Shown: in pieces, positions 1-64,000 of the stretch | How the letters are laid out: each line of letters opens with the position of its first letter | Position numbering within the stretch: the stretch's first letter is position 1 | Source: Omnitrophica bacterium GWA2_41_15 | GTDB taxonomy: Bacteria; Omnitrophota; Gorgyraeia; Gygaellales; UBA12090 | Assembly: GCA_919902675.1 (NCBI GenBank) | Contig: CAKKRH010000013.1 | Coordinates: 47,239 to 111,238, forward strand | DNA: 64,000 nucleotides | Direction of reading: 5' to 3' | The notes under the pieces: generated by a model | Database searches by the model: none | What the model was told of the DNA's origin: nothing | Seen by the model: the letters and a program-made list of their open reading frames with translations, nothing else | Position numbers and translations under genes: made by a program

Positions 1-811
1 CCACCGGATGGCTGGTAAAATCATTATCGCTCAAGCGTAAAAGCGTAAGTTTCTCGTCATCGTGCTCTAAGGAAACCATCTGAGATGTCCGGGAAAAATG
101 CCGGTTGAGAATATGGATATCCTTCATCAGGCAAGAAAAATTTCCCTGGACAAACTGGGTGCTGAGCAGGCGGGTTTTCTGGCTCTCCTGCGCGGTTAAA
201 TCAAGGGTGGGGGTTTTTACCTGGCTAATAATCCCGGAATGAGGCTGACAGACTAAATCCGTGATTTTTTCCGAATGCCAATGGTACCTGCGCGCGGTTT
301 GATTCTCCTGGTTCATTCCCTGCTGGACCACCGACCAGGCGCCGCGCGATGAAAAGAAAAAACTGTGATGATAGATCTGAAAGCCATCCTGGATTAAGGC
401 GCTATCCACCTTCGCGGCCATCTTGGAATTGTACACTAAATTATCAATTTTTGGCGCGGGCAGGCTTAACCTTTGGCCCCAATTCATAATTTCTGACGGG
501 GTCTTACGCGATGTCTTGCCTTTACCGCCGCAGATAAAGATGCCCAATTCCTTCTCCTGTCCGCGGAGAGCCTCTTTTAAGGCGGCAGTGAGGATGGTGG
601 TCAGGCCCGAGGCATTCCAGTCAAAGGCAAGCACTGTGCCCAGGGACTGAAACCATACCGGGTCACCGATACGCCGGATAAACTCATCCGGCCCATATTC
701 CTGGGCGATTATCCAAACCATCCCCCGCCCAAGCGTCACCATCCGCTCAAAGAGCCAACGCGGGCACTTGCCGGTATCTAATCCAAATGTAGCTATTCCT
801 CTTTGTATCAT
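1..811 (-). CDS. DUF763-family protein; the C-terminal part runs off the window start
   Basis: Edge-truncated, so absent from the ORF track. My own translation of the minus strand from the ATG at 811..809 gives MIQRGIATFGLDTGKCPRWLFERMVTLGRGMVWIIAQEYGPDEFIRRIGDPVWFQSLGTVLAFDWNASGLTTILTAALKEAL..., open down to position 1. The GKxPRWLFxRM and WFQxxG..FDWxxSGLTT blocks match my memory of DUF763. Confidence 0.6.
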   Translation of the reverse strand, partial: MIQRGIATFGLDTGKCPRWLFERMVTLGRGMVWIIAQEYGPDEFIRRIGDPVWFQSLGTVLAFDWNASGLTTILTAALKEALRGQEKELGIFICGGKGKTSRKTPSEIMNWGQRLSLPAPKIDNLVYNSKMAAKVDSALIQDGFQIYHHSFFFSSRGAWSVVQQGMNQENQTARRYHWHSEKITDLVCQPHSGIISQVKTPTLDLTAQESQKTRLLSTQFVQGNFSCLMKDIHILNRHFSRTSQMVSLEHDDEKLTLLRLSDNDFTSHPV

Positions 812-1115
812 ATAATGAAAAAAATGGTGTCGTTTCTAGCTAAGTGATTATAAATAAATATGTTACGGATTAATTACTCTGGGCCTTCCTCGTGCCCTGG
901 GTTTTACTAGCCTCAATCTTTCTCTTAAGCTATCAATAAAACTATTTGAACCAAAGACTGAATCACTCATTATGGTTTTTCTCATAAACTCAACGGTCCT
1001 GCCCTGCCAAAGGTGTCCTGATGTTTTATATTTTAAATTGAATTTAGCACAATAAATTACTAATGTAAATTTATTTGCAACTTGTTCGCAATCAAACTGT
1101 TACGTAGAAACGACA

Positions 1116-3362
1116 CTATTTTTTCTTTTCAAGAACATTCTTTAGTTTATCCAAATCTGTCACCGGAAGATTGCAAGTATGCTTTTCACAAACATAGATT
1201 GCGGGCCTGTCCGCGATTAAGCTTTGTTCTTTGGTCCAAGAAGCGAGCGATAAGATCGGATCATCTTCGCTTGATGAGCGAAACAATAATATTTTATTGG
1301 GAAGAAAATTACTGTAGATCAATGACGTTGTTTGCTCAACAAAAGTGTCAGAGGATTTTTTAGAAACTATGGCAATTTCTTTGGTCGGCGACAAAGAATA
1401 GTCTAACGCGATAAGCATCTGGGTAAACGCGGTTGGAGCGCGCGACAGATTCGCCGCGATAGACTTCAATGAATTTTCTGCCGCGTATTCAAAATCTTTA
1501 TTCAAAGTCATGCGGTTAAGTCTTAACAGAACCAGGGCGGCCATGGAATTTCCTGACGGCAAGGCGCCGTCATAATATTCCTTGGGGCGGCTCTCAAGAA
1601 TCAACTCCGCGTCCGCCGCTGAAAAGAAAAATCCGCCGGCCGGCTTGTCTTCGAATAAGCGCGTCATTTCTCCGGCCAGGTTGACGGCCTCCTTAAAATA
1701 AATAACTTCAAACGTCGCCTCATATAAATCCAAAAGCCCTTCTATAAGGAAAGCGTAATCAGCGAGAAACCCCGGAATACCGGCCGAATCATCCCTGAAA
1801 CGATGCAGGACCCCGGAGTCTTTTGTTTTCAAGGTATTTAGAATAAAATCCGCGGCTTTCTTAGACGCGGAAAGATATCGGGCTTCATGCAAGATCTTAC
1901 CTCCAAGCGCCAAGCTTGATATCATCAGGCCGTTCCAATCCGTAAGAACTTTATCATCCCGGTGAGGCCGTAATCTTTTCTCGCGCTCAAGAAAAAGCTT
2001 TTGTTTTGAAACGGACAGAATAATTCCCGTGTCCTTTAATGACTTCTTAAAATACTCTGCCGTCTCTTCAATAGTACGGCTGATTGATAAGACATTCTTG
2101 CGCTCAAATTCATCGCGCGGGTCGTTAACTACATTGCCATTATCTTTAATCCCATAATGATAGCTGAATAATTCTCCCGCCTCTTTGCCTAAGACATCGA
2201 TGATCCCGCTTTTTGTCCAGACGTAATACGCGCCTTCTTTCTTCTTTTCCGGATATTTACTGTCAGGAGCGCTGTCGGCGTCTTCAGCTGAATAAAAACC
2301 GCCCTCAAGCGAAGTCATATCCTTAAGCACATAATCAAATATGTCCCTTGCCGCTTGAGCATACTTTTCCTTTTTAGTTATTTGATAGGCCTCAAGATAG
2401 GCTTTTGCCAGCATCGCCTGGTCATAGAGCATTTTTTCAAAGTGCGGCAAAAACCACTCCCTATCGGTAGAATACCTGTGAAATCCCCCGCCTAAATGGT
2501 CATGGATACCGCCGTCCGCCATATGGCTTAAGGTATTCTCAACCATCTCAAGGGCCTTTTTATTCCCTGTCTTGTAATAATAGCGCGAAAGCAATGAAAG
2601 CGTATGTGGAGAAGGGAACTTGGGGGCGATGCTAAATCCCCCATAGGTAGAATCGTATTCAGACGATAATCTCTCAAAGGCGCTGTCAAGAACCGTCTCC
2701 GGAACAACTTCTTGCGCTTTTAAGATAATAGACAAATTCTTCAGCTCATTCGTTAACTGTCCTGCTGATTGCGCGATTTCGCCTCTCTTGTTCTTCCAGG
2801 AATCTATGATAGACAAGAATAGCTTTTTTAAATAACCAGGGGGAAAGTAGGTGCCGCCGTAAAACGGTTTTTTATCTGGGGTGAGGAAGACATTCAGCGG
2901 CCATCCTCCGGAACCGGTCATAGCCTGCACGGCATTCATATAGATTGAATCAATATCAGGGCGCTCTTCACGGTCAACTTTTATCGCGACAAAAGACCGG
3001 TTAAGAATTTCGGCAATTTCAGGATTAGAATACGACTCCTCCTCCATCACATGACACCAATGACAGGTAGAGTAGCCAACAGAGAGGAATATGGGCTTAT
3101 CCTCCTTTTTTGCTTTCGCGAATGCCTCATCAGCCCACGGATACCAATCCACGGGATTATGAGCGTGCTGCAGAAGATAAGGGCTCTTCTCCTTAATGAG
3201 ACGATTAGTAAAACTCTCAGCCTTAACCACAGCAGCCTCCAGGATAAAAACAAATAAAATCAGATACCTCACAACTATATCAAATGCTTTACATACAAAG
3301 ATATATACTGCTTCTTCATATTTTGTTGATAAAATAGAACCGTCCCTTTTCCCAACAGGCAA
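1116..3362 (-). CDS. Thioredoxin-domain protein of the YyaL/DUF255 (SSP411-like) family
   Basis: 748-aa ORF with [38 protein letters not shown] and a long alpha/alpha-toroid-like C-terminal region. The real start may be the GTG at 3272, which would give a signal-like [18 protein letters not shown]. Confidence 0.85.
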
Positions 3363-3518
3363 TCTTAATTATAATATAAACGATTTGGCATTACTACCAA
3401 AAATTTAAGGCAACCCGCGGTGTTATGGAAATCTCCGTAAGACCGCGTGTTGGAAAAAAGATTAGGGAATTATGAAAGAGGGATTACGCGGATTTGGGCG
3501 ATAAAACAGCTTTGTCAC

Positions 3519-3803
3519 CTATCCGCAAAGCTTGAGCTTATTCTCTCTGGTAAGGCCCTTAATGCGGGATTCCCGCTTTTGGGCTTGGGATCTAGTGGGG
3601 TGTTCTTCGGAATGGATGAGTTTTACCGGCCAGCGAAATCTCGTATATCTGCCGCCGTTGCCTTCATTATGGTCTTTTACTCGACGAGGAAGGTTGTTGG
3701 TGACTCCGGTATAGAGCGTTTTATCACGGCACTCGATTATATAGACGTGCCAGGATATGTGAGGCAGGTGCTCCATGAAACGTGTGTTATATGTGGAAGG
3801 CAC
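3519..3803 (-). CDS. Small GIY-YIG nuclease family protein, copy 1 of 3
   Basis: WHVYIIECRDKTLYTGVTNNLPRRVKDHNEG...QAQKRESRIKGL is the GIY-YIG (YhbQ/UPF0213-like) signature. The likely true start is MEHLPH at 3776. Nearly identical at DNA level to 5823..6080 and 9430..9717. Confidence 0.8.
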   Translation of the reverse strand: MPSTYNTRFMEHLPHISWHVYIIECRDKTLYTGVTNNLPRRVKDHNEGNGGRYTRFRWPVKLIHSEEHPTRSQAQKRESRIKGLTRENKLKLCG

Positions 3804-3859
3804 TTCGCCCCCTTCGGGGGCTCAGTGCCCAATTTTTCGCCGAGAGGCGAAAAATTGGG
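3800..3859 (-). promoter_or_regulatory. Conserved double-hairpin leader upstream of GIY-YIG copy 1
   Basis: First hairpin: GCCCCC-TTC-GGGGGC (3807..3821), nested in CACT/AGTG. Second hairpin: a perfect 14-bp stem, CCCAATTTTTCGCC (3828..3841) / GAGA loop / GGCGAAAAATTGGG (3846..3859). The same sequence recurs at 9714..9773. Confidence 0.5.
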
Positions 3860-4114
3860 GTAGCTGGCTTTCGGACTTTAGGAACTTAATGATCAGCCAA
3901 CCGACGCCGTTTAATCCGTTGTATTATCAAACCGCATCCTGCTAAACTGCGAATATGCGACTTTACAAATTGGCAATTCAATTCGCAATCTGTAAAAATA
4001 GTATCGTATAGGGTATTGTATAGGAATCAGAAGCCCGATTGCGTATAAAAAGAACGTAACCCTTTGAAAATCCAATGCTTAATTTTTATACGATTCCCGG
4101 CAATGCGTATAAAA

Positions 4115-5605
4115 CTACTGGTATTCGATCACCGCGGCCAAGGCTGTCACGACTTCTTCAATCGTCTGCGGTGAAGCCTTACCGATAAATTTCACGAATT
4201 TCTGATAATCAACGCCTCTGACCTGCAAAACATCGACTGCGGATACCTTACTGAGATTATTTTGCGCATCCGGTTCGATTTTAACGTGCCAAATATTCCC
4301 CGCGAACGCCTGTTTCCATTCCGTGATGGGGCCAACGATCTTTATCGGTAATTTGCCTATGCCGTCAGAGCTGATAACGAGAACGGGCCTGTTTTTCTTG
4401 ATTTCCGCGCCAACTGCCGGATCGAGCTTTACTTCCCAAATCTCACCACGTTGAGGAATATTGATTTTACTGCTCAAAGAAGTCTCCTGCCTGCCAAGCG
4501 GATCTGGTGTGGTCATTATCATAGTCTGGTGCGGCCTTCTCCGCTTGCTGGGCAAGGATCCTTCGTCTCTCTTCAAGGAAAGCGGGGTCTTGTCCTCGAT
4601 CTTCTCGCCCAATAGTGTTTCGGCTTCGGATTGGCCGAGCAAAGATTCAGCAAAAGCTTTATAGACGTTTTGCTTCAACCACTCCGTCCTTTCAACAGGC
4701 AAAGGATTGGGTTCTTGTCGTTTCCATCCCATCTTATTAATGCATCTGAACCATTGGACGCAATATGACTCCGAGATCATATCCAACTCTTTAAGCCGGT
4801 ATAAAATCGATTGCATGCTCATTCCGAATTTCTTCTTCAAAATAAGCAACTCTTGCAGATCAATGGCCGTTCTTTTGTCGCCAACTTCGCGCGCGATCCA
4901 TTCTTTTGGAGCCAGAAATGCCGCTCCAAAGCGAAATGCGGCCTTTTCTTCATCGACTGACTGCGTTATTTTCAAGACCAAATGGCCTAATTCATGAGCC
5001 AAGTTTAATCGCTGTCTTTCTCCGGAAGTTCCTTTTTTGACGACGATGGCTACGCCTTTGACGTGATGATCCTCATATGCGACTGCGGCCATTCCATCGA
5101 ATTTATCATTCGCATCAACTTCCAAAATATGAATAAGCTTGTTCTCTAAGATTCCGGTGATGCTGGATATCTGATCTTTACCCAAGTTCCATTCGACGCG
5201 AATAGAATCAGCGGCTTTCTCGACTTCATCCAATCTGTTTATATGAAATTTCTGTATAGGAACATTCAGCGTCGCGGTGGGACAAACAAGATTCTGAATT
5301 TTTAACCGCTCTTCCAGACTTTCCTTAACAAGGTTTTCGATGCGCGATTGTTCCTTCTTTCTCAAAGCAGATCTCTTCCGGTAAGCAATGAACTCTATAC
5401 GGTATTTGGGTTCGGAGAGCAATTGAATCGTCTTCAGATTGAATGCGCTGGCGATCTTGGCTAAAACAGGGGCTGAAGGCTGATCGAGGCCTAACTCATA
5501 TTTTGAAATAGCCTGCTTCGTGACCACTCCACCGATGTGGGCCACTAATTCATCCAGAGACCATCCTCTGGACAAACGCAATTGTTTGATTTTTTGAGCT
5601 AACAT
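4115..5605 (-). CDS. Single-chain fusion: XRE-type HTH + ImmA/IrrE (M78, COG2856) metallopeptidase + MazF/PemK-like toxin domain
   Basis: N-terminus LAQKIKQLRLSRGWSLDELVAHIGGVVTKQAISKYELG is an XRE HTH. AHELGHLVL is the HEXXH motif. C-terminus RGEIWEVKLDPAVGAEIKKNRPVLVISSD...VSAVDVLQVRGVD is MazF/PemK. There is no stop codon between the domains. The start is set at the ATG at 5605 (SD GAGGGA) because the first 11 codons of the tracked ORF cover the promoter. Confidence 0.75.
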   Translation of the reverse strand: MLAQKIKQLRLSRGWSLDELVAHIGGVVTKQAISKYELGLDQPSAPVLAKIASAFNLKTIQLLSEPKYRIEFIAYRKRSALRKKEQSRIENLVKESLEERLKIQNLVCPTATLNVPIQKFHINRLDEVEKAADSIRVEWNLGKDQISSITGILENKLIHILEVDANDKFDGMAAVAYEDHHVKGVAIVVKKGTSGERQRLNLAHELGHLVLKITQSVDEEKAAFRFGAAFLAPKEWIAREVGDKRTAIDLQELLILKKKFGMSMQSILYRLKELDMISESYCVQWFRCINKMGWKRQEPNPLPVERTEWLKQNVYKAFAESLLGQSEAETLLGEKIEDKTPLSLKRDEGSLPSKRRRPHQTMIMTTPDPLGRQETSLSSKINIPQRGEIWEVKLDPAVGAEIKKNRPVLVISSDGIGKLPIKIVGPITEWKQAFAGNIWHVKIEPDAQNNLSKVSAVDVLQVRGVDYQKFVKFIGKASPQTIEEVVTALAAVIEYQ

Positions 5606-5628
5606 AGTTAATTCCCTCATCAGTTGAC

Positions 5629-5657
5629 AATATACCATATCTTATTACATTTGTCAA
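5629..5657 (-). promoter_or_regulatory. Sigma70-type promoter with flanking inverted repeat, for the XRE-ImmA-MazF gene
   Basis: On the minus strand: TTGACA (5657..5652), a 17-nt spacer, then TATATT (5634..5629). GTTGACAA and TTGTCAAC form an inverted repeat around the -35/-10 elements, plausibly an operator for the HTH. Confidence 0.55.
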
Positions 5658-5822
5658 CCGCTATAATTTCTTGGCATTGGACCATTCTCTTGACCATTTT
5701 TAAAAGATATGCTTCTTAATTTACTCCGGATTGTCGAAATTACGTTAAGCGCATCCACACCTCTAAAATAGTCGCTGTCCATATTTATTCCGCTTGAGCT
5801 AAACGAGAGCTCGCATAGTCGC

Positions 5823-6080
5823 CTATCCGCAAAGCTTGAGCTTATTCTCTCTGGTAAGGCCCTTAATGTGGGATTCCCGCTTTTGGGCTTGGGATCTACT
5901 GGGGTGTTCTTCGGAATGGACGAGTTTTACCGGCCAGCGAAATCTCGTATATCTGCCGCCGTTGCCTTCATTATGGTCTTTTACTCGACGAGGAAGGTTG
6001 TTAGTGACTCCGGTATAGAGCGTTTTGTCACGGCACTCGATTATGTAGACGTGCCAGGGCGCAAGAGGCAGGTGCTTCAT
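5823..6080 (-). CDS. Small GIY-YIG nuclease family protein, copy 2 of 3
   Basis: 85 aa with the same WHVYIIECRDKTLYTGVTNNLPRRVKDHNEG core. It begins 22 bp after the fic stop and lacks the hairpin leader of copies 1 and 3. Confidence 0.8.
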   Translation of the reverse strand: MKHLPLAPWHVYIIECRDKTLYTGVTNNLPRRVKDHNEGNGGRYTRFRWPVKLVHSEEHPSRSQAQKRESHIKGLTRENKLKLCG

Positions 6081-6102
6081 AATTTATGGTATATAACTAT
6101 TT

Positions 6103-7104
6103 TTAATTCAGGCGGTATCGAACGGCCCTTGCCGCGCCTTCTCTGGTGACGATGCCCGAACGGACAAGCGGACTAATGAGCTGATTGACGCGGGCGCGAT
6201 TGATCTTCATAGTTTTCCTGATTTCTGGCGCGCCTAAAACATCTTTTCGTTTTAACAAATCCAAAAGCTCTTCCTGTTTAGGCGTCAACGAAATCCCTTG
6301 CAACCGAAGTGTCCCGGCCTTGATCCTGTTTTGTGCATCCTCATGCGCCCACGCCAAACCTTGGGCAACATATTCCACCCAGCGCGTAAAGTCCCGATCC
6401 ATGTCACGTGTCTGCTGGATCATGTCATAATAACGAGGCCGATCCTGCGCAAAGAAATCATCAAGGCCAAGGGTGCAAAGAGGATCAAAACCCTTTTCCC
6501 AAAGAAGCCACTGCCCGGCCGCGCGAGCCACGCGGCCATTGCCATCCACAAAAGGATGGATCGTCAGAAACTCGTGCTGAAAGATGGCACTACGGATAAC
6601 CAGATGCAAGGATTCATCCTTCGCCCAAGCAAAAAGGGCTTTCATGCGGCCCGCAACCTGCGCGGGAGGCGGCGGAGTAAAAATAACTTTATTGCGGGCA
6701 TCCACGATATAGTTCTGGACACTGCGATACTGGCCCGTTCGATCTTTGGCCAAAAGCCCCTTGATCATGCGGCCATGCACAGCCAAAAGCCCAAGTTCAG
6801 TGACCGGCTTATGTTTGGTCTTTAATATCTGCCGCATGGCTTCAACGCAATTGGCGACCTCTGTCTTCTGCTTTTCTTCAACCAAAAGATCCTTGCCGTC
6901 AACCACGGCCCTGACCTGCGCCAAAGACAGGAGATTGCCTTCAATCCATGTGGATGAATGAACGCTCCGGGCAAAAGCATCCCTCTCCAAAGGGGCCTTA
7001 ACAGACACTTTCAGCCGCGAGCTTCTGACAAGCGCACCCGTGACAGCAATCTGCTCAAACAGTTTTAAAAGGTGTGGCGTTATCCGATATTGGGCTTTAA
7101 ACAT
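6103..7104 (-). CDS. Fic/DOC family protein with an N-terminal inhibitory helix motif and a C-terminal winged-helix
   Basis: HPFVDGNGRVARAAG is the Fic core HxFx(D/E)GNGRxxR. STWIEGN fits the (S/T)xxxE(G/N) autoinhibition motif. The C-terminus LTPKQEELLDLLK...RARVNQLISPLVRSGIV is HTH-like. Confidence 0.85.
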   Translation of the reverse strand: MFKAQYRITPHLLKLFEQIAVTGALVRSSRLKVSVKAPLERDAFARSVHSSTWIEGNLLSLAQVRAVVDGKDLLVEEKQKTEVANCVEAMRQILKTKHKPVTELGLLAVHGRMIKGLLAKDRTGQYRSVQNYIVDARNKVIFTPPPPAQVAGRMKALFAWAKDESLHLVIRSAIFQHEFLTIHPFVDGNGRVARAAGQWLLWEKGFDPLCTLGLDDFFAQDRPRYYDMIQQTRDMDRDFTRWVEYVAQGLAWAHEDAQNRIKAGTLRLQGISLTPKQEELLDLLKRKDVLGAPEIRKTMKINRARVNQLISPLVRSGIVTREGAARAVRYRLN

Positions 7105-7271
7105 AATTCAAGTTTACCATATCGTATAGGTATTGTATAGGGAATTGTATAGGGCGCCAGCAATAGAGCCGCTTCTACCAATCCATATTCGCTGAATTGT
7201 CCCATTCATGGCATAAATGTTCGAGAAACTCTTTCATATCTTCTACTGAATTCATTGCCTGACGGTAAATA

Positions 7272-7410
7272 CTCACAAGGAACTCACAAGACGCTTTATC
7301 TAACCTTATCGCGCTGAGTAAGTTACGAAACAATTACGCTTTCTATATTTTTTGTGGAATTGTTTTGCAACCCAATACTGAGCAACGAGTTACATAGAGC
7401 GTCTTTTAAT
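7272..7410. repeat. 139-bp imperfect palindromic repeat, copy A (attC-like or MITE-like)
   Basis: Direct repeat of 9183..9322 with scattered substitutions. The arms AAGACGCTTTATCTAAC ... GTTACATAGAGCGTCTT are inverted repeats. Inner arms pair as well (GAAACAATTAC / GGAATTGTTTT). Confidence 0.8.
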
Positions 7411-7491
7411 TTTTATAATCAAACTTTGCGCGCTCAAAACACTGCATCATCGCCTTATGGGCGCCGTGGATATCCCCGATGGCAAGAGTTC

Positions 7492-8406
7492 TCATTCCCA
7501 CCCTCTCGGAAACTTCCATGTTTTATCGAAATTTCCATTTTCGTTAAGCGCCATAATAGGCTCAATAAGAAAATTTTCTATTTCCTTAGCCGTAGTAGAC
7601 AAAGTTTCCGGCGCGTGTTGAATATCACCTTTTTTCAAAAACGCGCTCCAAAGCGTCTGCCTGTCGGATTTTTCATCATAAATTTCATTAGCAAACAAAG
7701 GTTTTTTATTAGGGACATCTGTTTTTCTGTTATTGAACGTTTTCTTTACCGCGCTAGCAATATTTGCCCCCTTAAATTCAAACTGCCTCATCATAAGCCA
7801 GATATCGTAAAAATCTTTCATCCTGCTATTTAAAAGACCGAGTTTAATCATAGCCTCAAACTTTTCGCTGATAACACTCTCTTGGGGATATCCATTTAAA
7901 TGCGGTTTTGGAAAATCCAGAATCACCGGATAATCAATGACCTTGGTCCTTGGATATACAATATCACCAAAGCCCACGTCAATCTGCATCGGGATCCTCG
8001 CGCGGTCTAAAAAACCGGTGAATTTTACACGCACCCCTTCATAGTCCGCGTCTTCTTTGATCTTCGTTCCTTTGACTGTTTGAGAATCAAAATTAAGCCC
8101 GTCAAGATCCACGCTGATGTCGCATACCTCTTTCATCACTTTTTCGATAGTCGTGACCTCATTATCAAAACGGGCTAAGAAATCAATATCAAGAGTTGTG
8201 CGCCTGTCAGGTATCTGCCATACAGCGAATAAAAGCGCGCCTTTTAATACAAACTTATCAGCGTATTTTGATTTGCTGAACCGGTAGAGAAATCTCTCCA
8301 TGCCGTAATACTGCATTACTTCCGCGAATGGGCGATTTGTTTCTTTCGCTTTATTTTGTAGCTGTGCCTTAACGGAAGCCTCTATGTTTTTTACTTCTCT
8401 CTTCAT
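7492..8406 (-). CDS. abiEii: AbiEii/AbiGii-family nucleotidyltransferase toxin (type IV TA / abortive infection)
   Basis: MERFLYRFSKSKYADKFVLKGALLF...RRTTLDIDFLAR is the typical AbiEii N-terminal nucleotidyltransferase fold signature. It overlaps the upstream AbiEi gene by 4 nt. Confidence 0.8.
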   Translation of the reverse strand: MKREVKNIEASVKAQLQNKAKETNRPFAEVMQYYGMERFLYRFSKSKYADKFVLKGALLFAVWQIPDRRTTLDIDFLARFDNEVTTIEKVMKEVCDISVDLDGLNFDSQTVKGTKIKEDADYEGVRVKFTGFLDRARIPMQIDVGFGDIVYPRTKVIDYPVILDFPKPHLNGYPQESVISEKFEAMIKLGLLNSRMKDFYDIWLMMRQFEFKGANIASAVKKTFNNRKTDVPNKKPLFANEIYDEKSDRQTLWSAFLKKGDIQHAPETLSTTAKEIENFLIEPIMALNENGNFDKTWKFPRGWE

Positions 8407-9005
8407 AGCATGGTTTCTATTATTGGTTTTATAATTCTGTCAACACGGCAAATCTTCGCGTATTCCATAATATCCTTTGGCTTGACATGCTTTTCAGTAA
8501 TGGCAACCTTCAGCGCCTCTCTGGCAACATTCAGCCCGATTCTATTACGAAATTTAAAACAATCGGCAACACTCTTTGCGAGGCTATAAATTTTTACCGT
8601 ATGGCCTTCGATCTCATGTTTTTCGACTCCGGCCTTCCAAGTGTCGGGAGCAAACCTATAAAATCTAACAGGTGGATATTTAATTCTGTTTTCATGAGTG
8701 CCTCGGGGTATCGCGACATCAACGTATTTGGGTATTTCATTTGTTGCTTCATGAAAAGCAAGCGCCGAAAGAAGGCATACTGTCCCCTTAGGAATTTTAA
8801 TTGAGATAGCCACAAGGTCGGGATTGGAAAACGACATGCCTTCTGAGAGACTATAAAGCCCTCTGTCCAGTTTCTGAATATTATTGTTATCAAGGCTGAC
8901 TTTGATGAGCGCTTTATTGAAACCCGCTTCATCAAGTTCAGAAAAACTGGCCATTCCGCCTTTTTGTTTGAGAAATTGAATAAGTTCCGCTTCTTTTGAG
9001 CCCAT
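8403..9005 (-). CDS. abiEi: AbiEi-family antitoxin / transcriptional regulator
   Basis: The N-terminal winged-helix LIQFLKQKGGMASFSELDEAGFNKALIKVSL...LDRGLYSL and translational coupling to AbiEii support the call. Confidence 0.75.
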   Translation of the reverse strand: MGSKEAELIQFLKQKGGMASFSELDEAGFNKALIKVSLDNNNIQKLDRGLYSLSEGMSFSNPDLVAISIKIPKGTVCLLSALAFHEATNEIPKYVDVAIPRGTHENRIKYPPVRFYRFAPDTWKAGVEKHEIEGHTVKIYSLAKSVADCFKFRNRIGLNVAREALKVAITEKHVKPKDIMEYAKICRVDRIIKPIIETML

Positions 9006-9182
9006 TCGTATCGCTCCTTATCTATTTACACTTGTGCATAAGTGTATAGCATTTGGGATAGCATGTCAAGCGGTATTTTTCTAACGGCTGGAAATGATAC
9101 CATATATCCTTACCCCCTCTTTTATAAGGGGAAGTTAAGGAAATTGCTTTGTATAAGTAAAGAGGTTTTTGAAAGATTAAAG

Positions 9183-9322
9183 AATCACAAAAATCACAAG
9201 ACGCTTTATCTAACCTTATCGCGCTGAGTGAGTTACGAAACAATTACGCTTTCTATATTTCTTTCGCGGAATTGTTTTGTAACCTAATGCTGGGCAATGA
9301 GTTACATAGAGCGTCTTTTAAT
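9183..9322. repeat. 139-bp imperfect palindromic repeat, copy B
   Basis: Same element as 7272..7410. Together the two copies bracket the abiEi-abiEii pair. Confidence 0.8.
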
Positions 9323-9429
9323 ATATTAATGCCATCATAACTAACTGCTTATCAATTAGTTAGGAAACTTTTTTTCCGCGATAAATATTTCACAACTATT
9401 TATCAAAAAGACATGAAGGGTATCTCTGG

Positions 9430-9717
9430 TTATCTCTCGCATAATTCGAGCTTCTTGGCTCTGGTAAGGCCCTTGATGTAGGATTCCCGCTTTTGGGCTT
9501 GGGATCTACTGGGGTGTTTTTCGGAATGGACGAGTTTTACAGGCCAACGGAATCTCGTATATCTGCCGCCGTTGCCTTCATTATGGTCTTTTACTCGACG
9601 AGGAAGGTTGTTGGTGACTCCGGTATAGAGCGTTTTATCACGGCACTCGATTATATAGACGTGCCAGGATATGTGAGGCAGGTGCTCCATGAAACGTGTG
9701 TTATATGTGGAAGGCAC
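9430..9717 (-). CDS. Small GIY-YIG nuclease family protein, copy 3 of 3
   Basis: 95 aa with the same core as copies 1 and 2. The likely start is at 9690. The hairpin leader is repeated at 9714..9773 (14-bp stem at 9742..9755 / 9760..9773). Confidence 0.8.
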   Translation of the reverse strand: MPSTYNTRFMEHLPHISWHVYIIECRDKTLYTGVTNNLPRRVKDHNEGNGGRYTRFRWPVKLVHSEKHPSRSQAQKRESYIKGLTRAKKLELCER

Positions 9718-10396
9718 TTCGCCCCCTTCGGGGGCTCAGTGCCCAATTTTTCGCCGAGAGGCGAAAAATTGGGGTCGCTGGTGGCTTGGTAAAGGTAAAA
9801 GGTTTATTATTGTTAGATGGATTTCCCTGCCAAATACTACCGCGACTTATACTATTACTGCTACTCCTCCGCCTAAAAATTGCTCTTTAGGAAATAAAAT
9901 CAGATTCGCGAGGCAATCTCTCGGAAAGACTCAAAAAACGCTTTCTGAAATGATTAAGCATCCCCGGAGCTTAATCAGCCGTTATGAACAAGACAAAATC
10001 AGAAAACCCAATACCAAAGTCCTGCTTGACATCGCAAAGTCTCTGAAGGTCAGCCCTGATAAGCTAATCTCTATCCAGCAATTCCAACCAATTGGAAATA
10101 AGGCAGAAATTGATAAGCTTTATGCCTTTCTCAAAACCCCGCATAACTTCGGCAAAAAACTAAGAGACTTACGCCTTCGGGCAAATATTGAACAAAAGGC
10201 CTTGGCCCTGGAAGTCGGGATTAACCGCGAAAGTATCCGGCGCTATGAAAGGAATATCACCCGGCCAAGCAAAGCGATTTTAGCCAAAATCATAGAGGCT
10301 TTAAAAGACTCTTCCCGCAAGCTGCAAGAGAAATATTACCATAATAAAGGCGCTGACTCAAGTAAATTTGTAGCAAAAATTGAAAGGAGGAATTGA
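9689..10396 (+). CDS. Tandem XRE-type HTH protein (two HTH_XRE domains); start uncertain
   Basis: The two HTH units are IRFARQSLGKTQKTLSEMIKHPRSLISRYEQDK and LRDLRLRANIEQKALALEVGINRESIRRYERN. The only in-frame ATG upstream of the first HTH lies inside the GIY-YIG repeat, antisense to the GIY-YIG start. The 5' 200 nt may therefore be repeat-derived or untranslated. Confidence 0.55.
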   Translation: MKRVLYVEGTSPPSGAQCPIFRREAKNWGRWWLGKGKRFIIVRWISLPNTTATYTITATPPPKNCSLGNKIRFARQSLGKTQKTLSEMIKHPRSLISRYEQDKIRKPNTKVLLDIAKSLKVSPDKLISIQQFQPIGNKAEIDKLYAFLKTPHNFGKKLRDLRLRANIEQKALALEVGINRESIRRYERNITRPSKAILAKIIEALKDSSRKLQEKYYHNKGADSSKFVAKIERRN

Positions 10397-10398
10397 AA

Positions 10399-10692
10399 AT
10401 GAGAATAAGCAAATTATGGCTGTTTATAATGATATCGTTTATTGCCGGTTTTGTCTGGGGGCGGGTATCTACCGCTGACTTGCCTCAACGTTACCCTGAG
10501 ACAAGAATAGCCATTGGCGGAGATGAGCAAATGGTTTCGCTGGATATCTTAAGGGATAAAGATAATATCCGGATCATTGACCAGGAGACCGGCCAGCTGA
10601 TATTTGAATACAACCGTTACAAAGAAACAGATAGAGGCGCATTCAGGGAATTTGAAGCGGTGCTTATAGAAATTATGGACGGGGACGGTTAG
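10399..10692 (+). CDS. Small membrane-anchored protein, unknown function
   Basis: An AGGAGG SD precedes the ATG at 10399. MRISKLWLFIMISFIAGFVWG forms an N-terminal TM helix. I recognise no motif. Confidence 0.5.
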   Translation: MRISKLWLFIMISFIAGFVWGRVSTADLPQRYPETRIAIGGDEQMVSLDILRDKDNIRIIDQETGQLIFEYNRYKETDRGAFREFEAVLIEIMDGDG

Positions 10693-10876
10693 AGATTTCT
10701 CTTAAATTCAGCCGGTTATTGATTATCTTGCCTTCCTTGGCCGGGGATATTTCCAAATAGTACTGGGTGCCGTCGCTTTTAAGCATTACACGGATATAGC
10801 CTTTCCGGTGCTTCTTGACCATTCGCCAGCCTTCAAGGATCTCTTCTTCGTCAAAGCTGATATCTTCTCTTTCCAT
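10673..10876 (-). CDS. Hypothetical 67-aa protein
   Basis: ORF only. It has no clear SD and no recognisable motif. Confidence 0.25.
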   Translation of the reverse strand: MEREDISFDEEEILEGWRMVKKHRKGYIRVMLKSDGTQYYLEISPAKEGKIINNRLNLREISNRPRP

Positions 10877-11152
10877 AGGCGTATTTTAGGCCTTATATCT
10901 TAACCGAAGAGTATCTTGCTTTGGGCGCGATAACCGGGTAGTTATCGCCCATAAAGGAATTTACCGCTCTTTTCGCCTTTTTTGCCTTTATCCGCAGGAA
11001 ACGGACAAACAGCCGGCAGAAAGCCTTAGCGCTCATAGAATACCCCTTTTTTTAGCCGTTTTTCAGGCTCTTGAATGAAAAGGAGAAGAACACCCTTCTT
11101 CCCCACAGTAAACAAAGTATAACATATTATTGCCATTTTGTCAAGTTACATA

Positions 11153-11181
11153 TTGACAAAACATATTATTTGTTGTATACT
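11153..11181 (+). promoter_or_regulatory. Consensus-like sigma70 promoter for the XRE-cupin / two-component operon
   Basis: TTGACA (11153..11158), a 17-nt spacer, then TATACT (11176..11181), 24 nt before the ATG at 11205. It is flanked by repeated AACATATTAT(T)TG motifs and by GTATAACA...TGTTGTATAC dyad symmetry. Confidence 0.6.
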
Positions 11182-11204
11182 TTAGATAAGAAAGGCTGTG
11201 TTAT

Positions 11205-11762
11205 ATGGATATAGGAGAAATCATAAAGAAACTGCGCGCTGAAGCGGGATTGACCCAGGCGCAATTAGGAGAGAAGTCCGAGCTTAGCTTTACCACTATC
11301 TCTAAGCTGGAAAAAGGCTCACTTACCGGTACTATCCCCACCCACCGCAAGCTGGCCCAGGCCTTCAACCTTAGCCTATCGCAATTCTACCAGGGGCTGG
11401 ATGAGCCGGAAAAAGAGCCTCTAAAAGTTACCTCCACCTCAAGGCCGCAGGCCGATATATTTTATTACAACGATAAAGCCATATCCCAGATACTGCTTAA
11501 AAAGGCCGGCCGGCATAATATGCTTCCGGAATTAGTGCGCCTTGAGCCGCGCGGGGAAACCGCCTTAGAGCAAAAGCCCAGGGGCGTTGAGCAGTTTATC
11601 TATGTTTTGGAAGGGAAAATTAAGCTGAAAGCAGGCGGTGATACCTTCAGGCTCAAAAAAGGAGAATGTATCTATATTGATGCCTTTCTTCCCCACACAA
11701 TGAAGAATGACTCAAGCGCCGCGGCAAAGATACTCAAGGTAACCTCACCGGCCACATTATAG
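11205..11762 (+). CDS. XRE-family HTH + cupin-domain transcriptional regulator
   Basis: The N-terminal IKKLRAEAGLTQAQLGEKSELSFTTISKLEKG is an XRE HTH. The C-terminal EQFIYVLEGKIKLKAGGDTFRLKKGECIYIDAFLPHTMKN is cupin-like. Confidence 0.8.
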   Translation: MDIGEIIKKLRAEAGLTQAQLGEKSELSFTTISKLEKGSLTGTIPTHRKLAQAFNLSLSQFYQGLDEPEKEPLKVTSTSRPQADIFYYNDKAISQILLKKAGRHNMLPELVRLEPRGETALEQKPRGVEQFIYVLEGKIKLKAGGDTFRLKKGECIYIDAFLPHTMKNDSSAAAKILKVTSPATL

Positions 11763-11786
11763 GCATAGAAAGAAAGGGACAACACT

Positions 11787-12152
11787 ATGGCTAAGGAAAA
11801 AATAGTTATCTGCGATGACAATGAGGGAGTGCGGGAATCATTAAGACTGATCTTAGAGGACAATTATCAGCTGGCATTTGCCGATAACGGATTCGCGGCG
11901 ATTGAACAGGTTAAAAATGATTCGGTAAGCCTGGTGCTTTTGGACATCAAGATGCCCCGGCTAAACGGCATTGATACGCTTAAGGAAATACTTAAAATAA
12001 AGCCGAAAACGAAAGTTCTCTTCGTGACCGGTTATCAGTATACAGACGCGGCAAAGGACGCGCTCAAGAATGGGGCTTTGGATTACATCGTCAAGCCCTT
12101 TGAACCGCAGGAGCTGAAAGACGCGGTCAAAAAGGCCCTGGACAAAAAGTGA
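11787..12152 (+). CDS. Single-domain response regulator (CheY-like receiver)
   Basis: KIVICDDNEGVRE...LVLLDIKMPRLNGIDTLKEI...KVLFVTGY...DYIVKPF has the receiver-domain acidic pocket, the phospho-accepting Asp and the conserved Lys. Confidence 0.9.
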   Translation: MAKEKIVICDDNEGVRESLRLILEDNYQLAFADNGFAAIEQVKNDSVSLVLLDIKMPRLNGIDTLKEILKIKPKTKVLFVTGYQYTDAAKDALKNGALDYIVKPFEPQELKDAVKKALDKK

Positions 12153-14263
12153 ATTATTACCTCTTTATTTACCGGCTCTCCCTCTTCCTCACCTTTTTCA
12201 CCACCTTTCTGTTGGGATTCGTTGTTCTGATAAAAGGCAGGCATAATAAAACCAGCTGGCTGCACTGCGCCTTTTCATTTTCTATCGCGGTATGGAGCTT
12301 TCTCCAGGGATGGATGAGCTTTGCTGTTTATCAAAGCGAGGCCCTCCTTATCGGAAAGGTTATGTGCGTAGGGGTTATTTTGATCCCTCCGCTTTTTCTG
12401 CACTTTGTTTTTTCCTTCCTGGAAATCAAAAAAAGAAAGATAATCCTCCTCTCTTATTTACCGGCTGTCATATTTTTAGCGGGGTTGCCTTCCAAGTTGT
12501 TTGTGGATATCACCTATCGCCCGGACATCCGCTTTACAGTCAGCCCGGGGGTGATGTATCATTTTTTCCTGGGTTACTTTATCTTTCTTGCCGGATTAAG
12601 CCTCTATGAATTATACCGCGCCTACGCTAATTCTACCGGCGTAAAACGCAACCAATTAAAATACATGTTCTGGGGCACCCTAATCGGTTTTATTACCGGA
12701 GGCTCAAATTTTCTCTATGTCTATGACAATGCTGTTTCCCTGATAAACCCATATGCCACCTTTGGCGTTCCGCTATACGCGATAATAATCGCCTATGCTA
12801 TCGGTAAACACCGGCTTATGGACATAAATCTGATTATCCGCAAAGCTGTTATCTACGGAATAATCTACAGTTTATCTCTTGCCATATTCAGCATTATAGT
12901 TATCCTGATCGGGCAATGGATAATCTCCGGAAGCATTGACAAAAGAGTAATCAGCCTTTACATATTCGCGGTTTGTATTGTTGTAGTCATAGTCAAGCCG
13001 TTGGATGAATTCCTCACCAGGCATACGGACAAGTTCTTATTCCGAGGGGAATACGAATACCACCGCACCTTAAGAAAGGCGTCTTTAGGTATGATCCGTA
13101 TAAGAAGGCTGGATAAACTGCTTTACCTGATCGTTAAGATAATCACCCGGCAGGTAAAGGTAAGACATGCCGCCATATTTCTTTGGGATAAAGACGAAAA
13201 TGCCTACATAGTTAAGGCCGCCAGGGGAAAACCCAAGATACCCAAGGACCAGATGAAAATTATCTCCAGGAACCAATTGATTCGTTACCTTATCAGGAAT
13301 AAGGATTCTATTGTTTGCGAGGAGTTAAAGCTGGCGCTTAAGCAAAAACCGTCAGATACCCTGGAGGCAGTGATTAAGGAAATGAACCGGCTCAATGTGA
13401 GCGTATGCGTGCCCAGCTTTCTAAAAGACAAACTGACCGGCTTTCTTTTATTGGGTGAGAAATTATCCGGGGATATGTATTCGCGGGAGGACTTAAGCCT
13501 GTTTAACACCCTCTCTGTTCAGGCGACGCTGGCTATTGAGAACGCCCAGGCCTATGAGGAGATTACAAAAGCTAAGGAGAAACTTTTTGAGGTGGAAAAA
13601 TTCGCCAGCATAGGCAGGCTGGCCGGAGGCATTGCCCACGAGATAAAAAACCCTCTGGCATCAATCAAAACCTTTACCGCCTATCTGGATAAGAAATTTG
13701 ATGACCCGGAATTCCGAAAGAAATTTCAAAAGATAGTCGGTTCGGAGGTGGATAGGATAAACCATATTGTAGAGCAGTTAGTTACCTACGCCCACCCCAA
13801 GCGCCTGGTAACGGAGATTGTGGGCCTACACAAGATAGTTGACGAGACATTTTCTCTGCTTGAGAATGAGCTTAAAGAAAAGAATATCCGGGTAAAAAAA
13901 TATTATTTACCCGGCAACGCGGAAATCTCCGCTGATCCTAAGCAGTTAAAGCAGGTATTCCTTAACCTGTTTTTAAACAGTATCGCGGCAATGAAAGACA
14001 ATAACGGCAGGATAAAAGAACTTTCGGTAGCCATAGAGAAAGAAAGGGGGAATTTAAGGGTGAGAATTTCTGACACTGGCGAGGGCATAGCCAAAGAGCA
14101 AATTCCCTCAATATTTGACCCTTTCTTTACCACCAAAGAAAACGGATCGGGGTTAGGGCTGTCAATCGTTAAGAGCATTGTTGAAAATCACAATGGAAAA
14201 ATATCCGTGGAGAGCGAATTAGGTAAAGGGACGAGTTTTTGGATAAGGCTACCCTTAAAGTAA
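12149..14263 (+). CDS. Membrane sensor histidine kinase (N-terminal multi-TM sensor, GAF-like middle, HisKA + HATPase_c)
   Basis: About 7 predicted TM helices occupy the first 290 aa. The H-box is GGIAHEIKNPL. The N, G1 and G2 boxes are LFLNSIAAM, DTGEGI and GSGLGLSIV. The gene overlaps the response-regulator stop by 4 nt. Confidence 0.9.
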   Translation: MNYYLFIYRLSLFLTFFTTFLLGFVVLIKGRHNKTSWLHCAFSFSIAVWSFLQGWMSFAVYQSEALLIGKVMCVGVILIPPLFLHFVFSFLEIKKRKIILLSYLPAVIFLAGLPSKLFVDITYRPDIRFTVSPGVMYHFFLGYFIFLAGLSLYELYRAYANSTGVKRNQLKYMFWGTLIGFITGGSNFLYVYDNAVSLINPYATFGVPLYAIIIAYAIGKHRLMDINLIIRKAVIYGIIYSLSLAIFSIIVILIGQWIISGSIDKRVISLYIFAVCIVVVIVKPLDEFLTRHTDKFLFRGEYEYHRTLRKASLGMIRIRRLDKLLYLIVKIITRQVKVRHAAIFLWDKDENAYIVKAARGKPKIPKDQMKIISRNQLIRYLIRNKDSIVCEELKLALKQKPSDTLEAVIKEMNRLNVSVCVPSFLKDKLTGFLLLGEKLSGDMYSREDLSLFNTLSVQATLAIENAQAYEEITKAKEKLFEVEKFASIGRLAGGIAHEIKNPLASIKTFTAYLDKKFDDPEFRKKFQKIVGSEVDRINHIVEQLVTYAHPKRLVTEIVGLHKIVDETFSLLENELKEKNIRVKKYYLPGNAEISADPKQLKQVFLNLFLNSIAAMKDNNGRIKELSVAIEKERGNLRVRISDTGEGIAKEQIPSIFDPFFTTKENGSGLGLSIVKSIVENHNGKISVESELGKGTSFWIRLPLK

Positions 14264-14324
14264 GTAATATTATAGCTATTTCTTAAGACTGCTACCAACA
14301 CACTGAAAGCCAGGTTTAGACAAT

Positions 14325-16808
14325 TTACATGTTAACAGAAATCGGTACAGTAATACCGATTTTATTTGCTACAGGAGTATAAATATCCACTTTTTCTTCT
14401 GGAGTTGTTATTGATACAACGAGTGCATACCGACACTTACGGTTCCATTTCTCAAGATAAGCTCTTTCACGCCACCAGCCGATAACAGGATAAATAGCAA
14501 TAACACCAGATTCCGCTAATTCTGCAGCGGTACCATCCCATATATCAGAATGTATTGAGCCTTTGTCTCTTCCATTTGACCCAATTGTCCAATGATCCGA
14601 TGCGCTTTGAGTTCCCGGATGGCCTTCATCTTCAGATCTTACAGCTACATTTATCCTCTTAATAAAATCATCGTTTGTTTCATTGGGAGATTTTACATCA
14701 AACCGCAGCGCATGAGAGGCGTAACGATAACGATCTTTCCACCCTATCTCACCAGGCCCTGGCTCTATAAAATAAGATAGCGTGATGCGCATTTGAACAT
14801 TCGTTTGAGATGGTAAATGTAGAAGAACTTCCTTAGGCCAAGGTAAATCATAAAGATGCATTTCTTTAGTTTTATAACCACTTCCTCCATCTTTCTCATC
14901 AAAAGGTTGTAATTCTTCTTGTGCAATAAGCGTCAAACTATTCGATCCACTGTAAAGAGCGCGCGTCAAATTAGGCACACCATACCCACAAATACGTAGC
15001 AGCCGAGAATAATCTGTCTTTGTAGGTTTAAGCGGTAAAAATTGTACTTTTAAAGTATCAGTCCATTCAGCAGAATGCACCATCAGGGCTCGAATTGTTT
15101 CCGGCCAGATGTCCGGATAGGCATTATGTATTTGCGCTGCAAACCAAGCTGCTTGCGCAGTTGCCGCACTAGTCATATTGAAGTCATAAAAATGGCGAAC
15201 CGCCGGGTCACGAAAAGTGGACAAAAGAGACACATCATCAGCACTACTACAATAACCATGCCCATCGTGAACCGCATTACCGCCTTCCATAACAATTTCT
15301 GGTTTAATAGGCCAACGACTCTCCCATTCTAAAGATGTAGTAGTAAATGGCGAAAGTCCTCCTGATGGCGCAACCGGAGAAAATCCTGCAAAAGATTTAT
15401 CTTTTATTTGGTCTAATTTAGTAAATGCTCCAACTGTAAGCGCATTCCATGATTGGGCAGGGTCATGAACAGAATCTGTTAATTGAGCATCGGGATAATT
15501 CAATATGGTACCAAAATCGGTAATATTCCCCGCGCATATAATAAAAAGCCGCTTATTGTCGTCATTTACTCCAGATGAAAGTTGATCGACCTTACCTGAC
15601 CAAGAACTAGGACGGCCTCGATCTCGAGTATCAATTGCAGATATAGCCATACATAGAACGCGTTTCCTTTCTGGAGACTGAATTTCTGCTCTACTAACAG
15701 CCTGAGCCGTAATATAACCCCAAAGTTCTGGCTTAGTATACCCTGGTGGTCGAGGAAGAATTTTTACAGACTCGAGACAGTGACGCAAATGGATTAATTC
15801 TGTATTCAATAGACATTCCCCCAAATCACCATAAGCAGCCACCCCTGCCATAAGAGTACCGTGCCCATTATGGTCATCAATTCCCCAATTTGGATCAACG
15901 GAGTGACAATCTCCACTTTTTAAAACCAAAGAAAGCAGTGGATGCCCATAATTTATACCTGTATCCAGCACACAGATAGCAACCTTTGGATCGGATTCCA
16001 CTTTACATCGTTGCAATAAATCCCTAACCCACTGCGCTTGCTCTTGGTTCTCCATCTCTACCCAAAAGACAGCTGTTTCTTTTGCCCGTCTATATTCCGC
16101 GATGTCATCAGATAAAGCAGTCAAACGCTCTAGCTGGCTTTTATTAGTTAAAATCAGTTTTACTGTGCGCTCTGGAAAGCGTATTGTACCCTTAGCTTTC
16201 TCAATTTGCTCACGGTCGAGAATTTCTTCAAACCTTTGGATTACTGCATCAGTTTCACTACTCAACCAAACCTCACACCATGTCTTTTCCTCAGAAGGAA
16301 TCAATTCTTTTTTGTCCTGCCAAAAAGACTCAACCAAAATAGCCTCTCTAATATCGGCTATGCTATTAATCAAGGTTGCATTCTTAGGCTTTCCCGATTT
16401 TAAATCATTCATTGCGTACTCTTGGATTTTAGATAGAAAATACCCCTTCTTCTCATTCGCCACATAAACAGTGGCAAGAGTAACTGCGGCATCTCCATCT
16501 CCTTCTGTACGCACATTTAATAACCGCACCTTTTTAGAACGCATATCGTCCAAGCTTTTGGTAACCAAATCTGCTCCAGGATCACTTTTAAATTCAATAT
16601 AGACACCTTCCCTAATCGCATGTATTACGGCTTGTTTATTTTTGGCTTGCTGCCAAGCAGCATTAAGTCTGTCAAGAAGAAATTGACTATGAGGCTGTCT
16701 ATCTCGAATAGGGATGTGTGGTTTAGCACCCATAGAAGAAGTACCCGTGAAGTTCTTTACGGCAGGATGGTCTCGTAGAAAAATATGAGAGAATCGTTCA
16801 TTAGCCAT
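14325..16808 (-). CDS. S8 (subtilisin-like) serine peptidase with large N- and C-terminal extensions; IetS-like
   Basis: The catalytic triad context is CVLDTGINYGHP (Asp), HNGHGTLMAGVAAYG (His) and FNMTSAATAQAAW (Ser). The gene is paired 6 nt downstream of an AAA+ ATPase gene. Confidence 0.8.
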   Translation of the reverse strand: MANERFSHIFLRDHPAVKNFTGTSSMGAKPHIPIRDRQPHSQFLLDRLNAAWQQAKNKQAVIHAIREGVYIEFKSDPGADLVTKSLDDMRSKKVRLLNVRTEGDGDAAVTLATVYVANEKKGYFLSKIQEYAMNDLKSGKPKNATLINSIADIREAILVESFWQDKKELIPSEEKTWCEVWLSSETDAVIQRFEEILDREQIEKAKGTIRFPERTVKLILTNKSQLERLTALSDDIAEYRRAKETAVFWVEMENQEQAQWVRDLLQRCKVESDPKVAICVLDTGINYGHPLLSLVLKSGDCHSVDPNWGIDDHNGHGTLMAGVAAYGDLGECLLNTELIHLRHCLESVKILPRPPGYTKPELWGYITAQAVSRAEIQSPERKRVLCMAISAIDTRDRGRPSSWSGKVDQLSSGVNDDNKRLFIICAGNITDFGTILNYPDAQLTDSVHDPAQSWNALTVGAFTKLDQIKDKSFAGFSPVAPSGGLSPFTTTSLEWESRWPIKPEIVMEGGNAVHDGHGYCSSADDVSLLSTFRDPAVRHFYDFNMTSAATAQAAWFAAQIHNAYPDIWPETIRALMVHSAEWTDTLKVQFLPLKPTKTDYSRLLRICGYGVPNLTRALYSGSNSLTLIAQEELQPFDEKDGGSGYKTKEMHLYDLPWPKEVLLHLPSQTNVQMRITLSYFIEPGPGEIGWKDRYRYASHALRFDVKSPNETNDDFIKRINVAVRSEDEGHPGTQSASDHWTIGSNGRDKGSIHSDIWDGTAAELAESGVIAIYPVIGWWRERAYLEKWNRKCRYALVVSITTPEEKVDIYTPVANKIGITVPISVNM

Positions 16809-16814
16809 GATGAC

Positions 16815-17786
16815 TTATCGTTCTTTTGTATGATATGCTAAACGACGTTCTTTTAGTAAATCTTCAAATAATTTGAACGCGACAGATTCTTTATTATTCA
16901 ATATAGCGAGCTTTATTGCATCACGGCACACATGATCAATTTCAGCGTGGCTAAGCCCTTCAGCCATTTTTGCAGCCCTTTCTGAAGGAAAATCTTTACT
17001 GCAAAAAGTGCCCAGTAGATTTTTGATTAATCTTAATCGATCATCTTGTTCTGGCAACCCATAATGAAGCACATCGTCGAATCTCCGGAATAAGGCTCGG
17101 TCAAGCAGTCGTAGGTTATTAGTAGCCGCAATAATCAAATTATTCGAAGCATCTTTATCAATAAACTGCAAAAAAGCATTCAACACTCGACGCATTTCAC
17201 CAACATCATTTTCTAAATTCCTTTCGCCACCAATAGCATCAAACTCATCAAATAAATAAACCCCTGGCATCTCACGTATTTTATCAAAAATTTGCCTAAG
17301 CTTTGCGCCAGTTTCCCCCATAAATTTTGTAACTAATCGATCCATTTGAATAATATGTAATAGCTGATTTAATTCAAATGCCAAAACTTTAGCTGTCATA
17401 GTTTTACCCGTTCCTGGGGCACCAGCTAAAAGTATTTTCCTGCGATGAGACAAACCATGGCTTTTAAGCTTATTTTGCTGTCGAAACTCAGTAACAATCC
17501 GCTCAATTCTCTGCTTTAATTGATTATTAACTACTAAAGACGATAATGGAAGTCCCGGCTGTTCAGTAAAAATAAGCCCATTGAGATCCTGAGGAAAGAC
17601 AAGGATATTCTTTTGAGAGGTTTCTTTCTTTGCTTTATCAACAAGCTCGCGAATTTCATGAGCCAATTCACTGTGCCCCTGACGAGCTTCATGGGCTGCA
17701 ATCTGCAAAACAGTTGCAAAAAACTGCTCAGAATTGTCATTGTAGTGCGAACGAATTAAAGCTTTCACCTGTTCTGACGTAGCCAT
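16815..17786 (-). CDS. AAA+ ATPase (classical clade); IetA-like
   Basis: Walker A is GAPGTGKT and Walker B is VYLFDEFDAIG. Sensor-1 is IIAATNN and the Arg-finger region is ALFRRFD. The start is set at the ATG at 17786, which is preceded by AAGGAG. Confidence 0.85.
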   Translation of the reverse strand: MATSEQVKALIRSHYNDNSEQFFATVLQIAAHEARQGHSELAHEIRELVDKAKKETSQKNILVFPQDLNGLIFTEQPGLPLSSLVVNNQLKQRIERIVTEFRQQNKLKSHGLSHRRKILLAGAPGTGKTMTAKVLAFELNQLLHIIQMDRLVTKFMGETGAKLRQIFDKIREMPGVYLFDEFDAIGGERNLENDVGEMRRVLNAFLQFIDKDASNNLIIAATNNLRLLDRALFRRFDDVLHYGLPEQDDRLRLIKNLLGTFCSKDFPSERAAKMAEGLSHAEIDHVCRDAIKLAILNNKESVAFKLFEDLLKERRLAYHTKER

Positions 17787-18170
17787 TTTCTGCTCCTTAA
17801 ATGGTGTCGGTATTCGAGAACAACAACATTTAAAATACTTCAATTATATATTATAATAAACTAACATAAATAAAGCTATAACTTTCATACCTACATCATT
17901 AGGACTTCAAGTATTGTATCCCAAAACCCATCCAAGACCAGTTAAAACCCCCGGACTGGTTTATCTCTTTAGGATTAAGTATTGTGCCCCAGGATTCCGC
18001 ACCGGGATTCCTATTCCTCTATCTATCCCCCCTATAAACTCCCGCACTTGTTCTTGTTTTAGTCTTCAAGACTCCGTTGGCATCTCTATGGGAAGCGCCT
18101 GTGGAGGTGCAGCCTATCAAGCTGGCAAAAATAAAAGAAATAATAAGAATATAAAGATACTTTATCCCCT

Positions 18171-18611
18171 TCATTTATCAGGCGCATCCTTCTTTAAGTC
18201 TTTTTCTATCCAGGTCGCCTTTCCATCTACTATATTGGGGCAATTCCAGACTATACCTTCTTCAATATCCAAAACAACCGCTGGCATTCTCAAGTCGGAA
18301 TCCTGCCATTCCAACATTCTTACTATATATTTCTTCTTTTCCTGTGAGCTATCCCCTTGTTTTCCTAAATCCGTTTTAACCCACAAAGGATTACCGTCTT
18401 GTAAATTCTGGCAAGTCCAGATTATACCCTTATAGCTGTCTAGAATAATAGCCGGGATCCTTGTATTTGCTATTGCCCTGCCGTTTTGCATTATAAGAAC
18501 ATACCTGCCTTGCTGCAATTCATTTGAGGTGGGTTCAGCCCTTAGAATGCGATTTGGATAAAAACCAATACCTGCGCATAAAAACATCATAACAAGCAAT
18601 ATTTTCTTCAT
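18171..18611 (-). CDS. Secreted protein with an internal tandem duplication, unknown function
   Basis: The signal peptide is MKKILLVMMFLCAGIG. The two repeated modules are RYVLIMQNG..IPAIILDSYKGIIWTCQNLQDGNPLWVKTDLGK and KYIVRMLEW..MPAVVLDIEEGIVWNCPNIVDGKATWIEKDLKK. Confidence 0.6.
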   Translation of the reverse strand: MKKILLVMMFLCAGIGFYPNRILRAEPTSNELQQGRYVLIMQNGRAIANTRIPAIILDSYKGIIWTCQNLQDGNPLWVKTDLGKQGDSSQEKKKYIVRMLEWQDSDLRMPAVVLDIEEGIVWNCPNIVDGKATWIEKDLKKDAPDK

Positions 18612-18687
18612 AAGCCTCCTCCTTTTGTTTGATTATACCATTAGGCAGACTATTAGGATAGAACTGTCTTTTTTGTCTTCTTTCTCA

Positions 18688-19971
18688 TTACTTATTTCTT
18701 ACCGAGGATAAGAGCGCGAGGCCGTTATTATCCCACAAGAATTTAAATGACTTTGGGTCTTTGAAGGAACGCTCAAAATCCGGGATATCGTAATCGCGGA
18801 TTATCTGCGTCAAAGTAAAATAGGTTTTGCCGCCCGCCGCTACAATATCCACACTGCCGTTCATAAAGCCAACATACCCTTCCTCCAGGTCATAATCCTC
18901 GCCTTGCGCATCTCTAATCCGCTTTCTTAGCTCTATCTTTATTGTTTTATAGGTATCAACAAACTTACCGTCTTTTTCCGCGTATATCGCGTCAATATCA
19001 AAGAAGTTTCCGGAACCGCTAAACGATGCCAATACGTATTCGGGTATAGCGTCGTTATTTATATCGGCTTTATAAATATAATAGCCGGTCCCGGGGCTTT
19101 CCCACAGGCCGAACCAGCCGCCTTGCGTATTATAATGATTCACCGTATTCTTTTTGATCTTCTCCTCATACCCCAAGACAATGCCTTGTTTATTTAATTT
19201 ACTTATAAGCCTTTTAACCCCTGTTTCACTTAGGGGCTTTATAACGGCGCCTCCGGGCGTAACAAGCCGGTATCTGATTTCGGAATCCACCTTCTTGATG
19301 TGGGAGGCCTTTTCATCCGCCTCTAAATGAGTGGTGTCTTTGTCGTTCTTTTTATTGGTATACCAGATAAACTTCGGGAATCCTTTGAATTTGTTATCCG
19401 CGTTAACCAGCTTCCCATCCTTAATCTCATAAACACTGTAAGAAAAATAATTGTGCTCCTTGCCTCCATGCATATCCATAATAATGACTTCGGCCTTGGA
19501 GTCTTGGTCTAAATCAATAAAATCCTCAATCCCTGCCCCAAGCCCTTCGTAATTAATACTCTGGTAAGAGCCGTCTGGCTTCTGGAGATAAAGATCGGCA
19601 ACAACAAGCTGTGAAGCCAGGCCATTGCCCCGATTGCTGTAGAAGACTATAAAATCATTAAGCCCGTTATTATCCAGATCCACCCGATAGGACGCGTAAG
19701 GAAAAGGCGCTTCCCTCTCCAAAAGCTTTGTTACTGTTGTTCCATCTGCCGTGAGAATAAATTCAAAGCTGTCCGGAGACTCTTTCAGCCTTGCCGTAAC
19801 CTGGCCGTCCTTTGAGCGGTACTCCGAATTATCATAATCAACGAGTAATTCCGCCTTAACATGTTTTGGGAAGCTTTCGGAAAACTTAAATGGCGGATAG
19901 TCCTCTAAATAAGCATGGGCACTGCCACAGATATAAACAGTTATAATCAGTATTCCGATAAGAACTCTCAT
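18688..19971 (-). CDS. Secreted protein with FG-GAP/VCBS-like Asp-rich repeats, unknown function
   Basis: The start is set at MRVLIGILIITVYICGSAHA (SD GGAGGG). The repeat motifs are DLDNNGLNDFIVF, IDLDQDSKAEVIIMD and DINNDAIPEYVL. Confidence 0.6.
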   Translation of the reverse strand: MRVLIGILIITVYICGSAHAYLEDYPPFKFSESFPKHVKAELLVDYDNSEYRSKDGQVTARLKESPDSFEFILTADGTTVTKLLEREAPFPYASYRVDLDNNGLNDFIVFYSNRGNGLASQLVVADLYLQKPDGSYQSINYEGLGAGIEDFIDLDQDSKAEVIIMDMHGGKEHNYFSYSVYEIKDGKLVNADNKFKGFPKFIWYTNKKNDKDTTHLEADEKASHIKKVDSEIRYRLVTPGGAVIKPLSETGVKRLISKLNKQGIVLGYEEKIKKNTVNHYNTQGGWFGLWESPGTGYYIYKADINNDAIPEYVLASFSGSGNFFDIDAIYAEKDGKFVDTYKTIKIELRKRIRDAQGEDYDLEEGYVGFMNGSVDIVAAGGKTYFTLTQIIRDYDIPDFERSFKDPKSFKFLWDNNGLALLSSVRNK

Positions 19972-20593
19972 CCCACCTACCCTCCTTTTGATTAAATTAC
20001 CCATAAAATAAAAAACCTCCGCAGTCTTATGACCACGAAGGTTTTTCTTATTTTTAAGTGGAGGATTTGCCCCTTCAAACTGCACCACTGTAGAACCTAA
20101 TTTTAAGATTAGAATAACACTCTAAAAGATAAAGTCAAGATATTTATATGCTCACGTTAGCTCACTCTCCCGGTTTATCAAGCTCCTAAATAACACATTC
20201 ATGCCTTTAAAGTGGTCACTATTGATTATAGAAGGTTTAAGCGGCGGGTCTCTCTGATGCGCCATTAAGATTGTCCGCCGCCTTGACTGTGCTTTGCCTT
20301 TTTATCTCTACGAATCCCTTAAACAAAGTCAACGCTTCCGGGTTAAGGCTTACGCCTCGCCATCCGCCAAACCTTCTTCACCACAACCCAACGAGATTCT
20401 TCATCAAGAGTTTCCGAGTCCCAATAAGCGTATTTATCGGGGTATTCGGGTCCTAATGCGAGAAGGCAGGGAGCGCTGCAGATAATGAGCGATAAATTTG
20501 CTCATTTTTACTGCCCTCCTTTCAGGTTGTGTAAACTGGCATTTAGCCAGCGAATACAGAACACTCTTTAAAAATATATTCAGGAACAGTCGG

Positions 20594-20803
20594 TTATTTA
20601 CTTCGTCGGTTATACGGAGACTGATTCGTAGGTCCAAGAGAAATACTATTGTCGCTAGCCTTAGCGTATACTGCGTCTTTAGTACGTCCCAGCTTCAATC
20701 CTATCACTCCGGTCGGAGTATTAGCTTTAGCAAGTGATCTAAGCATAGAGACTTCCTGCGGCTTCCACTCTTTCCCACTATTCCTATTGTATTTGGCCAT
20801 CAC
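20594..20803 (-). CDS. Hypothetical 69-aa protein, possibly a SANT/Myb-like HTH
   Basis: A strong SD (GGGGGAGG) precedes the start. WKPQEVSMLRSLAKANTPTGVIGLKLGRTKDAVYAKA resembles a single Myb-like repeat. The functional call is weak. Confidence 0.35.
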   Translation of the reverse strand: MMAKYNRNSGKEWKPQEVSMLRSLAKANTPTGVIGLKLGRTKDAVYAKASDNSISLGPTNQSPYNRRSK

Positions 20804-21121
20804 AAACCTCCCCCTATTATTTTAAGCTCTCAAAATATTTTCGCTTTTATATGTTTTCAATTTTGATTCTGAATAAATCATTAATTTTATCATAGCAACT
20901 ATATATTGTATCTTAGATAAGAGGATAACACATTATATAGTATTTGTCAAGGCAAAAAATTTGTGGTGGTGGATTTCTATTCTTAAAGCAATTTCACTCC
21001 TGATTCGGTTACGCTAAATTGTAGAACATTATGCCGCCACCTTCTTATATCGACACTTTTGAAAATTAATAAAGGTGGCGGCGGAATATTTTCAGCTCCA
21101 CCGCAATATTTCTACAATCTT

Positions 21122-21490
21122 TTAGTTTCTTAAAGACTTATCCCTAAAATTCTTAGCAAATTCCACAATGCTGTCAATATCATTACTTGGAAAATCATAT
21201 TTATAAGATAATGCTCTGAATAAATTTAAAGCGTCTTCTATAAAACCTTGTCTTATATTTATTGAGACCTTATGTCCGAGAAGCAACTTAAGCAATAACA
21301 TTAAATCCTTATAGTAATTATCTTCTTTACTTCCGCTAATAAATTTACAAACTCCACTATTCTTTTTAAAATGGTGTTTAAGTCTACCAATCTCATCTTG
21401 TACGGCATTAATTAATTGCAAAAACTCTAAGTCTTTAACGGCTTCGCAAAATCTATTAAAATTAAACGATTCCGATATAATGTCCATCAT
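21122..21490 (-). CDS. Hypothetical 122-aa helical protein downstream of hsdR
   Basis: ORF only. It is AT-rich like the R-M operon and has no recognisable motif. Confidence 0.45.
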   Translation of the reverse strand: MMDIISESFNFNRFCEAVKDLEFLQLINAVQDEIGRLKHHFKKNSGVCKFISGSKEDNYYKDLMLLLKLLLGHKVSINIRQGFIEDALNLFRALSYKYDFPSNDIDSIVEFAKNFRDKSLRN

Positions 21491-21577
21491 TAATATCCTG
21501 TAATTAGATTTGCACTTATTTTATTATATGTAAAAATAGTAAAGTAACCGCAGAAAATCCGCGACAATGTCACACAA

Positions 21578-24500
21578 TCATTTATTTTTCTTCTCATCAC
21601 TTGCATGTTCTATAATAACCCGATAGATGTCCCGCGCTAATAAGGGGAATACCGCTTTCTGAAATTCTGAATCGTCCATATATCGGGTAACGATATCATC
21701 GTTCTGAGACATTCGTTGCATCATAAGCGATTCAATGATTTTCCTGATTCCAAGCTCAAACTTATCCAAAGTGTTGGCCTTTGCAGTTTGAATGACCCGC
21801 TCATCTTTACAGGCTTTTTCTTTAATTTGTTCAAAAAACAATCTATCTTCTTCGGTAAAATTCGTTCCAAACTTTTCATTAAGCACTTGAATAATCTCAG
21901 AGAGCAGTTTATCTTCATCTTTAACTTTGCTCGTGCCAACAGCCGTCGGACTCTTAACCCCGCCCGAGTCTCCGTCAGACAAAATAATAGCGCCTGACAT
22001 AACCTTCTCAAGCCGATAATACTGCAAGGTAACCTCTTTTTCTGGATGAGGCCGCCCTATATCGTCTGTATCATCAAGGTGCGGTATCAAAGCCCTGCCA
22101 AAACTATAAAGCATCTCCAGTTCTGCATCCGCGTAAGGGACAATTTGGCTGATAAAAGAATAAAACCTGACATAAGCGGTTATTTTTTCATAAAACTCCA
22201 CTTTCTTAACCTCATCCAAATAGCGATAGCGGTCTACCGCCGGCTGAATATGCTTCTCCATCCGGGCGTGATCAGAAGGGTTTTGCTTATGAATAGGTAG
22301 ATAAAAAATCTGCGAGAATGCCTCAACCTCTGACCAATGATAAACCTGCATCGCGTCTAATTCATGCTTGATCTTCTCTATATGGCTTGGATCAGAAACC
22401 TCTTGAATTTCTGTAGCGTCATAATAAGGTTTAAATGCCATATAAATGTCTTCCGCGTTATTTACAAAATCCAAAATAAACGGCGCTTCCTTTCCCGGAT
22501 AGGTTCTATTCAAGCGAGAAAGCGTCTGTACCGCCTGAACGCCATCAAGGCGTTTATCCACATACATCGCGCAGAGAAGCGGCTGATCAAACCCTGTCTG
22601 GTATTTATTCGCCACCAAAAGCACCTGATAATCCCCAGTATCAAACTTATCCGGCAATTGTGATTCAGATATATTCTTGCCTGTAACAACATCTATATTC
22701 ATACCAGGTTCGGTATATTCAAGGCTTGTGTCCGGGTCCTTAACGGTTCCGCTGAACGCCACAAGCGGACGCACATCAGTATATTTATTTTCAGCGATAT
22801 ACTTCTGGAAAGAGAGCATATACCGCACCGCCTGAAGCCTGGAACTTGATACAACCATAGCTTTGGCCCGACCGCCAAGTTTAGGCCGGACATGTTCACG
22901 GAAATGTTCAATAATAACCTCTGTCTTTTGTTCAATATTGTAAGGATGGATAGTCATATATTTGGCTAATGCCTTCGTAGCTTTCTTTTTCGGCATATTG
23001 GGGTCATCTTCAGCCTTTTTCGCTAAACGGTAACATGTTTTATAAGTCGTGTATCTCTGAAGGACATCCAAAATAAACTCTTCCTCTATGGCTTGGCGCA
23101 TCGAATAAGTGTGGAATGCCTCGGGTTTCCCCGAACTCCCCACACGACCAAAAAGCTCAAGCGTCTTACCCTTGGGAGTAGCTGTAAAAGCAAAGAAACT
23201 TAAATTCTTCTGCTTGCCGCGTGATTCCATTATCTGATTGAGCCTATCTTCCCAATCAGCTTCCGCTTCTTCCTTTTCCTGATTTGTGCCAGCTCCAAGA
23301 ATAGCCTTGAGCTCCCGGGCAGCTTCTCCAGTCTGGCTGGAATGCGCCTCATCAACAATAACCGCGTATTTCCGGGCGGCTATCCTGTCTTCCCATTCCC
23401 GCGCTCTCTGCGCAGAAGCCGCATCCGGGGTATCAAGATTTTCAGCTCCAGCTATGTGCAAAAGCCCTTTTAATACGAATGGAAATTTCTGAAGTGTGGT
23501 AATAACTATCTTAGTCCCATCTACCAATGCCTCGGCCAATTGCCTTGAATCTTGTTCAATGGCCTTAACTACACCTTGGGCATGCTCAATCTGATAAATA
23601 GCGTCTTGAAGCTGTCTATCAAGGACTTTGCGATCTGTAATTACAATCACACAATCAAAAATCTTTTCATCATGATCCGTATGCAAGCTGGAAAGCCGAT
23701 GCGAAAGCCATGAGATACTATTCGTCTTGCCGCTTCCTGCAGAATGTTGAATAAGATAATTGTTCCCGACTCCTTCTGATCCTGCCGTGCTCACCAGTTT
23801 TCGCACAGAATCCAACTGGTGATATCGCGGAAAAATCATTGTTTCCTTGATTACTTTTTTTCGGCCGCCTTGACCATCGTCAATTGTTTCTTCGGTAGTT
23901 TCTAAAAAGATAAAACTCCCGATAATATCAATAAAGCTGTCGCGCGCTAAAATATCTTCCCAGAAATATCCGGTGCGATGGCCGAAATGGTGTTGAGGAT
24001 TGCTGGCGCCGCATTTCATTTCACCAGGGTGGCTTCCGCGGTTAAAAGGCAAAAAGAATGTATTCTCCCTATCAAGGCACGTTGCCATATGCACTTCATT
24101 CGGGTCTACAGCAAAATGCACCAGCGCACCTTTCTTGAATTGGAAAAGTGGAGCGCGGGGATCGCGGGTCTTTTTGTACTGATGAACCGCATCCCGCCAG
24201 GTCTGGCCGGTCATCGGATTCTTAAGCTCGCAGGTTGCTACCGGAATGCCATTTAACACAAGCACAAGGTCAATAGTGCTATTATCCTGCGGATGACAGG
24301 GCACTTGACGGACGACATACAATTTGTTCTTTTCATAAAGGGTAAGTGTTTCCTGATTGAGTCCATGAGCGGGCTTGAAATAAGCAATATGAAACGCCTT
24401 TCCATAGAATTTAAAGCCATGGCGAATAATGTGAAGGGTTCCCTTTGCCTCGCGTTCTTTGACAAGGGCTTCCTGAAGTTTTGGTTTAAGATCAACGCCA

Positions 24501-24679
24501 TGCAGTTTTTCCATCTGTTCCCACAGCACCCCTTGGGTTTCCTTGAGAAAAGAAAAGATATAATCAGGGAACAACCCGCTCTTAACGTCCCACAATACGC
24601 TTAAACCGGTCACCCAGCCACAGCTGGCCATGGTCTCTTGAATATAAATCTCAAAAGCTTTTTCTGTTGATGCTTTCAT
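21578..24679 (-). CDS. hsdR: Type I restriction enzyme R subunit
   Basis: Helicase motif I is HSAGSGKTNSISW and motif II is VIVDEAHSSQ. Length and architecture are typical. The start is set at MKASTEKAF (SD GAGGTG). Confidence 0.9.
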   Translation of the reverse strand: MKASTEKAFEIYIQETMASCGWVTGLSVLWDVKSGLFPDYIFSFLKETQGVLWEQMEKLHGVDLKPKLQEALVKEREAKGTLHIIRHGFKFYGKAFHIAYFKPAHGLNQETLTLYEKNKLYVVRQVPCHPQDNSTIDLVLVLNGIPVATCELKNPMTGQTWRDAVHQYKKTRDPRAPLFQFKKGALVHFAVDPNEVHMATCLDRENTFFLPFNRGSHPGEMKCGASNPQHHFGHRTGYFWEDILARDSFIDIIGSFIFLETTEETIDDGQGGRKKVIKETMIFPRYHQLDSVRKLVSTAGSEGVGNNYLIQHSAGSGKTNSISWLSHRLSSLHTDHDEKIFDCVIVITDRKVLDRQLQDAIYQIEHAQGVVKAIEQDSRQLAEALVDGTKIVITTLQKFPFVLKGLLHIAGAENLDTPDAASAQRAREWEDRIAARKYAVIVDEAHSSQTGEAARELKAILGAGTNQEKEEAEADWEDRLNQIMESRGKQKNLSFFAFTATPKGKTLELFGRVGSSGKPEAFHTYSMRQAIEEEFILDVLQRYTTYKTCYRLAKKAEDDPNMPKKKATKALAKYMTIHPYNIEQKTEVIIEHFREHVRPKLGGRAKAMVVSSSRLQAVRYMLSFQKYIAENKYTDVRPLVAFSGTVKDPDTSLEYTEPGMNIDVVTGKNISESQLPDKFDTGDYQVLLVANKYQTGFDQPLLCAMYVDKRLDGVQAVQTLSRLNRTYPGKEAPFILDFVNNAEDIYMAFKPYYDATEIQEVSDPSHIEKIKHELDAMQVYHWSEVEAFSQIFYLPIHKQNPSDHARMEKHIQPAVDRYRYLDEVKKVEFYEKITAYVRFYSFISQIVPYADAELEMLYSFGRALIPHLDDTDDIGRPHPEKEVTLQYYRLEKVMSGAIILSDGDSGGVKSPTAVGTSKVKDEDKLLSEIIQVLNEKFGTNFTEEDRLFFEQIKEKACKDERVIQTAKANTLDKFELGIRKIIESLMMQRMSQNDDIVTRYMDDSEFQKAVFPLLARDIYRVIIEHASDEKKNK

Positions 24680-24721
24680 AAACACCTCACACAAAATAGA
24701 AGTCAATTAGACGCAACTACA

Positions 24722-25378
24722 TTATCGATCCGTAAAGATACGTTGAACAGAGTCATCTTGTTTATTTGGGTTATATGCGTTAGGAATTTCATTTATCGTT
24801 TTACTGCCTTCCCACAACGCATTATCTAAAGTAATGATGTGCAAACCATCTTTGGGAATATCATAAAAATCCATCAGGTATTTCGCAGTAGCCAAAAGAA
24901 TCAAATCAGCAATCTGGGCATTCTTCTGTTTCTTGAAAAACATCTCAAAAAACCGGTCAACGGCGATAATTATATCTCGACATGTTGAAACATCATGGAC
25001 ATCTATCTTACGCTTAGCTGATTTCAATCTCCTGACACTGGTTGTAATATAACTACTCATTTTGTTACGCGCATTATTAAAATCCACGGGGCTTTTGAAT
25101 AACTTATCCTCATAAAACTTTTTGGCTAATACTTTAAACGATTCAGCGATGCATATGTCTGGAATATATATTTTTCCCTTCCCTTTTTTAATTTGCCTAT
25201 CAATTTCATCCCACCATTTCATGCTATTTTCAACACGCGTTTTTTCACGCGCGAATTTGTCCCCCAAAAGGTTATTATATAGCCTCGCAGGGATAAACTT
25301 GTTTACTAAAAAATTAGCATCTACCAAATAGTAATTTTTACCATCTGGATGCCGCATAATTTTTCTAACTCGTGCCAT
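24722..25378 (-). CDS. PIN-like domain protein embedded between hsdS and hsdR
   Basis: The acidic residues fall in a PIN-typical pattern: YYLVDANFLV (Asp), ICIAESFKVL (Glu), IADLILLATAKYL (Asp) and HIITLDNALW (Asp). The gene lies 4 nt after hsdS and 15 nt before hsdR. Confidence 0.55.
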   Translation of the reverse strand: MARVRKIMRHPDGKNYYLVDANFLVNKFIPARLYNNLLGDKFAREKTRVENSMKWWDEIDRQIKKGKGKIYIPDICIAESFKVLAKKFYEDKLFKSPVDFNNARNKMSSYITTSVRRLKSAKRKIDVHDVSTCRDIIIAVDRFFEMFFKKQKNAQIADLILLATAKYLMDFYDIPKDGLHIITLDNALWEGSKTINEIPNAYNPNKQDDSVQRIFTDR

Positions 25379-25382
25379 AATT

Positions 25383-26726
25383 TTACCTCACATAAATTTT
25401 CCCGGTCACCGCCGCGCTGATGAGGGCGGTGCGGTATTCTTTGAGTCTTTGAATGGCCTTGTGCACTTTTTCTGCCAAAGCGTCAATCTTGCCGGTTTCA
25501 CGATCGAGATATTCAACAATTGTCTTCTGTTCAGCAATAGCGGGAATCCCAAATATCAATATCGGTATGTCATCCATGCTGATGTTTTTTTGCGTGTTCG
25601 ATGTGCAATAAATATCAATCTGTGCCTGTAAAAACATGCTTTTGAATGAATATTCGAGATAAGCACTATCGACTTCTCTATCATCAGGTCTTATCAAGGC
25701 CAATGGCGACCAGATGCTAAATTCAAAATCAACTTTTACTCGTGCTATCTTGCCAGTTGATGCCGCCTTTCCAAGTAGAATATCTCCAACTCGAGGAAAT
25801 GCCTTTTGCTTAAATTCCTTATGGTCTTCCAATGATATATATCTACATTTCTCAAAAACTAATTCACCATCCTGAATACCATCAACTGACAAAAAAGGGA
25901 TCCCATCATCAATAAATTCTGGCGTCGTATGTGGCCCATCAGTAATTGGCTCAGCTATTAAATACTTTAGCCTTTTTACATCCCAATGCTCTGGCACATC
26001 GCCAAGCCATTCCACGCCGGATGGTTTGAAACGGACATTGGGATTAAGTCCCTTGGTGACCGCGCGAGAGATTAGCGCTGTGCGCTTTTCTTTCAACCGC
26101 TCAATCAGAAGTTCTTTTTTTGATATCAGCTCATCAATCTTTCCAGTCTCACGGTCCAAGTAGTCAGCAATGGATTGTTGTTCGGAGAGAGGTGGAAGTA
26201 AAACAGTCACATTTTTTAATGAATCTTGGTAGATTACCTCAATGGTAGTACCATTACTTTTTATTCTGAGCTGTTCGAGAATAAAGGTGCTTTCTTCAAT
26301 GAGAATTTCTAAAAAACGATCATACACCTTTGCTTTATCCGTTTGCAACCTCATTAAGCAGGGATGAAGAACTCCTTGCTCGGCATTTTCTGGTAAAATT
26401 GCACAGCGTCCGATTGTTCCTCTTGTGGTTATAAGAAAATCGCCTGGAAATGTCTGAAATTCTTTGAGTTCCTTGAATTTTTCCAATGAAATGTAGTTTT
26501 CACCATATTCAAAATCGTTGGAAATTACACTTTTTTGATTATAAACCTTAACATCCTCGTCGTACATTTCGGAAGATAAAAGCTGGCTGCCAAAGGGTCC
26601 TGTTTTGATTGCATTTTTCTTTGCTTTGAGCAAATCCTTTAACCTTTTCACCTCCCAAAATTCCGGCACATCGCCAAGCCATTCCACGCCGGATGATTTA
26701 TATCTTGGGTATGCTTTTAATTTCAT
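25383..26726 (-). CDS. hsdS: Type I R-M specificity subunit with two target-recognition domains
   Basis: The conserved frames are duplicated: SGVEWLGDVPEFWEVKRLK / SGVEWLGDVPEHWDVKRLK, and YLDRETGKIDELI...RTALISRAVTKG / YLDRETGKIDALA...RTALISAAVTGK. Confidence 0.9.
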   Translation of the reverse strand: MKLKAYPRYKSSGVEWLGDVPEFWEVKRLKDLLKAKKNAIKTGPFGSQLLSSEMYDEDVKVYNQKSVISNDFEYGENYISLEKFKELKEFQTFPGDFLITTRGTIGRCAILPENAEQGVLHPCLMRLQTDKAKVYDRFLEILIEESTFILEQLRIKSNGTTIEVIYQDSLKNVTVLLPPLSEQQSIADYLDRETGKIDELISKKELLIERLKEKRTALISRAVTKGLNPNVRFKPSGVEWLGDVPEHWDVKRLKYLIAEPITDGPHTTPEFIDDGIPFLSVDGIQDGELVFEKCRYISLEDHKEFKQKAFPRVGDILLGKAASTGKIARVKVDFEFSIWSPLALIRPDDREVDSAYLEYSFKSMFLQAQIDIYCTSNTQKNISMDDIPILIFGIPAIAEQKTIVEYLDRETGKIDALAEKVHKAIQRLKEYRTALISAAVTGKIYVR

Positions 26727-28822
26727 CTTTTCTCACCATTACTTCCCGTAACTTGCCCAAGTAGCGACACGATCTCACCCTCAAGCCCCTTGATATCATT
26801 TTCAATCGCTTCCAAGTCGCGCGGTGGTTCATAACAGTAAAAATGGCGGTTTAAGGGTATTTCATAACCGACCTTGGTTTTAGTCTCATCAATCCACGCA
26901 TCCGGGACATGCGGCAGGACTTCGCGCTTGAAATAATGCTCAATCTTCTCTTTAAGCGGCACATTTTCTGTGTCTCTCAATTCGGGATCGGCTTCAGGGT
27001 TGCCGTTCTTATCGGTACAGATATCCGCTGTCTCGTCGCGCTCACTCAAGACCTCTAAAACTGCTTTGAATTCTGACGCGGAAAGCCTCATATCCAAGTT
27101 ATCGCCAACTTGCCTTATTTTTTCCAGAAACTGCTCTCGATTCTTAAAGAAAATACATCCTGTTTCTTCTTTCAAGCGGACAAGCAAGTTTCTTATTTCT
27201 TTCTGCCGCTCCTTACCGGTCTCAATCTCTTTTTGTCTCACGGCTTCATTCTTTTTATCGCTTGAGGCAAGGCTTTTAAACACCTTCTGTTCCTCCAAAA
27301 GTGCGATGCGCTCATCTGACGCCTGAAAGTTAACTCTTAACGGACGCTCGACCGTGATTTTGTTATAGCCAAAATCAGCATTATCAAAAATCTTGTTTAC
27401 AATCAGCGTTTTTTGCACGCCATCAACCATAATCGTGCGGGTTTCATCATGTTTGAAGTTGCCATAAATTTTGCTTATTTCGCTGATCTGATTGGCGCGT
27501 CCTTCTTCGCCATCGCCTATTTGGTTACGCTTGTTGCCGAGGCTTTTTCGCATCTTCAGATAAAACTCGCGGGCATCAATAAGCTGGATTTTGCCTTTGC
27601 GGCGTTTTTCTTTTCGATTGGTAAGAATCCAAATATACGTTGATATACCGGTGTTATAGAAAAGCTGATCCGGTAGGGCCACGATCGCCTCAAGCCAGTC
27701 ATTTTCAATAATCCATCTGCGGATGTTCGATTCGCCGCTTTCAGCGTCACCTGTGAAAAGAGGGGAACCATTAAATACGATGCCAATGCGGCTTCCGCCT
27801 TCTTTTGGCACACGCATTTTTGAAATCATGTGCTGAAGAAATAAAAGCGAACCGTCATTAATACGCGGCAGACCTGCACCAAAGCGGCCGTCATAGCCGA
27901 GCTTTTCATGTTCACTGATAATCGTTTTAGCCTGCTGTTTCCATTCTACGCCAAATGGCGGATTAGCCAACATATAATCAAACCTCTCTTTCGGGAATCC
28001 GTCTTTTTCAAAGGTACATCCAGGCTTAATATTATCCGCATCTTCTCCTTTAATCAGCATATCTGACCGACACACCGCCCAGGCTTCATCATTCCAGTCC
28101 TGGCCGAATAGATGCGGTTGCGCGTCGCGGTTAAGCTCGCGAATATATTGCTCTGAAACTGAAAGCATCCCACCTGTTCCGCAAGCAGGGTCATAAATGG
28201 TCTTCACGACATGGCTTCTTCTTAAATCCTCCTCCGGGGAGAGAAGCAAATTAACCATAAGCTTAATTACTTCGCGCGGAGTGAAATGTTCTCCGGCCTC
28301 TTCGTTGGATTGTTCCGCGCCGATCCTGATAAGCTCTTCAAAAATATAGCCCATCTGAACATTATCCACCCGCAATGACGACAAATCAAGCGAGGAGAAC
28401 TTTTTCACAACTTCAAAGAGAAGATTTTTCTCTGACATCTTACGCACTTCATCGCCAAATTCAAAACGCTCTACAATATGACGGACATTAGGCGAGAAAC
28501 CGTTTATGTATCCGTTAAGATTAGGGGCAATCTGATTAGGGTCGTCCAAAAGACGGTTAAAATCCAGCTTTGAGAGGTTATAAAATGGGACTCCGGTTAT
28601 TTCCCTAAGCCTTGATTGAACGACATTTTCTGATTTACCCTTCAAGGTTTTAAACGCTTCAAGCACTTTGACTTTGGTAGGCGCAAGGATACAGTCAAAA
28701 CGGCGCAGGACAGTAAGCGGAAGGATAACTTTACGATACTCATTTCTTTTATAAGGCCCGCGGAGCAGATTACAAATGCTCCAGATAAAATTAGCCATTT
28801 CACTATGAGTTTTGACCGTCAT
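26723..28822 (-). CDS. hsdM: Type I R-M N6-adenine DNA methyltransferase subunit
   Basis: Motif I is YDPACGTGGML and motif IV is LANPPFG. It carries an N-terminal HsdM_N-like region and overlaps hsdS by 4 nt. Confidence 0.9.
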   Translation of the reverse strand: MTVKTHSEMANFIWSICNLLRGPYKRNEYRKVILPLTVLRRFDCILAPTKVKVLEAFKTLKGKSENVVQSRLREITGVPFYNLSKLDFNRLLDDPNQIAPNLNGYINGFSPNVRHIVERFEFGDEVRKMSEKNLLFEVVKKFSSLDLSSLRVDNVQMGYIFEELIRIGAEQSNEEAGEHFTPREVIKLMVNLLLSPEEDLRRSHVVKTIYDPACGTGGMLSVSEQYIRELNRDAQPHLFGQDWNDEAWAVCRSDMLIKGEDADNIKPGCTFEKDGFPKERFDYMLANPPFGVEWKQQAKTIISEHEKLGYDGRFGAGLPRINDGSLLFLQHMISKMRVPKEGGSRIGIVFNGSPLFTGDAESGESNIRRWIIENDWLEAIVALPDQLFYNTGISTYIWILTNRKEKRRKGKIQLIDAREFYLKMRKSLGNKRNQIGDGEEGRANQISEISKIYGNFKHDETRTIMVDGVQKTLIVNKIFDNADFGYNKITVERPLRVNFQASDERIALLEEQKVFKSLASSDKKNEAVRQKEIETGKERQKEIRNLLVRLKEETGCIFFKNREQFLEKIRQVGDNLDMRLSASEFKAVLEVLSERDETADICTDKNGNPEADPELRDTENVPLKEKIEHYFKREVLPHVPDAWIDETKTKVGYEIPLNRHFYCYEPPRDLEAIENDIKGLEGEIVSLLGQVTGSNGEKR

Positions 28823-29224
28823 CAGATCGCTCCTGTCTTTAATTACGGCTTCCTGTGGTTCCTAAAAACAAAAAACCTCCGCCTTGTAAGCGAAGGTTTG
28901 AGTTGTTTTTAAGTGCCAGATTTAGCCCTTCTAACATAGCACTTTGAGCAATTCCCATATTGGGTATATATACCACAAAAAGCAGGTTTGGGCAAGCGTT
29001 TCCATTAAATTTTCCCAAACACCAAACATCATAAACACTATAAATAATTGACAATCAAACATTGAAATGGTAATTTATACCTATTCCTGGAGCTTAACTT
29101 TTTAACTCTTCCTCCTCTACGGGTTAGACGTTAGCTCACCCGGCCCCGGTCTAATTATTCTCTTTGTATAAAATTGGGCCTCGCGGTGAGCGAAATCTTG
29201 CCCAAGGAGGAGGAAGAGGAAAAA

Positions 29225-29404
29225 ATGTCAAGATCTGGGTTGTTAAAATCTGGAGAAACCGCGCCACAGTCAGGTCAATACGAAATTATTGGCCCAAGAG
29301 GTGGTCGCACTGGTGTAGAACGAACCGTCACAAAAGGCGAACCGTTACCACCTACTCCAGAACAACGACAGGGTTACAAATTAGTTGACAAAACTAAACA
29401 CTAA
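29225..29404 (+). CDS. YjzC-like small protein
   Basis: SGETAPQSGQYEIIGPRGGRTGVERTVTKGEPLPPTPEQRQGYKLVDKTKH matches my memory of the YjzC family. An AGGAGG SD precedes the ATG at 29225. Confidence 0.6.
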   Translation: MSRSGLLKSGETAPQSGQYEIIGPRGGRTGVERTVTKGEPLPPTPEQRQGYKLVDKTKH

Positions 29405-29415
29405 CTCTGGCAATG

Positions 29416-29442
29416 GCGGGGCTAAGTTCTAGCCCCGCTTTT
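29416..29442 (+). terminator. Rho-independent terminator after the YjzC-like gene
   Basis: GCGGGGCT (29416..29423), a 7-nt loop, AGCCCCGC (29431..29438), then TTTTAATTTT. Confidence 0.7.
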
Positions 29443-29446
29443 AATT

Positions 29447-30190
29447 TTACCATCCCCTACACAATTCCTTATACCCGCACATACCGCAAAAGTAGTTCTC
29501 GTTGGGATAGAATATGCCAGTTTTGATTGCCTTTGAAACATAGGCCAAGATTTTGAGGAAGCGGTCAATGTCTTCCTGGCTACGCTGGGTGGAGAGCTGT
29601 TGGATTTTCGGGGTTTTGTTTCTGACCATTACATCAAAGCGCAGAGCGCTTTCCTGAAGACCAAAGGTCTGCCTATAGGCGAGGGCATAGCAGGTAAGCT
29701 GTAGGTCTTTGGCGGCATTGTCTTCCGGCATACTGCGTTTGGTGGTTTTGTGGTCAATAATGATGTCCTGACTATCCACAAGGTCAAGCCTGCCTTTTAG
29801 GGTGTAGTCAACATTCTGGAAAGATAGCTCAAACTCTTTTTCCACAATCTTGGGCTGGATAGCCGGAGATACCTGATTATGGTAGGCACTAATCAAGCCT
29901 ATACCTTCGTCTTTGACTTGACCCGGCTTCTCGTCTTCTTCAAATACTGTTTCCTTAACCCCGGAGTCCCAGAAATCCGAAAACAAGTCTGTTAACTGCT
30001 TAACCGGCAGATCATCTTTGGTCTTTATCTTGCGGACATAATTCACCTCTAATGCGGAATGGATTGACTTGCCTAAGGTAAGCGCGCTGGCCGGAGGGAT
30101 TTTCAGGCCGTCAAGGTAACGGAATTTATACTGCAAAGGGCAACGAAGATACATCTTAAGCTGGGTTACGGATAAATGATTATTATTCAT
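29447..30190 (-). CDS. PD-(D/E)XK exonuclease of the Cas4/RecB-like type (phage-type)
   Basis: There is an N-terminal Cys in YLRCPLQYKFRY, the core is RLDLVD...IIDHKTTK, and a C-terminal Cys cluster reads FCGMCGYKELC. This is the 4-Cys Fe-S pattern of the Cas4 family. Confidence 0.7.
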   Translation of the reverse strand: MNNNHLSVTQLKMYLRCPLQYKFRYLDGLKIPPASALTLGKSIHSALEVNYVRKIKTKDDLPVKQLTDLFSDFWDSGVKETVFEEDEKPGQVKDEGIGLISAYHNQVSPAIQPKIVEKEFELSFQNVDYTLKGRLDLVDSQDIIIDHKTTKRSMPEDNAAKDLQLTCYALAYRQTFGLQESALRFDVMVRNKTPKIQQLSTQRSQEDIDRFLKILAYVSKAIKTGIFYPNENYFCGMCGYKELCRGW

Positions 30191-30286
30191 TTTTGGACAC
30201 CTCCCATATAGAATATGTCAAGCCAGAGCTAATTTGTGACAGAGAATTTGGGGCGAGCCGCAAGGGCCCGCCCCGATTCTTTAAGG

Positions 30287-30688
30287 CTATACCGCCATCA
30301 GCTCATCTATGGTCTGGCTGGCCTCGGCCATTGTCAAGGAATTCAGCCCTTCAATAAACTGGCCTTTCTCTTTGGCCAGCCGGGCAATGAAGCTTTTCTG
30401 CTTAGGGCTGGCGGGGGCAAGAGGGTCTTTAATGTGAGGCTTATTCTTTCCCTGGCACTGATCAGGACGCGCAGGCTCCGGGATAGTAACCTCATCCTTA
30501 TCCTTAGGCGCGGGTTTTGAAGGCTTTACCTGCGGATTTAATTGACGCTCAATTGCCCGCTTGGCCATAGTGAAAAGCTCATCCACCACGTTGTCTGCCT
30601 GTTCTTTGGGCACATCGCCGATTGTTTCAAAAGTTACCGAATAGGTATCGCCGTTATTTTTGTATCCGTAATTGGCTAAGATTCGCAT
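30287..30688 (-). CDS. Hypothetical mobile-element protein
   Basis: 133-aa ORF. A Pro/Lys-rich linker is followed by a C-terminal SPKQKSFIARLAKEKG...LTMAEASQTIDEL helix motif. Confidence 0.5.
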   Translation of the reverse strand: MRILANYGYKNNGDTYSVTFETIGDVPKEQADNVVDELFTMAKRAIERQLNPQVKPSKPAPKDKDEVTIPEPARPDQCQGKNKPHIKDPLAPASPKQKSFIARLAKEKGQFIEGLNSLTMAEASQTIDELMAV

Positions 30689-30712
30689 TTTTACTGCACT
30701 CCTTTCGTGGGT

Positions 30713-30946
30713 TTAATACCAATCCTCATAGTACACATTCTCACCTTGCTTATAGGACTTTATGGGGGTAATTCCGCCTATACACCGCTGGCACATCAAG
30801 CCGTAATCGGTGGTAAAACAGTCCTCTATCGCATTGGCCTCATGGTCTATGAGGTCACAATTGCAATAGTCACAGACCCGCAGTTCGCCTTTAGGCACAT
30901 CCACCCGGATAATCCAGGGTTCCTCTTCTTTACGCATAGTTATCAC
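30713..30946 (-). CDS. Small Cys-rich (CxxC...CxxC) putative zinc-binding protein
   Basis: The cysteine pairs are VCDYCNCDL and LMCQRCIG. The gene overlaps the upstream gene by 4 nt. Confidence 0.45.
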   Translation of the reverse strand: MITMRKEEEPWIIRVDVPKGELRVCDYCNCDLIDHEANAIEDCFTTDYGLMCQRCIGGITPIKSYKQGENVYYEDWY

Positions 30947-31218
30947 CTCCTTTCTATCGTCTTTTTGATGATAATCTCGTTATCTTTCGCCGTAAGGGTA
31001 ACCTCATCGCCCAGTTCAAAGCCAAAATGTAACAGCCATAGCCCTGAAACCCTGATGGCCGGAACATATTTGGTATTCTGGGGAAAGGCGAAGACTTTAA
31101 GGGATTTACCCTGCCTGCGCTTCTCAAGGTCCTTGATACGGCTGATGAGGGCCAGGGTCTTGCCTCTTCCTTCCATCTGGGAATATCTCTCTAATTGCTG
31201 AAGAGTCAGATAAGACAT
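30943..31218 (-). CDS. SymE-like (AbrB/SpoVT-fold) toxin family protein
   Basis: PAIRVSGLWLLHFGFELGDEVTLTAKDNEIIIKK resembles the SymE family signature (xLxLxGxWLxxAGFxxGxxVxV). Confidence 0.5.
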   Translation of the reverse strand: MSYLTLQQLERYSQMEGRGKTLALISRIKDLEKRRQGKSLKVFAFPQNTKYVPAIRVSGLWLLHFGFELGDEVTLTAKDNEIIIKKTIERR

Positions 31219-31509
31219 CTAAACCACCTCCTCTCTTAAAAAATCCCGGTTCCTCTGAACAAACCCCTCAAGGGTCTCCGAAGCCAAAGGGACAAAACCC
31301 GCTGAAATAAGCCGGGAGACATCCCTCATCAGACGACGCTCCTGCCGCAAGGCGGACATCCCGAATGAACGGGAAGGCAGATCCTCTTGCCAAGTGCGAT
31401 ACTGGGAATCGCGCGAGACAGAATACCTCTGCATACAGCCATCCACCCGAAGCAGGCCGTCCTCAAATTTCTCACCTCTCTTTAAACTATCTTTTCTTTC
31501 TTGCCGCAT
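31219..31509 (-). CDS. Hypothetical 96-aa protein
   Basis: A strong SD (AGGAGGG) lies upstream of the ATG at 31509. I recognise no motif. Confidence 0.5.
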   Translation of the reverse strand: MRQERKDSLKRGEKFEDGLLRVDGCMQRYSVSRDSQYRTWQEDLPSRSFGMSALRQERRLMRDVSRLISAGFVPLASETLEGFVQRNRDFLREEVV

Positions 31510-32380
31510 ACGCTAAACCCTCCTTTCTTTTTTGAAAAACAAAAGGCCCAATGATTTAACCCGAAGGGGCGGTTTTGCTTTGAGGCACCCCGCAAAGCAA
31601 AATCCCCCGACGCACAAGCGTCGGGGGAAGCCTTTTGTCAAGAAAACCGAAGGCGGACTTTGAGGCAGACCACAAAGTCCGTTCTTAAGAAAAATTGAGA
31701 CTCCCCGAAGGGTCAGCCCCGCGTAAGCGGGGCTGATGCCCAGCCCTTTGAGGCAGACCACAAAGGGCTGGGTAGAGGCGAATTTTTCTTAAGAATTTTC
31801 TTGATAAAAGTTCCCGCCGAAGGCGGGGCCGCCGGAGCACGCCAGTGCGCAGGCGGAAAATCATTGGGCATAAATAACATAAAAAAGAAAGGAGGGTGCC
31901 GGAATCAAGGCAAGAAAGAAGCCGAAGTAAAATGTTGGTGAGAAATTTGAGGGTGTCTTGAAACGGGCTCAAGCAGGGCCTATGCGATGGTTTTTGGCGG
32001 AGCGGAAAAACGTTGGGGTCTGGGGAATTTCAAATTCCCCAGCGGGGTTTGGGGCAGAGCCCCAAGAACATACGCGCTATGCTGACAAGACGAGCTGGCT
32101 TCTGGACGAAGGACAGAACTGCCGAAAGGAGAGGCGGCGCAGGTAACGGAAGCCCGAAGGGCTGAAGTCCGAGCACGCCTATCCTGAAGGCAGTTGCCTC
32201 GCGAAGCGGGGCAAGCCAGCGGAGCTGGATGCTAAGGGGCAGGCGGCCCAGCCTGCCCGCCCGCCGACCAAGGCGGGCAGATGAGCGAGCGCCAAGCGAG
32301 CGGGGGAGTGAGACGAGCGGCAGCGAGGCGAACGGCGACTGCGCCACGCCGCCAGCCCGCCCAAGCGGGCGGTGGAATCC
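31510..32380. other. GC-rich, ORF-poor, hairpin-dense non-coding block (candidate large structured RNA or protein-binding hairpin array)
   Basis: At least 12 GC-rich stem-loops. Three share the loop and loop-proximal stem CTTTG-AGGCA(G/C)(A/C)CC(A/G)-CAAAG but have different outer stems (31573..31602, 31655..31680, 31739..31772). Others are CCCCCGACGC-ACAA-GCGTCGGGGG (31604..31627), TCAGCCCCGC-GTAA-GCGGGGCTGA (31713..31736), CCCGCC-GAA-GGCGGG (31813..31827) and the palindrome GGGGAATTT-C-AAATTCCCC (32022..32040). The tracked ORFs here are Arg/Pro/Gly/Ala-rich shadows. Confidence 0.6.
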
Positions 32381-32920
32381 TTAATCCCTGCTCAAGATCG
32401 TATCAAACTCTTTTTGATATTTCCTGATTACTTCCGTGTCGGATATAAATATGGCGTTTTCGTAATTGAAGAACTCGGCATTATCTGACCAATTATAAGA
32501 GCCGGTAAAAAGCAGGGTTTTGTCAAATATGGCGAATTTATTGTGCATTATACCTCGGCTCTTGCCACGCCTTATCTTTACATCAAAGCCGGAATCAATA
32601 AGTAATTGAACAACTGAATGCGCGCCCTTATACTGGCGGCTGTCGGCGATAATTCTTATCTTTAGCCCCCTCTTCTTCGCATTTTCAAGAGAAGCTTTTA
32701 TTTCCTGGGAGGTAAAGTCAAATATGGCTATATCTATTGAAAGGCGGGAATTATCAATGGCCTTAATAATGCGGCTTCTTATATTGCCTTCGGGGGAAAA
32801 ATAGACTTCGGTATGATGGGCGGCCGATTTTTGGGGAGAGACCGCACAGCCGGAAACGGCGAGTGAAATAATTAAGAGGCATAGGCTTAGAAAACGCGGT
32901 TTTCTCAACTGCATAAGCAC
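32381..32920 (-). CDS. Phospholipase D-family (Nuc-like) endonuclease, lipoprotein/secreted
   Basis: The HKD motif is MHNKFAIFD and is followed by GSYNWS. The N-terminal LCLLIISLAVSGC is a lipobox-like signal. Confidence 0.8.
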   Translation of the reverse strand: MLMQLRKPRFLSLCLLIISLAVSGCAVSPQKSAAHHTEVYFSPEGNIRSRIIKAIDNSRLSIDIAIFDFTSQEIKASLENAKKRGLKIRIIADSRQYKGAHSVVQLLIDSGFDVKIRRGKSRGIMHNKFAIFDKTLLFTGSYNWSDNAEFFNYENAIFISDTEVIRKYQKEFDTILSRD

Positions 32921-33131
32921 TATTTTACCATATCTTTAAAAAACATGAATGGGAAAATTCATCCCTGGGTTTGCTGCAGATATGCTGTTTATGAATGGCT
33001 TACGGGAAAAATTGGGGTATAAATGAAAAAGAGGCATTACCGCGGGACGGAACCCTTTGGATAGCCTCTCATCGTGATACACTTAAAATATACCTTATAA
33101 AACAGCTCGTGTCAAGCCCTATTTCTAGTTC

Positions 33132-34488
33132 GGTAGTATACTGAATTGTGTGTAAATTAGCTTTACCTTTGAATTAAAAAGGCGTATCTTTCTGTTTGAA
33201 GACTTATTAACCCGGGCCTGACAGCCCTAACCAGAAAGGATACGCCAATGGAATACGTAGTTACCGAACATAGTTTACGCCGCCGATGGGCTAGAGTCAA
33301 TGAGTTTTTTCAATCTACCCAAGAAAAAGACTTCTGGGTGGATATCAACCAATACCTGCGCCGCCTGGTTAAAGGCATTATCGAAGTCAGCCTTGACGAA
33401 GAAATGATCCAATACATGCAGACACAGCCTTATCAAAGAACCAACGGATCAAGCCGCCTGGATTACCGTAACGGATACTATTGCCGCAATCTCGATACTA
33501 CCTTCGGCCCTGTGGAGCAGATTGCCGTCCCCCGCTCAAGGCAAGGCTTATTCAGGCCGTCTGTTTTCCGGCGCTACCAAAGAACGACAGGAGGCCGTTA
33601 ATGATGTCATCTGCAATGTCTTCCTGCGCGGGATATCCACCAGGGATGTCGCGGGGGCGTTAAAACCGCTGCTCAACACTGCTCTCTCGGCCTCTACGGT
33701 ATCCAGAATAACAAAAAGGCTCAATCCTTTAGTCAAAGAATTCCACCGGCGCAAGCTGCTTGATGAATATCAGTTCCTGTTCCTGGACGGCATTACCATC
33801 TCGGTAAAGGGCGCGCTTAAGGCCAAGAAAATACTTGTGCTGGTTGCCTACGGTATTACCATCTTCGGCAAAAAAGAGCTGATTGCCTTCAGAATCGCCA
33901 ATGCCGAATCAACTCCTGCCTGCGAAAGCTTCTTAAATGACCTGTTTAGGCGCGGTCTGGAGGGGAAAAATCTCAAGATGGTTATCACCGATGGCTCTAA
34001 AGGCTTCATCGCGGCTATTGAGTTAGTCTATCCTCAGGCCAAACACCAGCGCTGCTGGGTGCATAAACTGCGTAATGCTACTAAACGCCTTAAAAAGGCG
34101 GATATTAAGCCTTTTAAGGCGGATGCGCGTAAGATTTATAATGCCTCGACTCATCGGGAAGCGGTTGCTGCCTTTAAAAACCTTCGTAAATACTGGCATA
34201 ACATTGCTCCCGAAGCGGTAAAATGCCTGGAACGAGATCTTGATGAGCTCTTATCTTTTTTAACAATCCCTATTAAAGAGCAATTCCATGCCTTTATTCG
34301 CCGTCAGATTCGCACCACCAATATCATTGAACGCTCATTCCGTGAAGTAAGGCGCAGAACCAGGCCTATGGGATGTTTTACCAATTATGACAGCGTAAGC
34401 AGGATTATTTACGCTATCTTTAACCGTCTAAACTCCAAATGGGAAGAGAAACCTTTAATACAATTTACACAATTTATTTGACATTACC
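33132..34488 (+). mobile_element. IS256-family insertion sequence with a 9-bp target-site duplication
   Basis: The terminal inverted repeats are GGTAGTATACTGAATTGTGTGTAAATT (left) and AATTTACACAATTTATTTGACATTACC (right). A direct TTCTAGTTC sits at 33123..33131 and again at 34489..34497. The element encodes a Transposase_mut-type protein. Confidence 0.85.
33248..34481 (+). pseudogene. IS256-family transposase split into two frames (33248..33601 and 33522..34481)
   Basis: The N-terminal frame ends ...LFRPSVFRRYQRTTGGR*. The family-typical continuation RQEAVNDVICNVFLRGISTRDV...ITDGSKGF...QRCWVHKLRN...TTNIIERSFRE lies in the +1 frame. The switch point is near CCAAAGAACGAC at about 33575..33590. 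Confidence 0.75.
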
Positions 34489-34582
34489 TTCTAGTTCTTT
34501 TCTTGTTCTTTCTTGGCTTGATATTGAATCTCCTCATCCCCCTTACGCTCAGTAGTATCTTTATGGCAATGATAATCATGCC

Positions 34583-34948
34583 TTATTTTCTCCGGTAATC
34601 GGCAACCCTTTCGCTGATAAAGTAGACTATGGCGATATCCCGGACAAAGCCGATTATTTCCTTGAAGTCATCTTTAAAGGTATGGTACTTCTCAACCATT
34701 ACGGTGGTAGGGGCTTCGTATTTCTGGCTTAACTCGTTGCTTAGGTCTTCGGGGGTTTTGTTTTGGCAGGAGACCTCGCCTGCCAGAGGCAGGCTGATCT
34801 TCTTGTCCGGCCGGATAACGGCTTTTTCATCCAGCTTCTTCCAGATAACCACCCTTAGCTCATCACCGGCCCTTAAGCGGTAGTCTCCGGCTGTGGCGCA
34901 GCCTGCAATAAAAACAGCCAAACCCACTGCTAAAACGGAATATCTCAT
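34583..34948 (-). CDS. Lipoprotein with a Poly_export (Wza N-terminal)-like domain
   Basis: The lipobox is AVFIAGC. YRLRAGDELRVVIW....AVIRPDKKISLPLAGEVSCQNKTPEDLSNELSQKY resembles the polysaccharide-export domain signature. Last gene of the operon. Confidence 0.5.
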   Translation of the reverse strand: MRYSVLAVGLAVFIAGCATAGDYRLRAGDELRVVIWKKLDEKAVIRPDKKISLPLAGEVSCQNKTPEDLSNELSQKYEAPTTVMVEKYHTFKDDFKEIIGFVRDIAIVYFISERVADYRRK

Positions 34949-35997
34949 TTTTCGGCCTCCTCAAACTTAGTGATGGTTAAATCCGCAAAAGACACATACA
35001 GGCTTTTGTCTTTTAGCCTGTTTAACAGGCTGGCCGGGCAATAAGATAAAATGAGCTTATTTGCCTGGTGCGGGTCAATGCGCATTACCTTGTATTCGTT
35101 TTCGTCAAAGGACCAGAGGATATCTTTGATATTCTCGTAGCCTTCATAAAAGATAAAGCCCGAAATAATAGAGCTTGCGGGGATTTCTATCTGGTCAAAA
35201 AGGCAATAGGAGTAGTGTTTAGTTAAGACTTGTTTTTTGATTCCCTTATCCAGAATAACATTTATCTTATTGATGATAATCGCGGAATGGGCTTTGTAGG
35301 TTACAAGGTAGATTTTATTCTGGCCATTCTCAATAATTAAGCCCTCGTCTAAAATGGCCAATACCCAGAATTCATCATCAACTGGCATTTGCGATTCCTG
35401 CCAGATGCCCTTGATTTTTACTTTGATTAGGTAATCATCTGAAAATTTCTTTGTCTCTTCTATTGCCCCGTAGGTGGTCTGGGAAAGACGGTAGAATAAG
35501 GATTTATAGCCGATAAAGGATAAGGGTGTGGTAATAGTGAGGATAATGATAAGTATGGCCAGGAAAATGTATTCTCTTTTGGAATTAACCTCTATTCTTG
35601 AGGATTTATTTTCCGGGAAGACAAACCTTGAAGGGCTGGGATAAAAGAAGGGCACACCTGATATATTTGCCATATCCAGCATAATGTGGGAGATTACGCC
35701 TATGATTAAGGCTGAATACTTGAACACACCTAAAAAGAATATAAGCGGGATAAACAGGGTTAAAGAAATAAGAATAAATATCCAGGAATGGGTTACCTGC
35801 CTGTGGCCGTATCTCTGCTCAATGGCTTTAGAAAACGGGCATATCTTGCCTATCGCGGATTTGGGGGTGTCTATATCCGGCAATAACGCGCCTATGCCGC
35901 TTAAGGCTAAAGCGGATGTATTCGGCTCTATGCCTAAGCTAGTAAAGATAAACTCGGTGAGTAATACCCCGAATGAAATATGGGTTACGGAAATCAT
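34945..35997 (-). CDS. YdjM/DUF457-like membrane-bound metal-dependent hydrolase with an extra C-terminal soluble domain
   Basis: The N-terminus is MISVTHISFGVLL...LLPDIDTPKSAIGK...QVTHSW, followed by about 5 TM helices. The C-terminal 180 aa or so are unrecognised. Confidence 0.55.
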   Translation of the reverse strand: MISVTHISFGVLLTEFIFTSLGIEPNTSALALSGIGALLPDIDTPKSAIGKICPFSKAIEQRYGHRQVTHSWIFILISLTLFIPLIFFLGVFKYSALIIGVISHIMLDMANISGVPFFYPSPSRFVFPENKSSRIEVNSKREYIFLAILIIILTITTPLSFIGYKSLFYRLSQTTYGAIEETKKFSDDYLIKVKIKGIWQESQMPVDDEFWVLAILDEGLIIENGQNKIYLVTYKAHSAIIINKINVILDKGIKKQVLTKHYSYCLFDQIEIPASSIISGFIFYEGYENIKDILWSFDENEYKVMRIDPHQANKLILSYCPASLLNRLKDKSLYVSFADLTITKFEEAEK

Positions 35998-36028
35998 CCC
36001 TGTTTTTACTCTCTCTTGGCTTAGCGGC

Positions 36029-36916
36029 CTATGCCTTGTGGAGGGCCTGTTTGTAAATTAAATAGCGGATAAATACGCCTATGCCGGTTAATGCCCCGAA
36101 TAAGGCATAGCCTTGATATTCCCCAAAACCCCTATACACAAACCTCATCACGATAAAAAAGGCAAAGATTAAGATGACAAACGGTGAGGCATCCACCTCT
36201 TTTATGCCGCTGCCGTGGATAAACATTTCCCGGACATAAGGCTTGGTGATTATCTTCTGGGTCTTGGCGCGGCTTATGGTTTCAACAATAGATAACGGTA
36301 TTCCCGAGGTATTGGCTACCACCTGATTGATGAAGAAATCCCGGCATTTGAGCCTTAGGCGCTTTTGCCGGATGAGCCGGTCTGTCAGTAGTCTTGCCTC
36401 TTCTTTGCTTAAGGGCTCAATTTCAACAATGTCAAACTGCCAGAAGAAGCGTTTTAGGGTGCGTATCCTTCGTATGAACTGGCAGGCGCCGAAAATAAGG
36501 CAAAGGCTGGAAAGCTGTTGCAGGATATCGGCAGTTGATGAGGTAAGCTCTTCCAGATGGTCAAAGACTAAGACAACCGGATTCTTCTTTGATTTCAGCT
36601 CTAAAAGGGCGATAACCTCATCGGTTAATTCCGAGACGGTTAAACGCTTTATCTGTTTTTCCTGGGTTTGAGTGGTTTTTTTCGTTAAGGTCTTGTAAAG
36701 GTTAAACAGGGCTTCTTTTACGGGTTTGAATTTCTCGATGTAGAGATACGGTTTCCTTTGCTCTTTAAGGTGGCGGCAAAGGAGTTTGAGAAGATGAGTC
36801 TTTCCGGTTCCCGGCTTTCCCAAGAGAAGCGAAGGAATACCTTCATTCGCGTTCTTAATCAGCTTCTTGCGCTCTTCTTCTCTGCCGATGGTAAAATCAA
36901 GGACCTGTAGATTCAT
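36029..36916 (-). CDS. Membrane-anchored AAA ATPase (AAA_22/ExeA- or ORC-like) with C-terminal TM helices
   Basis: Walker A is LLGKPGTGKTHLL and Walker B-like is VVLVFDHLEE. The C-terminal hydrophobic stretch is FVILIFAFFIVMRFVY...ALFGALTGIGVFIRYLIY. The start is set at MNLQVLDF. Confidence 0.65.
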   Translation of the reverse strand: MNLQVLDFTIGREEERKKLIKNANEGIPSLLLGKPGTGKTHLLKLLCRHLKEQRKPYLYIEKFKPVKEALFNLYKTLTKKTTQTQEKQIKRLTVSELTDEVIALLELKSKKNPVVLVFDHLEELTSSTADILQQLSSLCLIFGACQFIRRIRTLKRFFWQFDIVEIEPLSKEEARLLTDRLIRQKRLRLKCRDFFINQVVANTSGIPLSIVETISRAKTQKIITKPYVREMFIHGSGIKEVDASPFVILIFAFFIVMRFVYRGFGEYQGYALFGALTGIGVFIRYLIYKQALHKA

Positions 36917-37559
36917 TACTAAAATCTTCCTTTCTGAAGGAAAAGGTAAAGACCCGCTCATACACCGCGCCCCTGAATACATAGCTCACCTGTACGGGGA
37001 GTTTGTAGAATTTCTGCTCGGCGATAAGGTATAGCTTAAATTCCGCCTGCGGGCCGCGTTTTAAGTTCTGGCCGATTGTACCTACGCTGGAAAGGACATA
37101 GCGCGTCCGGTCATTGGAAATCTTTACCGGGATATCCGGCAAGAGCTCAATGAAGATGTCTTGTATTTTCTCCGCGCTGGTTATGCTTACGCTCAAGACA
37201 TCGCCTTTAAGCTCTGCCTTCATATCCAGGCCTACATCCGGGCCTTTAGAATAAATGGTGGGGATAAAGGTTTCCTGTAAAGTTTCGTATTCTCCTATCC
37301 AGAATTTTAGGGTGTATTCAACAGTAAACTTATTCCTGATAAAGTAAACATTAACTTTACTGCCTCTGGGGATATCCCCAAGATACTTATAAAACGGACT
37401 TATTACCGCGGCCCTTAGGATATCCTGGCTTCCCTGGTTGATGAGCCAGCCGCGCTCGTAGACAAGATAATTTATCCTTGTTTGCGGCTTTGTCTTTTCC
37501 TCGGCGAATGATGAACTTATAGCGATAAAGCAGATGAGCATTGCGCATAGTATCCTCAT
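36897..37559 (-). CDS. Secreted beta-rich protein, unknown function
   Basis: The signal peptide is MRILCAMLICFIAISSSFA and the SD is GGAGAAA. I recognise no motif. Confidence 0.55.
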   Translation of the reverse strand: MRILCAMLICFIAISSSFAEEKTKPQTRINYLVYERGWLINQGSQDILRAAVISPFYKYLGDIPRGSKVNVYFIRNKFTVEYTLKFWIGEYETLQETFIPTIYSKGPDVGLDMKAELKGDVLSVSITSAEKIQDIFIELLPDIPVKISNDRTRYVLSSVGTIGQNLKRGPQAEFKLYLIAEQKFYKLPVQVSYVFRGAVYERVFTFSFRKEDFSNESTGP

Positions 37560-37569
37560 TGGATTTCTC

Positions 37570-37743
37570 CTACTTATCCAAATCCAGGGTGAATTCTTGG
37601 GCGTTATAGTGGACAGAGATCACCTTAGAGTCTTTCATCTCAATAACGATGGTCCCGGACTTTGAGCCTTTTATCTTAGACTTAATCCATACGATAACCT
37701 TTTCATTTAAAGGTATTGGCGCGGTAACCCAGTTTTTATCCAT
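37570..37743 (-). CDS. 57-aa protein, possibly YezD/DUF2292-like
   Basis: Below the ORF-track length cutoff, so this is my own translation: MDKNWVTAPIPLNEKVIVWIKSKIKGSKSGTIVIEMKDSKVISVHYNAQEFTLDLDK. The ATG overlaps the upstream stop. The family call is weak. Confidence 0.35.
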   Translation of the reverse strand: MDKNWVTAPIPLNEKVIVWIKSKIKGSKSGTIVIEMKDSKVISVHYNAQEFTLDLDK

Positions 37744-38077
37744 TTTTACGGCCCTCCTTGTTTTGGGTGGTGGTTAGTTTGATAAAATCCTTGAGGTTCA
37801 GGATTACATAATCGGACTTATCGTTCTTGTATTTAAAGACAAGGAGCGGAAACTTGGCTAAAGCTTGAGCCTCCTTTTCAATTTTCTTTAGCCACTCCTT
37901 TTCTATTGAGATATGCTTTTTGCCTGATGAGCCGCGGAGTTTACATTCAACCAGGAATTTATCGCTAATGACATCCCCGGGCATAAAAGATAAACCTCCG
38001 CTTAAAGGGATTCTTTTGCCTCCCAATACCCTGGCGATTCTTCTTTCCATTGCTTTAGGGGTGTTTCTGTGGGTCAT
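37736..38077 (-). CDS. Small PD-(D/E)XK nuclease, putative Holliday-junction resolvase-like
   Basis: ERRIARVLGGKRIPLSGG...PGDVISDKFLVECKLR shows the E...D...ExK arrangement typical of Hjc/RecU-like resolvases. Confidence 0.5.
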   Translation of the reverse strand: MTHRNTPKAMERRIARVLGGKRIPLSGGLSFMPGDVISDKFLVECKLRGSSGKKHISIEKEWLKKIEKEAQALAKFPLLVFKYKNDKSDYVILNLKDFIKLTTTQNKEGRKNG

Positions 38078-38119
38078 TTGGTGTTTGTGTGTTTTAAATA
38101 TAAATATAAAGCCAAAATA

Positions 38120-38743
38120 TCAGGTTATTGATCTGATGACCTCTTTTATGGCTACCGGCTGTTTAGGGTGCTCTCTAAAGCCTTGGTCCCTGGTTTTTAA
38201 AGAGAAAAATCTTGAAAAACAGTTCCTTTCTTTACTATTTTCTTTATATATATTTCTTTCTTTTCTTTCACCCGACGCTAAACTGTGGGCTCCAGTGTCC
38301 ATAGGAGTGTGGACATTTTTGGCATTTACTGTGGACGCCCCGGACAACACCCTATGGACAGCGGTGTCCATAGGGCTTGAAGTTTTCCACAGCCCCCAGA
38401 CAAGGTAATATTTATTCAGCCCAAAGACTGAACCTGTATAACTTGATTCCCTAATCAGAATGTTATCCCTCACCAGCTTGTCTATCGTCCTTTTGACCTG
38501 CCTTCTTGATATGCCGCAGGCATTGGCAATAATTCCATAGCTTAACTTATTCTTTTTCAGCTTCCAGCCGTAGGTCCGGCGGATAATCACCAGAAGCACC
38601 TTATATTCGCAGCGGGTAAAAGGATATAATGCCAATATTTCGAGCAGCTCATTGGCAATAGTGGTATATCCGTTGGTATTATCCGGTTTCCCTGTGCGCA
38701 TTGAAGTCAAGCTCCATCTGTATTTCCTTGCCCAGTTCGGCAC
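38120..38743 (-). CDS. Replication initiator-like protein (phage replication protein O N-terminal / DnaD-like winged helix)
   Basis: GYTTIANELLEILALYPFTRCEYKVLLVIIRRTYGWKLKKNKLSYGIIANACGISRRQVKRTIDKLVRDNILI. The start is probably MRTGKP at 38701. Confidence 0.6.
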   Translation of the reverse strand: MPNWARKYRWSLTSMRTGKPDNTNGYTTIANELLEILALYPFTRCEYKVLLVIIRRTYGWKLKKNKLSYGIIANACGISRRQVKRTIDKLVRDNILIRESSYTGSVFGLNKYYLVWGLWKTSSPMDTAVHRVLSGASTVNAKNVHTPMDTGAHSLASGERKERNIYKENSKERNCFSRFFSLKTRDQGFREHPKQPVAIKEVIRSIT

Positions 38744-39035
38744 GGATTGTCTTATTCAAGGCTTTGGCCCGTTTGGAAAGCTCGGCGATCCTTGACCAAT
38801 ACTGCCTTAAGCAGTCTTTAGCTTCTTCTTCATTGGTAATAAAGTAAAACCCGTAGGGATAGCTAACTGATGAGGCTATGGGGCAGTGGTATTCCTGGAC
38901 TAAACGGGAGATGGCTTTTCTGATCCTGCGTTCATCGGAGCCGATTTGAGTCTGGATTTCTTTTACAATGATGGCAGAATCTATGCCTCTATGCCCAGAA
39001 AGCAGTTCAAATATCCTTTGCTCCAGTTTATCCAT
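38679..39035 (-). CDS. Hypothetical winged-helix-like protein
   Basis: 118-aa ORF in the replication gene cluster, containing RIFELLSGHRGIDSAIIVKEIQTQIGSDERRIRKAISRLV. Confidence 0.4.
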   Translation of the reverse strand: MDKLEQRIFELLSGHRGIDSAIIVKEIQTQIGSDERRIRKAISRLVQEYHCPIASSVSYPYGFYFITNEEEAKDCLRQYWSRIAELSKRAKALNKTIRAELGKEIQMELDFNAHRETG

Positions 39036-39675
39036 CAGCTTTTTCCGGATTGAGCTTGCCTTTTAAGATATCGATAAACTTTGAGGCCTGGGATTTGGTT
39101 AAATCTCCTGTTGAGACAACTCCGAAATTATTCTCTAAGATTTGAGAATAATCCTCGTCCCTTAAATTCAATTGCAGGCTTAACATATGGATATACTTGC
39201 TTTGTAAATGGGTTATTTTCTCTTCGTTAGGCTTTGGCTGGGGGATTTCAACTTTATCTTGGGTGTCCTGTCTGGAAAGCGCGTCTTTTACTTCCTCAGC
39301 GCTGGCGATACCTGCGCCCAGGAGTCCAATGCCAAAGAAACCCAGGCATCTGCCGTAAGCAGAGGTCTCCGCATTTTCATAAGGGTTAGTCTTATCAACC
39401 ATCGTCTGGCCATAGGCCCCAGCAGAGGCTTCGGTAGTGCCGAAGATCTGGGAATAGACTTTGGCGTGGCAGATGATGTTTCCTTCGGCATCTTTCTCGA
39501 ATCTGCGGGTGAACTTGAATTTCCTGTCTTGCTCCTTATGTATGTCGGTAAATTCCTTTACCCGGCCGTCAACCATCATATATTCGTTGATAACAGTACT
39601 ATAAGTGCCGTCTTCCTGGCGCTGTTTGCGGTTTATCTTCTGAATGAATTGGGAATAGTCTTTCTTCTCCATCAC
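39028..39675 (-). CDS. Putative single-strand annealing / DNA-binding protein (Rad52/Sak-like)
   Basis: NAETSAYGRCLGFFGIGLLGAGIASAEEV resembles the conserved Rad52-type motif as I remember it. An AGGAGG SD is present. The call is tentative. Confidence 0.4.
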   Translation of the reverse strand: MMEKKDYSQFIQKINRKQRQEDGTYSTVINEYMMVDGRVKEFTDIHKEQDRKFKFTRRFEKDAEGNIICHAKVYSQIFGTTEASAGAYGQTMVDKTNPYENAETSAYGRCLGFFGIGLLGAGIASAEEVKDALSRQDTQDKVEIPQPKPNEEKITHLQSKYIHMLSLQLNLRDEDYSQILENNFGVVSTGDLTKSQASKFIDILKGKLNPEKADG

Positions 39676-39779
39676 CAGCCTCCTTTGCTTTTTGCTCGCG
39701 GATATACTCCGTGAACATGCCGGCTAATATTTTGATAAACAATTCGTAATCCCGCTTAGATACCGGCGCGTATTCAACC

Positions 39780-40103
39780 TCAATCCGCATTTCTTGCCCC
39801 GGGCTTAAACTGAAGCACCCGCAATAAAGCCTCTATCGCTGGGTGCGGATAGATGTCGTTTCTTTCGCTGTCTATATCAAAAATGACTCCGTAACCGGTA
39901 ATTGTTTCCAGCTTGTCAATGGTCCTGTAATAAATATCTTCAATAGAATTAGCGATTTCCCAAATGAGCTTATCGTCCGCCTTGTTGGTGATAAAAATAC
40001 CTCCCAAACATAGGGCGATGTCCCTAAAGGCTCCATTAACCAGGTCGTAGAGCTGTTTTTCTTTTGATTGCCGCATATTGACACCTCCTCCTTCTTTCTT
40101 CAC
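39780..40103 (-). CDS. Hypothetical 107-aa protein
   Basis: ORF in the co-oriented gene string, with no recognisable motif. Confidence 0.4.
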   Translation of the reverse strand: MKKEGGGVNMRQSKEKQLYDLVNGAFRDIALCLGGIFITNKADDKLIWEIANSIEDIYYRTIDKLETITGYGVIFDIDSERNDIYPHPAIEALLRVLQFKPGARNAD

Positions 40104-40113
40104 TTTTAATATG

Positions 40114-40899
40114 TCAAGCCGGGGTTAATTTGTGACAAAGAATTTTTATTTTTTTATTGTTAAAATGGGCGCGGACAGCTTTTTGGACCCTTACCTTCCT
40201 CTGGCGTATGGCAGAGTAAGAGATATTTCCTAATTCCAGGGATAAATCCTTAAGGGATTTTCCATACACTTTGGCTGCCAGGAGGATATAGCTGTCTGTT
40301 TTAGAGATAATCCCATCTTTGACTAAACTATCCAGGGAGAAGCTAGTGTCTTGAGGGGTAACTTGCGCAGGCATAACGGTGGGATCATCCTTAAAAATGT
40401 TTCGCAGATCCTGATGGGAATCGATCTCCTTAAAAAGGGATTTAAAATAATCCCTTAACCTGTTCCGCAGCCTGCCTAAAATCTTGGCGGCAAGCCGGGT
40501 TTTATCCAGATTCAGGTCAAACCGGCTTAATTCTTCAAGAAAGAAGGTCACTATCTGAAGCCAAAGGTCTAATTCGCCTGTTGAGGGAAATTGCTTGGCC
40601 CTTAGCCTAAACTGTGAAAATAAGCTAAGGAGGCCTGGCTTAAAGATAAGCAGGAGATACGCGCCCAGGAATTTTGCTTGCGGAGGGGATTGATACTCCT
40701 GAATAAGGATTGAGAGGATTTTATCGTTTAGCTGGTAGTCTGGATTGAGTTGGTTATGTAGATGAGTGATCAGGGCCTGGGGAGTGGGGCAAAACTCAAG
40801 CGGGGGGCGATTTTTTCGGATAAGCGCATATAGACTAAGGAGCCTTTCCGATGCTATCTCATCTTCTAAACCCTTAAAAAGCTGTGCTATCCGTTCCAA
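40114..40899 (-). CDS. Sigma-70-like / HTH regulator (region-4-like C-terminus)
   Basis: The C-terminal YILLAAKVYGKSLKDLSLELGNISYSAIRQRKVRVQKAVR looks like sigma region 4. The N-terminal part is divergent. Confidence 0.4.
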   Translation of the reverse strand: MERIAQLFKGLEDEIASERLLSLYALIRKNRPPLEFCPTPQALITHLHNQLNPDYQLNDKILSILIQEYQSPPQAKFLGAYLLLIFKPGLLSLFSQFRLRAKQFPSTGELDLWLQIVTFFLEELSRFDLNLDKTRLAAKILGRLRNRLRDYFKSLFKEIDSHQDLRNIFKDDPTVMPAQVTPQDTSFSLDSLVKDGIISKTDSYILLAAKVYGKSLKDLSLELGNISYSAIRQRKVRVQKAVRAHFNNKKIKILCHKLTPA

Positions 40900-40962
40900 G
40901 GCGCTATAAACCCTCGCTCAAAAACAAGGGTTTCTAGAACCTCGGAGTTCTTGTTGGTTAAG

Positions 40963-41211
40963 TTAAAACCGCACTAATGTTTTACAGGTTTTACATTTGA
41001 CTTCCACCAGATAGCCGGCAAGTTTTCTCTCCTGGTAGCCGCAAGGGCAGTCAAAAAAGAGGATAATCCGGCCTGTGGTCTTATCCAGAGAGCCTTTTGC
41101 GCTTACTTTATTGCCGCAGTGGCAAGCTAAGATTCCGCTAAGCTCAAAGAAGGGCTTCCGGGCTATTTCAGCGACCTTTTTAGCGCATGCGGGGCATCTT
41201 ACTTCATGCAT
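40963..41211 (-). CDS. Zinc-ribbon protein (Mu Com-like)
   Basis: The CxxC pairs are RCPACAKK, CHCGNK, CPCGY and KCKTCKT. Confidence 0.4.
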   Translation of the reverse strand: MHEVRCPACAKKVAEIARKPFFELSGILACHCGNKVSAKGSLDKTTGRIILFFDCPCGYQERKLAGYLVEVKCKTCKTLVRF

Positions 41212-41217
41212 AAGGCA

Positions 41218-41269
41218 AATAAAAAAGGGCTGGCTTCCCTGAATGCACCTTTTCAGGAAAACCAGCCCT
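41218..41269 (-). terminator. Rho-independent terminator downstream of the 41400..42263 gene
   Basis: On the minus strand, GGGCTGGTTTTCCTGAA / TTCAGGGAAGCCAGCCC form a 17-bp stem with 2 mismatches, followed by TTTTTTATTT. Confidence 0.6.
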
Positions 41270-41399
41270 GTTTTTCTCCGGCCCGTTAGGCCGAGTGACA
41301 GCGACTGTTATAAAACCATGTTTTTAGAACTCAATATTATAAATACACCCGCGGTATGAAATTGTCAAGGATTTCTTCTCATTTCTTCTCATAAGAGCT

Positions 41400-42263
41400 T
41401 CATTTATTTAATGCGCATGCATCTTGAAACAGCTTTGCGATAATTGTTTTGTTGTTTTTGAAAACTGAGGCTTGCAAAGGAATTCCAAAGATGTCTTCTT
41501 TTTTAGGATTAAAAGGTATGCCAGCCTCTTCAAAGATCCCTTTTACCTTGGCAATGTTTTCTTTCCCCACCCTTATATCAAAATAACAATATCCTTCTTT
41601 CTTCCTGGGATGAAACCATGCAAAATTTTTTCTCTGCGTACCAAGAGCTATATGATGTTTATTATATGTAACTCTTGGACTATCGTAGATTTCTTTAGTT
41701 AAAGTAACCAATTCATCCACCAAATCTATTGATTTTTGATTGGATCTATTTTCCCAATACCCCCTATCAACGACATCTCCGCCTAAATTTTCTTCGTCCT
41801 CTGGCTCTTCATAAATATCTAAGACCTTAGTGAAATTAAGCGATATTTTATCTTCTATCTTTACAGCGTTTAATTGAATCGCAATTATGGGGATAGACCT
41901 ATTCATAAGGGCTATAACATTAAAAAAGCGGTTTGTAATTTCTTCTGCGATTATTACAGCTTTGTGGTCTTTTGAAGGAAACCGCCTTCTTTCGATATCC
42001 CAATACTCTATTGTCCTTATAATATGGCTTTCATCTGTTGCTCCCAATTGCACTTCCACCTCGTACATGGTTTCTGTTTCTGGGTCATTTAATAAAAAAT
42101 CTATCCTCCCTCCCGTCGATTGCTTCTTTTCTTTTGCAATTATTACTACATCATCCCCCAGCCCTATCAAACCAGGGTCTTCCTCAATAATAGACTGCAA
42201 CCATTTTTCATCATAATAATCTTTGAGGCTCACTTTTTCTAGTTTTGTATATTTCAAACTCAT
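41400..42263 (-). CDS. NucS/DUF91-like PD-(D/E)XK nuclease-domain protein with a DUF4268-like C-terminus
   Basis: WLQSIIEEDPGLIGLGDDVVIIAKEKKQSTGGRIDFLLNDPETETMYEVEVQLG matches the E...GRIDLL..D...vEvK/Q pattern. The start is set at MSLKYTK. Confidence 0.5.
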   Translation of the reverse strand: MSLKYTKLEKVSLKDYYDEKWLQSIIEEDPGLIGLGDDVVIIAKEKKQSTGGRIDFLLNDPETETMYEVEVQLGATDESHIIRTIEYWDIERRRFPSKDHKAVIIAEEITNRFFNVIALMNRSIPIIAIQLNAVKIEDKISLNFTKVLDIYEEPEDEENLGGDVVDRGYWENRSNQKSIDLVDELVTLTKEIYDSPRVTYNKHHIALGTQRKNFAWFHPRKKEGYCYFDIRVGKENIAKVKGIFEEAGIPFNPKKEDIFGIPLQASVFKNNKTIIAKLFQDACALNK

Positions 42264-42491
42264 ATCAATGCCCCCCTTCCCTTTCGCAAGCATATTACCC
42301 AATATTTATCCAAGTCTGCAAGATGCCTCATTTTACCGCTTAACCAAAGATGAAACAAGCGAAAACTTCTATAAGGTTATAAGAATCATTGTCACAAACT
42401 GCGCTGTTTTTGACATACTGTTTTAGAAGGCAAGGAAAAAACTTGACTTTTACAGCAGAGATAAGGATAATATTATTATATGTAATTAGGA

Positions 42492-42749
42492 ATGATTAGA
42501 AATGATTGGAAACCGGACTTTATGAAAAACTATCCTGAAATAATGACGATTAAGCAAGTGGCGGAATACATACAGATTGATATCCACAGTGTCTATAAAA
42601 TGGCTCAGAAGAATAAAATCCCCTGCGCCAAGATTGCCGGGCAATGGCGATTCAAGAAAACAATCCTCAACGAATGGTTATCTCATAAAATATCTAAGCA
42701 CGAAGCTGTGCAAATTTATCAAAAGCCTCTCAAAGTAAAAAATGCTTGA
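42492..42749 (+). CDS. Excisionase-family (MerR-like) HTH DNA-binding protein
   Basis: MTIKQVAEYIQIDIHSVYKMAQKNKIPCAKIAGQWRFKKTILNEWL is the excisionase-family signature. Confidence 0.75.
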   Translation: MIRNDWKPDFMKNYPEIMTIKQVAEYIQIDIHSVYKMAQKNKIPCAKIAGQWRFKKTILNEWLSHKISKHEAVQIYQKPLKVKNA

Positions 42750-43029
42750 GCACTCTGAAATTGCAGGAATAATGGGAAAAACCGTTAAGATGATGAATTC
42801 CCTTCTCCCTCATCTTAACAATACCAATGACGATGCCGCGACCCAGGAAGCAATACAGGAATATTTATCAATACGCTCGGAATTAAGATGGCTGTGCGAT
42901 AAGTTTGAGCACAGCCTTTTAAATGACCCGGATATCCAGTGGATCTGGAAAGATAAGCCGAATATGAGCTGGCTTAATATCTACGACCGGATTTCTTTTA
43001 TTAACCGCAAACTATTTACTATCCTCTAA
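42742..43029 (+). CDS. Hypothetical 95-aa protein between the excisionase-like and recombinase genes
   Basis: ORF with overlapping start and stop junctions on both sides, which suggests translational coupling. Confidence 0.45.
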   Translation: MLEHSEIAGIMGKTVKMMNSLLPHLNNTNDDAATQEAIQEYLSIRSELRWLCDKFEHSLLNDPDIQWIWKDKPNMSWLNIYDRISFINRKLFTIL

Positions 43030-44564
43030 TGAAAACCGCGCTAAAACAGGAAACCATAAAAGCGGCCATCTATGTGCGCGTCTCAACCGATGAGCAGGCA
43101 CAATACGGCTACTCCATTGAGGCCCAAAAGGAAAAACTCCTCGCCTTCTGCAAAAGCCAGGACTGGGAAGTATACAAAACATATGTTGATGACGGCTTCC
43201 GGGCTACGACCCTTAACCGACCCGAGATACAAAAGCTTATAGAAGAATCCAACTCCGGGAAATTTAACATGGTGGTTTTTTACAAATTAGACCGGCTTTC
43301 CCGCTCGGTAAAAGACCTAAGCTATCTTATAGAGACTTTTGAGAAAAATAATACCGCGATAAAGTCCATCACTGAGCCTTTTGACACTTCTTCCCCTCCC
43401 GGCAAGTTAATGTTTAATATGCTCGGCTCTTTCGCGCAATTTGAACGAGAGTTAATCGGGGAACGCACACGATTGGGTGTCGGCAGGCGCGTCAGAGAAG
43501 GAAAATGGACAACCTCTCCCCCTTTTGGCTATAGCATGATAAACGGCGAACTGGTGATTAATGAAAAGGATGTCCCCTTTTACAAACGGATCGTGGAATT
43601 ATGCTTATATCATAATTTCGGGACAAAGCTTATAGCAATGAAATTAAACGAAGAGGACAAAATCACCAAACGGGCCGGCAAATGGTCTGATTCAACCATA
43701 TGGAGAATACTAACCAATCCTGTTTATTACGGCATGGTGAGATGGCACGATGAAATTTACCAGGGTAAACACGAACCGATCATCGCTAAAGAGGAATTTG
43801 AAACGATACAAAAAAGGCTCCGCGAGAAGAACAGGACTCCCGAAAGAAGCCATTCCAGCCCGAACATCCTTAACGGACTTATTGCCTGCGGGCTTTGCAA
43901 TTCAAATCTTACACCCTCCAAAGGGAAAAAGATATACCGCTATTATTCCTGTTTAGGCAGGCAGAAAGGATGTAGTTTACACTATATCAGAACTGATAAA
44001 CTGCACGATGCGATATTGGCTCAGATAAATGAAATAGGCGAGAATCCCCGCATTATTCAGGATTGCATAGAAGAACACAACAAATCTCAATTTTCTAGGC
44101 TCTCCAAGCTGGAAAAAGAGCTTCTTTGTGCCAAAAGAGAGATTATTGAGTTAAACAAGAAAAAAGAAAGAAAAACCGAATGGCTGTCTGAGAATCTTCC
44201 TGATAAAAATGTAGCTTCAATTATTGGAGAAGAAATTCAACAGGCCACAAAACAGATTGAAGAATTGAAAAAAAAGGCTGCCGGAATCGAGGAAACGATT
44301 GAAAAAGAGAATATCAGCGGGGTTAAGCCGGAAATTATAAGCGGATTCCTATTGCGCTTTAAAGACATGTTTAATAAGCTTGATATTTATCAAAAAAGGT
44401 TGTTTATGCAGGCTATAGTAAAGAACATCACTGTCTACAATAAAGATAAAATCCGGCTGTCTTTAGCCCTTCCTTCCGGCCCTCAAAAAGCTGTGGCACA
44501 GAATGAAGTTTTCAAGATTAAACAGCCGGATTTTTACCCTTTCTATGCTGAATGGGGTGGGTAA
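43029..44564 (+). CDS. Large serine recombinase (integrase)
   Basis: The resolvase catalytic domain reads AAIYVRVSTDEQ...YKLDRLSRS. It is followed by a recombinase domain, a Cys-rich zinc ribbon (CGLCNS...YYSC) and a coiled coil. The last 9-12 nt overlap the tRNA-His 3' end on the opposite strand. Confidence 0.9.
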   Translation: MKTALKQETIKAAIYVRVSTDEQAQYGYSIEAQKEKLLAFCKSQDWEVYKTYVDDGFRATTLNRPEIQKLIEESNSGKFNMVVFYKLDRLSRSVKDLSYLIETFEKNNTAIKSITEPFDTSSPPGKLMFNMLGSFAQFERELIGERTRLGVGRRVREGKWTTSPPFGYSMINGELVINEKDVPFYKRIVELCLYHNFGTKLIAMKLNEEDKITKRAGKWSDSTIWRILTNPVYYGMVRWHDEIYQGKHEPIIAKEEFETIQKRLREKNRTPERSHSSPNILNGLIACGLCNSNLTPSKGKKIYRYYSCLGRQKGCSLHYIRTDKLHDAILAQINEIGENPRIIQDCIEEHNKSQFSRLSKLEKELLCAKREIIELNKKKERKTEWLSENLPDKNVASIIGEEIQQATKQIEELKKKAAGIEETIEKENISGVKPEIISGFLLRFKDMFNKLDIYQKRLFMQAIVKNITVYNKDKIRLSLALPSGPQKAVAQNEVFKIKQPDFYPFYAEWGG

Positions 44565-44630
44565 CGGGATTTGAACCCGCGACAACTTGAGCCACAGTCA
44601 AGCGCTCTACCGAGCTGAGCTATACCCACC
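44553..44630 (-). tRNA. tRNA-His (GTG), with encoded G-1 and CCA
   Basis: Manual fold of GGTGGGTATAGCTCAGCTCGGTAGAGCGCTTGACTGTGGCTCAAGTTGTCGCGGGTTCAAATCCCGTTACCCACCCCA. The acceptor is GTGGGTA/TACCCAC, the anticodon loop is CTGTGGC, the T-loop is TTCAAAT, and G-1 pairs with C73. Confidence 0.9.
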
Positions 44631-44686
44631 ATATTATTAAATGGCAAAATTAAAAACCGCGGAAAAGCTTACTGCTGAACGATTAT

Positions 44687-45754
44687 TTATTCTTTCTTAA
44701 AAATTTTCTTCAGGCTCTTGCCGAGCTCTTCAATCTCGCTCACCGCGCCTCTTACCTTGTCCACCACGTTTTCCGGAGGCTGGGCTATTATATTCTCAAC
44801 CGCGGTCTGGGCGATGATGCCTTTAAGATTCAACAGGTCAAAACGTGGATTATCCAGCTTAGTGCGTATGGGAAAATCAAAGATTATCTTTCCTTCGGTA
44901 TCGGAGAGAAAATTAACGATATCGGCAAATAATTCCGGCCTGTCCGCCTGGCCTTCAGGCTGTCGGGTCTGCTTCAGGAGCTCGCCATGGCATTTGATGA
45001 TCAGATCGTTATTCTCGGCTTTTAAATCCGCGGTCAAATCAAGCCTGGCGGAAAGTATTTTTTTAACCGGAACCGCGTCCTGAAAATAGGGGGCCAGTGC
45101 GGCTATGTCTATTTCGGACAACTCCAGCTTCCCATCCATATTTTTTGGCCCAAAGTCTATCCAGCCGGAGGCCTTAAGGCCGCCACCAGGGCGGTTATCC
45201 GCGCTTCTTAAGGCCGCGGATAAATTAAAATTAGTATACAAGGAGGTGGGAGGAAAAGCGATCTTGGCGATATCTATATCTATGCTATCCACATTTACCT
45301 TGTAGCCTTCGGGGCTGAGCTTTTTATCGATAAAAGTAAATTTGCCATCAACCACCTTTAATCCGGCTAAAAGAAAGGGCGGCTGTTTGCCTTTAGACTC
45401 TAAAACAGGCAGGTTAATTCTTCCTTCGGCATCTTTAACCAGGGTAATTTCGGGTTTTATTACTTTTAGCTCATTCAAGATAATTTTCCCGGCTAGGAAA
45501 CCCAGTAGGCTGGGGGAAAGAGATATGGAATCCGCTTTAAACAAATCCCCCACCTCAAGCCCTGTGATAGACACGGAAAGCGGCAGGCTAAAGCTTATTC
45601 TTTCCAGCTTCGCCTTAAGCTTAAGGTTCTGCTCAATCTGACCGGCCACAATGGCCTTGCCGAAGATTATAAAGAGGATATTGGCGGCCAGGAAAATAAA
45701 AAACAATATGCCAGCCAGCCAAGCCACTACCTTAAGAATTGTTTTTCTTTTCAT
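44687..45754 (-). CDS. AsmA-like / DUF748-family membrane protein
   Basis: An N-terminal TM anchor (ILKVVAWLAGILFFIFLAANILFIIF) is followed by a repetitive beta-rich body, as in AsmA/DUF748 proteins. Confidence 0.6.
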   Translation of the reverse strand: MKRKTILKVVAWLAGILFFIFLAANILFIIFGKAIVAGQIEQNLKLKAKLERISFSLPLSVSITGLEVGDLFKADSISLSPSLLGFLAGKIILNELKVIKPEITLVKDAEGRINLPVLESKGKQPPFLLAGLKVVDGKFTFIDKKLSPEGYKVNVDSIDIDIAKIAFPPTSLYTNFNLSAALRSADNRPGGGLKASGWIDFGPKNMDGKLELSEIDIAALAPYFQDAVPVKKILSARLDLTADLKAENNDLIIKCHGELLKQTRQPEGQADRPELFADIVNFLSDTEGKIIFDFPIRTKLDNPRFDLLNLKGIIAQTAVENIIAQPPENVVDKVRGAVSEIEELGKSLKKIFKKE

Positions 45755-45774
45755 AGTTTTTTACCTGTTTTATA

Positions 45775-45848
45775 CGCGCCCGGGCCGGATCGAACGGCCA
45801 ACAACCGGCTTAGAAGGCAGGTGCTCTATCCAATTGAGCTACGGGCGC
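45775..45848 (-). tRNA. tRNA-Arg (TCT)
   Basis: Manual fold of GCGCCCGTAGCTCAATTGGATAGAGCACCTGCCTTCTAAGCCGGTTGTTGGCCGTTCGATCCGGCCCGGGCGCG. The anticodon loop is CTTCTAA, and the anticodon stem has one U-C mismatch. CCA is not encoded. Confidence 0.85.
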
Positions 45849-45852
45849 AATT

Positions 45853-45952
45853 TAGTTGACAGTTGACAGATGACAGTTGACAGATGAAGATGATAACTCA
45901 CAGTTAACAGATGATAGTTGACAGTAAACAGATCACAGATTACAGTTGACAG
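45853..45952. repeat. Degenerate heptanucleotide tandem array (GTTGACA / GATGACA ... about 14 units)
   Basis: GTTGACAGTTGACAGATGACAGTTGACAGATGAAGATGATAACTCACAGTTAACAGATGATAGTTGACAGTAAACAGATCACAGATTACAGTTGACAG. The array supplies the last codons of the four-helix-bundle gene. Confidence 0.85.
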
Positions 45953-46310
45953 AATCAGAAGATAATGAACTAATAAGACCGTTAATCATTTTTGCTAACT
46001 CGTTGCATTCCTTAGTTAATTCTTCAGAGATCGCTTTCTTAACATAATCCTCTCTAAGAGATATTTCTAACAATGGAACACATTCATAAATAGAACCTCT
46101 GGCAACTCTGAGAAACTGAATAAAATCTTTTTTATGATACCTGCTACTGCCCTCTGCTATATTACAGGATACAGATACCGCGGCCCTTCTCATTTGAGAC
46201 GTAAGGCCAAATATCTCATTATTTGGAAAATTTTTAGTTATTTGGTAAACCTTATCGGCAAAATTAATTGCTTTTTTGTATACTTCCAATTTCTCAAAGC
46301 CAAACCCCAT
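45933..46310 (-). CDS. Four-helix-bundle protein (TIGR02436; '23S rRNA intervening-sequence protein' family)
   Basis: FEKLEVYKKAINFADKVYQITKNFPNNEIFGLTSQMRRAAVSVSCNIAEGSSRYHKKDFIQFLRVARGSIYE is the family signature. Confidence 0.85.
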   Translation of the reverse strand: MGFGFEKLEVYKKAINFADKVYQITKNFPNNEIFGLTSQMRRAAVSVSCNIAEGSSRYHKKDFIQFLRVARGSIYECVPLLEISLREDYVKKAISEELTKECNELAKMINGLISSLSSDSVNCNL

Positions 46311-46350
46311 AGCTTATCTGTGAACTGTCAACCGTGAACTGTGAACTAAT
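46311..46350. repeat. Heptanucleotide array (CTGTGAA / CTGTCAA), inverted relative to 45853..45952
   Basis: The sequence is CTTATCTGTGAACTGTCAACCGTGAACTGTGAACTAAT. Its reverse complement contains GTTGACAGTTCACAG. Confidence 0.8.
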
Positions 46351-46351
46351 A

Positions 46352-46429
46352 TGGTCGGGGCGGCAGGATTTGAACCTACGGCCTCTTGCTCCCAAAGCAA
46401 GCGCTCTAGCCAAGCTAAGCTACGCCCCG
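46352..46429 (-). tRNA. tRNA-Pro (TGG), CCA encoded
   Basis: Manual fold of CGGGGCGTAGCTTAGCTTGGCTAGAGCGCTTGCTTTGGGAGCAAGAGGCCGTAGGTTCAAATCCTGCCGCCCCGACCA. The anticodon loop is TTTGGGA. Confidence 0.9.
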
Positions 46430-46599
46430 TTACAAGTTTTTATATGTATAGATTATCTTTATGACAATATTAAGGATATAGCTGATTGCTAACGGGGCAT
46501 GCCCAATCACAAATTTCTCTATCCTGCTCTAAAGCCTTTTAATTATAGCACTCAAATTAACTTTTGGCAAATAGCTAATTTAGGTATATAATCATTGGC

Positions 46600-49425
46600 A
46601 TGAAGAAAAGGACCCTTAAAAAAATAGCCATCGTCTTCCTCTCCCTGCTGGTTCTTATCTCCTGCGCGATAATCTACCTGAACAAATTCGTCTTGCCGGT
46701 AAAAATCAAGGCCCTGATTATTGAAACCGTGGAAAAACAGACCGGGAAAAGAGCCGCCCTTGAGTCGGTGCGCTTTAACCTGTTCAAGGGGCTGGTGTTA
46801 AAAGAACTGAATTTATACGAAGGACAAAAAAGGATTATCGGGACAAAGGAGGCCTCCTGCAGTTTCCTGATCCTGCCGATTTTAAAAGAGAAAAAAATTA
46901 TTATCCCCTATATTAAAATACAATCTCCCTATATATTTATCTCCCGCGAAGCCGACAACAGCATAAATTTAATCAAATTAATACCGACCCCGGAAAAAAC
47001 AGAAAGCAAGGGCTCACCCTTTGGCCTGATAATTTCAGGAATAAATATTATAGACGCGAATGTTGATTTTGAAGATAAGAGCTTCTCTCCTTCTTTTACC
47101 AAGAGTATTGAAGGCCTCAATCTATCCGCGCGCCTAAATCTGCCGGCCGGGGTAAAATTCAAGCTTAGCGCCAGGCTTAAGACTAATCCCGCCTCCGAAT
47201 TAAACGCTGAGGGTGAATTCCGGCTGATCAATAATGAGCTGACCGCTAAAATCAATCTGAAGAATCTTCCGCCGGAAGAATTCGCTTCTTACTATCACGG
47301 ACTGGGGCTATCAATAAATCAAGGCACAGTAGATGCCTCTCTTAACCTTACATTTAAGGATAACCGCCTAAACGCCGACTCCAAAATACAGTGCAATAAA
47401 ATAACAGCGGTAAAAGATAAAATAACCCTAAAGCTTAATTCCACGATAAGCGCCGGGGTTAACTACAACCTGAAGGACAAACAGCTGGCCTATTCCGGAA
47501 GCGCGGATATTATTGACACTAATGTATCGGGAATCGAGGCTATCGGAGAAATAAACGACATCAGCGCCAGAATAAATTTTGATAACCAAGGCTTAAGTTC
47601 CGATAAAATTATTGCCAACTGCTTTGGCCTAAACCTAACCGCTAAAGCCAGGCTATCCGACTTCAATAATCCAGTGGTCTCTCTAGAGTTAAAATCCGAA
47701 TCAGACTTAAAATCAGCCCAGAACATACTCTCCCAGAAATTCAAGCTCTCTTTACCCGCGGAGCTATCCGGCAAGGGACAACTCTGGGTGAAATTAGAAA
47801 CTCCTCTGCCGCCTAAGGAGATGCCCGCGCTCAGCGGCTCCCTGGGGTTGGTTTCAGCGCAAGCCGTATATAAAGAGTTTGGTCTAATCTTAAATAATAT
47901 CAACGGACCCCTGGAATTCAATCTTAACCAACTTAGCTGGGCGGATATAAGCTTTGACTGGCTGGACTCATCCTATAAAACCGAAGGCTCACTCTCAGAT
48001 TTTAAAGACCCATTGCTTAGCCTGAAGCTTTCCTCATCCGGGCTTAACCTAAGCCGGATTCAGGAAGTAATCTCGGAAAAATTTAAATTAAAAGTCCCGG
48101 TTAATATAGAGGGGTCCGGGAAATTAGCTCTAAAGCTTAAAACCAGGCTGCCGGCGCGGGAAATCCCCCAGATAGACGGCTCATTAGATATCAGCTCTGC
48201 TGATATTAAAATAACTGAATTCAATCAAAGCCTCACCGGCGTCAGGGGACATCTGAAATTCACTCAAAACACCCTCAATTGGTCAAAGGTAAATTTCAAT
48301 TATCTGGATACCGCTTATGCCAGCGAAGGCCGGATGAAAAACTTCCTCTCCCCCTTGATTGACCTGGAGCTTTCCTCTGCCGAACTCAAGCTGAAATCTA
48401 ATATTTGGCTTAACAATAAGCTGATCAAAATATCAGCTTTAGAGGGAAAATATCTTAATTCCAATATCTCCTTGTCCGGCACTATTAACAGCGCTCAAAG
48501 CAAGGCCATCTATGCCGATATCAATGCTGCTCTAGAGATTGACCTAAAAAACCTGGAAAAACCCCTGGCTAAATTTAAAGACCAGCTTGAGAAAATCAAA
48601 CCCGGCGGAATAGTCAAGGCCAGGCTAAACCTAAGCGGCAATATCAACGACTTTAAATCCGCTCAAGGGCATCTGAGGTTGGAAAGCTCATCATTATCCC
48701 TCTACGGGCTCAAGCCGGAGGAATTCATCTTAGATTATAACCAGGCTAACCGCTTAGCCGATATACCGCTGGCCAGAATTTCTTTATACGACGGCAGTAT
48801 AGACGCCAACGCCAAGGTAAATTTAGACAGCCCCAACCTGCCCTTTAAGCTGGAGTTAGGCGTCCAGGGAATCAAAATTGAAAAACTGAAACAGGACACC
48901 CCCTTAAAAACCCAGGACCTTTCCGGCACCCTGGAGGCAATCACCAAGCTTAACGGTTTACTGACTGATTTTTCTAAATTAAGCGGCTCGGGCAAGGTCA
49001 TGATTAAAGAGGGAAGGCTTTGGCAGTTAAACTTCTTTAAAGGTATAGGCGAAATACTCTTTACCAAAGATTTTGCCAATGTGGTTTTTAATGAGGGCTA
49101 CTGCGAATTCTTCATCAAAGACCAATTCCTGTTTACCGATAATCTTAGGCTAAGAAGTAATATCGTGGATTTGGAAGGCAAAGGCAAGGTCGGATTTGAC
49201 GGAACGCTGGATGCCGCGATCAATACCCAGGTAAGCGAAGGCCTGAGCCCGGAAACCGGAACCATAAAGGATTTCACCACCGCCTTAATCGGCCAGGCGG
49301 GAAGATTCGGGGTAATCAAGCTAAGCGGAACAATCCAGGAACCTAAATACAAATTTCAGGCTACGGTAACCGATGTAATGAAGGGGCTTAAAGATTTTGT
49401 GATTGGAAATATTTTCGGACAATAG
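46600..49425 (+). CDS. Large AsmA/TamB-like outer-membrane biogenesis protein
   Basis: 941 aa. An N-terminal TM anchor is followed by a long repetitive beta-rich body with internally repeated segments (e.g. LSDFNNPVVSLELKSESDLKSAQNILSQKFKLSLP / LSDFKDPLLSLKLSSSGLNLSRIQEVISEKFKLKVP). Confidence 0.65.
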   Translation: MKKRTLKKIAIVFLSLLVLISCAIIYLNKFVLPVKIKALIIETVEKQTGKRAALESVRFNLFKGLVLKELNLYEGQKRIIGTKEASCSFLILPILKEKKIIIPYIKIQSPYIFISREADNSINLIKLIPTPEKTESKGSPFGLIISGINIIDANVDFEDKSFSPSFTKSIEGLNLSARLNLPAGVKFKLSARLKTNPASELNAEGEFRLINNELTAKINLKNLPPEEFASYYHGLGLSINQGTVDASLNLTFKDNRLNADSKIQCNKITAVKDKITLKLNSTISAGVNYNLKDKQLAYSGSADIIDTNVSGIEAIGEINDISARINFDNQGLSSDKIIANCFGLNLTAKARLSDFNNPVVSLELKSESDLKSAQNILSQKFKLSLPAELSGKGQLWVKLETPLPPKEMPALSGSLGLVSAQAVYKEFGLILNNINGPLEFNLNQLSWADISFDWLDSSYKTEGSLSDFKDPLLSLKLSSSGLNLSRIQEVISEKFKLKVPVNIEGSGKLALKLKTRLPAREIPQIDGSLDISSADIKITEFNQSLTGVRGHLKFTQNTLNWSKVNFNYLDTAYASEGRMKNFLSPLIDLELSSAELKLKSNIWLNNKLIKISALEGKYLNSNISLSGTINSAQSKAIYADINAALEIDLKNLEKPLAKFKDQLEKIKPGGIVKARLNLSGNINDFKSAQGHLRLESSSLSLYGLKPEEFILDYNQANRLADIPLARISLYDGSIDANAKVNLDSPNLPFKLELGVQGIKIEKLKQDTPLKTQDLSGTLEAITKLNGLLTDFSKLSGSGKVMIKEGRLWQLNFFKGIGEILFTKDFANVVFNEGYCEFFIKDQFLFTDNLRLRSNIVDLEGKGKVGFDGTLDAAINTQVSEGLSPETGTIKDFTTALIGQAGRFGVIKLSGTIQEPKYKFQATVTDVMKGLKDFVIGNIFGQ

Positions 49426-50011
49426 GCCTTATCTTTTTTAAGGCTTTATAGCGATGGCTGAGCTTGTGTTTAATCAAGGGACCTAATTGGCCAAAGGTCT
49501 TCCGGTATTCAGGCAGTAAAAATAAAGGATCATAACCGAATCCATGGGTCCCCTTCGCCTTCAGGGCAATCAAACCGCCGCACCTGCCTCCCACCACCCC
49601 AATCAGGCCATTTTTATCCGCCAGGGCCACAGCACAAACATAATGGGCCGAACGTTTTTTTAGGGGAACTTTCTTAAGCAGACGCAGGACCTTCTGGTTA
49701 TTTTTTTCGTCGCTCTTTCCCTGGCCGGAGAATCTGGAGGAATAAATTCCCGGAGCTCCCAAAAGCGCGTCAATGCACAACCCGGAATCTTCACCCAGGG
49801 TCAGCTTCTTGGTAAATTTGGCTATTTTAATCGCCTTCTTGGCGGCATTCTCCAGGAAGCTCTTTCCGTCTTCGTTAACATAAGGGGCGTCAGGGACATC
49901 CTCAAGGCTCAAGAATTTAATTTTGAGTCCCCGCGTAATTTCCCGTATTTCCTCTAATTTCTTTTGATTGCGGGTAGCAACGACTATCTCTCTTATCTTC
50001 TCTTTACTCAT
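49388..50011 (-). CDS. rdgB: dITP/XTP pyrophosphatase (Ham1/RdgB family)
   Basis: [17 protein letters not shown]...[21 protein letters not shown]...GFGYDPLF...SHRYKAL. Confidence 0.9.
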
Positions 50012-50727
50012 AGAATGTCCTTATAGATATTTCTCTGGATATCCACCAGTTCCTCAATTCCGTTTTTGGCCAAATGTAACATTTTATCCAGATCTTCCTT
50101 ACTAAAGCTCTCCCTTTCCGCCGTGGCCTGGAGCTCAACAAATTCCCCCTTCCCGGTCATTACTACATTCATATCCACCTGGGCCTTAGAGTCTTCCGTA
50201 TAAGCCAAATCCAGGATAAACTGATTCTGATATATGCCCACCGAGGTAGCGGCAATATAATCCTTAATCGGAATATCCAGAATACTGCCTTCTTTCTTCA
50301 TCCGGATAAGACAATCCGCCAGGGCGATAAATCCCCCGGTGATGGCGGCGGTGCGGGTTCCGCCGTCGGCCTGGATAACATCGCAGTCTATCTTAATCGT
50401 ACGCTCACCAATCTTCTTTACCTCAAAAATAGACCTTAACGAACGGCCGATAAGCCTCTGAATCTCAAATGTCCTCCCGGAAACCTTTTCGCGCTCCCGG
50501 TTAATCCGGGTATGGGTGGAGCGGGGCAGCATTCCGTATTCGGCAGTAATCCAGCCGGTGCCGCTTCCCCTTAAAAACGGGGGAACGGTCTCCTCGCAAG
50601 AGGCGGTGCAGATAACCTTGGTATGGCCCAGCTCAATCAGGCAGGAGCCTTCCGCGTGTTTAATATAATTACGGCTGATAGTAACTTTTCTTAATTGATC
50701 ATTATTTCTTCCATCTGGTCTGGGCAT
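50008..50727 (-). CDS. rph: Ribonuclease PH
   Basis: [41 protein letters not shown]...[17 protein letters not shown]. Confidence 0.9.
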
Positions 50728-51233
50728 TCTAATCCTTTTTCTTTAAATTGTTTATAAACACTGTTGCCTTGAGAATCAACAGCCACAATAAGAGGAAAAT
50801 CCTTGACCTCTAATTCATAAATCGCCTCCGGGCCCAGGTCAAGATAGGCCACAAGGGTCTTTTTCTTAATCTGCCGGGCAAGCAGTGCCCCGCACCCAGA
50901 ATAGGTAACGAAATACACCGCCTGATATTTCCGGATAGCCGCGATCACATCTGGAGAGCGGTTTCCTTTGCCGATCATCGCGCTTAAACCTAATTTTAAC
51001 AATGGCAGGGTAAAACCGTCCATCCTTGAGCTGGTAGTTGGGCCGCAGGAGCCGATGATTTTACCTTTGGGGGTTTCAGTCGGGCCAGAGTAATAAATAA
51101 TGCCGCCTTTTAAATCAATCGGCAGTTTCCGGCCGGAATGTATCGCCTCAACCAGCCTCCGGTGGGCCTGGTCCCTGGCGGTATATAATTTTCCGGTATA
51201 AGAAATCTCTTCTCCCGCCTTTAAGTGTCTCAT
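50691..51233 (-). CDS. Class I (Fe-S) fumarate hydratase / hydro-lyase, beta (C-terminal domain) subunit
   Basis: [14 protein letters not shown]...GPTTSSRMD...MIGKGNR. Confidence 0.8.
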
Positions 51234-52084
51234 ATTATCTTTACCGCCGACCTTAAGGCGTGACAGCTGATATTCACCGCCACCGGCAGGCCGGCAATAT
51301 GGGTGGGATAACTTAAAATATTTACCCCTAAGCAGGTAGTCTTTCCGCCTAAACCCATCGGCCCGATATTTAAATTATTTATCTCCTTCAATAACTCTTT
51401 TTCTAACTTATAAATTTTTTGATTTGTGTTTTTGACTTTTGACTTTTGACTTTTGACTTTATTCAACAGCGCCTTTTTAGCTAAATATGCCGCGTAATCC
51501 TGGGTCCCTCCGATTCCTATGCCCAGCACAAACGGCGGACAGGCATCCGGCCCGGCCTTTGCAACTGTCTCCAGAATAAACCTTTTAATCTCCTCAAGAG
51601 AGGCTGTGGGCTTAAACATCCGGATTTGGGATTTGTTTTCACAGCCAAAACCTTTGGGTAAAAGGGAAAGCTTGATTTTATCCCCTGGGACGATTTCGGT
51701 ATGGATTATTGCCGGACTAAACCCGGAACCTCCCCGCGAAAGAGGGTCTTTGACTATTGAGCGGCGCAGGCTCCCCTGGGCATAGCCCAGCGCCAGGCCT
51801 TGGTGTATCGCCCCAGCTAAAGAACCGCCGGTTACGCGCGCCTCCTGGCCAATCTCCCCAAACACAACCGGCAATCCGGTATCCTGACAAATAGCCAGCT
51901 TTTCTTTTTTGGCGATTTCAGCATTATTAATTATGGCCTTAAGGATTTTCCGGGAGCGCTGATCCCCCTCTTTAAGCAAGGCTGATTTCAAAGCGCCTAA
52001 GACATCCTTACGTAAAACAAAATTCGCTTCTTTGGCCAAATCCGCGGCCGCGGCCCTAATTTTATCTACTTTTATCTCACGCAT
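51230..52084 (-). CDS. Class I (Fe-S) fumarate hydratase / hydro-lyase, alpha (N-terminal domain) subunit
   Basis: LAICQDTGLPVVF...GIGIGGT. It contains a low-complexity insert KVKSQKSKVKNTNQK encoded by a TTTTGAC heptamer array at 51421..51461. The start is set at MREIKVDK. Confidence 0.8.
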   Translation of the reverse strand: MREIKVDKIRAAAADLAKEANFVLRKDVLGALKSALLKEGDQRSRKILKAIINNAEIAKKEKLAICQDTGLPVVFGEIGQEARVTGGSLAGAIHQGLALGYAQGSLRRSIVKDPLSRGGSGFSPAIIHTEIVPGDKIKLSLLPKGFGCENKSQIRMFKPTASLEEIKRFILETVAKAGPDACPPFVLGIGIGGTQDYAAYLAKKALLNKVKSQKSKVKNTNQKIYKLEKELLKEINNLNIGPMGLGGKTTCLGVNILSYPTHIAGLPVAVNISCHALRSAVKII

Positions 52085-52529
52085 TTTTTGACTCCGGCCA
52101 CTGTGCGCGCACACTGGTGGTTATCCCGCCGCGGGGGTTAAATACGCCGCTGATTTTCACCCAGCGCGGGCAACAGGCGCTGACAAAATCATCCAAAATC
52201 CGGTTCACCAAATGCTCATGAAAAATCCCCACATCCCGGTAAAACAACAGATACAGCTTAAAAGACTTAAGCTCAACGCAATACTCCGCCGGAGAATACT
52301 CGATTCTTATATCCGCGAAATCCGGCAGTCCGGTCTTGGGACAAATGCAGGTAAATTCCGAAGTATCCAGGGTTATCGCGTATTCTTTATCCGGATACTG
52401 ATTCTTCCAGACCTCAATCCGGGGAGTTTTCAGGGCCCGGACATTCCCTTGCAATCCTTCATAAGAAGACTGTTTTTTTTCTTTTATCTTTAACTTTTGA
52501 TTTTTAATTTTTGATTTTTGATTTTTCAC
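52077..52529 (-). CDS. queF: NADPH-dependent 7-cyano-7-deazaguanine reductase
   Basis: EFTCICPKTGLPDFADIRIEYSPAEYCVELKSFKLYLLFYRD. The N-terminus MKNQKSKIKNQKLKIKEKK is encoded by a TTTTTGA heptamer array (52494..52528). Confidence 0.85.
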   Translation of the reverse strand: MKNQKSKIKNQKLKIKEKKQSSYEGLQGNVRALKTPRIEVWKNQYPDKEYAITLDTSEFTCICPKTGLPDFADIRIEYSPAEYCVELKSFKLYLLFYRDVGIFHEHLVNRILDDFVSACCPRWVKISGVFNPRGGITTSVRAQWPESKNA

Positions 52530-53206
52530 CTTACTCCTATCAGCTTATGTAATTGAGGGATTACGCAGGAGGGGATTAAATAATCAGCGCATAGTCTTTT
52601 AAACAAGGCTAAATTATCAACCAATCTTTCCGCGCTCTCCAGGCTATTAGGCTGAATTACCAACACGCCGTGATAATCCAGGCTTTTAAATAAATCCAGC
52701 ATTTTAAGAAAATCCTCAATTGATGTGCGGGAGCCAACCACCGCTTTCACAAAAACATCTTTTGCCTTGGCGATATTCAGAAAATCATAGTGCTGTTTCC
52801 AGCAATCATCCGCGAATCCGGATGAACTGGGCAGCTTGATATCCATCGCTACTATATCTACAGCATCAATGACCTCATTTAAGGCATCCGGCATTGTTCC
52901 GTTAGTCTCTAAATAAGTTTGATAACCATTTTCTTTAACCAGCCTGATAAGCTCTTTTAGAAAATCCTTTTGTCCAAGCGGCTCGCCTCCGGTAAAGGAA
53001 ACACAGGAAAAATCCGGACCGTAAGACTGTATCTTCTTTAAAAGGCTCTCTGAGTCATATTCCTGAAAGCTCTCAAACTCAGTATCGCAGTATCCGCAAG
53101 CCAGGTTACAGCCGGAGAAACGCACAAACACCTGCTTGCGGCCGAAATATATCCCTTCACCTTGGATACTGGAAAATATCTCGTTAATCCTTCCAATCAT
53201 CCCCAA
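52526..53206 (-). CDS. queE: 7-carboxy-7-deazaguanine synthase (radical SAM)
   Basis: EIFSSIQGEGIYFGRKQVFVRFSGCNLACGYCDT. Confidence 0.85.
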   Translation of the reverse strand: MGMIGRINEIFSSIQGEGIYFGRKQVFVRFSGCNLACGYCDTEFESFQEYDSESLLKKIQSYGPDFSCVSFTGGEPLGQKDFLKELIRLVKENGYQTYLETNGTMPDALNEVIDAVDIVAMDIKLPSSSGFADDCWKQHYDFLNIAKAKDVFVKAVVGSRTSIEDFLKMLDLFKSLDYHGVLVIQPNSLESAERLVDNLALFKRLCADYLIPSCVIPQLHKLIGVR

Positions 53207-53232
53207 TAACTCCCACCTTGCGCTTCCAGCCT

Positions 53233-53961
53233 CTAACTTCCAACCTCTAACTTTCCTATCAATGGATCCGCGGCCCGGGCTTCCCGAAACCCCTTGGCCC
53301 TAAAATTACAGCTGTCGCACTTACCGCAAGGCTTCCTTCCGCCTTGATAACAAGACCAGGTCAGCTCATAAGGAACTCTTAGGCGCGTTCCCAATTTTAT
53401 TATCCCGCCCTTAGTCATCTTTATTAGGGGAGTGAAAATACTAAACCCCCGTCCTTCTACTCCGGCCTTAGTCCCCAGATTGACCGCTCTTACAAGGGCC
53501 CGGTAGAACTCCGGACGGCAATCAGGATAACCGCTATAATCTATGGCGTTAGCTCCGATAAATATATTCCCGGCTCCAATAGCCTCAGCCCAAGACAAGG
53601 CGAAGCTTAAGAAAATAATATTCCTCGCCGGCACATAGGTTGAAGGGATTGAGTTGCTTGAGTTACTTGAGTTTATAGAGTTTGTTGAGTTGCGGCTCTG
53701 GCTTACTGTTTTATCTAATCCCGGAATTTCTAATTTCTTATCTAATAAACTCGAGCCTTTCCAAGGCAAGGATATCTTTATCACCTGCCAGGGACAGACG
53801 GCGCGTTGAGCTATTTTCTTGGCCGAAGCAATCTCTTTTTTGTGGCGCTGGCCGTAGTCAAAGATAAGGCAATGGCACTGGAAACCTTTGGCTTTGGCAA
53901 AATAAAGGGTAGTGGCCGAATCCAGTCCGCCGGATAAGAGTACAACCGCCTTTTTCCTCAT
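53233..53961 (-). CDS. queC: 7-cyano-7-deazaguanine synthase
   Basis: KAVVLLSGGLDSAT...YVPARN...CGKCDSC. It has an internal low-complexity insert SQSRNSTNSINSSNSSNS encoded by a 9-nt periodic repeat at 53641..53700. Confidence 0.9.
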   Translation of the reverse strand: MRKKAVVLLSGGLDSATTLYFAKAKGFQCHCLIFDYGQRHKKEIASAKKIAQRAVCPWQVIKISLPWKGSSLLDKKLEIPGLDKTVSQSRNSTNSINSSNSSNSIPSTYVPARNIIFLSFALSWAEAIGAGNIFIGANAIDYSGYPDCRPEFYRALVRAVNLGTKAGVEGRGFSIFTPLIKMTKGGIIKLGTRLRVPYELTWSCYQGGRKPCGKCDSCNFRAKGFREARAADPLIGKLEVGS

Positions 53962-54326
53962 CTATAATACGTGGCCGAACAATTATCCGATTCCCAGACC
54001 GTAACCTCACTAAGGCCAACGCGGCCTTTTTTCAATTGGCTGTCTAAGCGGTCGAAGAGATAGCGGGCGATGTTTTCCGAGGTAGGATTATTTTTCCTGA
54101 AATAGTCAATCTGATTAAGATGTTTATGGTCCAGCTCTTCTAATATTTCCTTAAGCAGATCCTTAATTTCGTGAAAATCCATAGCCAAGCCGTTGGCGCC
54201 GGTTTTCTTAGCCGAGATAACCGCTTCAACCTTCCAATTATGCCCGTGTAATTCTTCGCACTTTCCCTTATAATTACGCAGATTATGCGCCGCGCTGAAT
54301 TCTGTCTTTACTGATAATTTATACAT
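53958..54326 (-). CDS. queD: 6-carboxy-5,6,7,8-tetrahydropterin synthase
   Basis: FSAAHNLRNYKGKCEELHGHNWKVE. Confidence 0.9.
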   Translation of the reverse strand: MYKLSVKTEFSAAHNLRNYKGKCEELHGHNWKVEAVISAKKTGANGLAMDFHEIKDLLKEILEELDHKHLNQIDYFRKNNPTSENIARYLFDRLDSQLKKGRVGLSEVTVWESDNCSATYYR

Positions 54327-54338
54327 TTCTTCACCTTC

Positions 54339-55133
54339 TTAAAATGACTCAGCCTTAATCACATTATTCACCGGATGCCCTAAGAATCTCCGGGCCAGGC
54401 CGCTGAACCAGGCCGGACCGTCTGAAACATAGAATGACCGCGTGGGCTTAAGGTTGGCCTCCAGTAAGCCGTCCGCGGAAAGTATCTGCTTGACTTCAGT
54501 AGCCACCTGCTTGGCGGAATCTATCAGGGTAACCCCGGGGCCCATAACCTTTTTGAGGACAGATTTTAAGAGAGGATAATGGGTGCAACCCAGAATCAAG
54601 GTATCCACCTTGGCCTTTTTCATCGGCTCTAAATAAACCCCGGCTACTTCTAAAACCGCCTTCTGATTAAGCCAGCCCTCTTCCACAAAAGGTACAAACA
54701 AAGGGCAGGCAGAAGAAGTAATCCTGATTCGCTCATCCAGGGCCTTGATTTCTCTTTCGTAAGCTCCGCTGGCAATAGTGGCCTTGGTCCCGATTACCCC
54801 GATACGCTTATTTTTGGTGGCGTATACCGCCTCGCGCGCTCCGGGTGAAATAACCCCGACCATCGGCACCCGAAAATGCCCCCGGATTACCGGAAGAGCA
54901 ATGCTGGAAACAGTATTACAGGCAATACAGATTAATTTAACCTCCTGCTTGAGCAAAAATAAAATATTCTCAATGGAAAACCGGATAACCGTTTCCTTGG
55001 ACTTGATTCCGTAAGGGACCCTGGCGGTATCCCCAAAATAAATTATGCTCTCTCCGGGAAGCTGACGGATAAGCTCCCTAACCACGGTCAATCCCCCCAC
55101 CCCGGAATCAAAAACCCCAATCGCCCTGGACAC
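54339..55133 (-). CDS. murI: Glutamate racemase
   Basis: IGVFDSGVGGLTV...IACNTVS...LGCTHYPLL. Confidence 0.9.
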   Translation of the reverse strand: MSRAIGVFDSGVGGLTVVRELIRQLPGESIIYFGDTARVPYGIKSKETVIRFSIENILFLLKQEVKLICIACNTVSSIALPVIRGHFRVPMVGVISPGAREAVYATKNKRIGVIGTKATIASGAYEREIKALDERIRITSSACPLFVPFVEEGWLNQKAVLEVAGVYLEPMKKAKVDTLILGCTHYPLLKSVLKKVMGPGVTLIDSAKQVATEVKQILSADGLLEANLKPTRSFYVSDGPAWFSGLARRFLGHPVNNVIKAESF

Positions 55134-55155
55134 TCTTTAAACTCCTTTTTTAGGT

Positions 55156-56271
55156 TTAATATGACGCGCCGGCTAATTCGTATTGCCGGCTGTAATTGAT
55201 TATTCCGTCAGAGATGGCTTCGGCAATCTGCTGGCGGTAGAAATTATTCCTTAAATATTTTTCCTCTTTAGGGTTAGACAAGAAACCGGTCTCAATCAAA
55301 ACCGCGGGAATATGAGCGCCTTTTAAGACATAAAACGGCGCGCCTTTTACCCCCAAAATCTTTAAACCCATATTCCTCTCGGCTGACTCGCAGATATTCT
55401 GAGCCAGGCGGATAGATTCCAGGCGGCTGGAAGTATAAACCATATCCCAAAGCGTAGTTTTAAGATCCAGGGAATTGCCGTAAAAAGAACTGCTGTCTAT
55501 ATTCAAATCAGCGCTCTTGGCCGAAAAAATGGCCCGGGAGTAATCATTCACTTTCTCGGTTATATAATAAACCTCAAAGCCGTTTAATTTACCCGAAGCG
55601 GCGGAATTAGAGTGGACGCTGATGAATAAATCCGCTCTTGAACGGTTGGCGATATCCGCCCTCCCCTGGAGGCTGATAAATTTATCCGTGGAACGGGTCA
55701 TCACCGCTTCAATGCCCTGGGCTTTTAAAAACTGGGCTAAGCGCCGGGCGATATCCAGGTTCACATCCTTTTCCCTTAAGCCGGTTTTTCCTATGGCCCC
55801 GGGGTCGTGGCCGCCGTGGCCGGCATCAATCACTACCTTTTTTATCTGTTTTTCCAGGATATATTTCGGTTTTTCTTCAGGGATAGCCTCCAAATAAAAC
55901 TTATCAATCACCTTTTCTTTAAACTTTAGAGGCACCGCGGTAAATCCGTTATGGGTAATCACCGGATACTCGATATCCAAAGGCAGGCCATTAACCAGAA
56001 CCACTGAGGCATCCAGTAAAAGCCTGGCTTCAACATTCGCCTTTCTTAAAGTAACCTGCCTGCCGATATAATCATACTCCCACAAGATATTAAAATGCCG
56101 GCAGAGGCTTAGAAGCGGGATATAAACGGTATTATTGACGGAAAAACTTTCTACCGGAAGCCCTGTTTTTTGAATACGGCCGGTTGTGGCGCAGCCGGTC
56201 AAAAGAACAGATAACAGATAACAGATAACAGATAACAGAACGAGATGCTGTTTCTTAGATAAAATCATCAT
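55156..56271 (-). CDS. N-acetylmuramoyl-L-alanine amidase (Amidase_3) with an N-terminal stalk domain
   Basis: VVIDAGHGGHDPGA...ISVHSNS...ETGFLSN. The lipobox-like signal is LLTGC. The signal-peptide region LLSVICYLLSVLL is encoded by an ACAGATA heptamer array (56207..56241). Confidence 0.85.
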   Translation of the reverse strand: MMILSKKQHLVLLSVICYLLSVLLTGCATTGRIQKTGLPVESFSVNNTVYIPLLSLCRHFNILWEYDYIGRQVTLRKANVEARLLLDASVVLVNGLPLDIEYPVITHNGFTAVPLKFKEKVIDKFYLEAIPEEKPKYILEKQIKKVVIDAGHGGHDPGAIGKTGLREKDVNLDIARRLAQFLKAQGIEAVMTRSTDKFISLQGRADIANRSRADLFISVHSNSAASGKLNGFEVYYITEKVNDYSRAIFSAKSADLNIDSSSFYGNSLDLKTTLWDMVYTSSRLESIRLAQNICESAERNMGLKILGVKGAPFYVLKGAHIPAVLIETGFLSNPKEEKYLRNNFYRQQIAEAISDGIINYSRQYELAGASY

Positions 56272-56711
56272 TGCTCCAGCTTCAGCTCGATGTCCTTGCT
56301 TCCGTCATTTAAAATAACCGTATCCTGTTGTATATCAACCACCCTATTTCCGTTCACCTCATCTCCGATATGCAGAAGCTGGTTATTAATCAGGGCGTAG
56401 CTGTCTTTCTCATCGTAGACAATCCCGCCCAGCGCTAACGCTGAAGAGCCGGAAACAGGCGTCTGGGTAATCACAAAAGGGTCCCTGCCCCACTCTTTAT
56501 GTTCGGAACGTTTTTTTTGCTTTATCTCTTGCCGCGAAGAAGAAACCTCAAGATATCCGGAAGGCGCGCTGTCCTTCTTCTTAGAAAAAGACCTCAGGCC
56601 GTTATACCAGACAAAAACCGATATCAGCGCCAAAGCCGCTAAAATAATCCTTTGGGTATTAAATTTCGGTATTGATTTATTCATTGCTAATATGGATGGC
56701 AAGGGTAACAA
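56268..56711 (-). CDS. Pilus/secretion accessory protein (PilP- or GspC-like); function uncertain
   Basis: It has an N-terminal TM segment and a small C-terminal beta domain, and sits after the PilO-like gene in the operon. Confidence 0.4.
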   Translation of the reverse strand: MLPLPSILAMNKSIPKFNTQRIILAALALISVFVWYNGLRSFSKKKDSAPSGYLEVSSSRQEIKQKKRSEHKEWGRDPFVITQTPVSGSSALALGGIVYDEKDSYALINNQLLHIGDEVNGNRVVDIQQDTVILNDGSKDIELKLEQ

Positions 56712-57189
56712 CAGCGGATATTTTGGGCAAGGGCAGATCAGCGCGCCTTATCTCTATGTTCTCTACCGTAATAAGCGCGCCTTCAAATTCCCTTAGAAAA
56801 CTTAAAAATAAACCTATCTGCCTAAACGGGCCACCCTCCATCTCCAGATAAACCGGCAGAAGCGAATAGCCGTCTTTTATATTCTTTTCTTTCTGGGTTA
56901 TGGACTTTAACTCCAGAAAGTGAGACCGGCACTGTTTAGTTATAGTATCAATAACCAAAGAAGCCTCTCCTTCCTTGATCAGCCTCTTATTTACTTTCAG
57001 CTCCTGAATTACCCGCAGATTCTCATTTACCGATTTAAGCTGAACATTCAGTCCGGAGAGCTCCTTATTCTTTTTCGCGATTTTCCCAGCTAAAGGGAAA
57101 TAAAGGAACACAATGATTATACTGACGATTCCGGCTAAAATAAAGATTATCTTTTTTTTCTCCCCTAATATTTTTTTTATCTCGGCCAT
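56677..57189 (-). CDS. PilO-like pilus assembly protein
   Basis: An N-terminal TM segment (IIFILAGIVSIIIVFLYF) is followed by a coiled coil and a ferredoxin-like C-terminus, in the operon position after PilM/N. Confidence 0.55.
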   Translation of the reverse strand: MAEIKKILGEKKKIIFILAGIVSIIIVFLYFPLAGKIAKKNKELSGLNVQLKSVNENLRVIQELKVNKRLIKEGEASLVIDTITKQCRSHFLELKSITQKEKNIKDGYSLLPVYLEMEGGPFRQIGLFLSFLREFEGALITVENIEIRRADLPLPKISAVVTLAIHISNE

Positions 57190-57192
57190 AGC

Positions 57193-58770
57193 TTACTCAA
57201 GCTGCATTTGAACTTCAAATTCTTTTTGGCCGGCGGAGCGCGCCGTCGCGGAAAACTTAATATTCCTGAATATGCCCGCTTCCAGCTTACGGATAAATCC
57301 GGAAAAGGCATCCGGCTGGTCTTTAGTTGAGGTAATCACTCCCTTAAGGGTTAAAATACCGCCTTGCGCGTTCATCTGGGTGAGGTATATCTCATTAGGG
57401 ATGCAATTGCCGATTTCCTTAAAAACATCCTCCCAGTAAGGCTCTCGCGATAAAGCGTCATTTATTAAATTCCGCTCTTTGGCCTCGCCAAAGCGGGTAT
57501 TTAAAAAAAACAGTTCTGATTTCACCGCGTTTATTTTTTTGTCTAAATTAGCCGCGCTTAGGCGCAATCCCATAAAAGTAAGGACCAAAATAGTTATTGC
57601 CGCGCTCAAGCCCGCCTTTAAAGCCGCCCTCTCCATAAGGCGCTTTACATCCTCCCTTATCCCAAAGGGAAGGAAATTTATTCCATCGGCTTTATTTATT
57701 CCGCAGCCGACAGCTATGGCTATACTGCTGATTTCGTGATCTTCGCTTGGTTCTTTACTTACCTGAATTCCTTCCCAGGAATTATAGACCTCAACCTCTA
57801 TGGCTAATTCCTTAGCTAAGAACTTATCCAAACCCTTCAAACTCGCGCTTCCTCCAAAAAGAATCAACTTATCTACCTTAGCTCCTCCTGTTTCTTCACG
57901 GTAAAAATCAAAGGAGCGGCCGATTTCATTGGCCAGCTTCTCTAAGGGGGCCATCAATAAAGAATGAAGCTGGGCGTTAGAAATCTTATTCTCAACCAGT
58001 TCTGAATTGATTTTCTCAGGAATTCCGTATTCATTTTTTATCCTTTGCGCCTCTGAATAAGAAAGCTCTATTTTGCCTGAGGCCGTAGAGAGGGCGCTGG
58101 TTAAGGCCCGGGTAAAGTCATCGCCGGCCACCGGGACTTTACGGTTAAACATAAACTTGCCATCGCGAATGATTATCAAATCAGACAAGCTCTTTCCTAT
58201 GTCTATTGCCGCGACGCTTAAATTTTCCTTAAATTTTTTAAACTTAAGCAGATTGAACATCGCCAGGGCCGAACTGACAACCATCCGCGGCCTGATACCT
58301 AATCCATCCAGGAAGCCGAGATGTTCTTCTATTGTCCTATGAGGGCACACCCCCACCAATATTTCTTTCTTCTTAACCCCATTCTCAAGAATATCCCCGG
58401 TTACTTCAAAATCAACCAGTGAATCCTCAATAGAAAAAGGGAAATAATTCTTAGCTTCTAAGGACACCGCCTCTTTTAATTCATTATCCGGCATCATCGG
58501 CACAACCGCCCTTTTAATCATAGAATAAGGCGAATCCAGCAAGGTAACTATTTTGGAGTTTTTCGCCTCGGAGGCCGAAAACAATTCTTTAAGGATACGC
58601 GCCGGCTCTTTATCCTTTTCCAGGTCAATAATCTTAACCTTGGTTAAATAAAAAGCGCCTTCCTCCTGCTTAAGCTGGGCTGATTTTATAAAACTGGTGC
58701 CGATATCCAGGCCAATGCTATACTTTTTCTTAGGAAAAAATCCGTTTGTTATCAGGCTTTCCATATTCAT
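57193..58770 (-). CDS. PilM-PilN fusion (actin-like ATPase-fold assembly protein + TM/periplasmic PilN part)
   Basis: The N-terminal IGLDIGTSFIKSAQL is the PilM-like actin fold. A later TM segment (LKAGLSAAITILVLTFMGL) is followed by a PilN-like tail. Confidence 0.7.
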   Translation of the reverse strand: MNMESLITNGFFPKKKYSIGLDIGTSFIKSAQLKQEEGAFYLTKVKIIDLEKDKEPARILKELFSASEAKNSKIVTLLDSPYSMIKRAVVPMMPDNELKEAVSLEAKNYFPFSIEDSLVDFEVTGDILENGVKKKEILVGVCPHRTIEEHLGFLDGLGIRPRMVVSSALAMFNLLKFKKFKENLSVAAIDIGKSLSDLIIIRDGKFMFNRKVPVAGDDFTRALTSALSTASGKIELSYSEAQRIKNEYGIPEKINSELVENKISNAQLHSLLMAPLEKLANEIGRSFDFYREETGGAKVDKLILFGGSASLKGLDKFLAKELAIEVEVYNSWEGIQVSKEPSEDHEISSIAIAVGCGINKADGINFLPFGIREDVKRLMERAALKAGLSAAITILVLTFMGLRLSAANLDKKINAVKSELFFLNTRFGEAKERNLINDALSREPYWEDVFKEIGNCIPNEIYLTQMNAQGGILTLKGVITSTKDQPDAFSGFIRKLEAGIFRNIKFSATARSAGQKEFEVQMQLE

Positions 58771-58785
58771 CTTAGGTTAGGCAGT

Positions 58786-59874
58786 TTAAATCGCGGGAAC
58801 TATCTCGTTCCAGTCTTTTTGAAATACAACCACCAGGTCGCCTCCGGAAGAATAGGTGAAGGCAGGCGGCATAGGCGCGAAAATATTATCATTATAATTA
58901 ATGGTGATGCCGCTTCCATTACCCATGGAAAAATTACCCCCCGCCAATATTGTGCCGTTAAAAGTAGAATTTTTCACATCATCAAAAGTGATATTATTTT
59001 GGGCTAAAATCAATCCATTTATGGTGCTATTCTGCAGGCCGATCTTTTGGCTGGGAATGCCGGTCGCGCTGGTGCTCATATTATTCTTGGCTGCCAGCGC
59101 CGGGTAATTAGTAAGAGGACTGGGGGTTACCTGGACATTATCGGCCCTGTTGACAAACTGGATATCGCTATCCGAAAAGATAGAGCCGTTTATTATGGCA
59201 TTATTGCCTATAGTAACCCCCCTGGTTACATACCATACACCGCTGTAGGTACCGTTTTCAAAGGTATAACTGCCGGTGATAAGCTGTCCGGAGGCTAAAG
59301 CCAGGCTCTTGTAATAATCGAAGTCTAAAGTGGGATTAATCATCGGAAAATTCTCGGTAAGAGTGCCGTTGATAGTCATACCCGCGTAATTTGTTATATG
59401 CACATGACAGCTGATATTACCGTTTATTACCCCGGTTGAGCCGGTAAAATCAACCGTACTGCCGTCAGCATGAATACTGCGCACCAAAACCGAAGAGGAA
59501 AAGGCCGCGCTGGCCCCTATCTGTCGGCTCATTGTGTTAACCGTGCCCAAAGAAGTAAAAGCATAAATACTTCCGCTTTTAACGGCGCTTACGGAATAAA
59601 CGCCGTTACCCAGAGAACCGCTAATTGTAGTAGGGCTAGTTTGGTAATTAGCGTCGTTTTTTAAGGTATATAAAGCCTTTTGCAACCCCGCCTCAGCCAG
59701 CCAGAGGGCCTGACTGCCGGACATATCATATCCTGAACCTTTTAGCCGCAGGGAACTCATATATAAGAACGCGATTACCACGGCAGTTAAGGTGGTCAAT
59801 ATTATGAAGGTAAGTAATAATGCTGTTCCTTTCTTCGCAAACGAGCGAACGGGGATAGCGGACGGCTTGATCAT
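58786..59874 (-). CDS. PilX-like minor pilin / pilus-tip associated protein
   Basis: The N-terminus KGTALLLTFIILTTLTAVVIAFLYMSS is PilX_N-like. It is followed by a Gly/Asn/Thr-rich beta-helix-like body. Confidence 0.5.
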   Translation of the reverse strand: MIKPSAIPVRSFAKKGTALLLTFIILTTLTAVVIAFLYMSSLRLKGSGYDMSGSQALWLAEAGLQKALYTLKNDANYQTSPTTISGSLGNGVYSVSAVKSGSIYAFTSLGTVNTMSRQIGASAAFSSSVLVRSIHADGSTVDFTGSTGVINGNISCHVHITNYAGMTINGTLTENFPMINPTLDFDYYKSLALASGQLITGSYTFENGTYSGVWYVTRGVTIGNNAIINGSIFSDSDIQFVNRADNVQVTPSPLTNYPALAAKNNMSTSATGIPSQKIGLQNSTINGLILAQNNITFDDVKNSTFNGTILAGGNFSMGNGSGITINYNDNIFAPMPPAFTYSSGGDLVVVFQKDWNEIVPAI

Positions 59875-60497
59875 AGGTTTCTCGGCCTCACCTGCGTCCT
59901 TGACCTTATGGTTTCATCGCCTCTTTTTATACTCAAATCCAGGGTAATTAAATTAGCGCTTATCGACAAATCTGAAGTCGCCGGAGGCAATGCTTCAGTA
60001 ATTATAATCGAGCCAGAGCCATAGGTGAATGTTCCGCTTATGCCGCCGGAAAGCTCAGCTTTCCTTAATTGATACGAACCCTGGCTAAAGCTCGGGGGAT
60101 AAGAGTCATTGGCGTTATAAAAATAATAAATATAATAGGCGATTAGGTTATGGGTAAACCTGATCTCGTCATTATTAACAGACTGGGCCTGCCTTGCCTT
60201 CCTTAGATCCCGGACCATTTCTTCAATTCCCCTGTCTAAGGCTATGTCAATGCCTGTCCTGGTTTCCTGGCTGTGCCAGCTTAAAAGCACCGCGCGAAAA
60301 ACAAAGGCGCTCACTCCCACCAAAACCACCAGCATTAAAATCGTAATAATAAGTTCTATTAGCGTGAACCCCGTTACACCCCGCCCTGAAGGACGGGGCT
60401 TTCTTGATGATCTAATTTTTATTTGCCATTTATCCCCGCTTTGAGAAGCGGGGCTTTCTGGGTGTAACGGGGTGAATCCCTGACGCGTTTTTTTCAA
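59871..60497 (-). CDS. Prepilin-type N-terminal cleavage/methylation domain protein (minor pilin)
   Basis: The prepilin signal is G-FTLIELIITILMLVVLVGV. The true start may be internal to the tracked ORF. Confidence 0.7.
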   Translation of the reverse strand: MKKTRQGFTPLHPESPASQSGDKWQIKIRSSRKPRPSGRGVTGFTLIELIITILMLVVLVGVSAFVFRAVLLSWHSQETRTGIDIALDRGIEEMVRDLRKARQAQSVNNDEIRFTHNLIAYYIYYFYNANDSYPPSFSQGSYQLRKAELSGGISGTFTYGSGSIIITEALPPATSDLSISANLITLDLSIKRGDETIRSRTQVRPRNL

Positions 60498-60539
60498 CTC
60501 TTTACTTTCCTTGTCTCGGCCTTCAACTGCTGACAGCCT

Positions 60540-60923
60540 TTAATAATTCGCCACCAGCGTGGTCAGGGTAATATTGGCTTGGCCTCTCAAAACATTCCAA
60601 GACACGGTTACATCTACCGGCATAGGGTTTTGGCCTTCACCTACATTAACCGCGGTATTAAAATTGGAAAAGTGAGAATCCGTTGTGGGGCCGCTATCCG
60701 CGAGGCTGGCGAATGGAGTATTTTTTATTTCCTCCATTTTTGCCTGGGCGATATTTAAGGCTAAATCAATATTTTCAATATCGCTCGTGGCGGACATACC
60801 CGCGCTGAAGGCCCAGATTATCGCGATAACCCCAGCGGTAAAAATAAGCAGGGCAATCATAAGCTCTAACAGACTAAAGCCATCCCGAGCCTTCCCCGGC
60901 TGATACCTAACATTTAGTAACAT
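60540..60923 (-). CDS. Prepilin-type minor pilin (PilV-like)
   Basis: DGFSLLELMIALLIFTAGVIAI. Confidence 0.7.
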   Translation of the reverse strand: MLLNVRYQPGKARDGFSLLELMIALLIFTAGVIAIIWAFSAGMSATSDIENIDLALNIAQAKMEEIKNTPFASLADSGPTTDSHFSNFNTAVNVGEGQNPMPVDVTVSWNVLRGQANITLTTLVANY

Positions 60924-60965
60924 CGGAATTTTACCCGCTAAGACAGTGAATTTGAGACCGTTGCA

Positions 60966-61082
60966 AAATCCTAAAACCTTTATCTTGAAATATTTCCGTA
61001 TAAGATCCTTCGTCGGGACTTACATCCCTCCTCAGGATGAGATTGTTTAAAAACAGAGTTTTTCAACAATCTCAATTTAGGG
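60966..61082 (-). repeat. Structured intergenic element of about 120 nt, copy 1 (after the major pilin gene)
   Basis: Homologous to 62835..62959. On the minus strand it has a 16-bp hairpin GAGATTGTTGAAAAAC-TCT-GTTTTTAAACAATCTC, then GGGAT-GTAA-GTCCC. Confidence 0.7.
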
Positions 61083-61526
61083 CTGTAAATCCTGGCCGAT
61101 GTTAGAGGCATAAATACAGCTTGAGCCGTTGGTTTCAACCACGGCATCGCTGGTAATAACAGCGCTTCCGTTTCCAGCCGGGCCAACCGAATAAATAATA
61201 TAAAATTTGCTGTTGGTCCCGCCCATTACATATACATAATCAGCTCCTGTGCCGCTGAAGGGGTCGGTAGGCACATAAGTTATAATGCTTGGGACGGCCG
61301 CGGCTAAAGCGGTCTGGAGAGCGGCGGCAGTAGTAGCCGGGTAAGTATTACTGTTGTGAATATAATAACTCTCTACCGCGGTTTGCAGTGTCCGCAACTC
61401 GCCTTTGGCCTTGGCGATATTTCCCTCATCCTGCATACCCTTAAAGCGGGGCAAAGAAATCCCGATTAAGATAGAGATTACCGCAATAACAATCAACAAT
61501 TCAATCAAGGTAAAACCTTTCTTCAT
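61077..61526 (-). CDS. Major pilin / GspG-like pseudopilin
   Basis: MKKGFTLIELLIVIAVISILIGISLPRFKGMQDEGNIAKAKGELRTLQTAVESY. Confidence 0.85.
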   Translation of the reverse strand: MKKGFTLIELLIVIAVISILIGISLPRFKGMQDEGNIAKAKGELRTLQTAVESYYIHNSNTYPATTAAALQTALAAAVPSIITYVPTDPFSGTGADYVYVMGGTNSKFYIIYSVGPAGNGSAVITSDAVVETNGSSCIYASNIGQDLQP

Positions 61527-61547
61527 CTTCCCTCCTTTTTAAATTAG

Positions 61548-61596
61548 TCTGTGATCTGTAGACTGTGAACTGTGAACTATCAACTGTGAACTAATC
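61548..61596. repeat. Heptanucleotide array (CTGTGAA family) between pilC and the pilin gene
   Basis: CTGTGATCTGTAGACTGTGAACTGTGAACTATCAACTGTGAACTAATCA. Confidence 0.8.
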
Positions 61597-62809
61597 AATG
61601 CCTGATGATCTTAACCATATCAAAAATCGGGATTAATACCGAGGCCATAATCAAGGCCACCACCGCCCCCATAACCGCCAATAAGAGCGGCTCAATCAGC
61701 GCGGTCAGCTTCTTGAGCGAATAACTCACCGCGGTATCATAAAAATCAGCTATCTTATTCAACATCCCGTCCAAATTGCCGCTTTCCTCTCCCGCGGAAA
61801 TCATCTGCACCGCGTCTAAGGGAAATTCTCCGCTTACTTTTAAAGGCGCGGAAAGCCTTTCTCCCTGCTCAACCGAAGCCTTTAAATTTGCCATTACCTG
61901 AGCCATCACCTGATTGCCAATCACCTCCTTAGTTATATCCAAGGAACGTAAAACCGGGACACCGCTGGATAATAAAACCGCCAAAGTGCGGCTAAGCCTT
62001 GAGACATATATTTTACGCGCCAGATCCCCGATTACCGGGATTTTAAGCGTTAAGCGGTCAAAGTGAAATTTTCCGCTTTTAGTTTGGGTGTATTGGACGG
62101 CCAGCCAGGATAATATGCCAAAGCCCAAGATAATCAGATACCAAAATCTCTTAATAATTACCCCAAATGAAAAGAGTATCTGGGTAACCAAGGGCAGTTT
62201 TAGCCCGGCGCTTAAAAATAAATCGGCAAACTTCGGCATAATGAAGGTTACGATAAAAACTATCACTATGATAGAGGCTATAAAGAGGATGATTGGATAA
62301 AAAAGCGCCCCCTTGATCTTCTGGGATAATTCCTCTCTGGCCTCAGAGAAGGCGGCGAATTTCTTCAGCACATCATTAAGCTTCCCGGACTCCTCTCCGG
62401 CTTTAACCATATTCACGAATAATTTACTGAACACCTTGGGATGGCGGCTGAGGCTTTCCGAGAAAGAGCTTCCGGATTCAACCGCCCGCCAAAGCTCGCC
62501 CAAAACATTTTTCAGCCTTTTATTTGCCGTCTGGGCCTCAATGGCGCGCAGGCTGATTAAAAGGGTGATTCCGGATTCCAGCAGATTAGCCAGCTGAAAA
62601 TTAAAGACTATCAAATCCTGAGGATTTATCCGGCGCAAGTGCCTGAGCATGCCCTCCAGGTCAATTTCTTTTTTGGCCGGGCTTATGGAAACAGCCATAT
62701 ACCCCATCTTGCGCAGTTTAACGCCCACCTCATCGGCTGAGGCCGCCTCAAGCGCGCCCTTAACTAATTTACCGCTTTCGTCTCTGGCTTTATATAAATA
62801 ATCCGGCAA
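61595..62809 (-). CDS. pilC: Type II secretion / type IV pilus platform protein (GspF/PilC family)
   Basis: Two T2SSF repeats and three TM segments. It has a TTG start with a GGAGG SD. Confidence 0.85.
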   Translation of the reverse strand: MPDYLYKARDESGKLVKGALEAASADEVGVKLRKMGYMAVSISPAKKEIDLEGMLRHLRRINPQDLIVFNFQLANLLESGITLLISLRAIEAQTANKRLKNVLGELWRAVESGSSFSESLSRHPKVFSKLFVNMVKAGEESGKLNDVLKKFAAFSEAREELSQKIKGALFYPIILFIASIIVIVFIVTFIMPKFADLFLSAGLKLPLVTQILFSFGVIIKRFWYLIILGFGILSWLAVQYTQTKSGKFHFDRLTLKIPVIGDLARKIYVSRLSRTLAVLLSSGVPVLRSLDITKEVIGNQVMAQVMANLKASVEQGERLSAPLKVSGEFPLDAVQMISAGEESGNLDGMLNKIADFYDTAVSYSLKKLTALIEPLLLAVMGAVVALIMASVLIPIFDMVKIIRH

Positions 62810-62834
62810 TTAAAACCTCCGTCAATAAATGGAT

Positions 62835-62959
62835 AAATCCTAAACCCTAAAAACTCCAATCTTGAGACATTTCCGCATAAGATCCTTCGTCGGGATTCAC
62901 ATCCCTCCTCAGGATGAGAGCGTTTAAAAACAGGGTTTTTCAACGCTCTCAATTTAGGG
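62835..62959 (-). repeat. Structured intergenic element of about 120 nt, copy 2 (between pilB and pilC)
   Basis: On the minus strand: GAGAGCGTTGAAAAAC-CCT-GTTTTTAAACGCTCTC, then GGGAT-GTGA-ATCCC. The stem differences relative to copy 1 are compensatory. Confidence 0.7.
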
Positions 62960-62975
62960 TTTATCATTTTGTTGC

Positions 62976-64000
62976 CTACTCCTTTGGGGTGAGGCGCAAA
63001 ACCTCTTCAATGGTAGTTATCCCGGCCTTGGCCTTTTCTAAACCGTCCTGTCTCAGGCTTAAGCCGCCCGAGGAACGGCAGTGCCTTTTTATTTCCTCGC
63101 TGGAAGCCTTGGCCACAATCAGATTATGCAGTTTTTCATCCATAGCCATTAGCTCATAAATACCTACCCGGCCTTTGTAGCCGGTATCCTTGCACTTTAA
63201 ACAACCTTTCCCCCGGTAAAACTTGACCCGCGAATCCGGACCGCCCTCTAACCCTATTTCTTTTAAGACCTCTGATGAGGGAATGTATTCTTCTTTACAA
63301 TCCTTACAAACCACCCTGACTAAGCGCTGGGCCAGGACCGCTCCCAGCGAAGAGGTAATCAGAAACGGCTCAATGCCCATATCTATCAAGCGGGTTATTG
63401 CCCCGGAGGCATCATTAGTATGCAGAGTAGAAAAAACCAGATGGCCGGTCAAAGCCGCCTGAATAGCAATTTCAGCCGTCTCTTTATCCCTTATTTCACC
63501 TACCATTATCACATCCGGGTCCTGGCGTAAAATTGACCTTAAGCCGGTGGCAAAATTAACCCCGGCCCGGGGCTCGACCTGAATCTGCCGGATTCCGTTA
63601 AGATGATATTCTACCGGATCCTCAATGGTAACGATATTCTTCCGGGAAGAGTTAATGGCATTCAGTGAAGCATAAAGGGTAGTGGTCTTGCCGCTTCCGG
63701 TAGGCCCGGTTACCAGGATTATCCCGTGCGGACGCTGAATCAGCTTTTCATAACTTTTAACCGCCTCTTTAGGTAAGCCTAAATCGGCTAAACCCATAAC
63801 CGTACTGCTTCTATCCAAAAGGCGCATCACCACATTTTCCCCGTAGACTGTGGCCATTACCGAAACCCGGATATCTATCTGGCGGTTTTCCACCTTCATC
63901 TGGAAACGGCCGTCCTGGGGGGCGCGGCGCTCGGCAATGTTCAAGCCGGCCAATAGCTTGACCCGCGAAACCACTGCCGACTCTAAATATTTAGGCAAAG
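62976..64000 (-). CDS. pilB: Type II/IV secretion ATPase (GspE/PilB family); the N-terminal part runs off the window end
   Basis: Walker A is VTGPTGSGKTTT, the Asp box is IVTIEDPVE, Walker B is IMVGEIRD and the His box is LVFSTLHTN. The C-terminal tetracysteine is CKDC...CLKC. The frame stays open to position 64000. Confidence 0.9.
   Translation of the reverse strand, partial: LPKYLESAVVSRVKLLAGLNIAERRAPQDGRFQMKVENRQIDIRVSVMATVYGENVVMRLLDRSSTVMGLADLGLPKEAVKSYEKLIQRPHGIILVTGPTGSGKTTTLYASLNAINSSRKNIVTIEDPVEYHLNGIRQIQVEPRAGVNFATGLRSILRQDPDVIMVGEIRDKETAEIAIQAALTGHLVFSTLHTNDASGAITRLIDMGIEPFLITSSLGAVLAQRLVRVVCKDCKEEYIPSSEVLKEIGLEGGPDSRVKFYRGKGCLKCKDTGYKGRVGIYELMAMDEKLHNLIVAKASSEEIKRHCRSSGGLSLRQDGLEKAKAGITTIEEVLRLTPKE

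Follow-up and report, generated by a model that had tools for sequence, protein, structure and literature searches.

In Campbell-type integration a circle is inserted through homologous recombination, as in the RecA-dependent route of IS26 translocatable units, and the minimal mobile elements of Neisseria are exchanged by way of their conserved flanks. [quoted passage not shown] Here we analyze a 64,000-nucleotide stretch of DNA (the window) from a Candidatus Omnitrophota genome, in which three copies of a small GIY-YIG gene lie in the chromosome-proximal part of a hypervariable island of defence and toxin-antitoxin genes that adjoins a tRNA-His gene. We think it rather probable that these copies arose by RecA-type homologous recombination in a tRNA-linked hotspot and not by the activity of the nuclease.

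Three GIY-YIG units between defence modules

A repeat search of the window recovers three direct 300-nt copies of one family, at 3524-3823, 5828-6127 (86%) and 9438-9737 (95%), and a degenerate 23-mer taken from the GIY gene has exactly three matches where 0.03 are expected. Each repeat unit is 270-350 bp long and holds an intact ORF matching Pfam GIY-YIG PF01541 (E about 1e-21), and the units separate minus-strand AbiE, SoFic and Rosmer-like XRE-ImmA-PemK modules (Table 1). A sequence-only reading of this DNA had reported three copies within 6.3 kb and the same module order and strand; the copies are substantiated by the repeat search, the Pfam matches and other assemblies, and the modules by domain and PADLOC matches. 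Its protein size of 85-95 aa needs narrowing, as the products are 85, 85 and 86 aa from the ATG common to all copies (also used in NCBI MEK6564195/197/201), and 94-95 aa results from counting from an upstream GTG. That reading did not mention the tRNA-His anchor, the 35-kb island with its recombinase, the E135 elements around AbiE or the resemblance of the left edge of the unit to a tRNA end.

Table 1. Coordinates of features within the window.
Feature	Position	Strand	Details
GIY unit 1	3519..3866	-	psi 3856-3866; hairpin 1 3829-3858; hairpin 2 3800-3828; ORF 3519-3776 (85 aa)
Pre-hp conserved non-coding module	3867..3996	-	core 3885-3928
Rosmer-like module	4115..5638	-	one 507-aa ORF: HTH_3, Peptidase_M78 (ImmA), PemK/MazF
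GIY unit 2	5820..6092	-	ORF 5823-6080 (85 aa); without hairpins; 5' part 'K type', 3' part copy-1 type
Putative module segment	5942..9613	-	3' GIY, E135, AbiEi/Eii, E135, SoFic, 5' GIY; 3,610 bp = repeat spacing
Fic-domain protein, SoFic type	6103..7104	-	SoFic match 7e-48
E135 copy A	7284..7410	-	about 175 nt upstream of fic
AbiE system	7492..9005	-	AbiEi 8403-9005 (PADLOC 5e-65); AbiEii 7492-8406 (5e-100)
E135 copy B	9194..9322	-	108 nt past GIY copy 3 stop; about 185 nt upstream of abiEi
GIY unit 3	9430..9780	-	psi 9770-9780; hairpin 1 9743-9772; hairpin 2 9714-9742; ORF 9430-9690 (86 aa)
Integrated island, about 35 kb	9781..44552	.	between tRNA-His and GIY unit 3
Large serine recombinase	43029..44564	+	Resolvase, Recombinase, Zn_ribbon_recom domains
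tRNA-His(GTG)	44553..44629	-	

The three-copy layout is seen wholly or partly in four other assemblies. A 157-kb contig of ERZ1292620, at 79x coverage, is 100% identical to the window across 18.4 kb, and contig_28 of ERZ1286166 (2.155 Mb), apparently a long-read assembly, has the three-copy layout with differences amounting to 8 mismatches and 15 single-base gaps. One ERZ2470813 contig spans copies 2 and 1 and ends inside copy 3, and one from ERZ1300416 spans copy 1 and ends inside copy 2.

Copies 1 and 3 start at psi, 11 nt that mimic the 3' end of tRNA-His; this left edge, CAGC(T/G)ACCCCA, agrees with 10/11 nt of the final 11 nt of the AGCC-type tRNA-His. They have in common a leader of two hairpins (hp1 and hp2) with a DNA fold z-score of about -6. 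Copy 2 begins 22 bp past the fic stop and has neither leader, psi nor hairpins. The coordinates agree with the arrangement previously described. The proposal that copy 2 had lost its leader is a misreading: with its fic-22 bp-GIY junction, its 5' end is of another allele type than copies 1 and 3, and the evidence fits arrival with an inserted module rather than deletion. Among related loci (designated L), the psi edge also precedes hairpins in L005, L095/96 and L001, and occurs without them in L092 and L183. The Pre-hp module likewise recurs, after fic in L092 and L183 and before psi-hairpins-GIY in L095/L096.

Within the cargo, the N-terminal 340 aa of the 507-aa ORF match RmrA of Rosmer (3e-40), and in the sister-strain contigs L001/L090 this ORF is split into 395 aa and 99 aa. 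E135, of which only seven copies are known, is an imperfect palindrome of about 125 nt with 17-nt terminal inverted repeats (AAGACGCTYTATSTAAC); its copies bracket AbiE, and it adjoins GIY both in the window and in L093/L094. The 3.6-kb module is without integrase, replication or transfer genes. Between the same landmarks, relatives carry type III R-M, Dcm/Vsr/GHKL, MNT-HEPN, an AbiEii-like pair or AAA_14/DUF4143, in keeping with the earlier suggestion that cargo might differ between the same repeats.

The tRNA-His anchor and the empty site

The 3' end of the serine recombinase gene overlaps that of tRNA-His by 12 nt. The 35-kb island encodes an XRE regulator, an HK/RR pair, IetA/IetS, type I R-M (hsdRSM), PD-(D/E)XK and PLD nucleases, an IS256-family transposase, a STAND ATPase, and RepO-like and GemA-like proteins, and relatives have nothing at the corresponding position. 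Empty sites, for which the sequence-only reading had proposed a search, are present in three loci: L010, syntenic with window positions 54786..44553, proceeds directly from tRNA-His through the hairpins and a single GIY gene to an XRE-ImmA gene, and L002 and L097 have the same order of tRNA-His, two hairpins and single GIY. The two hairpins accompany GIY in the window and in L001, L002, L005, L010, L095/96 and L097, and their stems vary in sequence yet remain fully complementary, with hp2 retaining both its GA/GA internal loop and a loop of the GAA type. L005 has an AbiEii-like cassette, without an integrase, between direct repeats composed of the tRNA end and hairpins; in this locus the 3' half of hp2 is also repeated in tandem about four times, with a period of 38 nt.

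Block mosaicism of the copies

The copies had been described as separated by scattered substitutions, but exact alignment places the differences in blocks. Units 1 and 3 have a single mismatch (1) across their opening 230 nt but 21 over the closing 118 nt, the 3' third of unit 3 being a diverged allele. Between units 2 and 1 the pattern is reversed: the initial 34 nt contain 15 mismatches and the following 236 nt contain 6. Over the interval -23 to +77, copy 3 agrees with copy 1 and differs from copy 2 at 25/25 informative sites. Among the variable sites from +140 to +269, copy 2 agrees with copy 1 against copy 3 at 24, the other six are private (four to copy 1; at two, copies 1 and 2 also differ), and none shows the reverse grouping. 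The switches of copies 2 and 3 both fall inside one 62-nt stretch without any difference among the three copies, at nt +78..+139 of the GIY ORF (9552-9613 in copy 3, 5942-6003 in copy 2).

The three copies and the sister-strain allele group together, with dS values of 0.06-0.22 among them, whereas dS to the closest of the other genomes is 0.45 or higher. The recent duplication or gene conversion proposed earlier is therefore upheld, the low dS and block mosaic marking the copies as recent paralogues that exchange sequence. The flanks of locus 1 are 95% identical in the sister strain (L001/L090), and in its GIY gene the stretch from about -20 to +215 is of the other allele type, a sign of gene conversion.

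A conserved, normally single-copy gene

The GIY gene is conserved, under selection and normally present once, and it belongs to the stand-alone Slx1-like/UPF0213 type. The best solved-structure matches of its product are 1ZG2 (E 1e-26) and 1YWL (E 1e-24), and the protein consists of the 80-aa catalytic core only (80-85 aa), with no DNA-binding domain. One copy is present in 147/147 other loci examined that carry the gene, and relatives occur in 25/50,697 phage records and 77/72,556 plasmid records, the family being mostly chromosomal. Given this single-copy occurrence and a dN/dS between genomes of 0.04-0.25, the GIY gene behaves as a host gene. To our knowledge, no locus with three UPF0213 paralogues has been described, and none is present among the other loci examined here; nor do we know of a conserved hairpin leader after a tRNA gene in the UPF0213/Slx1-like family. 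In 9/131 family loci the gene immediately follows a tRNA gene, the tRNA differing between loci. We note that a purely passive GIY gene leaves unexplained both these post-tRNA loci and the covarying, gene-linked hairpins.

Origin of the three copies

An earlier event may have duplicated the unit of psi, hairpins and GIY on both sides of the Rosmer-like module, through homologous recombination or through site-specific integration at the att region of tRNA-His. A 3.6-kb integrase-less module (GIY, E135, AbiEi/Eii, E135, SoFic), in the form of a circle or of a circle linearised within the homology, would then have undergone a single crossover with the upstream resident GIY copy at nt +78..+139. 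Such a Campbell-type insertion would leave two reciprocal hybrid genes, copy 3 with a resident 5' and a module 3' part, and copy 2 with a module 5' and a resident 3' part; the nuclease itself would presumably be passive. The 35-kb serine-recombinase island would have been added at the tRNA-His 3' end before or after these steps. If L183 is set aside, the mosaic could alternatively reflect two gene-conversion tracts on copy 1, a less parsimonious route that is still homologous recombination.

In L183, where the core gene is only 65% identical to that of the window, the same 3.6-kb module lies between two fic genes that are reciprocal hybrids of window-type and L092-type fic with a switch at +373..+428. 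The module appears, from the structure of these hybrids, to have been inserted through fic, in which case the anchor need not be GIY. L183 comes from one assembly only, and its hybrid Fic proteins are found on no other contig; its window-type stretches all match the window strain, a member of the same metagenome, at 100% identity, and the switch intervals of 56 nt (L183 fic) and 62 nt (GIY) are just long enough for path merging in a k=55 graph. The contig may therefore be a chimeric graph walk. It also contains an attP-like junction, psi followed by TTTAAAATAGAAAGGGTAA, which resembles the junction of tRNA-His and recombinase end in the window.

An unlikely but not negligible alternative is that the cassette blocks are remnants of elements integrated in tandem at the tRNA-His 3' end by the window serine recombinase or a lost integrase, with the copies representing long att-type direct repeats (psi, hairpins, GIY) that homologous recombination merely reshuffled later. 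A serine-recombinase island does abut tRNA-His, its recombinase ORF overlapping the tRNA 3' end, but no recombinase is present within 3519-9780, and serine recombinases neither require nor make repeats of hundreds of bp. The tRNA-end mimic opens units 1 and 3, whereas copy 2 has neither psi nor hairpins, and the informative breakpoint of copies 2 and 3 falls within the ORF, where the longest run of identity lies, as is typical of homologous recombination. The integrase-less cassette of L005, between its tRNA-end and hairpin direct repeats, accords with accretion, as does the attP-like junction of L183, although the anchor in L183 is fic, with no att site.

We consider it improbable that the gene is a working part of cassette exchange, its product nicking hp1 and hp2, and perhaps E135, as single-stranded or cruciform DNA, and the breaks stimulating or policing recombination in the manner of Ssn nucleases with NTS/SRM hairpins or of Slx1 on branched DNA. 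The resemblance to Ssn in size and hairpin-flanked setting is offset by a protein that matches UPF0213/Slx1-like structures and no characterised Ssn; the Ssn-related motif is absent from the window and at chance level around 148 family loci (9 matches in 1.78 Mb). In favour of this reading are the retention of the hairpins beside GIY with compensated stems, the tandem hp2 repeats of L005, and the presence of E135, another long hairpin, next to GIY in the window and L093/L094. However, the family as a whole is not characterised by upstream hairpins (median z -0.13 across family loci), copy 2 recombines without them, and fic is an equally good anchor. Moreover, hp1 overlaps the CCA end of tRNA-His, and therefore may belong to tRNA or mRNA processing.

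The sequence-only reading had offered two interpretations, a recombination scaffold and a homing-like selfish gene, of which the first survives as an effect of repeated homology. Homing, with the unit acting as a free-standing endonuclease gene that spreads to further sites in the island, is very improbable. GIY-YIG domains are known from homing endonucleases, three copies fall within 6.3 kb, and the family is unusually often adjacent to tRNA genes that differ among loci; yet the core-only protein has no DNA-binding domain, the gene is single-copy in other loci, the three unit boundaries are unlike one another, copies 2 and 3 are hybrids that switch internally, and purifying selection with broad vertical distribution fits a host gene. 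Least credible is the suspected artefact of collapsed or chimeric metagenome assembly, for although a 95% variant contig (L001) is in the same MAG, several short-read contigs end inside GIY copies and copies 1 and 3 have 225 identical nt in common, the identical layout recurs in other assemblies, including the 157-kb and near-identical 2.155-Mb contigs.

Comparison with known systems

On the homologous-recombination reading that we prefer, the repeated GIY genes, fic and E135 would constitute portable homology through which cassettes can insert, excise, convert and be exchanged between strains. E135 resembles integron attC sites in being an imperfect bulged palindrome of roughly 125 nt that is always cassette-oriented and brackets AbiE, and its ATGTAAC...GTTAGAT resembles the R''/R' boxes. 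Unlike attC, its palindrome and conservation run 10-12 nt past those boxes; unlike in integron arrays, it lies upstream of cassettes and not after them, and no integron integrase is found among the scanned window ORFs.

The GIY protein is similar to the UPF0213/Slx1-like proteins BH0048 (1ZG2) and EF2693 (1YWL) (PMC1564403) in its single GIY-YIG domain of 80-100 aa, its strong profile match, its conserved Tyr, Tyr-x-Gly, Arg, His and Glu positions, and its widespread, mostly chromosomal distribution. With the Ssn nucleases (PMC11893778) it shares a small single domain, hairpins flanking the gene and a recombination-prone setting; it differs in that the SRM motif is absent, two locus-specific hairpins take the place of a genome-wide repeat, and its match is to UPF0213 and to no known Ssn.

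As in tRNA-linked islands and defence hotspots, the variable region begins at a tRNA 3' end with a recombinase gene at the junction, partial copies of the tRNA 3' end mark distal boundaries, relatives have an empty site or other defence cargo, and integrase-less blocks adjoin a recombinase-bearing element. Unlike in such islands, the repeats comprise a whole 85-aa gene and two hairpins (270-350 bp) with no short att cores, one repeat is without an att-like edge, and the resolvable event is a crossover inside an ORF. The locus departs from IS26 and other Campbell-type cases in having no transposase at work, in that conserved genes of an ordinary kind (GIY, and fic in L183) serve as the repeat, and in that its circle is putative. 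The likeness to Campbell-type integration is otherwise extensive: a repeat copy with its cargo would insert at a resident copy, direct repeats would come to enclose the cargo, the two repeats are reciprocal hybrids that switch at one shared breakpoint, and arrays would grow stepwise.

Three GIY-YIG units between toxin and defence modules

A direct repeat of approximately 300 nt was recovered three times in the window by a repeat search, and a degenerate 23-mer taken from the GIY-YIG gene within it has exactly three matches there, against 0.03 expected by chance. Each unit contains an intact open reading frame that matches Pfam GIY-YIG (PF01541) with E-values of 2e-21 to 4e-21 over residues 9-81 or 18-90. 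From their common ATG, copies 1, 2, and 3 encode products of 85, 85, and 86 amino acids; counterparts are present at NCBI as MEK6564195, MEK6564197, and MEK6564201 (Candidatus Omnitrophota MAG GCA_038041365.1), and exact-protein look-ups with copy 2 matched no record. Two strong hairpins, hp1 and hp2 (DNA fold z-score about -6), form a leader common to copies 1 and 3; copy 2 begins 22 bp past fic and has no such leader. The sequence-only reading had placed AbiEi/AbiEii, Fic, and XRE-ImmA-MazF modules between the copies, and PADLOC and profile matches bear this out.

The same layout is seen in contigs of other assemblies, reached through exact-protein look-ups of Fic, AbiEii, and the Rosmer-like protein, and we therefore regard the three-copy arrangement as real. 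A 157-kb contig in ERZ1292620, with 79x coverage, agrees with the window at 100% identity across 18.4 kb, and a 2.155-Mb contig in ERZ1286166 differs from it solely by 8 mismatches and 15 one-base gaps, a pattern we take as a sign of long-read assembly. Two short-read assemblies match at 99.99-100%, with copies 2 and 1 included in ERZ2470813 and copy 1 in ERZ1300416, and both end inside a GIY copy. That the repeats arose as an artefact of assembly is extremely improbable.

The first ~30 codons of a 235-aa double-HTH ORF cross the leader of copy 3 on the opposite strand, which explains a spurious protein match to sister-strain contig L001; translation probably begins further downstream. The XRE-ImmA (RmrA-like) and PemK toxin portions of the Rosmer-like protein form a single 507-aa ORF in three Illumina assemblies, whereas in the 95% identical sister strain (L001 and L090) two frame changes divide it into one gene of 395 aa and another of 99 aa, reflecting either a recent antitoxin/protease-toxin fusion or a decaying copy in one lineage.

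Locations of features in the window and in loci of relatives (prefix L)
Feature	Location	Strand	Remarks
GIY unit 1	3519-3866	minus	limits from alignment with flanks; repeat search 3524-3823
GIY unit 2	5820-6092	minus	limits from alignment with flanks; repeat search 5828-6127
GIY unit 3	9430-9780	minus	limits from alignment with flanks; repeat search 9438-9737
psi	3856-3866; 9770-9780		edges of units 1 and 3
pre-hp	3867-3996		core 3885-3928
pre-hp in relatives	L092 9648-9720; L183 9026-9114; L095 about 1068-1230		
Rosmer-like ORF, 507 aa	4115-5638	minus	XRE HTH, ImmA/M78 peptidase, PemK/MazF; match to RmrA of Rosmer 3e-40
Split Rosmer-like genes	L001 113-1653		sister strain
Fic protein, SoFic type	between GIY copies		7e-48
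AbiEi and AbiEii	between GIY copies		PADLOC 5e-65 and 5e-100
E135	7284-7410; 9194-9322	minus	
E135 in relatives	L091 6897-7024; L092 6860-6987; L093 1192-1319; L094 36-163, 1474-1601; L183 4073-4202, 5791-5919, 7703-7829		
Motif CCTATACAAT	7132-7153	minus	two tandem copies, directly upstream of fic
Motif CCTATACAAT	4015-4024	minus	one copy, downstream of PemK ORF
Tandem array	L005 8919-9082		38-nt period, ~4 copies
Double-HTH ORF, 235 aa	9689-10396	plus	
Island	9781-44564		~35 kb
Repeat pair in type I hsdS	25960-26027 / 26632-26699		87% identical
Serine recombinase gene, large	43029-44564		end overlaps tRNA-His 3' end
tRNA-His	44553-44629		
PF05635 gene	45933-46310	minus	E 3e-39; between tRNA-Arg and tRNA-Pro
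Second direct-repeat pair	60973-61082 / 62850-62959		87% identical

The repeated gene is of a host type

The GIY-YIG catalytic domain is the sole domain of the three products, and among 27 homologues that include all three copies, residues Y12, Y22, G24, R32, and E69 are invariant and H36 is nearly so (at least 90%). A profile of these homologues matches 1ZG2 (BH0048; E 4.5e-26) and 1YWL (EF2693; E 5.7e-24), both bacterial stand-alone members of the Slx1 family of unknown function (PMC1564403), and matches SLX1 weakly (6e-3 to 8e-3); UPF0213 proteins are the nearest named relatives. By these matches the gene is a member of the stand-alone Slx1-like/UPF0213 group and a predicted nuclease. NCBIfam holds no model for the GIY proteins, for AbiEi, or for the five island ORFs scanned, and our literature search returned nothing directly relevant on GIY-YIG proteins in toxin-antitoxin islands, nor on YhbQ.

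All homologues at 70-92% identity are from Omnitrophota. Values of dN/dS are 0.04-0.25 between genomes and 0.17-0.39 among the paralogues. The gene is present as a single copy within 10 kb in every one of the 147 other loci that carry it, in genomes and metagenomes alike; the extra match in L010, the closest relative, is only a fragment, to a different GIY protein of 155 aa. Relatives are rare in phage records (25/50,697) and plasmid records (77/72,556). The gene is thus of the host type and not typical of mobile genes.

A co-oriented tRNA gene ends no more than 300 nt upstream of GIY in 9 of 131 family loci (L010-L148), or 6.9%, compared with about 0.4% expected from local tRNA density, a roughly 19-fold excess. 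These tRNAs are His, Arg (three), Gln (two), Lys, Asn, and Ser.

A tRNA-His-linked island

L010 is collinear with the window across 54786..44553, a segment containing RNase PH, Ham1, AsmA/DUF748, tRNA-Pro, tRNA-Arg, DUF748, and tRNA-His. There, two hairpins and one GIY gene come immediately after tRNA-His, with the 155-aa GIY-like ORF and an XRE-ImmA gene beyond them, and the order tRNA-His, hairpins, GIY is repeated in two further relatives, L002 and L097; these three loci thus present the empty site. In the window a large serine recombinase gene comes after tRNA-His, and the island then extends up to GIY unit 3, so that the GIY array occupies the inner end of a defence island linked to tRNA-His. 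The island is absent from the corresponding site in all three relatives. Its boundary at the tRNA 3' end, its adjoining recombinase, and the empty site are those of a tRNA-targeting island. Its genes encode RepO-like and GemA-like proteins, a STAND ATPase, an IS256-family transposase, PLD and PD-(D/E)XK nucleases, a type I restriction-modification (R-M) system, IetA/IetS, a kinase/regulator pair, and an XRE regulator. No relatives of the serine recombinase were found in viral contigs.

Other features of this part of the window include a 23S rRNA intervening-sequence protein gene (PF05635) that stands alone among tRNA genes with no rRNA near. A direct-repeat pair inside the type I hsdS gene probably corresponds to its two half-domains, and a second pair of equal identity is situated further along the window.

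Variable cargo and the E135 palindrome

A check proposed with the sequence-only reading, for different cargo between the same landmarks in related genomes, gave a positive answer. L096 has the order type III R-M, pre-hp (a non-coding block), psi (an 11-nt mimic of the tRNA-His 3' end), hairpins, GIY; L092 has tRNA-His, Vsr/Dcm/GHKL, E135, MNT/HEPN, GIY, Fic, pre-hp, psi; L094 has E135, AAA_14/DUF4143, E135, GIY; and L005 has tRNA-His, hairpins, an AbiEii-like cassette, psi, hairpins, GIY.

AbiE is flanked on both sides by copies of E135, an imperfect palindrome 125 nt long with terminal inverted repeats of 17 nt. The window and four relatives (L091-L094) together contain seven copies, all oriented as the genes are and each placed 90-190 nt ahead of the gene that opens a cassette, be it AbiE, Fic, MNT/HEPN, AAA_14, or GIY. 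A covariance model found no copies beyond these seven in 52 sources and then in 28 viral loci; the 28 exact 17-mer matches in viral contigs are unrelated sequences. E135 has no Rfam match, and its one compensated pair comes from variation too small to judge covariation. Identification as a MITE was rejected, there being no visible target-site duplications and all copies having one orientation. ATGTAAC and GTTAGAT give it a loose likeness to integron attC sites, but its pairing and conservation extend 10-12 nt further out, and the R''/L''...L'/R' box architecture, with its GTTRRRY end, seems not to fit; we assign E135 to no class. No integron integrase is present among the window ORFs scanned, and the only recombination genes among them are the serine recombinase and the IS256-family transposase. 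As an orientation-locked palindrome marking cassette starts, E135 should be useful for mapping cassette boundaries in Omnitrophota.

Copies 2 and 3 as probable reciprocal hybrids

Differences among the units are distributed in blocks. Units 1 and 3 have 1 mismatch in the first 230 nt and 21 in the last 118 nt, and units 2 and 1 have 15 in the first 34 nt and 6 in the following 236 nt. Counted from the ATG, copy 3 agrees with copy 1 and differs from copy 2 at 25/25 informative sites between -23 and +77; between +140 and +269, copy 2 agrees with copy 1 and differs from copy 3 at 24 variable sites, with the reverse grouping at none. The other six variable sites of the latter segment are private, four of them to copy 1, and at two, copies 1 and 2 differ also. 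Copies 2 and 3 both switch within one 62-nt stretch (+78 to +139) that does not vary among the three copies. For copies 3 and 2, 25 sites 5' and 24 sites 3' support reciprocal hybrids with one common breakpoint, as in a Campbell-type event; the two copies are spaced 3,610 bp apart.

In the simplest reading, copies 3 and 2 would be the reciprocal products of one crossover between a resident, copy-1-like gene with a hairpin leader and a second allele situated 22 bp past fic and followed by E135-AbiE-E135. Such an event would be a Campbell-type insertion in which a circle of 3,610 bp, carrying GIY, E135, AbiE, E135, and Fic, entered either intact or after being opened inside the homologous stretch. 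The sister strain L001/L090 is 95% identical across 5732..3237 and has a different mosaic at locus 1, where a second-allele patch from about -20 to +215 indicates gene conversion between copies. We consider it fairly likely that the array was built, and is still being reshaped, as copies of a conserved gene undergo ordinary homologous recombination, the nuclease serving passively as a landmark.

A possible second insertion, through fic, is presented by contig L183, whose DUF748 core gene is only 65% identical to that of the window. Its order is tRNA-His ... E135, FicA, GIY, E135, AbiE, E135, FicB, pre-hp, psi, AAA_14. FicA is of the L092 type to +372 and of the window type thereafter, FicB is the reverse, and the switch lies at +373..+428. 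Such hybrids are the pattern expected if the same module had entered via fic, and judged from these sequences an independent insertion is possible, in which case a gene other than GIY could serve as the anchor. Wherever L183 is of the window type, its sequence is 100% identical to that of the window strain, itself present in the same metagenome; the hybrid Fic proteins were found on no other contig by exact-protein look-up; and the shared stretches of 56 nt (fic) and 62 nt (GIY) are barely long enough for separate paths of a k=55 assembly graph to have fused there. Because the contig runs consistently through both repeats, we judge L183 to be probably real rather than chimeric.

Unit edges, hairpins, and other possible origins for the copies

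Units 1 and 3 start with psi, CAGC(T/G)ACCCCA, which matches at 10 of 11 nt the end of the AGCC-type tRNA-His that L005, L097, and L183 possess. The match to the window's own tRNA-His is only 7/11, and beyond the 11 nt the alignment is not significant, ~5% of shuffles scoring equally. The final CCCA of psi forms the first bases of hairpin 1. psi precedes hairpins where cargo rather than a tRNA is upstream (L001, L005, L095/96), and it occurs without hairpins in L092 and L183. In L005, direct repeats of the tRNA end plus hairpins flank the AbiEii-like cassette. The first duplication, around the Rosmer-like module, might instead be a product of site-specific integration at the att region of tRNA-His. 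This course of events, which we regard as rather unlikely, is favored by the psi edge, by the direct repeats of L005, and by an attP-like scar in L183 (psi then TTCAGCATAGAAAGGG).

The hairpin stems are highly divergent among relatives yet fully complementary, and hairpin 2 retains a GA/GA internal loop and a GAA-type loop; maintenance of complementarity in divergent stems indicates that the structure is under selection. Upstream hairpins are not supported as a general trait across the GIY family. An Rfam scan of the whole window at gathering thresholds returned three tRNAs and nothing else, and an E-value scan of 3300-10000 returned one chance mir-320 match on hp1. An active role, in which the nuclease acts on the adjoining hairpins by analogy with Ssn nucleases (cd10448) and NTS (PMC11893778), would account for their conservation. 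Against this, the Ssn-related motif (SRM: HGTCWY..YYVSBRH..WNVSBRG..RNCYNB) has 0 matches in the window and 9 across 148 family loci (1.78 Mb), none beside close relatives, the hairpins are not family-wide, and copy 2 recombined without them, as did fic if L183 is real; we hold such a role to be improbable. Homing, which the sequence-only reading had entertained in the form of a selfish gene spreading within the island, is very hard to credit as the origin of copies that have PF01541 alone and no DNA-binding domain in 85-86 aa, no fixed 5' or 3' limits among the three units, a breakpoint inside the gene in copies 2 and 3, and only single-copy relatives.

Several further observations concern the unit edges. 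The pre-hp block is a conserved non-coding module (GATAATACA.CGGATTAAACGGCGTCGGTTGGCTGATCAT...) that terminates in psi and is preceded by genes that vary by genome (PemK, fic, type III res); it may mark where the elements of one family end. Its derivation from a decayed tRNA-His was rejected, as the resemblance is confined to the last 11 nt. L005 has a tandem array, situated between its tRNA-His hairpins and its AbiEii-like cassette, in which CGAAGTGCCTTAAT and GCGAAGAGCCTTAA, the 3' halves of the two hairpin-2 variants, alternate; the array may represent protein-binding iterons or scars of repeated hairpin-2 events. The motif CCTATACAAT upstream of fic is conserved in L092 and may be an operator or a relic of the fic upstream region.

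Significance

The array provides an example from an uncultivated phylum of defence and toxin-antitoxin modules assembled without a dedicated integrase, in which a conserved small gene gives the homology, and it cautions that 'nuclease' genes repeated between cassettes are not necessarily mobile agents. Two leads emerge on the UPF0213/Slx1-like family: a conserved, covarying hairpin pair linked to the gene in this clade, and the excess of members directly downstream of tRNAs. The E135 element is a further lead. There is a slim chance that the 3.6-kb module (GIY, E135, AbiEi/Eii, E135, SoFic) is a new integrase-less mobile defence module with a conserved host-type gene as its portable homology anchor, the Slx1-like nuclease of which might cut the hairpin-flanked resident copy. 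Were this so, it could enter any related genome possessing that gene.

There are precedents for defence islands linked to tRNAs, for the accretion of blocks that lack an integrase, and for insertion by a single crossover. What is unusual here is that the repeat is an entire conserved Slx1-like nuclease gene with a structured leader, that the crossover is preserved in hybrid copies, and that the host group is Omnitrophota. If the module does move with the aid of its nuclease, the nuclease-plus-hairpin exchange of cassettes would be like that of Ssn/NTS in logic, but would be built on the uncharacterised UPF0213 family.

Follow-up and report, generated by a model that had tools for sequence, protein, structure and literature searches.

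On the minus strand of the 64-kb window (the whole stretch of 64,000 nucleotides analysed here), one uninterrupted reading frame encodes an XRE-type helix-turn-helix (HTH), an M78 metallopeptidase and a MazF endoribonuclease. Is this an evolved, self-contained switch in a single polypeptide, as an earlier note on this DNA proposed, or a mutated toxin–antitoxin (TA) module? All features of the module described below lie on the minus strand. The open frame spans 5638..4115 and, by ORF calling, encodes 507 aa from its upstream ATG. However, that ATG at 5638 falls within the promoter, so the start is likely the ATG at 5605, which is preceded at a distance of 8 nt by the Shine–Dalgarno sequence GAGGGA (5618–5613) and gives a fused ORF of 496 aa (4115..5605). 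The ORF terminates at TAG (4117–4115).

The presence of three domains in this frame, as first read from the translation, is borne out by Pfam HMM searches. The XRE-type HTH occupies residues 6–58 (5432..5590; HTH_3, E = 2.8e-11), and the M78 (ImmA/IrrE) zinc peptidase domain occupies residues 183–272 (4790..5059; Peptidase_M78, E = 1.3e-10), with its HEXXH motif at H204-E-L-G-H208 (4996–4982). The C-terminal MazF/PemK endoribonuclease domain covers residues 385–492 (4130..4453); the PemK_toxin match takes in positions 1–108 of the 109 in the profile (E = 1.4e-22), and the proposed MazF fold thus passed its HMM check with a near-full-length match. This part also matches the solved structures of Mycobacterium tuberculosis MazF9 (E = 2e-6) and Bacillus subtilis EndoA in the PDB, and the Arg of its NRPVLVIS segment corresponds, in the alignment, to that of QRPAVVVS in MazF9. 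The antitoxin part is matched by 14 PADLOC models of RmrA, the antitoxin of RosmerTA, all confined to residues 1–333 and the best of them (E = 4e-40) covering residues 3–312. In NCBIfam the top match for the 496-aa product is the spr1629 repressor/antitoxin family, at a score under the cutoff of that family.

The module has a promoter and operator of its own (5623..5658). The -35 element TTGACA (5657–5652) and the -10 element TATATT (5634–5629) are separated by a 17-nt spacer and score 11/12 in a motif scan, and an 8-bp inverted repeat, GTTGACAA (5658–5651) and TTGTCAAC (5630–5623), overlaps the promoter. The element is kept entire in four related loci, L001, L002 and L003 among them, and the homology of the window to its relatives starts at the promoter/operator, just upstream of the element. 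The operator-flanked promoter that the earlier note had placed at 5629..5657 is upheld. From its HTH, together with the palindrome that overlies the promoter, the module would be expected to repress its own transcription.

Two-gene relatives and their mazF genes

The relatives examined range from 98% DNA identity to about 35% protein identity and belong to several phyla, and all of them divide the same content between two genes. The first encodes an XRE-M78 antitoxin of about 390 aa with a conserved C-terminal tail of about 45 aa; the second, a separate mazF of about 120–135 aa, overlaps the antitoxin gene. The 120 best full-length homologues of the 496-aa product are 380–420 aa long (most of them 389–402 aa) and cover only about 70% of the query. 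A PemK domain is absent from all 120, including one at 96% identity. This closest protein, P0001 (locus L001), is a 395-aa antitoxin that ends in SLKKIRSFMKLPLEERRRILAEQAEKAASDYDNDHTRAAWQAGDFLEQ followed by a stop, and the mazF of its locus lies in another frame, overlapping the 3' end of the antitoxin gene. All tail-bearing relatives that were looked up have the two-gene arrangement: three loci in Omnitrophota (L001–L003), those of P0018 (L006–8) and P0033 (L009), one in the cyanobacterium Anthocerotibacter panamensis, whose genome is complete (P0070, L010), and one in an Armatimonadota metagenome-assembled genome (MAG; P0115, L012).

Larger searches gave the same picture. Among 1.84 billion cluster representatives searched with HMMER, the 150 best matches align only to query residues 1 to about 367, and a full-length search returned 969 clusters at E <= 1e-5, mostly matching the antitoxin part. 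From the other end of the protein, the 120 best MazF matches are stand-alone proteins of 77–138 aa, many of them cyanobacterial. The only fused sequence is the window's own protein; no other fused protein occurs among the best matches of the three large protein searches. In these searches the fused protein itself sat inside the cluster represented by P0001, and rare fusions at strain level elsewhere could hide likewise, whereas a conserved fused family would not. A scan of species-representative genomes, a set that lies apart from the window's own contig, returned four relatives. Collectively, the RmrA-like XRE-M78 antitoxin with its tail and MazF form a large two-gene family, apparently uncharacterised, that is present in several phyla. 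Literature searches found no account of a pairing of XRE/M78 (COG2856, ImmA) proteins with MazF, of the MazF-partnered clade, of its tail or of a MazF fusion.

Gene calls in the relatives give mazF products of 114–138 aa and place the candidate native starts of the window's mazF within 4475..4542. One candidate is ATG 4522–4520, preceded by the Shine–Dalgarno sequence GGAGAAGG (4542–4535), which gives 135 aa; the other is TTG 4477–4475, preceded by AGGAG (4488–4484), which gives 120 aa and would overlap the old antitoxin stop by 11 nt. The separate translation of MazF from an internal start (MIM), which had been offered as an alternative to the fusion, turns out to be the normal state in every relative examined. 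The MIM start itself stands as a candidate for the native start of mazF, but the TTG-type start is the commoner one among homologues, most of which are 120 aa long and begin MS.KINIP.RGEIW. The MazF frame of the window is intact with conservative changes only, and both candidate starts are still present with their ribosome sites. Programmed frameshifting was also considered for the two-gene relatives, but nothing was found in its favour; upstream of mazF, its frame stays open only over a short, unremarkable stretch.

The deletion junction and the antitoxin tail

Aligned with the DNA of five relatives (L001, L002, L003, L021 and L022), the window is short by exactly 34 nt, which each of them has and which code there for KIRSFMKLPLE. 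In the nearest alleles, L021 and L022, the 34 nt are flanked by a 9-nt direct repeat, CCTTGAAGA, of which the window keeps a single copy at the junction (4570..4578). As 34 = 3 x 11 + 1, the loss brings the antitoxin's reading frame into register with that of mazF. Residues 346–376 of the product, RDEGSLPSKRRRPHQTMIMTTPDPLGRQETS (4478..4570), are out of frame when compared with L001 and L021. The earlier note took this region for a basic, Pro-rich linker joining peptidase and toxin; it is not a linker domain but tail-coding DNA read in the wrong (mazF) frame. In the old frame, tblastn recovers a relic of the antitoxin tail, LEERRRILAQQAEKAAPDYDNDHTRSAWQAGDFFEQ (4467..4577), which is 89% identical to the L001 tail and no longer translated, and the old antitoxin stop (TAA, 4469–4467) is still readable. 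It is near certain that the fusion was derived by deletion from a two-gene module. Deletions between short direct repeats are classic products of replication slippage, and the 34-nt deletion is probably of this type.

The deletion and the frameshift begin exactly at the boundary between the globular part of the antitoxin and its tail. The consensus of the tail, which makes up the last 45 or so residues, is R.FMKLP.EERRRIL.EQAEK...Y..D....Q.GD(F/I).E, and it is conserved down to an identity of about 36%. An AlphaFold model of P0001 has a mean pLDDT of 87.7; its globular part (HTH, M78 and helical domain) stops at about residue 343, residues 344–347 fall below pLDDT 50, and the tail beyond is predicted as three helices of middling confidence. 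In this model the tail has the look of a flexible, partner-binding extension. Its occurrence follows that of the toxin: a PemK gene adjoins all eight tail-bearing loci and none of the four loci in which the tail is absent or truncated. In two of those four (P0132 and P0193) there is no neighbouring toxin gene, and in the other two (P0197 and P0206) a PIN/DUF3368 toxin follows. Stable relatives without tail and toxin thus exist as well; P0132, one of this kind, is found on 10 contigs. From the co-occurrence with MazF and the look of a flexible extension, we infer that the tail is a MazF-specific element that binds and neutralises the toxin. A profile built from 34 tails gave only chance-level matches to the PDB and Pfam, and resembled no solved antitoxin or Pfam family.

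In its peptidase part the P0001 model is closest to the folds of CapP (7t5t) and PprI (8sln). If the module works like ImmA, IrrE and CapP, the part that responds to a trigger is likely the M78 domain, which might cleave the antitoxin in the linker that precedes the tail.

Taken together, these observations are most probably explained by the mutational decay, in this Omnitrophota lineage, of a type II module consisting of an RmrA-like antitoxin and MazF; the window would then hold a crippled allele and not an evolved switch. The native locus would be a two-gene type II TA operon in which the antitoxin, built from XRE HTH, M78 peptidase, helical C-terminal domain and the conserved, flexible tail of some 45 aa, precedes the MazF endoribonuclease, with the start of mazF overlapping the 3' end of the antitoxin gene. 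Slippage between the two CCTTGAAGA repeats would have deleted 34 nt, or 11 codons plus one base. Ribosomes that initiate on the antitoxin would then read the remaining tail DNA in the mazF frame and continue into MazF. The predicted product is the antitoxin core followed by 31 nonsense residues and MazF, with the tail gone.

Sister alleles and rival readings

The fused allele is not confined to one record. The exact 496-aa product is deposited as NCBI MEK6564196.1, from a Candidatus Omnitrophota MAG, and it is encoded on seven contigs, of which four are named: in ENA ERZ1292620 (Hain_H52_02um_R1, 157 kb, coverage about 79), in ERZ1300416 (26 kb, coverage about 16), in ERZ1292617 (Hain_H52_01um_R3) and in Logan SRR24529256, whose contig occurs in five samples. 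Over 1.6–2.8 kb, each of these four matches the window at 100% identity. The claim that the frame is open across 4440–4520 is thereby confirmed by identical DNA in separate assemblies, and since different libraries and assemblers agree, the deletion is present in the DNA. Groundwater assemblies share the fused allele.

The nearest sister alleles are L021 (NCBI GCA_038041365.1, JBBTGT010000425.1) and L022 (ENA ERZ1292640, Hain_H43_02um_R1). Their antitoxin core is identical to that of the window at 344 of 345 residues, and they keep both the 34 nt and an intact tail. In their mazF, a +1 insertion of A directly before the conserved Arg (GGCACGGAAAATC versus GGCGCGGAAATC in the window) breaks the gene into pieces of 70 aa and 99 aa. 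When the codons of the window are compared with those of L021, the antitoxin core shows 16 synonymous differences and 1 non-synonymous, and mazF shows 3 and 5, a pattern which points to purifying selection on the core. The lesions and the codon differences together indicate that the HTH-M78 core is conserved and that the toxin arm, mazF or tail, is variously disabled. The allele of the window is real, a natural population tolerates it, and it is a mutational derivative found in one strain; the toxin arm of the module is being lost in the lineage through alternative lesions. The contig names containing H52 and H43 suggest a single groundwater site.

These data bear directly on the other ways in which the locus could be read. 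A false 34-nt deletion, introduced in sequencing or assembly and joining genes that are separate in reality, is very unlikely: the identical sequence recurs in ERZ1292620, ERZ1300416, ERZ1292617, SRR24529256 and the NCBI MAG record, from different libraries and assemblers, the 157-kb contig is covered about 79-fold, and a deletion bounded by a 9-nt repeat appears typical of replication slippage and not of assembler error. Slighter still is the chance that the three-domain architecture is ancient, with the fusion either ancestral or a family of its own and the two-gene forms as split derivatives. The uninterrupted frame alone speaks for it, against the nesting of the fused allele within two-gene alleles at 98% DNA identity, the conservation of the 34 nt and the in-frame tail across phyla, and the persistence of the old tail frame and stop in the window. 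Given the phylogenetic nesting and the relic tail frame, an ancestral fused form was rejected.

More weight, though still at low probability, belongs to a newborn functional switch for TA or abortive infection in a single chain, which is the model of the earlier note narrowed to one strain. In this unlikely reading, the HTH-M78 core would silence MazF in cis without the tail, either because it tethers the toxin to DNA or because it masks it sterically, and the M78 peptidase would free MazF by cutting the new basic, unstructured linker. In its favour, the fused allele is abundant and recurs reproducibly, which shows that the fusion is tolerated although the MazF domain is intact; the antitoxin core is under purifying selection, and fused TA proteins such as CapRel occur elsewhere (PMC10440598). 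However, the fusion is conserved nowhere among the best matches searched, its linker is frameshifted sequence that was never under selection, the conserved tail is destroyed, and mazF is being lost outright in sister strains, an indication that this lineage can dispense with the toxin arm. The evolved, self-contained single-polypeptide switch of the earlier note is likewise not sustained, as the fusion belongs to one strain, was made by deletion and destroyed the conserved tail; three large searches revealed no fused homologue, and the closest sisters have two genes with a frameshifted mazF. In a weaker variant, a tail-less, abundant allele with an intact MazF would mean that this antitoxin family neutralises MazF by means other than the tail; this variant and the newborn switch are, even jointly, improbable.

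For mutational decay, the preferred reading, the tolerance of the allele needs an explanation. With the tail as the neutraliser, MazF would be expected to be toxic once free; the allele nevertheless lies on a contig with about 79x coverage. The fused MazF could be inactive or sequestered. Little free MazF might be made, because upstream ribosomes would run through the same frame and termination–reinitiation at the old stop would be lost. Autorepression could be tight, or an antitoxin encoded elsewhere in the genome might act in trans. Within the 64-kb window there is no second copy of the module able to neutralise MazF in trans; a weak match at 39902–40009, considered as a second copy, is not a MazF gene. 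With regard to RNA elements, Rfam searches of 3400–6200 gave nothing meaningful, the roughly 140 conserved nucleotides after mazF show no covariation, and no tRNA was found in 1–12000. Decay and a very young functional fusion cannot be separated by sequence alone, the number of substitutions gained after the deletion being too small.

The case carries a caution for genome scanning, in that what looks like a remarkable fusion of several domains can come from a deletion in one strain that shifts the frame across two overlapping genes; one comparison with close relatives settles such pseudo-fusions. Further, the alternative lesions (tail lost and genes fused with mazF intact, versus antitoxin intact with mazF frameshifted) constitute a natural experiment on how the module is disarmed, and this allelic series bears on whether the tail is needed for neutralisation of the toxin.

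Comparison with known systems

Fusions of XRE and COG2856 domains paired with toxins have been known since the study of Makarova et al. in 2009, in which the partners were mostly PIN and RelE and MazF is not listed as a usual one (PMC2701414). Millman et al. gave the toxin systems with XRE-COG2856 antitoxins the name RosmerTA (bioRxiv 10.1101/2022.05.11.491447). In the NetFlax study, XRE-COG2856 forms a hub node of antitoxins whose partners and gene order vary, for which "node domain fusions" were noted (PMC10440598). The antitoxin of the window shares the RmrA layout of XRE HTH plus M78 (bioRxiv 10.1101/2022.05.11.491447; PMC10440598; PMC2701414), and by its PADLOC match to RmrA (E = 4e-40), its Pfam HTH_3 and Peptidase_M78 domains and its HEXXH motif it belongs with the RosmerTA antitoxins. 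As in RosmerTA, the toxin is adjacent in one operon and relatives swap toxins, with MazF here and PIN/DUF3368 in more distant relatives. However, no PADLOC model, RmrT included, matched residues 346–496 at E <= 1, and the toxin is PemK/MazF. The antitoxin clade of the window also differs in bearing the MazF-linked C-terminal tail, and the two genes of the window are joined by deletion.

The likeness to MazEF lies in the toxin, which has the MazF/PemK fold and is homologous to MazF9 and EndoA, and in the gene order of the relatives, with antitoxin before toxin and the genes overlapping. In contrast to MazE, which has an AbrB or RHH fold, the antitoxin is a 390-aa XRE-M78 protein; no MazE in the PDB or Pfam is matched by the tail profile. 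With ImmA/ImmR, IrrE(PprI)/DdrO and CapP/CapH, the module shares the M78 peptidase fold, as modelled for P0001, and the presence of an XRE HTH partner. The response of ImmA-type M78 proteins to a trigger has been summarised (PMC10440598; PMC2701414). Unlike in those systems, HTH and peptidase reside in one chain in the window, and the output is a MazF toxin instead of derepression of an element or regulon.

CapRel is a natural fused toxin–antitoxin protein (cited in PMC10440598), and proteins of this type resemble the product of the window in holding toxin and antitoxin parts within one polypeptide. Their fusion, however, is the conserved architecture of a family, whereas that of the window is a deletion allele of a single strain without the presumed neutralising segment: the genes are separate and overlapping in eight of eight tail-bearing relatives and fused in the window. 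The MazF-partnered family is a little-described member of the XRE-COG2856 antitoxin kind, and the fusion is a mutation at strain level.

Toxin-antitoxin and defence island around the fused gene

The gene fusing the XRE HTH-M78 antitoxin core to MazF is set in a toxin-antitoxin/defence island. Over 6103-9005, all on the minus strand, the island encodes a Fic-domain protein (6103-7104), the AbiEii nucleotidyltransferase toxin (7492-8406) and, upstream of AbiEii and overlapping its gene, a 200-aa product (8403-9005) presumed to be a putative AbiEi antitoxin. The cassettes are set apart from one another by GIY-YIG genes, three small and near-identical copies of which are found on the minus strand at 3519-3803, 5823-6080 and 9430-9717. 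Further, the toxin-antitoxin module lies between two copies, 94% identical, of a direct repeat of 268 nt, one at 3509-3776 and the other at 5813-6080. In or near these repeats end four short contigs, L018, L019, L021 and L022, which come from this strain and from sister strains. At L001, a related two-gene locus, the module is also preceded by a GIY-YIG gene, an unrelated one.

Non-coding DNA downstream of mazF

A non-coding stretch of ~140 nt downstream of mazF (3856-3996) is conserved, with 86% identity to L001 and 76% to L003, a second related two-gene locus; nothing in Rfam matched this stretch, and covariation gave it no support. Compared with L001, the window and the sister strains carry ~116 nt extra (3997-4112) after the mazF stop, ahead of the conserved stretch. 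Within this insert lies a 24-nt motif, GTATCGTATAGGGTATTGTATAGG (4001-4024), a second copy of which (92% identical) is located upstream of the Fic gene at 7130-7153.

Possible constraint on, and probable decay of, the module

The Shine-Dalgarno sequence of the overlapping mazF start, AGGAG (4484-4488), falls in the codons for the conserved GGD/AGD of the antitoxin's C-terminal tail, residues that belong to the conserved tail motif Q.GD(F/I). As these codons serve both functions, part of the tail conservation may reflect a nucleotide-level constraint.

In the sister strains, mazF (L021, 1191-1653; L022, about 1213-1675) is split directly before the conserved Arg by a +1 A insertion equivalent to window position ~4409, and 344/345 residues of the antitoxin core are identical to those of the window. 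The insertion is an alternative route to disarming the same module.

Orphan XRE-M78 homologues, with no adjacent toxin gene, occur at L014/L015 (P0132) and L024 (P0193); P0132 is without the tail, and that of P0193 is truncated. Since these orphans exist, P0132 on 10 contigs, the HTH-M78 core is retained even where no toxin accompanies it, a hint that it has a role independent of the toxin.

Follow-up and report, generated by a model that had tools for sequence, protein, structure and literature searches.

The closest described relatives of the repeats reported here are the REPIN-RAYT systems of Pseudomonas fluorescens and E. coli (definitions in PMC3116915 and PMC5581495). Their basic unit, the REP, is a short palindrome that forms a stable GC-rich stem-loop with a terminal GTAG tag. 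Two such units lying close together in inverted orientation, with a short spacer between them, can fold as one hairpin (the REPIN), and the same genome carries a single-copy Y1/HUH transposase gene (RAYT) which is itself flanked by inverted units. REPINs are extragenic, occur as singles, doublets and clusters, persist at orthologous sites and leave no target-site duplication, and secondary cis-acting roles are described for the REPs of E. coli (PMC3733652, PMC3479197). In a second group, TIRtrons/TIRYTs (Di Nocera et al. 2013, PMC3733652), the tyrosine-transposase gene lies between long terminal inverted repeats (TIRs) other than REP stem-loops. The downstream TIR extends into the 3′ end of the gene, and dispersed TIRs make up moderately abundant families of singles, dimers and clusters. 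The searched literature contained no paper connecting Omnitrophota with RAYTs, REPINs or IS200.

Here we describe two palindromic repeats which bracket the abiEi-abiEii gene pair in a 64-kb stretch of DNA (the window) from a genome of Candidatus Omnitrophota. They are probably non-autonomous REPIN-like elements of the REPtron/TIRtron type, partnered by an IS200-like tyrosine transposase. Nothing here overturns current ideas: elements of this kind are ordinary, and it is the host that is new. With it, the known range of REPIN/RAYT- or TIRtron-type systems would include a candidate phylum. As a variant the repeat is unusual: its unit has a constant length of 48 nt and forms no palindrome alone, yet it is conserved over many genomes.

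The two repeats, doublets A and B (Table 1), are direct copies with 90.5 % identity over 147 columns and a 2-nt indel (BLAST of identical sister contigs against the window). The pair was also recovered as families D2 and D3 by a repeat search of the window. The exact 20-mer and 22-mer from the ends occur twice each in the 64 kb, and the expected number of matches is zero even with 3 mismatches (100 shuffles). As single-stranded DNA, each copy folds into an imperfect hairpin on the plus strand (−18.8 kcal/mol, z = −3.3) and on the minus strand (−17.9 kcal/mol, z = −3.0). Copy A lies 81 nt from the abiEii stop codon and copy B 172 nt from the abiEi start. An earlier note on this DNA had described two direct copies around abiE, their long imperfect hairpin and their position on either side of the abiEi-abiEii pair, and all of this was confirmed.

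Two inverted copies of a 48-nt unit make up each palindrome; their heads (AAGACGC...) face outwards, and a linker of about 22 nt lies in between. The unit can be written as AAGACGCTTTAT-N-TAAC-N17-GTTAC-AAAACAATT, and its length is kept in 25 aligned copies from 13 sources. The arms of the doublet are of two subtypes, C-type and G-type, whose 4-nt indels are offset; because these subtypes differ, the stem contains bulges and a conserved G.G / C.C mismatch. Nine conserved base pairs (AAGACGCTY / RAGCGTCTT) lie outside the heptamers of the stem and are invariant in 13/13 doublets. Covariation amounts to one compensatory pair in 33 among aligned doublets that are highly similar to each other. For the single 48-nt unit RNAalifold returned no structure, and pairing inside single units was the same as in shuffled controls, with a mean z of the interior fold of −0.12. 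The sole symmetry within it is TAAC-N17-GTTA. The head of the unit does contain GACG (CGTC on the opposite strand), yet it did not fit the CGTC-REP geometry described in PMC3733652.

Table 1. Features of the repeat pair and of the genes that it brackets (window coordinates).
Feature	Position	Strand	Evidence or remark
Doublet A (repA), whole span similar to B	7266..7410	+	hairpin core 7288-7405 (118 nt)
C-type unit of doublet A, AAGACGCTTTATCTAAC-N17-GTTACGAAACAATT	7288..7335	+	nhmmer 42.9 bits, E 2.9e-11; alignment row A2
Linker / hairpin loop of doublet A, 22 nt	7336..7357	.	sequence, consensus fold
G-type unit of doublet A, AAGACGCTCTATGTAAC-N17-GTTGCAAAACAATT on the − strand	7358..7405	-	nhmmer 44.7 bits, E 8.3e-12
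82-nt stretch 3′ of abiEii	7410..7491	-	homologous to the 5′ end of a metallophosphoesterase gene
abiEii	7492-8406	-	Pfam AbiEii E 2e-39; PADLOC E 5.5e-100
abiEi	8403-9005	-	PADLOC AbiEi E 4.7e-65
Sigma70-like promoter match TTGACA-17-TACACT, 10/12	9041..9069	-	consensus match only
Doublet B (repB)	9178..9322	+	hairpin core 9198-9317 (120 nt)
C-type unit of doublet B	9198..9245	+	nhmmer 43.5 bits
Linker / hairpin loop of doublet B, 24 nt	9246..9269	.	sequence, consensus fold
G-type unit of doublet B	9270..9317	-	nhmmer 48.2 bits

Several other readings of the unit were rejected. Judged by eye, it is not a sigma70 promoter (the spacing of 19-24 nt is too long), an ECF sigma promoter (TGTAAC and CGTC are 28 nt apart) or a sigma54 promoter (GG/GC not conserved). 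An intrinsic terminator was dismissed as well, as the T run is absent and 7100-9500 contains no terminator-like site, and no known RNA family matched in Rfam at the gathering threshold or at E<=1.

Further copies, for which the earlier note had proposed a search, were found in Omnitrophota genomes and in metagenome stretches. A genome scan with a degenerate pattern, which returns mostly chance matches, had genomes of Candidatus Omnitrophota, at least 11 of them, among the 120 matches listed. A strict 46-nt pattern, in which 21 bases are fixed, one position is two-fold and 23 spanned bases are free, matched 59 metagenome stretches. Searches with nhmmer resulted in 45 doublets and 58 unpaired matches from 72 sources (57 non-redundant), and the outer ends of the 45 doublets are mostly 116-124 nt apart. 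The unit is seen as singles, doublets and tandem runs, and also in partial copies. The window has 2 doublets in 64 kb; the density in the loci seen is about 0.3-1 element per 10 kb, and about 0.5-1 in the related loci. Within 3 kb of another element it is 1.0 per 10 kb, versus 0.6-0.8 further out; strong clustering of doublets was rejected, as this excess is merely mild.

The doublets are dispersed with sharp ends. Copies in loci L153, L162 and L185 are 97-98.5 % identical to doublet B and sit in unrelated flanks, the identity starting at most 9 nt before the head and stopping at GCGTCTT. Homologous positions differ in the presence or absence of the element, and no target-site duplication was found at any doublet examined. 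Placement is very regular. All 31 non-redundant doublets are extragenic, the neighbouring genes are co-directional in 24/24 doublets for which both are known, and the G-type arm faces the upstream gene in 15 of the 16 doublets having one C-type arm, so that one orientation is preferred. Single units lie between housekeeping genes; genomes 85-93 % identical share them at orthologous sites, where their conservation is equal to or lower than that of the flanks.

The same units are linked to a transposase gene. In at least five loci (L056, L092, L158, L169 and L177) inverted units flank an ORF of 224-248 aa that matches Pfam Y1_Tnp (E 1e-14 and 4e-16) and contains the HUH motif NHYHLLLE. Its top NCBIfam match is NF047646, REP-associated tyrosine transposase, with 79.1 bits against a cut-off of 80 (0.9 bit short), and the NCBIfam IS200 model reaches 20.9 bits against a threshold of 55. 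The sole PDB match is 4ER8, the E. coli TnpA-REP. A C-type unit (TATCTAAC) is located 5′ of the gene; on the other side an inverted G/A-type unit (TATGTAAC) extends into the gene's 3′ end. The plus strand of doublet A has this same orientation, C-type first. The window's own genome has one such gene (cluster members P0053/P0122). P0122 lies on a contig of 2,155,397 bp, a length equal to that of the window's contig. The P0053 contig comes from the same sample, with a coverage of 80 versus 79 for the window's contig. The gene lies between inverted units that have diverged (TAGACGCTTTACGTAAC... upstream, TAGACGCTTTATATAAT... downstream on the opposite strand) and score 14-16 bits versus 43-48 bits for the doublets. 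One transposase locus was seen per sample. The Y1/HUH transposase is the sole gene type found between inverted units (six genomes). A further suspected transposase, between inverted units 2.7 kb apart in L129/L150, was discarded: the genes between them are hydrolases and the units are arms of two separate doublets.

Both unit types form the inverted ends of the transposase gene, and the doublet therefore appears to be the transposase element minus its gene. By analogy with IS200/IS605 and the E. coli RAYT, the transposase would act in trans on the folded single-stranded doublet, would cut beside the conserved heads and would move or copy the element with no duplication of the target.

Compared with REPIN-RAYT systems, the Omnitrophota repeats have the same arrangement of two close inverted units able to fold as one hairpin, the same extragenic position, the same forms of occurrence, no target-site duplication and copies that persist at orthologous sites. 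A Y1/HUH gene flanked by inverted repeats is likewise present in the same genome (five well-scoring loci, and diverged units in the window's genome), and its protein matches REP_Tyr_transpos and 4ER8. However, the 48-nt unit is not itself a short palindromic stem-loop with a terminal tag, the arms are distinct subtypes, the protein has about 225 aa versus 165 aa of the E. coli RAYT chain in 4ER8, the host belongs to Candidatus Omnitrophota, and the copy number looks modest in the loci seen. The TIRtrons/TIRYTs as defined in PMC3733652 are similar in the ends of the gene: long inverted repeats other than REPs enclose it, the downstream one overlaps its 3′ end, and the repeats are dispersed in the same forms. 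The TIRs described there have other sequences (e.g. the GGGGWSAS motif) and other hosts (Stenotrophomonas, Acidobacteria and others). IS200/IS605 elements and the gene-less PATEs share the Y1/HUH family and the lack of target-site duplication. In IS200/IS605 a short conserved motif lies just outside the left end, as does T-Y-W-C before the C-type head in most doublets here, but instead of long inverted repeats their ends carry subterminal hairpins, directly oriented on one strand. They are also multi-copy and IS-like, whereas the gene of the window's genome was seen at one locus and the IS200 model stays far below its threshold.

Some properties of the repeat would also suit a host cis-acting element, such as a protein-binding site, a signal between transcription units (boundary or terminator-like) or a 3′ hairpin that stabilises the mRNA, with the transposase gene as a mere neighbour or a domesticated partner. 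Two conserved blocks around a fixed 17-nt free spacer recall a protein-binding site, the repeat is placed strictly between co-directional genes and with an orientation bias, single units are held at orthologous sites, and the cis-acting roles of E. coli REPs mentioned above provide a precedent. We consider this improbable as the identity of the repeat. The conservation at orthologous sites does not exceed that of the flanks, homologous positions can have the element or lack it, an identical-variant copy occurs in unrelated flanks, tandem and partial copies exist, and the repeat has neither a terminator-like T run nor an Rfam match. Moreover, a cis-acting role is compatible with a mobile origin.

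Regarding the genes between the two doublets, abiE homologues provide the comparison. In L200-L205 abiE is present at 83 % nucleotide identity with no repeat units, and the next gene after abiEii is the metallophosphoesterase gene, to the 5′ end of which the 82-nt stretch in the window is homologous. This homology breaks off at position 7410, the last base common to both doublets, and this is a rearrangement junction bordering doublet A. The abiE of L198 has half a unit upstream only, with none directly downstream. abiEii and abiEi are bracketed genes and not part of the repeat element; AbiE can work without the doublets and is not carried by them as cargo. The two flanking copies, which have diverged by 10 %, were inserted separately and long ago into a toxin-antitoxin/defence island. 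Being repeats of 120 nt, the doublets, together with repeated GIY-YIG genes, mark junctions of gene modules that differ among related genomes. The claim of the earlier note that the toxin-antitoxin cassette is promoter-less did not hold up, since the sigma70-like site of Table 1, a consensus match only, lies 36 nt upstream of abiEi, between doublet B and the gene.

The way in which doublets part gene modules raises another reading, in which direct doublet pairs serve as outer ends and the Y1/HUH transposase moves the enclosed modules (abiE, Fic+GIY-YIG, MsrBA, SOD) in and out of a tRNA-His-linked Omnitrophota defence island. Composite mobilisation of this kind would amount to an integron-like cassette system in which a single-strand transposase takes the place of the integrase. 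Doublet pairs do bracket abiE in the window and in L004, abhydrolase+SOD and Fic+GIY-YIG in L004, MsrBA+Fic in L153 and an amidohydrolase operon in L129. In L162, whose left flank is different, homology to the segment from doublet A through abiE to doublet B sets in at the outer edge of A, and many close abiEii homologues are found on contigs of only 1.7-3.4 kb. However, abiE exists with no unit at all in L200-L205 and with the upstream half unit in L198, the density near another element is just mildly raised, and the junctions between the modules of the window and L004 coincide with boundaries of GIY-YIG and Fic genes rather than with doublets. The mosaics are explained equally well by homologous recombination between the 120-nt repeats, and we regard composite mobilisation as distinctly improbable. 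The window contains no tRNA-His att repeat bounding an island, and the exact Fic protein was found in no other context besides the same locus.

A foldback element of MITE type was the alternative offered in the earlier note. It was right in kind, as the doublets are discrete, dispersed, non-coding and non-autonomous, but the partner is a Y1 tyrosine transposase and not a DDE enzyme. A classical MITE would have arisen by deletion from a DDE-type insertion sequence and would move by cut-and-paste via its terminal inverted repeats. The 48-bp units do act like terminal inverted repeats with no hairpin of their own, and the window contains an IS256/Mutator transposase gene (33522-34481). This reading is nevertheless highly unlikely, given that target-site duplications are absent at every doublet examined, the one gene found between inverted units is a Y1/HUH transposase (six genomes) and the IS256 copy has no such ends in the window (the unit HMM has no match near 33-35 kb). 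Many copies with target-site duplications had been named as the sign of a MITE; this sign would have missed the element, because it leaves none. The same features separate the doublets from the foldback repeats ERIC, Correia/NEMIS, RUP and RPE. These too are imperfect palindromes of 100-150 nt, intergenic, non-coding and often co-transcribed with their neighbours, but those with known partners use DDE transposases and have target-site duplications (TA for Correia), of which none is seen here.

In the earlier note the preferred reading was attC sites of a chromosomal integron or CALIN. An IntI supplied in trans would then fold the bottom strand, recombination would take place at GTT in the R′ core, and abiE would be a gene cassette. 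The resemblance at first reading is due to the size, the imperfect palindrome, the GTTRRRY-like heptamers and the position between toxin-antitoxin cassettes. The doublets share with attC sites a length of about 120 nt, the single orientation between gene modules, R-core-like heptamers (GTTAGAT fits GTTRRRY, and ATCTAAC fits RYYYAAC) and a folded single-stranded form that is plausibly the active substrate. Same-orientation copies part different gene sets in L004, L153 and L198, and the toxin-antitoxin genes of the window resemble the cargo that is typical of chromosomal integrons. ATGTAAC/GTTAGAT on the minus strand and ATCTAAC/GTTACAT on the plus strand are indeed there; however, they are not the ends, as the earlier note had it, but lie inside the stem, off its base, with the nine invariant pairs beyond them (13/13 doublets). 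No pairing outside the cores was seen by eye in aadA1, aadA2 and cmlA1, 3 of 7 class 1 attC controls that are nearly all of one type. Many copies even break RYYYAAC, because the family consensus TAT-N-TAAC takes any base at N. Across genomes, conservation extends over whole 48-nt arms with fixed spacing, whereas in attC sites it concerns the structure and two cores. Given also that units occur as single half-sites between housekeeping genes at orthologous positions, that they form the ends of a Y1/HUH gene where an IntI tyrosine recombinase would be expected, and that abiE homologues elsewhere lack the element, we find an attC identity extremely unlikely. The lack of IntI in the window, already noticed before, was verified by Pfam (no Phage_integrase in 39 ORFs) and by tblastn with IntI1 (nothing at E<=10), and neither Phage_integrase nor IntI was found in 637 kb comprising the window and the Omnitrophota loci (Pfam for the 39 window ORFs, IntI1 tblastn).

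For annotation, recognising a transposase-linked repeat avoids false CALIN or integron calls in Omnitrophota and in other uncultured lineages like it. In genome assembly, copies of the repeat indicate where variable defence and toxin-antitoxin modules join. Many close abiEii homologues lie on contigs that look as though they were repeat-bounded, and the repeat may account for close abiE homologues sitting on contigs of 2-3 kb.

A sequence of about 145 nt occurs twice in the window in the same direction and encloses the genes abiEii and abiEi. The two copies, A and B, are 90.5 % identical with a single 2-nt indel, and no further occurrence of their end sequences was found in the 64 kb, where the number of matches expected by chance is zero. 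Folding of single-stranded DNA gave a long imperfect hairpin on both strands (-18.8 and -17.9 kcal/mol, z ~ -3). The earlier note had described two direct palindromic copies bracketing abiE, and the identity, the folds and the Pfam and PADLOC assignments of both genes bear this out. The attC-like heptamers that it placed at the ends of the palindromes are indeed present, but they are not terminal. A good sigma70-like promoter match was found between copy B and abiEi; the abiE genes, which had been called promoter-less, are therefore not obviously so. The copies are old and separate, since they diverge by 10 % and each is closer to other copies elsewhere than to its neighbour.

Features of the island and of other parts of the window
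Feature	Position	Strand	Remarks
GIY-YIG modules, ~334 bp	3534-3867, 5818-6080, 9448-9781	-	92-96 % identity; small nuclease of 85-95 aa; gene present three times
HTH-M78 peptidase + PemK/MazF toxin domain	4115-5638	-	single 507-aa ORF; PADLOC RmrA, E 3e-40; Pfam E 1.4e-22 (toxin domain)
Fic protein	6103-7104	-	PADLOC SoFic
Palindrome, copy A	7266-7410		
abiEii	7492-8406	-	Pfam E 2e-39; PADLOC E 5.5e-100
abiEi	8403-9005	-	PADLOC E 4.7e-65
Palindrome, copy B	9178-9322		
Type I restriction-modification specificity subunit	25383-26726		among large ORFs 21578-24706 and 26723-28822
IS256/Mutator-family transposase ORF	33248-34481	+	match limited to profile positions 95-378 of 379
Large serine recombinase	43029-44564	+	511 aa; Resolvase + Recombinase + Zn ribbon
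tRNA-His	44553-44629	-	3' end overlapped by serine recombinase gene

In a pattern scan that took one genome from each species, most of the 120 matches listed were due to chance, but 11 belong to Candidatus Omnitrophota. Reading of the Omnitrophota loci showed that the conserved entity is half of the palindrome and not the whole. This unit has a fixed length of 48 nt, AAGACGCTTTAT-N-TAAC-N17-GTTAC-AAAACAATT, and each palindrome of the window is a doublet of two inverted units, heads out, with 22-24 nt joining them. A strict 46-nt pattern retrieved 59 metagenome stretches, and a profile search of 72 sources (57 non-redundant) yielded 45 doublets and 58 unpaired matches. The outer ends of the doublets are mostly 116-124 nt apart, sometimes 153, and tandem runs of the unit were also found. 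Within the single unit we saw no evidence of a hairpin past the conserved TAAC/GTTA.

The units are linked to a transposase. In five loci (L056, L092, L158, L169 and L177) a single ORF of 224-248 aa lies between two inverted units 600-900 nt apart, and it encodes a Y1/HUH transposase (Pfam Y1_Tnp, E 1e-14 and 4e-16). The best NCBIfam model was 'REP-associated tyrosine transposase', with 79.1 bits (cut-off 80), while the IS200 model gave 20.9; the sole match among solved structures was 4ER8, which shows the E. coli REP-associated transposase in complex with REP DNA. L092, L158 and L169, the three loci with one C-type flank, share a single arrangement: a C-type unit (TATCTAAC) stands 5' of the gene, pointing inward, and an inverted G-type or A-type unit (TATGTAAC or TATATAAC) overlaps its 3' end. 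Neither flanking unit is C-type in L056 and L177. Both doublets of the window have the C-type unit first on the + strand; the doublet is the transposase structure without the gene. Tandem unit arrays were noticed at L092 3924-4123, L056 2022-2107 and L149 5300-5419, the first two just upstream of the transposase gene.

The transposase family is large, with over 1000 relatives at E<=1e-20; a good many are named Omnitrophota transposases. No partner gene was found inside the window by tblastn. A member of the cluster (90 % identity) represented by the transposase P0053 lies on a 2,155,397-bp contig, the same size as the window's contig, and P0053 itself is on a contig from the window's own sample, with a coverage of 80 versus 79; the window's organism therefore carries the partner gene, outside the window. 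The P0053 gene is located between radical-SAM genes, with diverged inverted units on both sides.

Three further Hainich contigs (L153, L162 and L185) carry copies 97-98.5 % identical to doublet B, in unrelated flanks. The ends of these copies are sharp: in pairwise alignments identity begins no more than 9 nt ahead of the left head and stops at GCGTCTT on the right. No target-site duplication was seen at the doublets examined. The doublet is a discrete, dispersed element, and the fallback reading of the earlier note, a MITE-like foldback element, was right in kind. At L185 978-1005 the last 20 nt of the doublet are repeated.

The feature is real and was correctly observed, but the preferred reading of that note, attC sites of an integron or CALIN, was a misreading. 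The idea was attractive at first, as in L004, a locus from a different sample, four repeats in one orientation (three full and one half) stand between abhydrolase and SOD, Fic and GIY-YIG, abiE, and a second Fic. It fails on the position of the core, on the pattern of conservation and, in the 637 kb of window and Omnitrophota loci searched, on the integrase partner. Moreover, the repeats do not travel with abiE as attC would with its cassette: no units at all were found near the abiE homologues of L200-L205 (83 % nucleotide identity), and abiE of L198 has half a unit upstream and none directly downstream. The homology of L200-L205 to the window covers abiEii and 82 nt of the following metallophosphoesterase gene and ends at 7410, where doublet A has its outer edge.

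The 31 non-redundant doublets all lie in intergenic DNA, and the genes on both sides are co-directional in each of the 24 cases with both neighbours known. Among 16 doublets with one C-type arm, 15 share their orientation relative to transcription, a figure that overstates the number of independent events because many copies are related by descent. Genomes that are 85-93 % identical keep single units at orthologous sites, where these are no better conserved than the flanks. The density near an element is ~0.6-1 per 10 kb and clustering is only mild. At L098 2976-3074 a single unit stands with a terminator-like hairpin; the orthologous site, L171 9322-11425, holds ~2.1 kb of other DNA and no detectable unit.

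The closest known systems are REPIN-RAYT (PMC3116915, PMC5581495) and, fitting even better, the 'TIRtrons/TIRYTs' of Di Nocera et al. (PMC3733652). The latter are tyrosine-transposase genes with long flanking inverted repeats instead of REP stem-loops, and their repeats make up dispersed families of modest size, which occur as singles, dimers and clusters (PMC3733652). In REP-RAYT systems the REP is itself a stem-loop, whereas the 48-nt unit is not; we therefore describe the palindromes as REPIN-like, or TIRtron-type, rather than classical REP. A known kind of element is now seen in a candidate phylum. The head AAGACGC (e.g. window 7288-7294 and 7399-7405) reads GCGTCTT on the opposite strand and thus includes CGTC. 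This is the tag of the 'CGTC' REP superfamily, and no dedicated transposase is reported for that superfamily (PMC3733652). The likeness may be a coincidence, as the remainder of the unit departs from the geometry described for CGTC-REPs.

By analogy with IS200/IS605 transposases and the E. coli enzyme (PMC3479197, PMC6006769, PMC3116915), the transposase would act in trans on the folded single strand, cut beside the conserved heads and move or copy the doublet, probably at replication forks. Such strand-specific action could also explain the orientation bias. The doublets and the thrice-repeated GIY-YIG gene lie at junctions where modules differ between related genomes. Ordinary recombination between 120-nt repeats would be a source of these mosaics; it seems very improbable that genes enclosed by a pair of doublets are mobilised by them.

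The neighbours of the window's repeats are all on the - strand and resemble a toxin-antitoxin/defence island. In L004 the abiE region is 97 % identical to the window, the housekeeping flank just ~70-84 %, and the island begins directly after tRNA-His. The doublet-bearing islands of L004 and L137 both start there; in the window we found no repeat of the tRNA-His end. The ORF with the PemK/MazF domain resembles a fused Rosmer-like antitoxin-toxin. Homologues of the GIY-YIG module adjoin doublets in L004, L137, L141, L153, L164 and L198, lying only 8 nt ahead of the doublet in L153 and L198, and the copy at 9430-9717 borders on the start of a divergent HTH ORF (9689-10396). The gene marks module junctions and may be mobile, of homing type. 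A short ORF overlaps the IS256/Mutator transposase ORF upstream, and the latter is probably frameshifted or 5'-truncated. More defence-like genes were noticed at 14325-17843, 21578-28822, 29447-30190 and 36029-36982: an AAA ATPase and subtilase pair, the type I specificity subunit listed above, a nuclease of PD-(D/E)XK/Cas4-like type and an ATPase of STAND type. A large part of the first 44 kb resembles accessory DNA. Hainich groundwater metagenome contigs, one of 2,155,397 bp, encode an identical AbiEii protein. Many AbiEii proteins 88-97 % identical to it are on contigs of just 1.7-3.4 kb, which suggests that assemblies often break at repeats flanking abiE.
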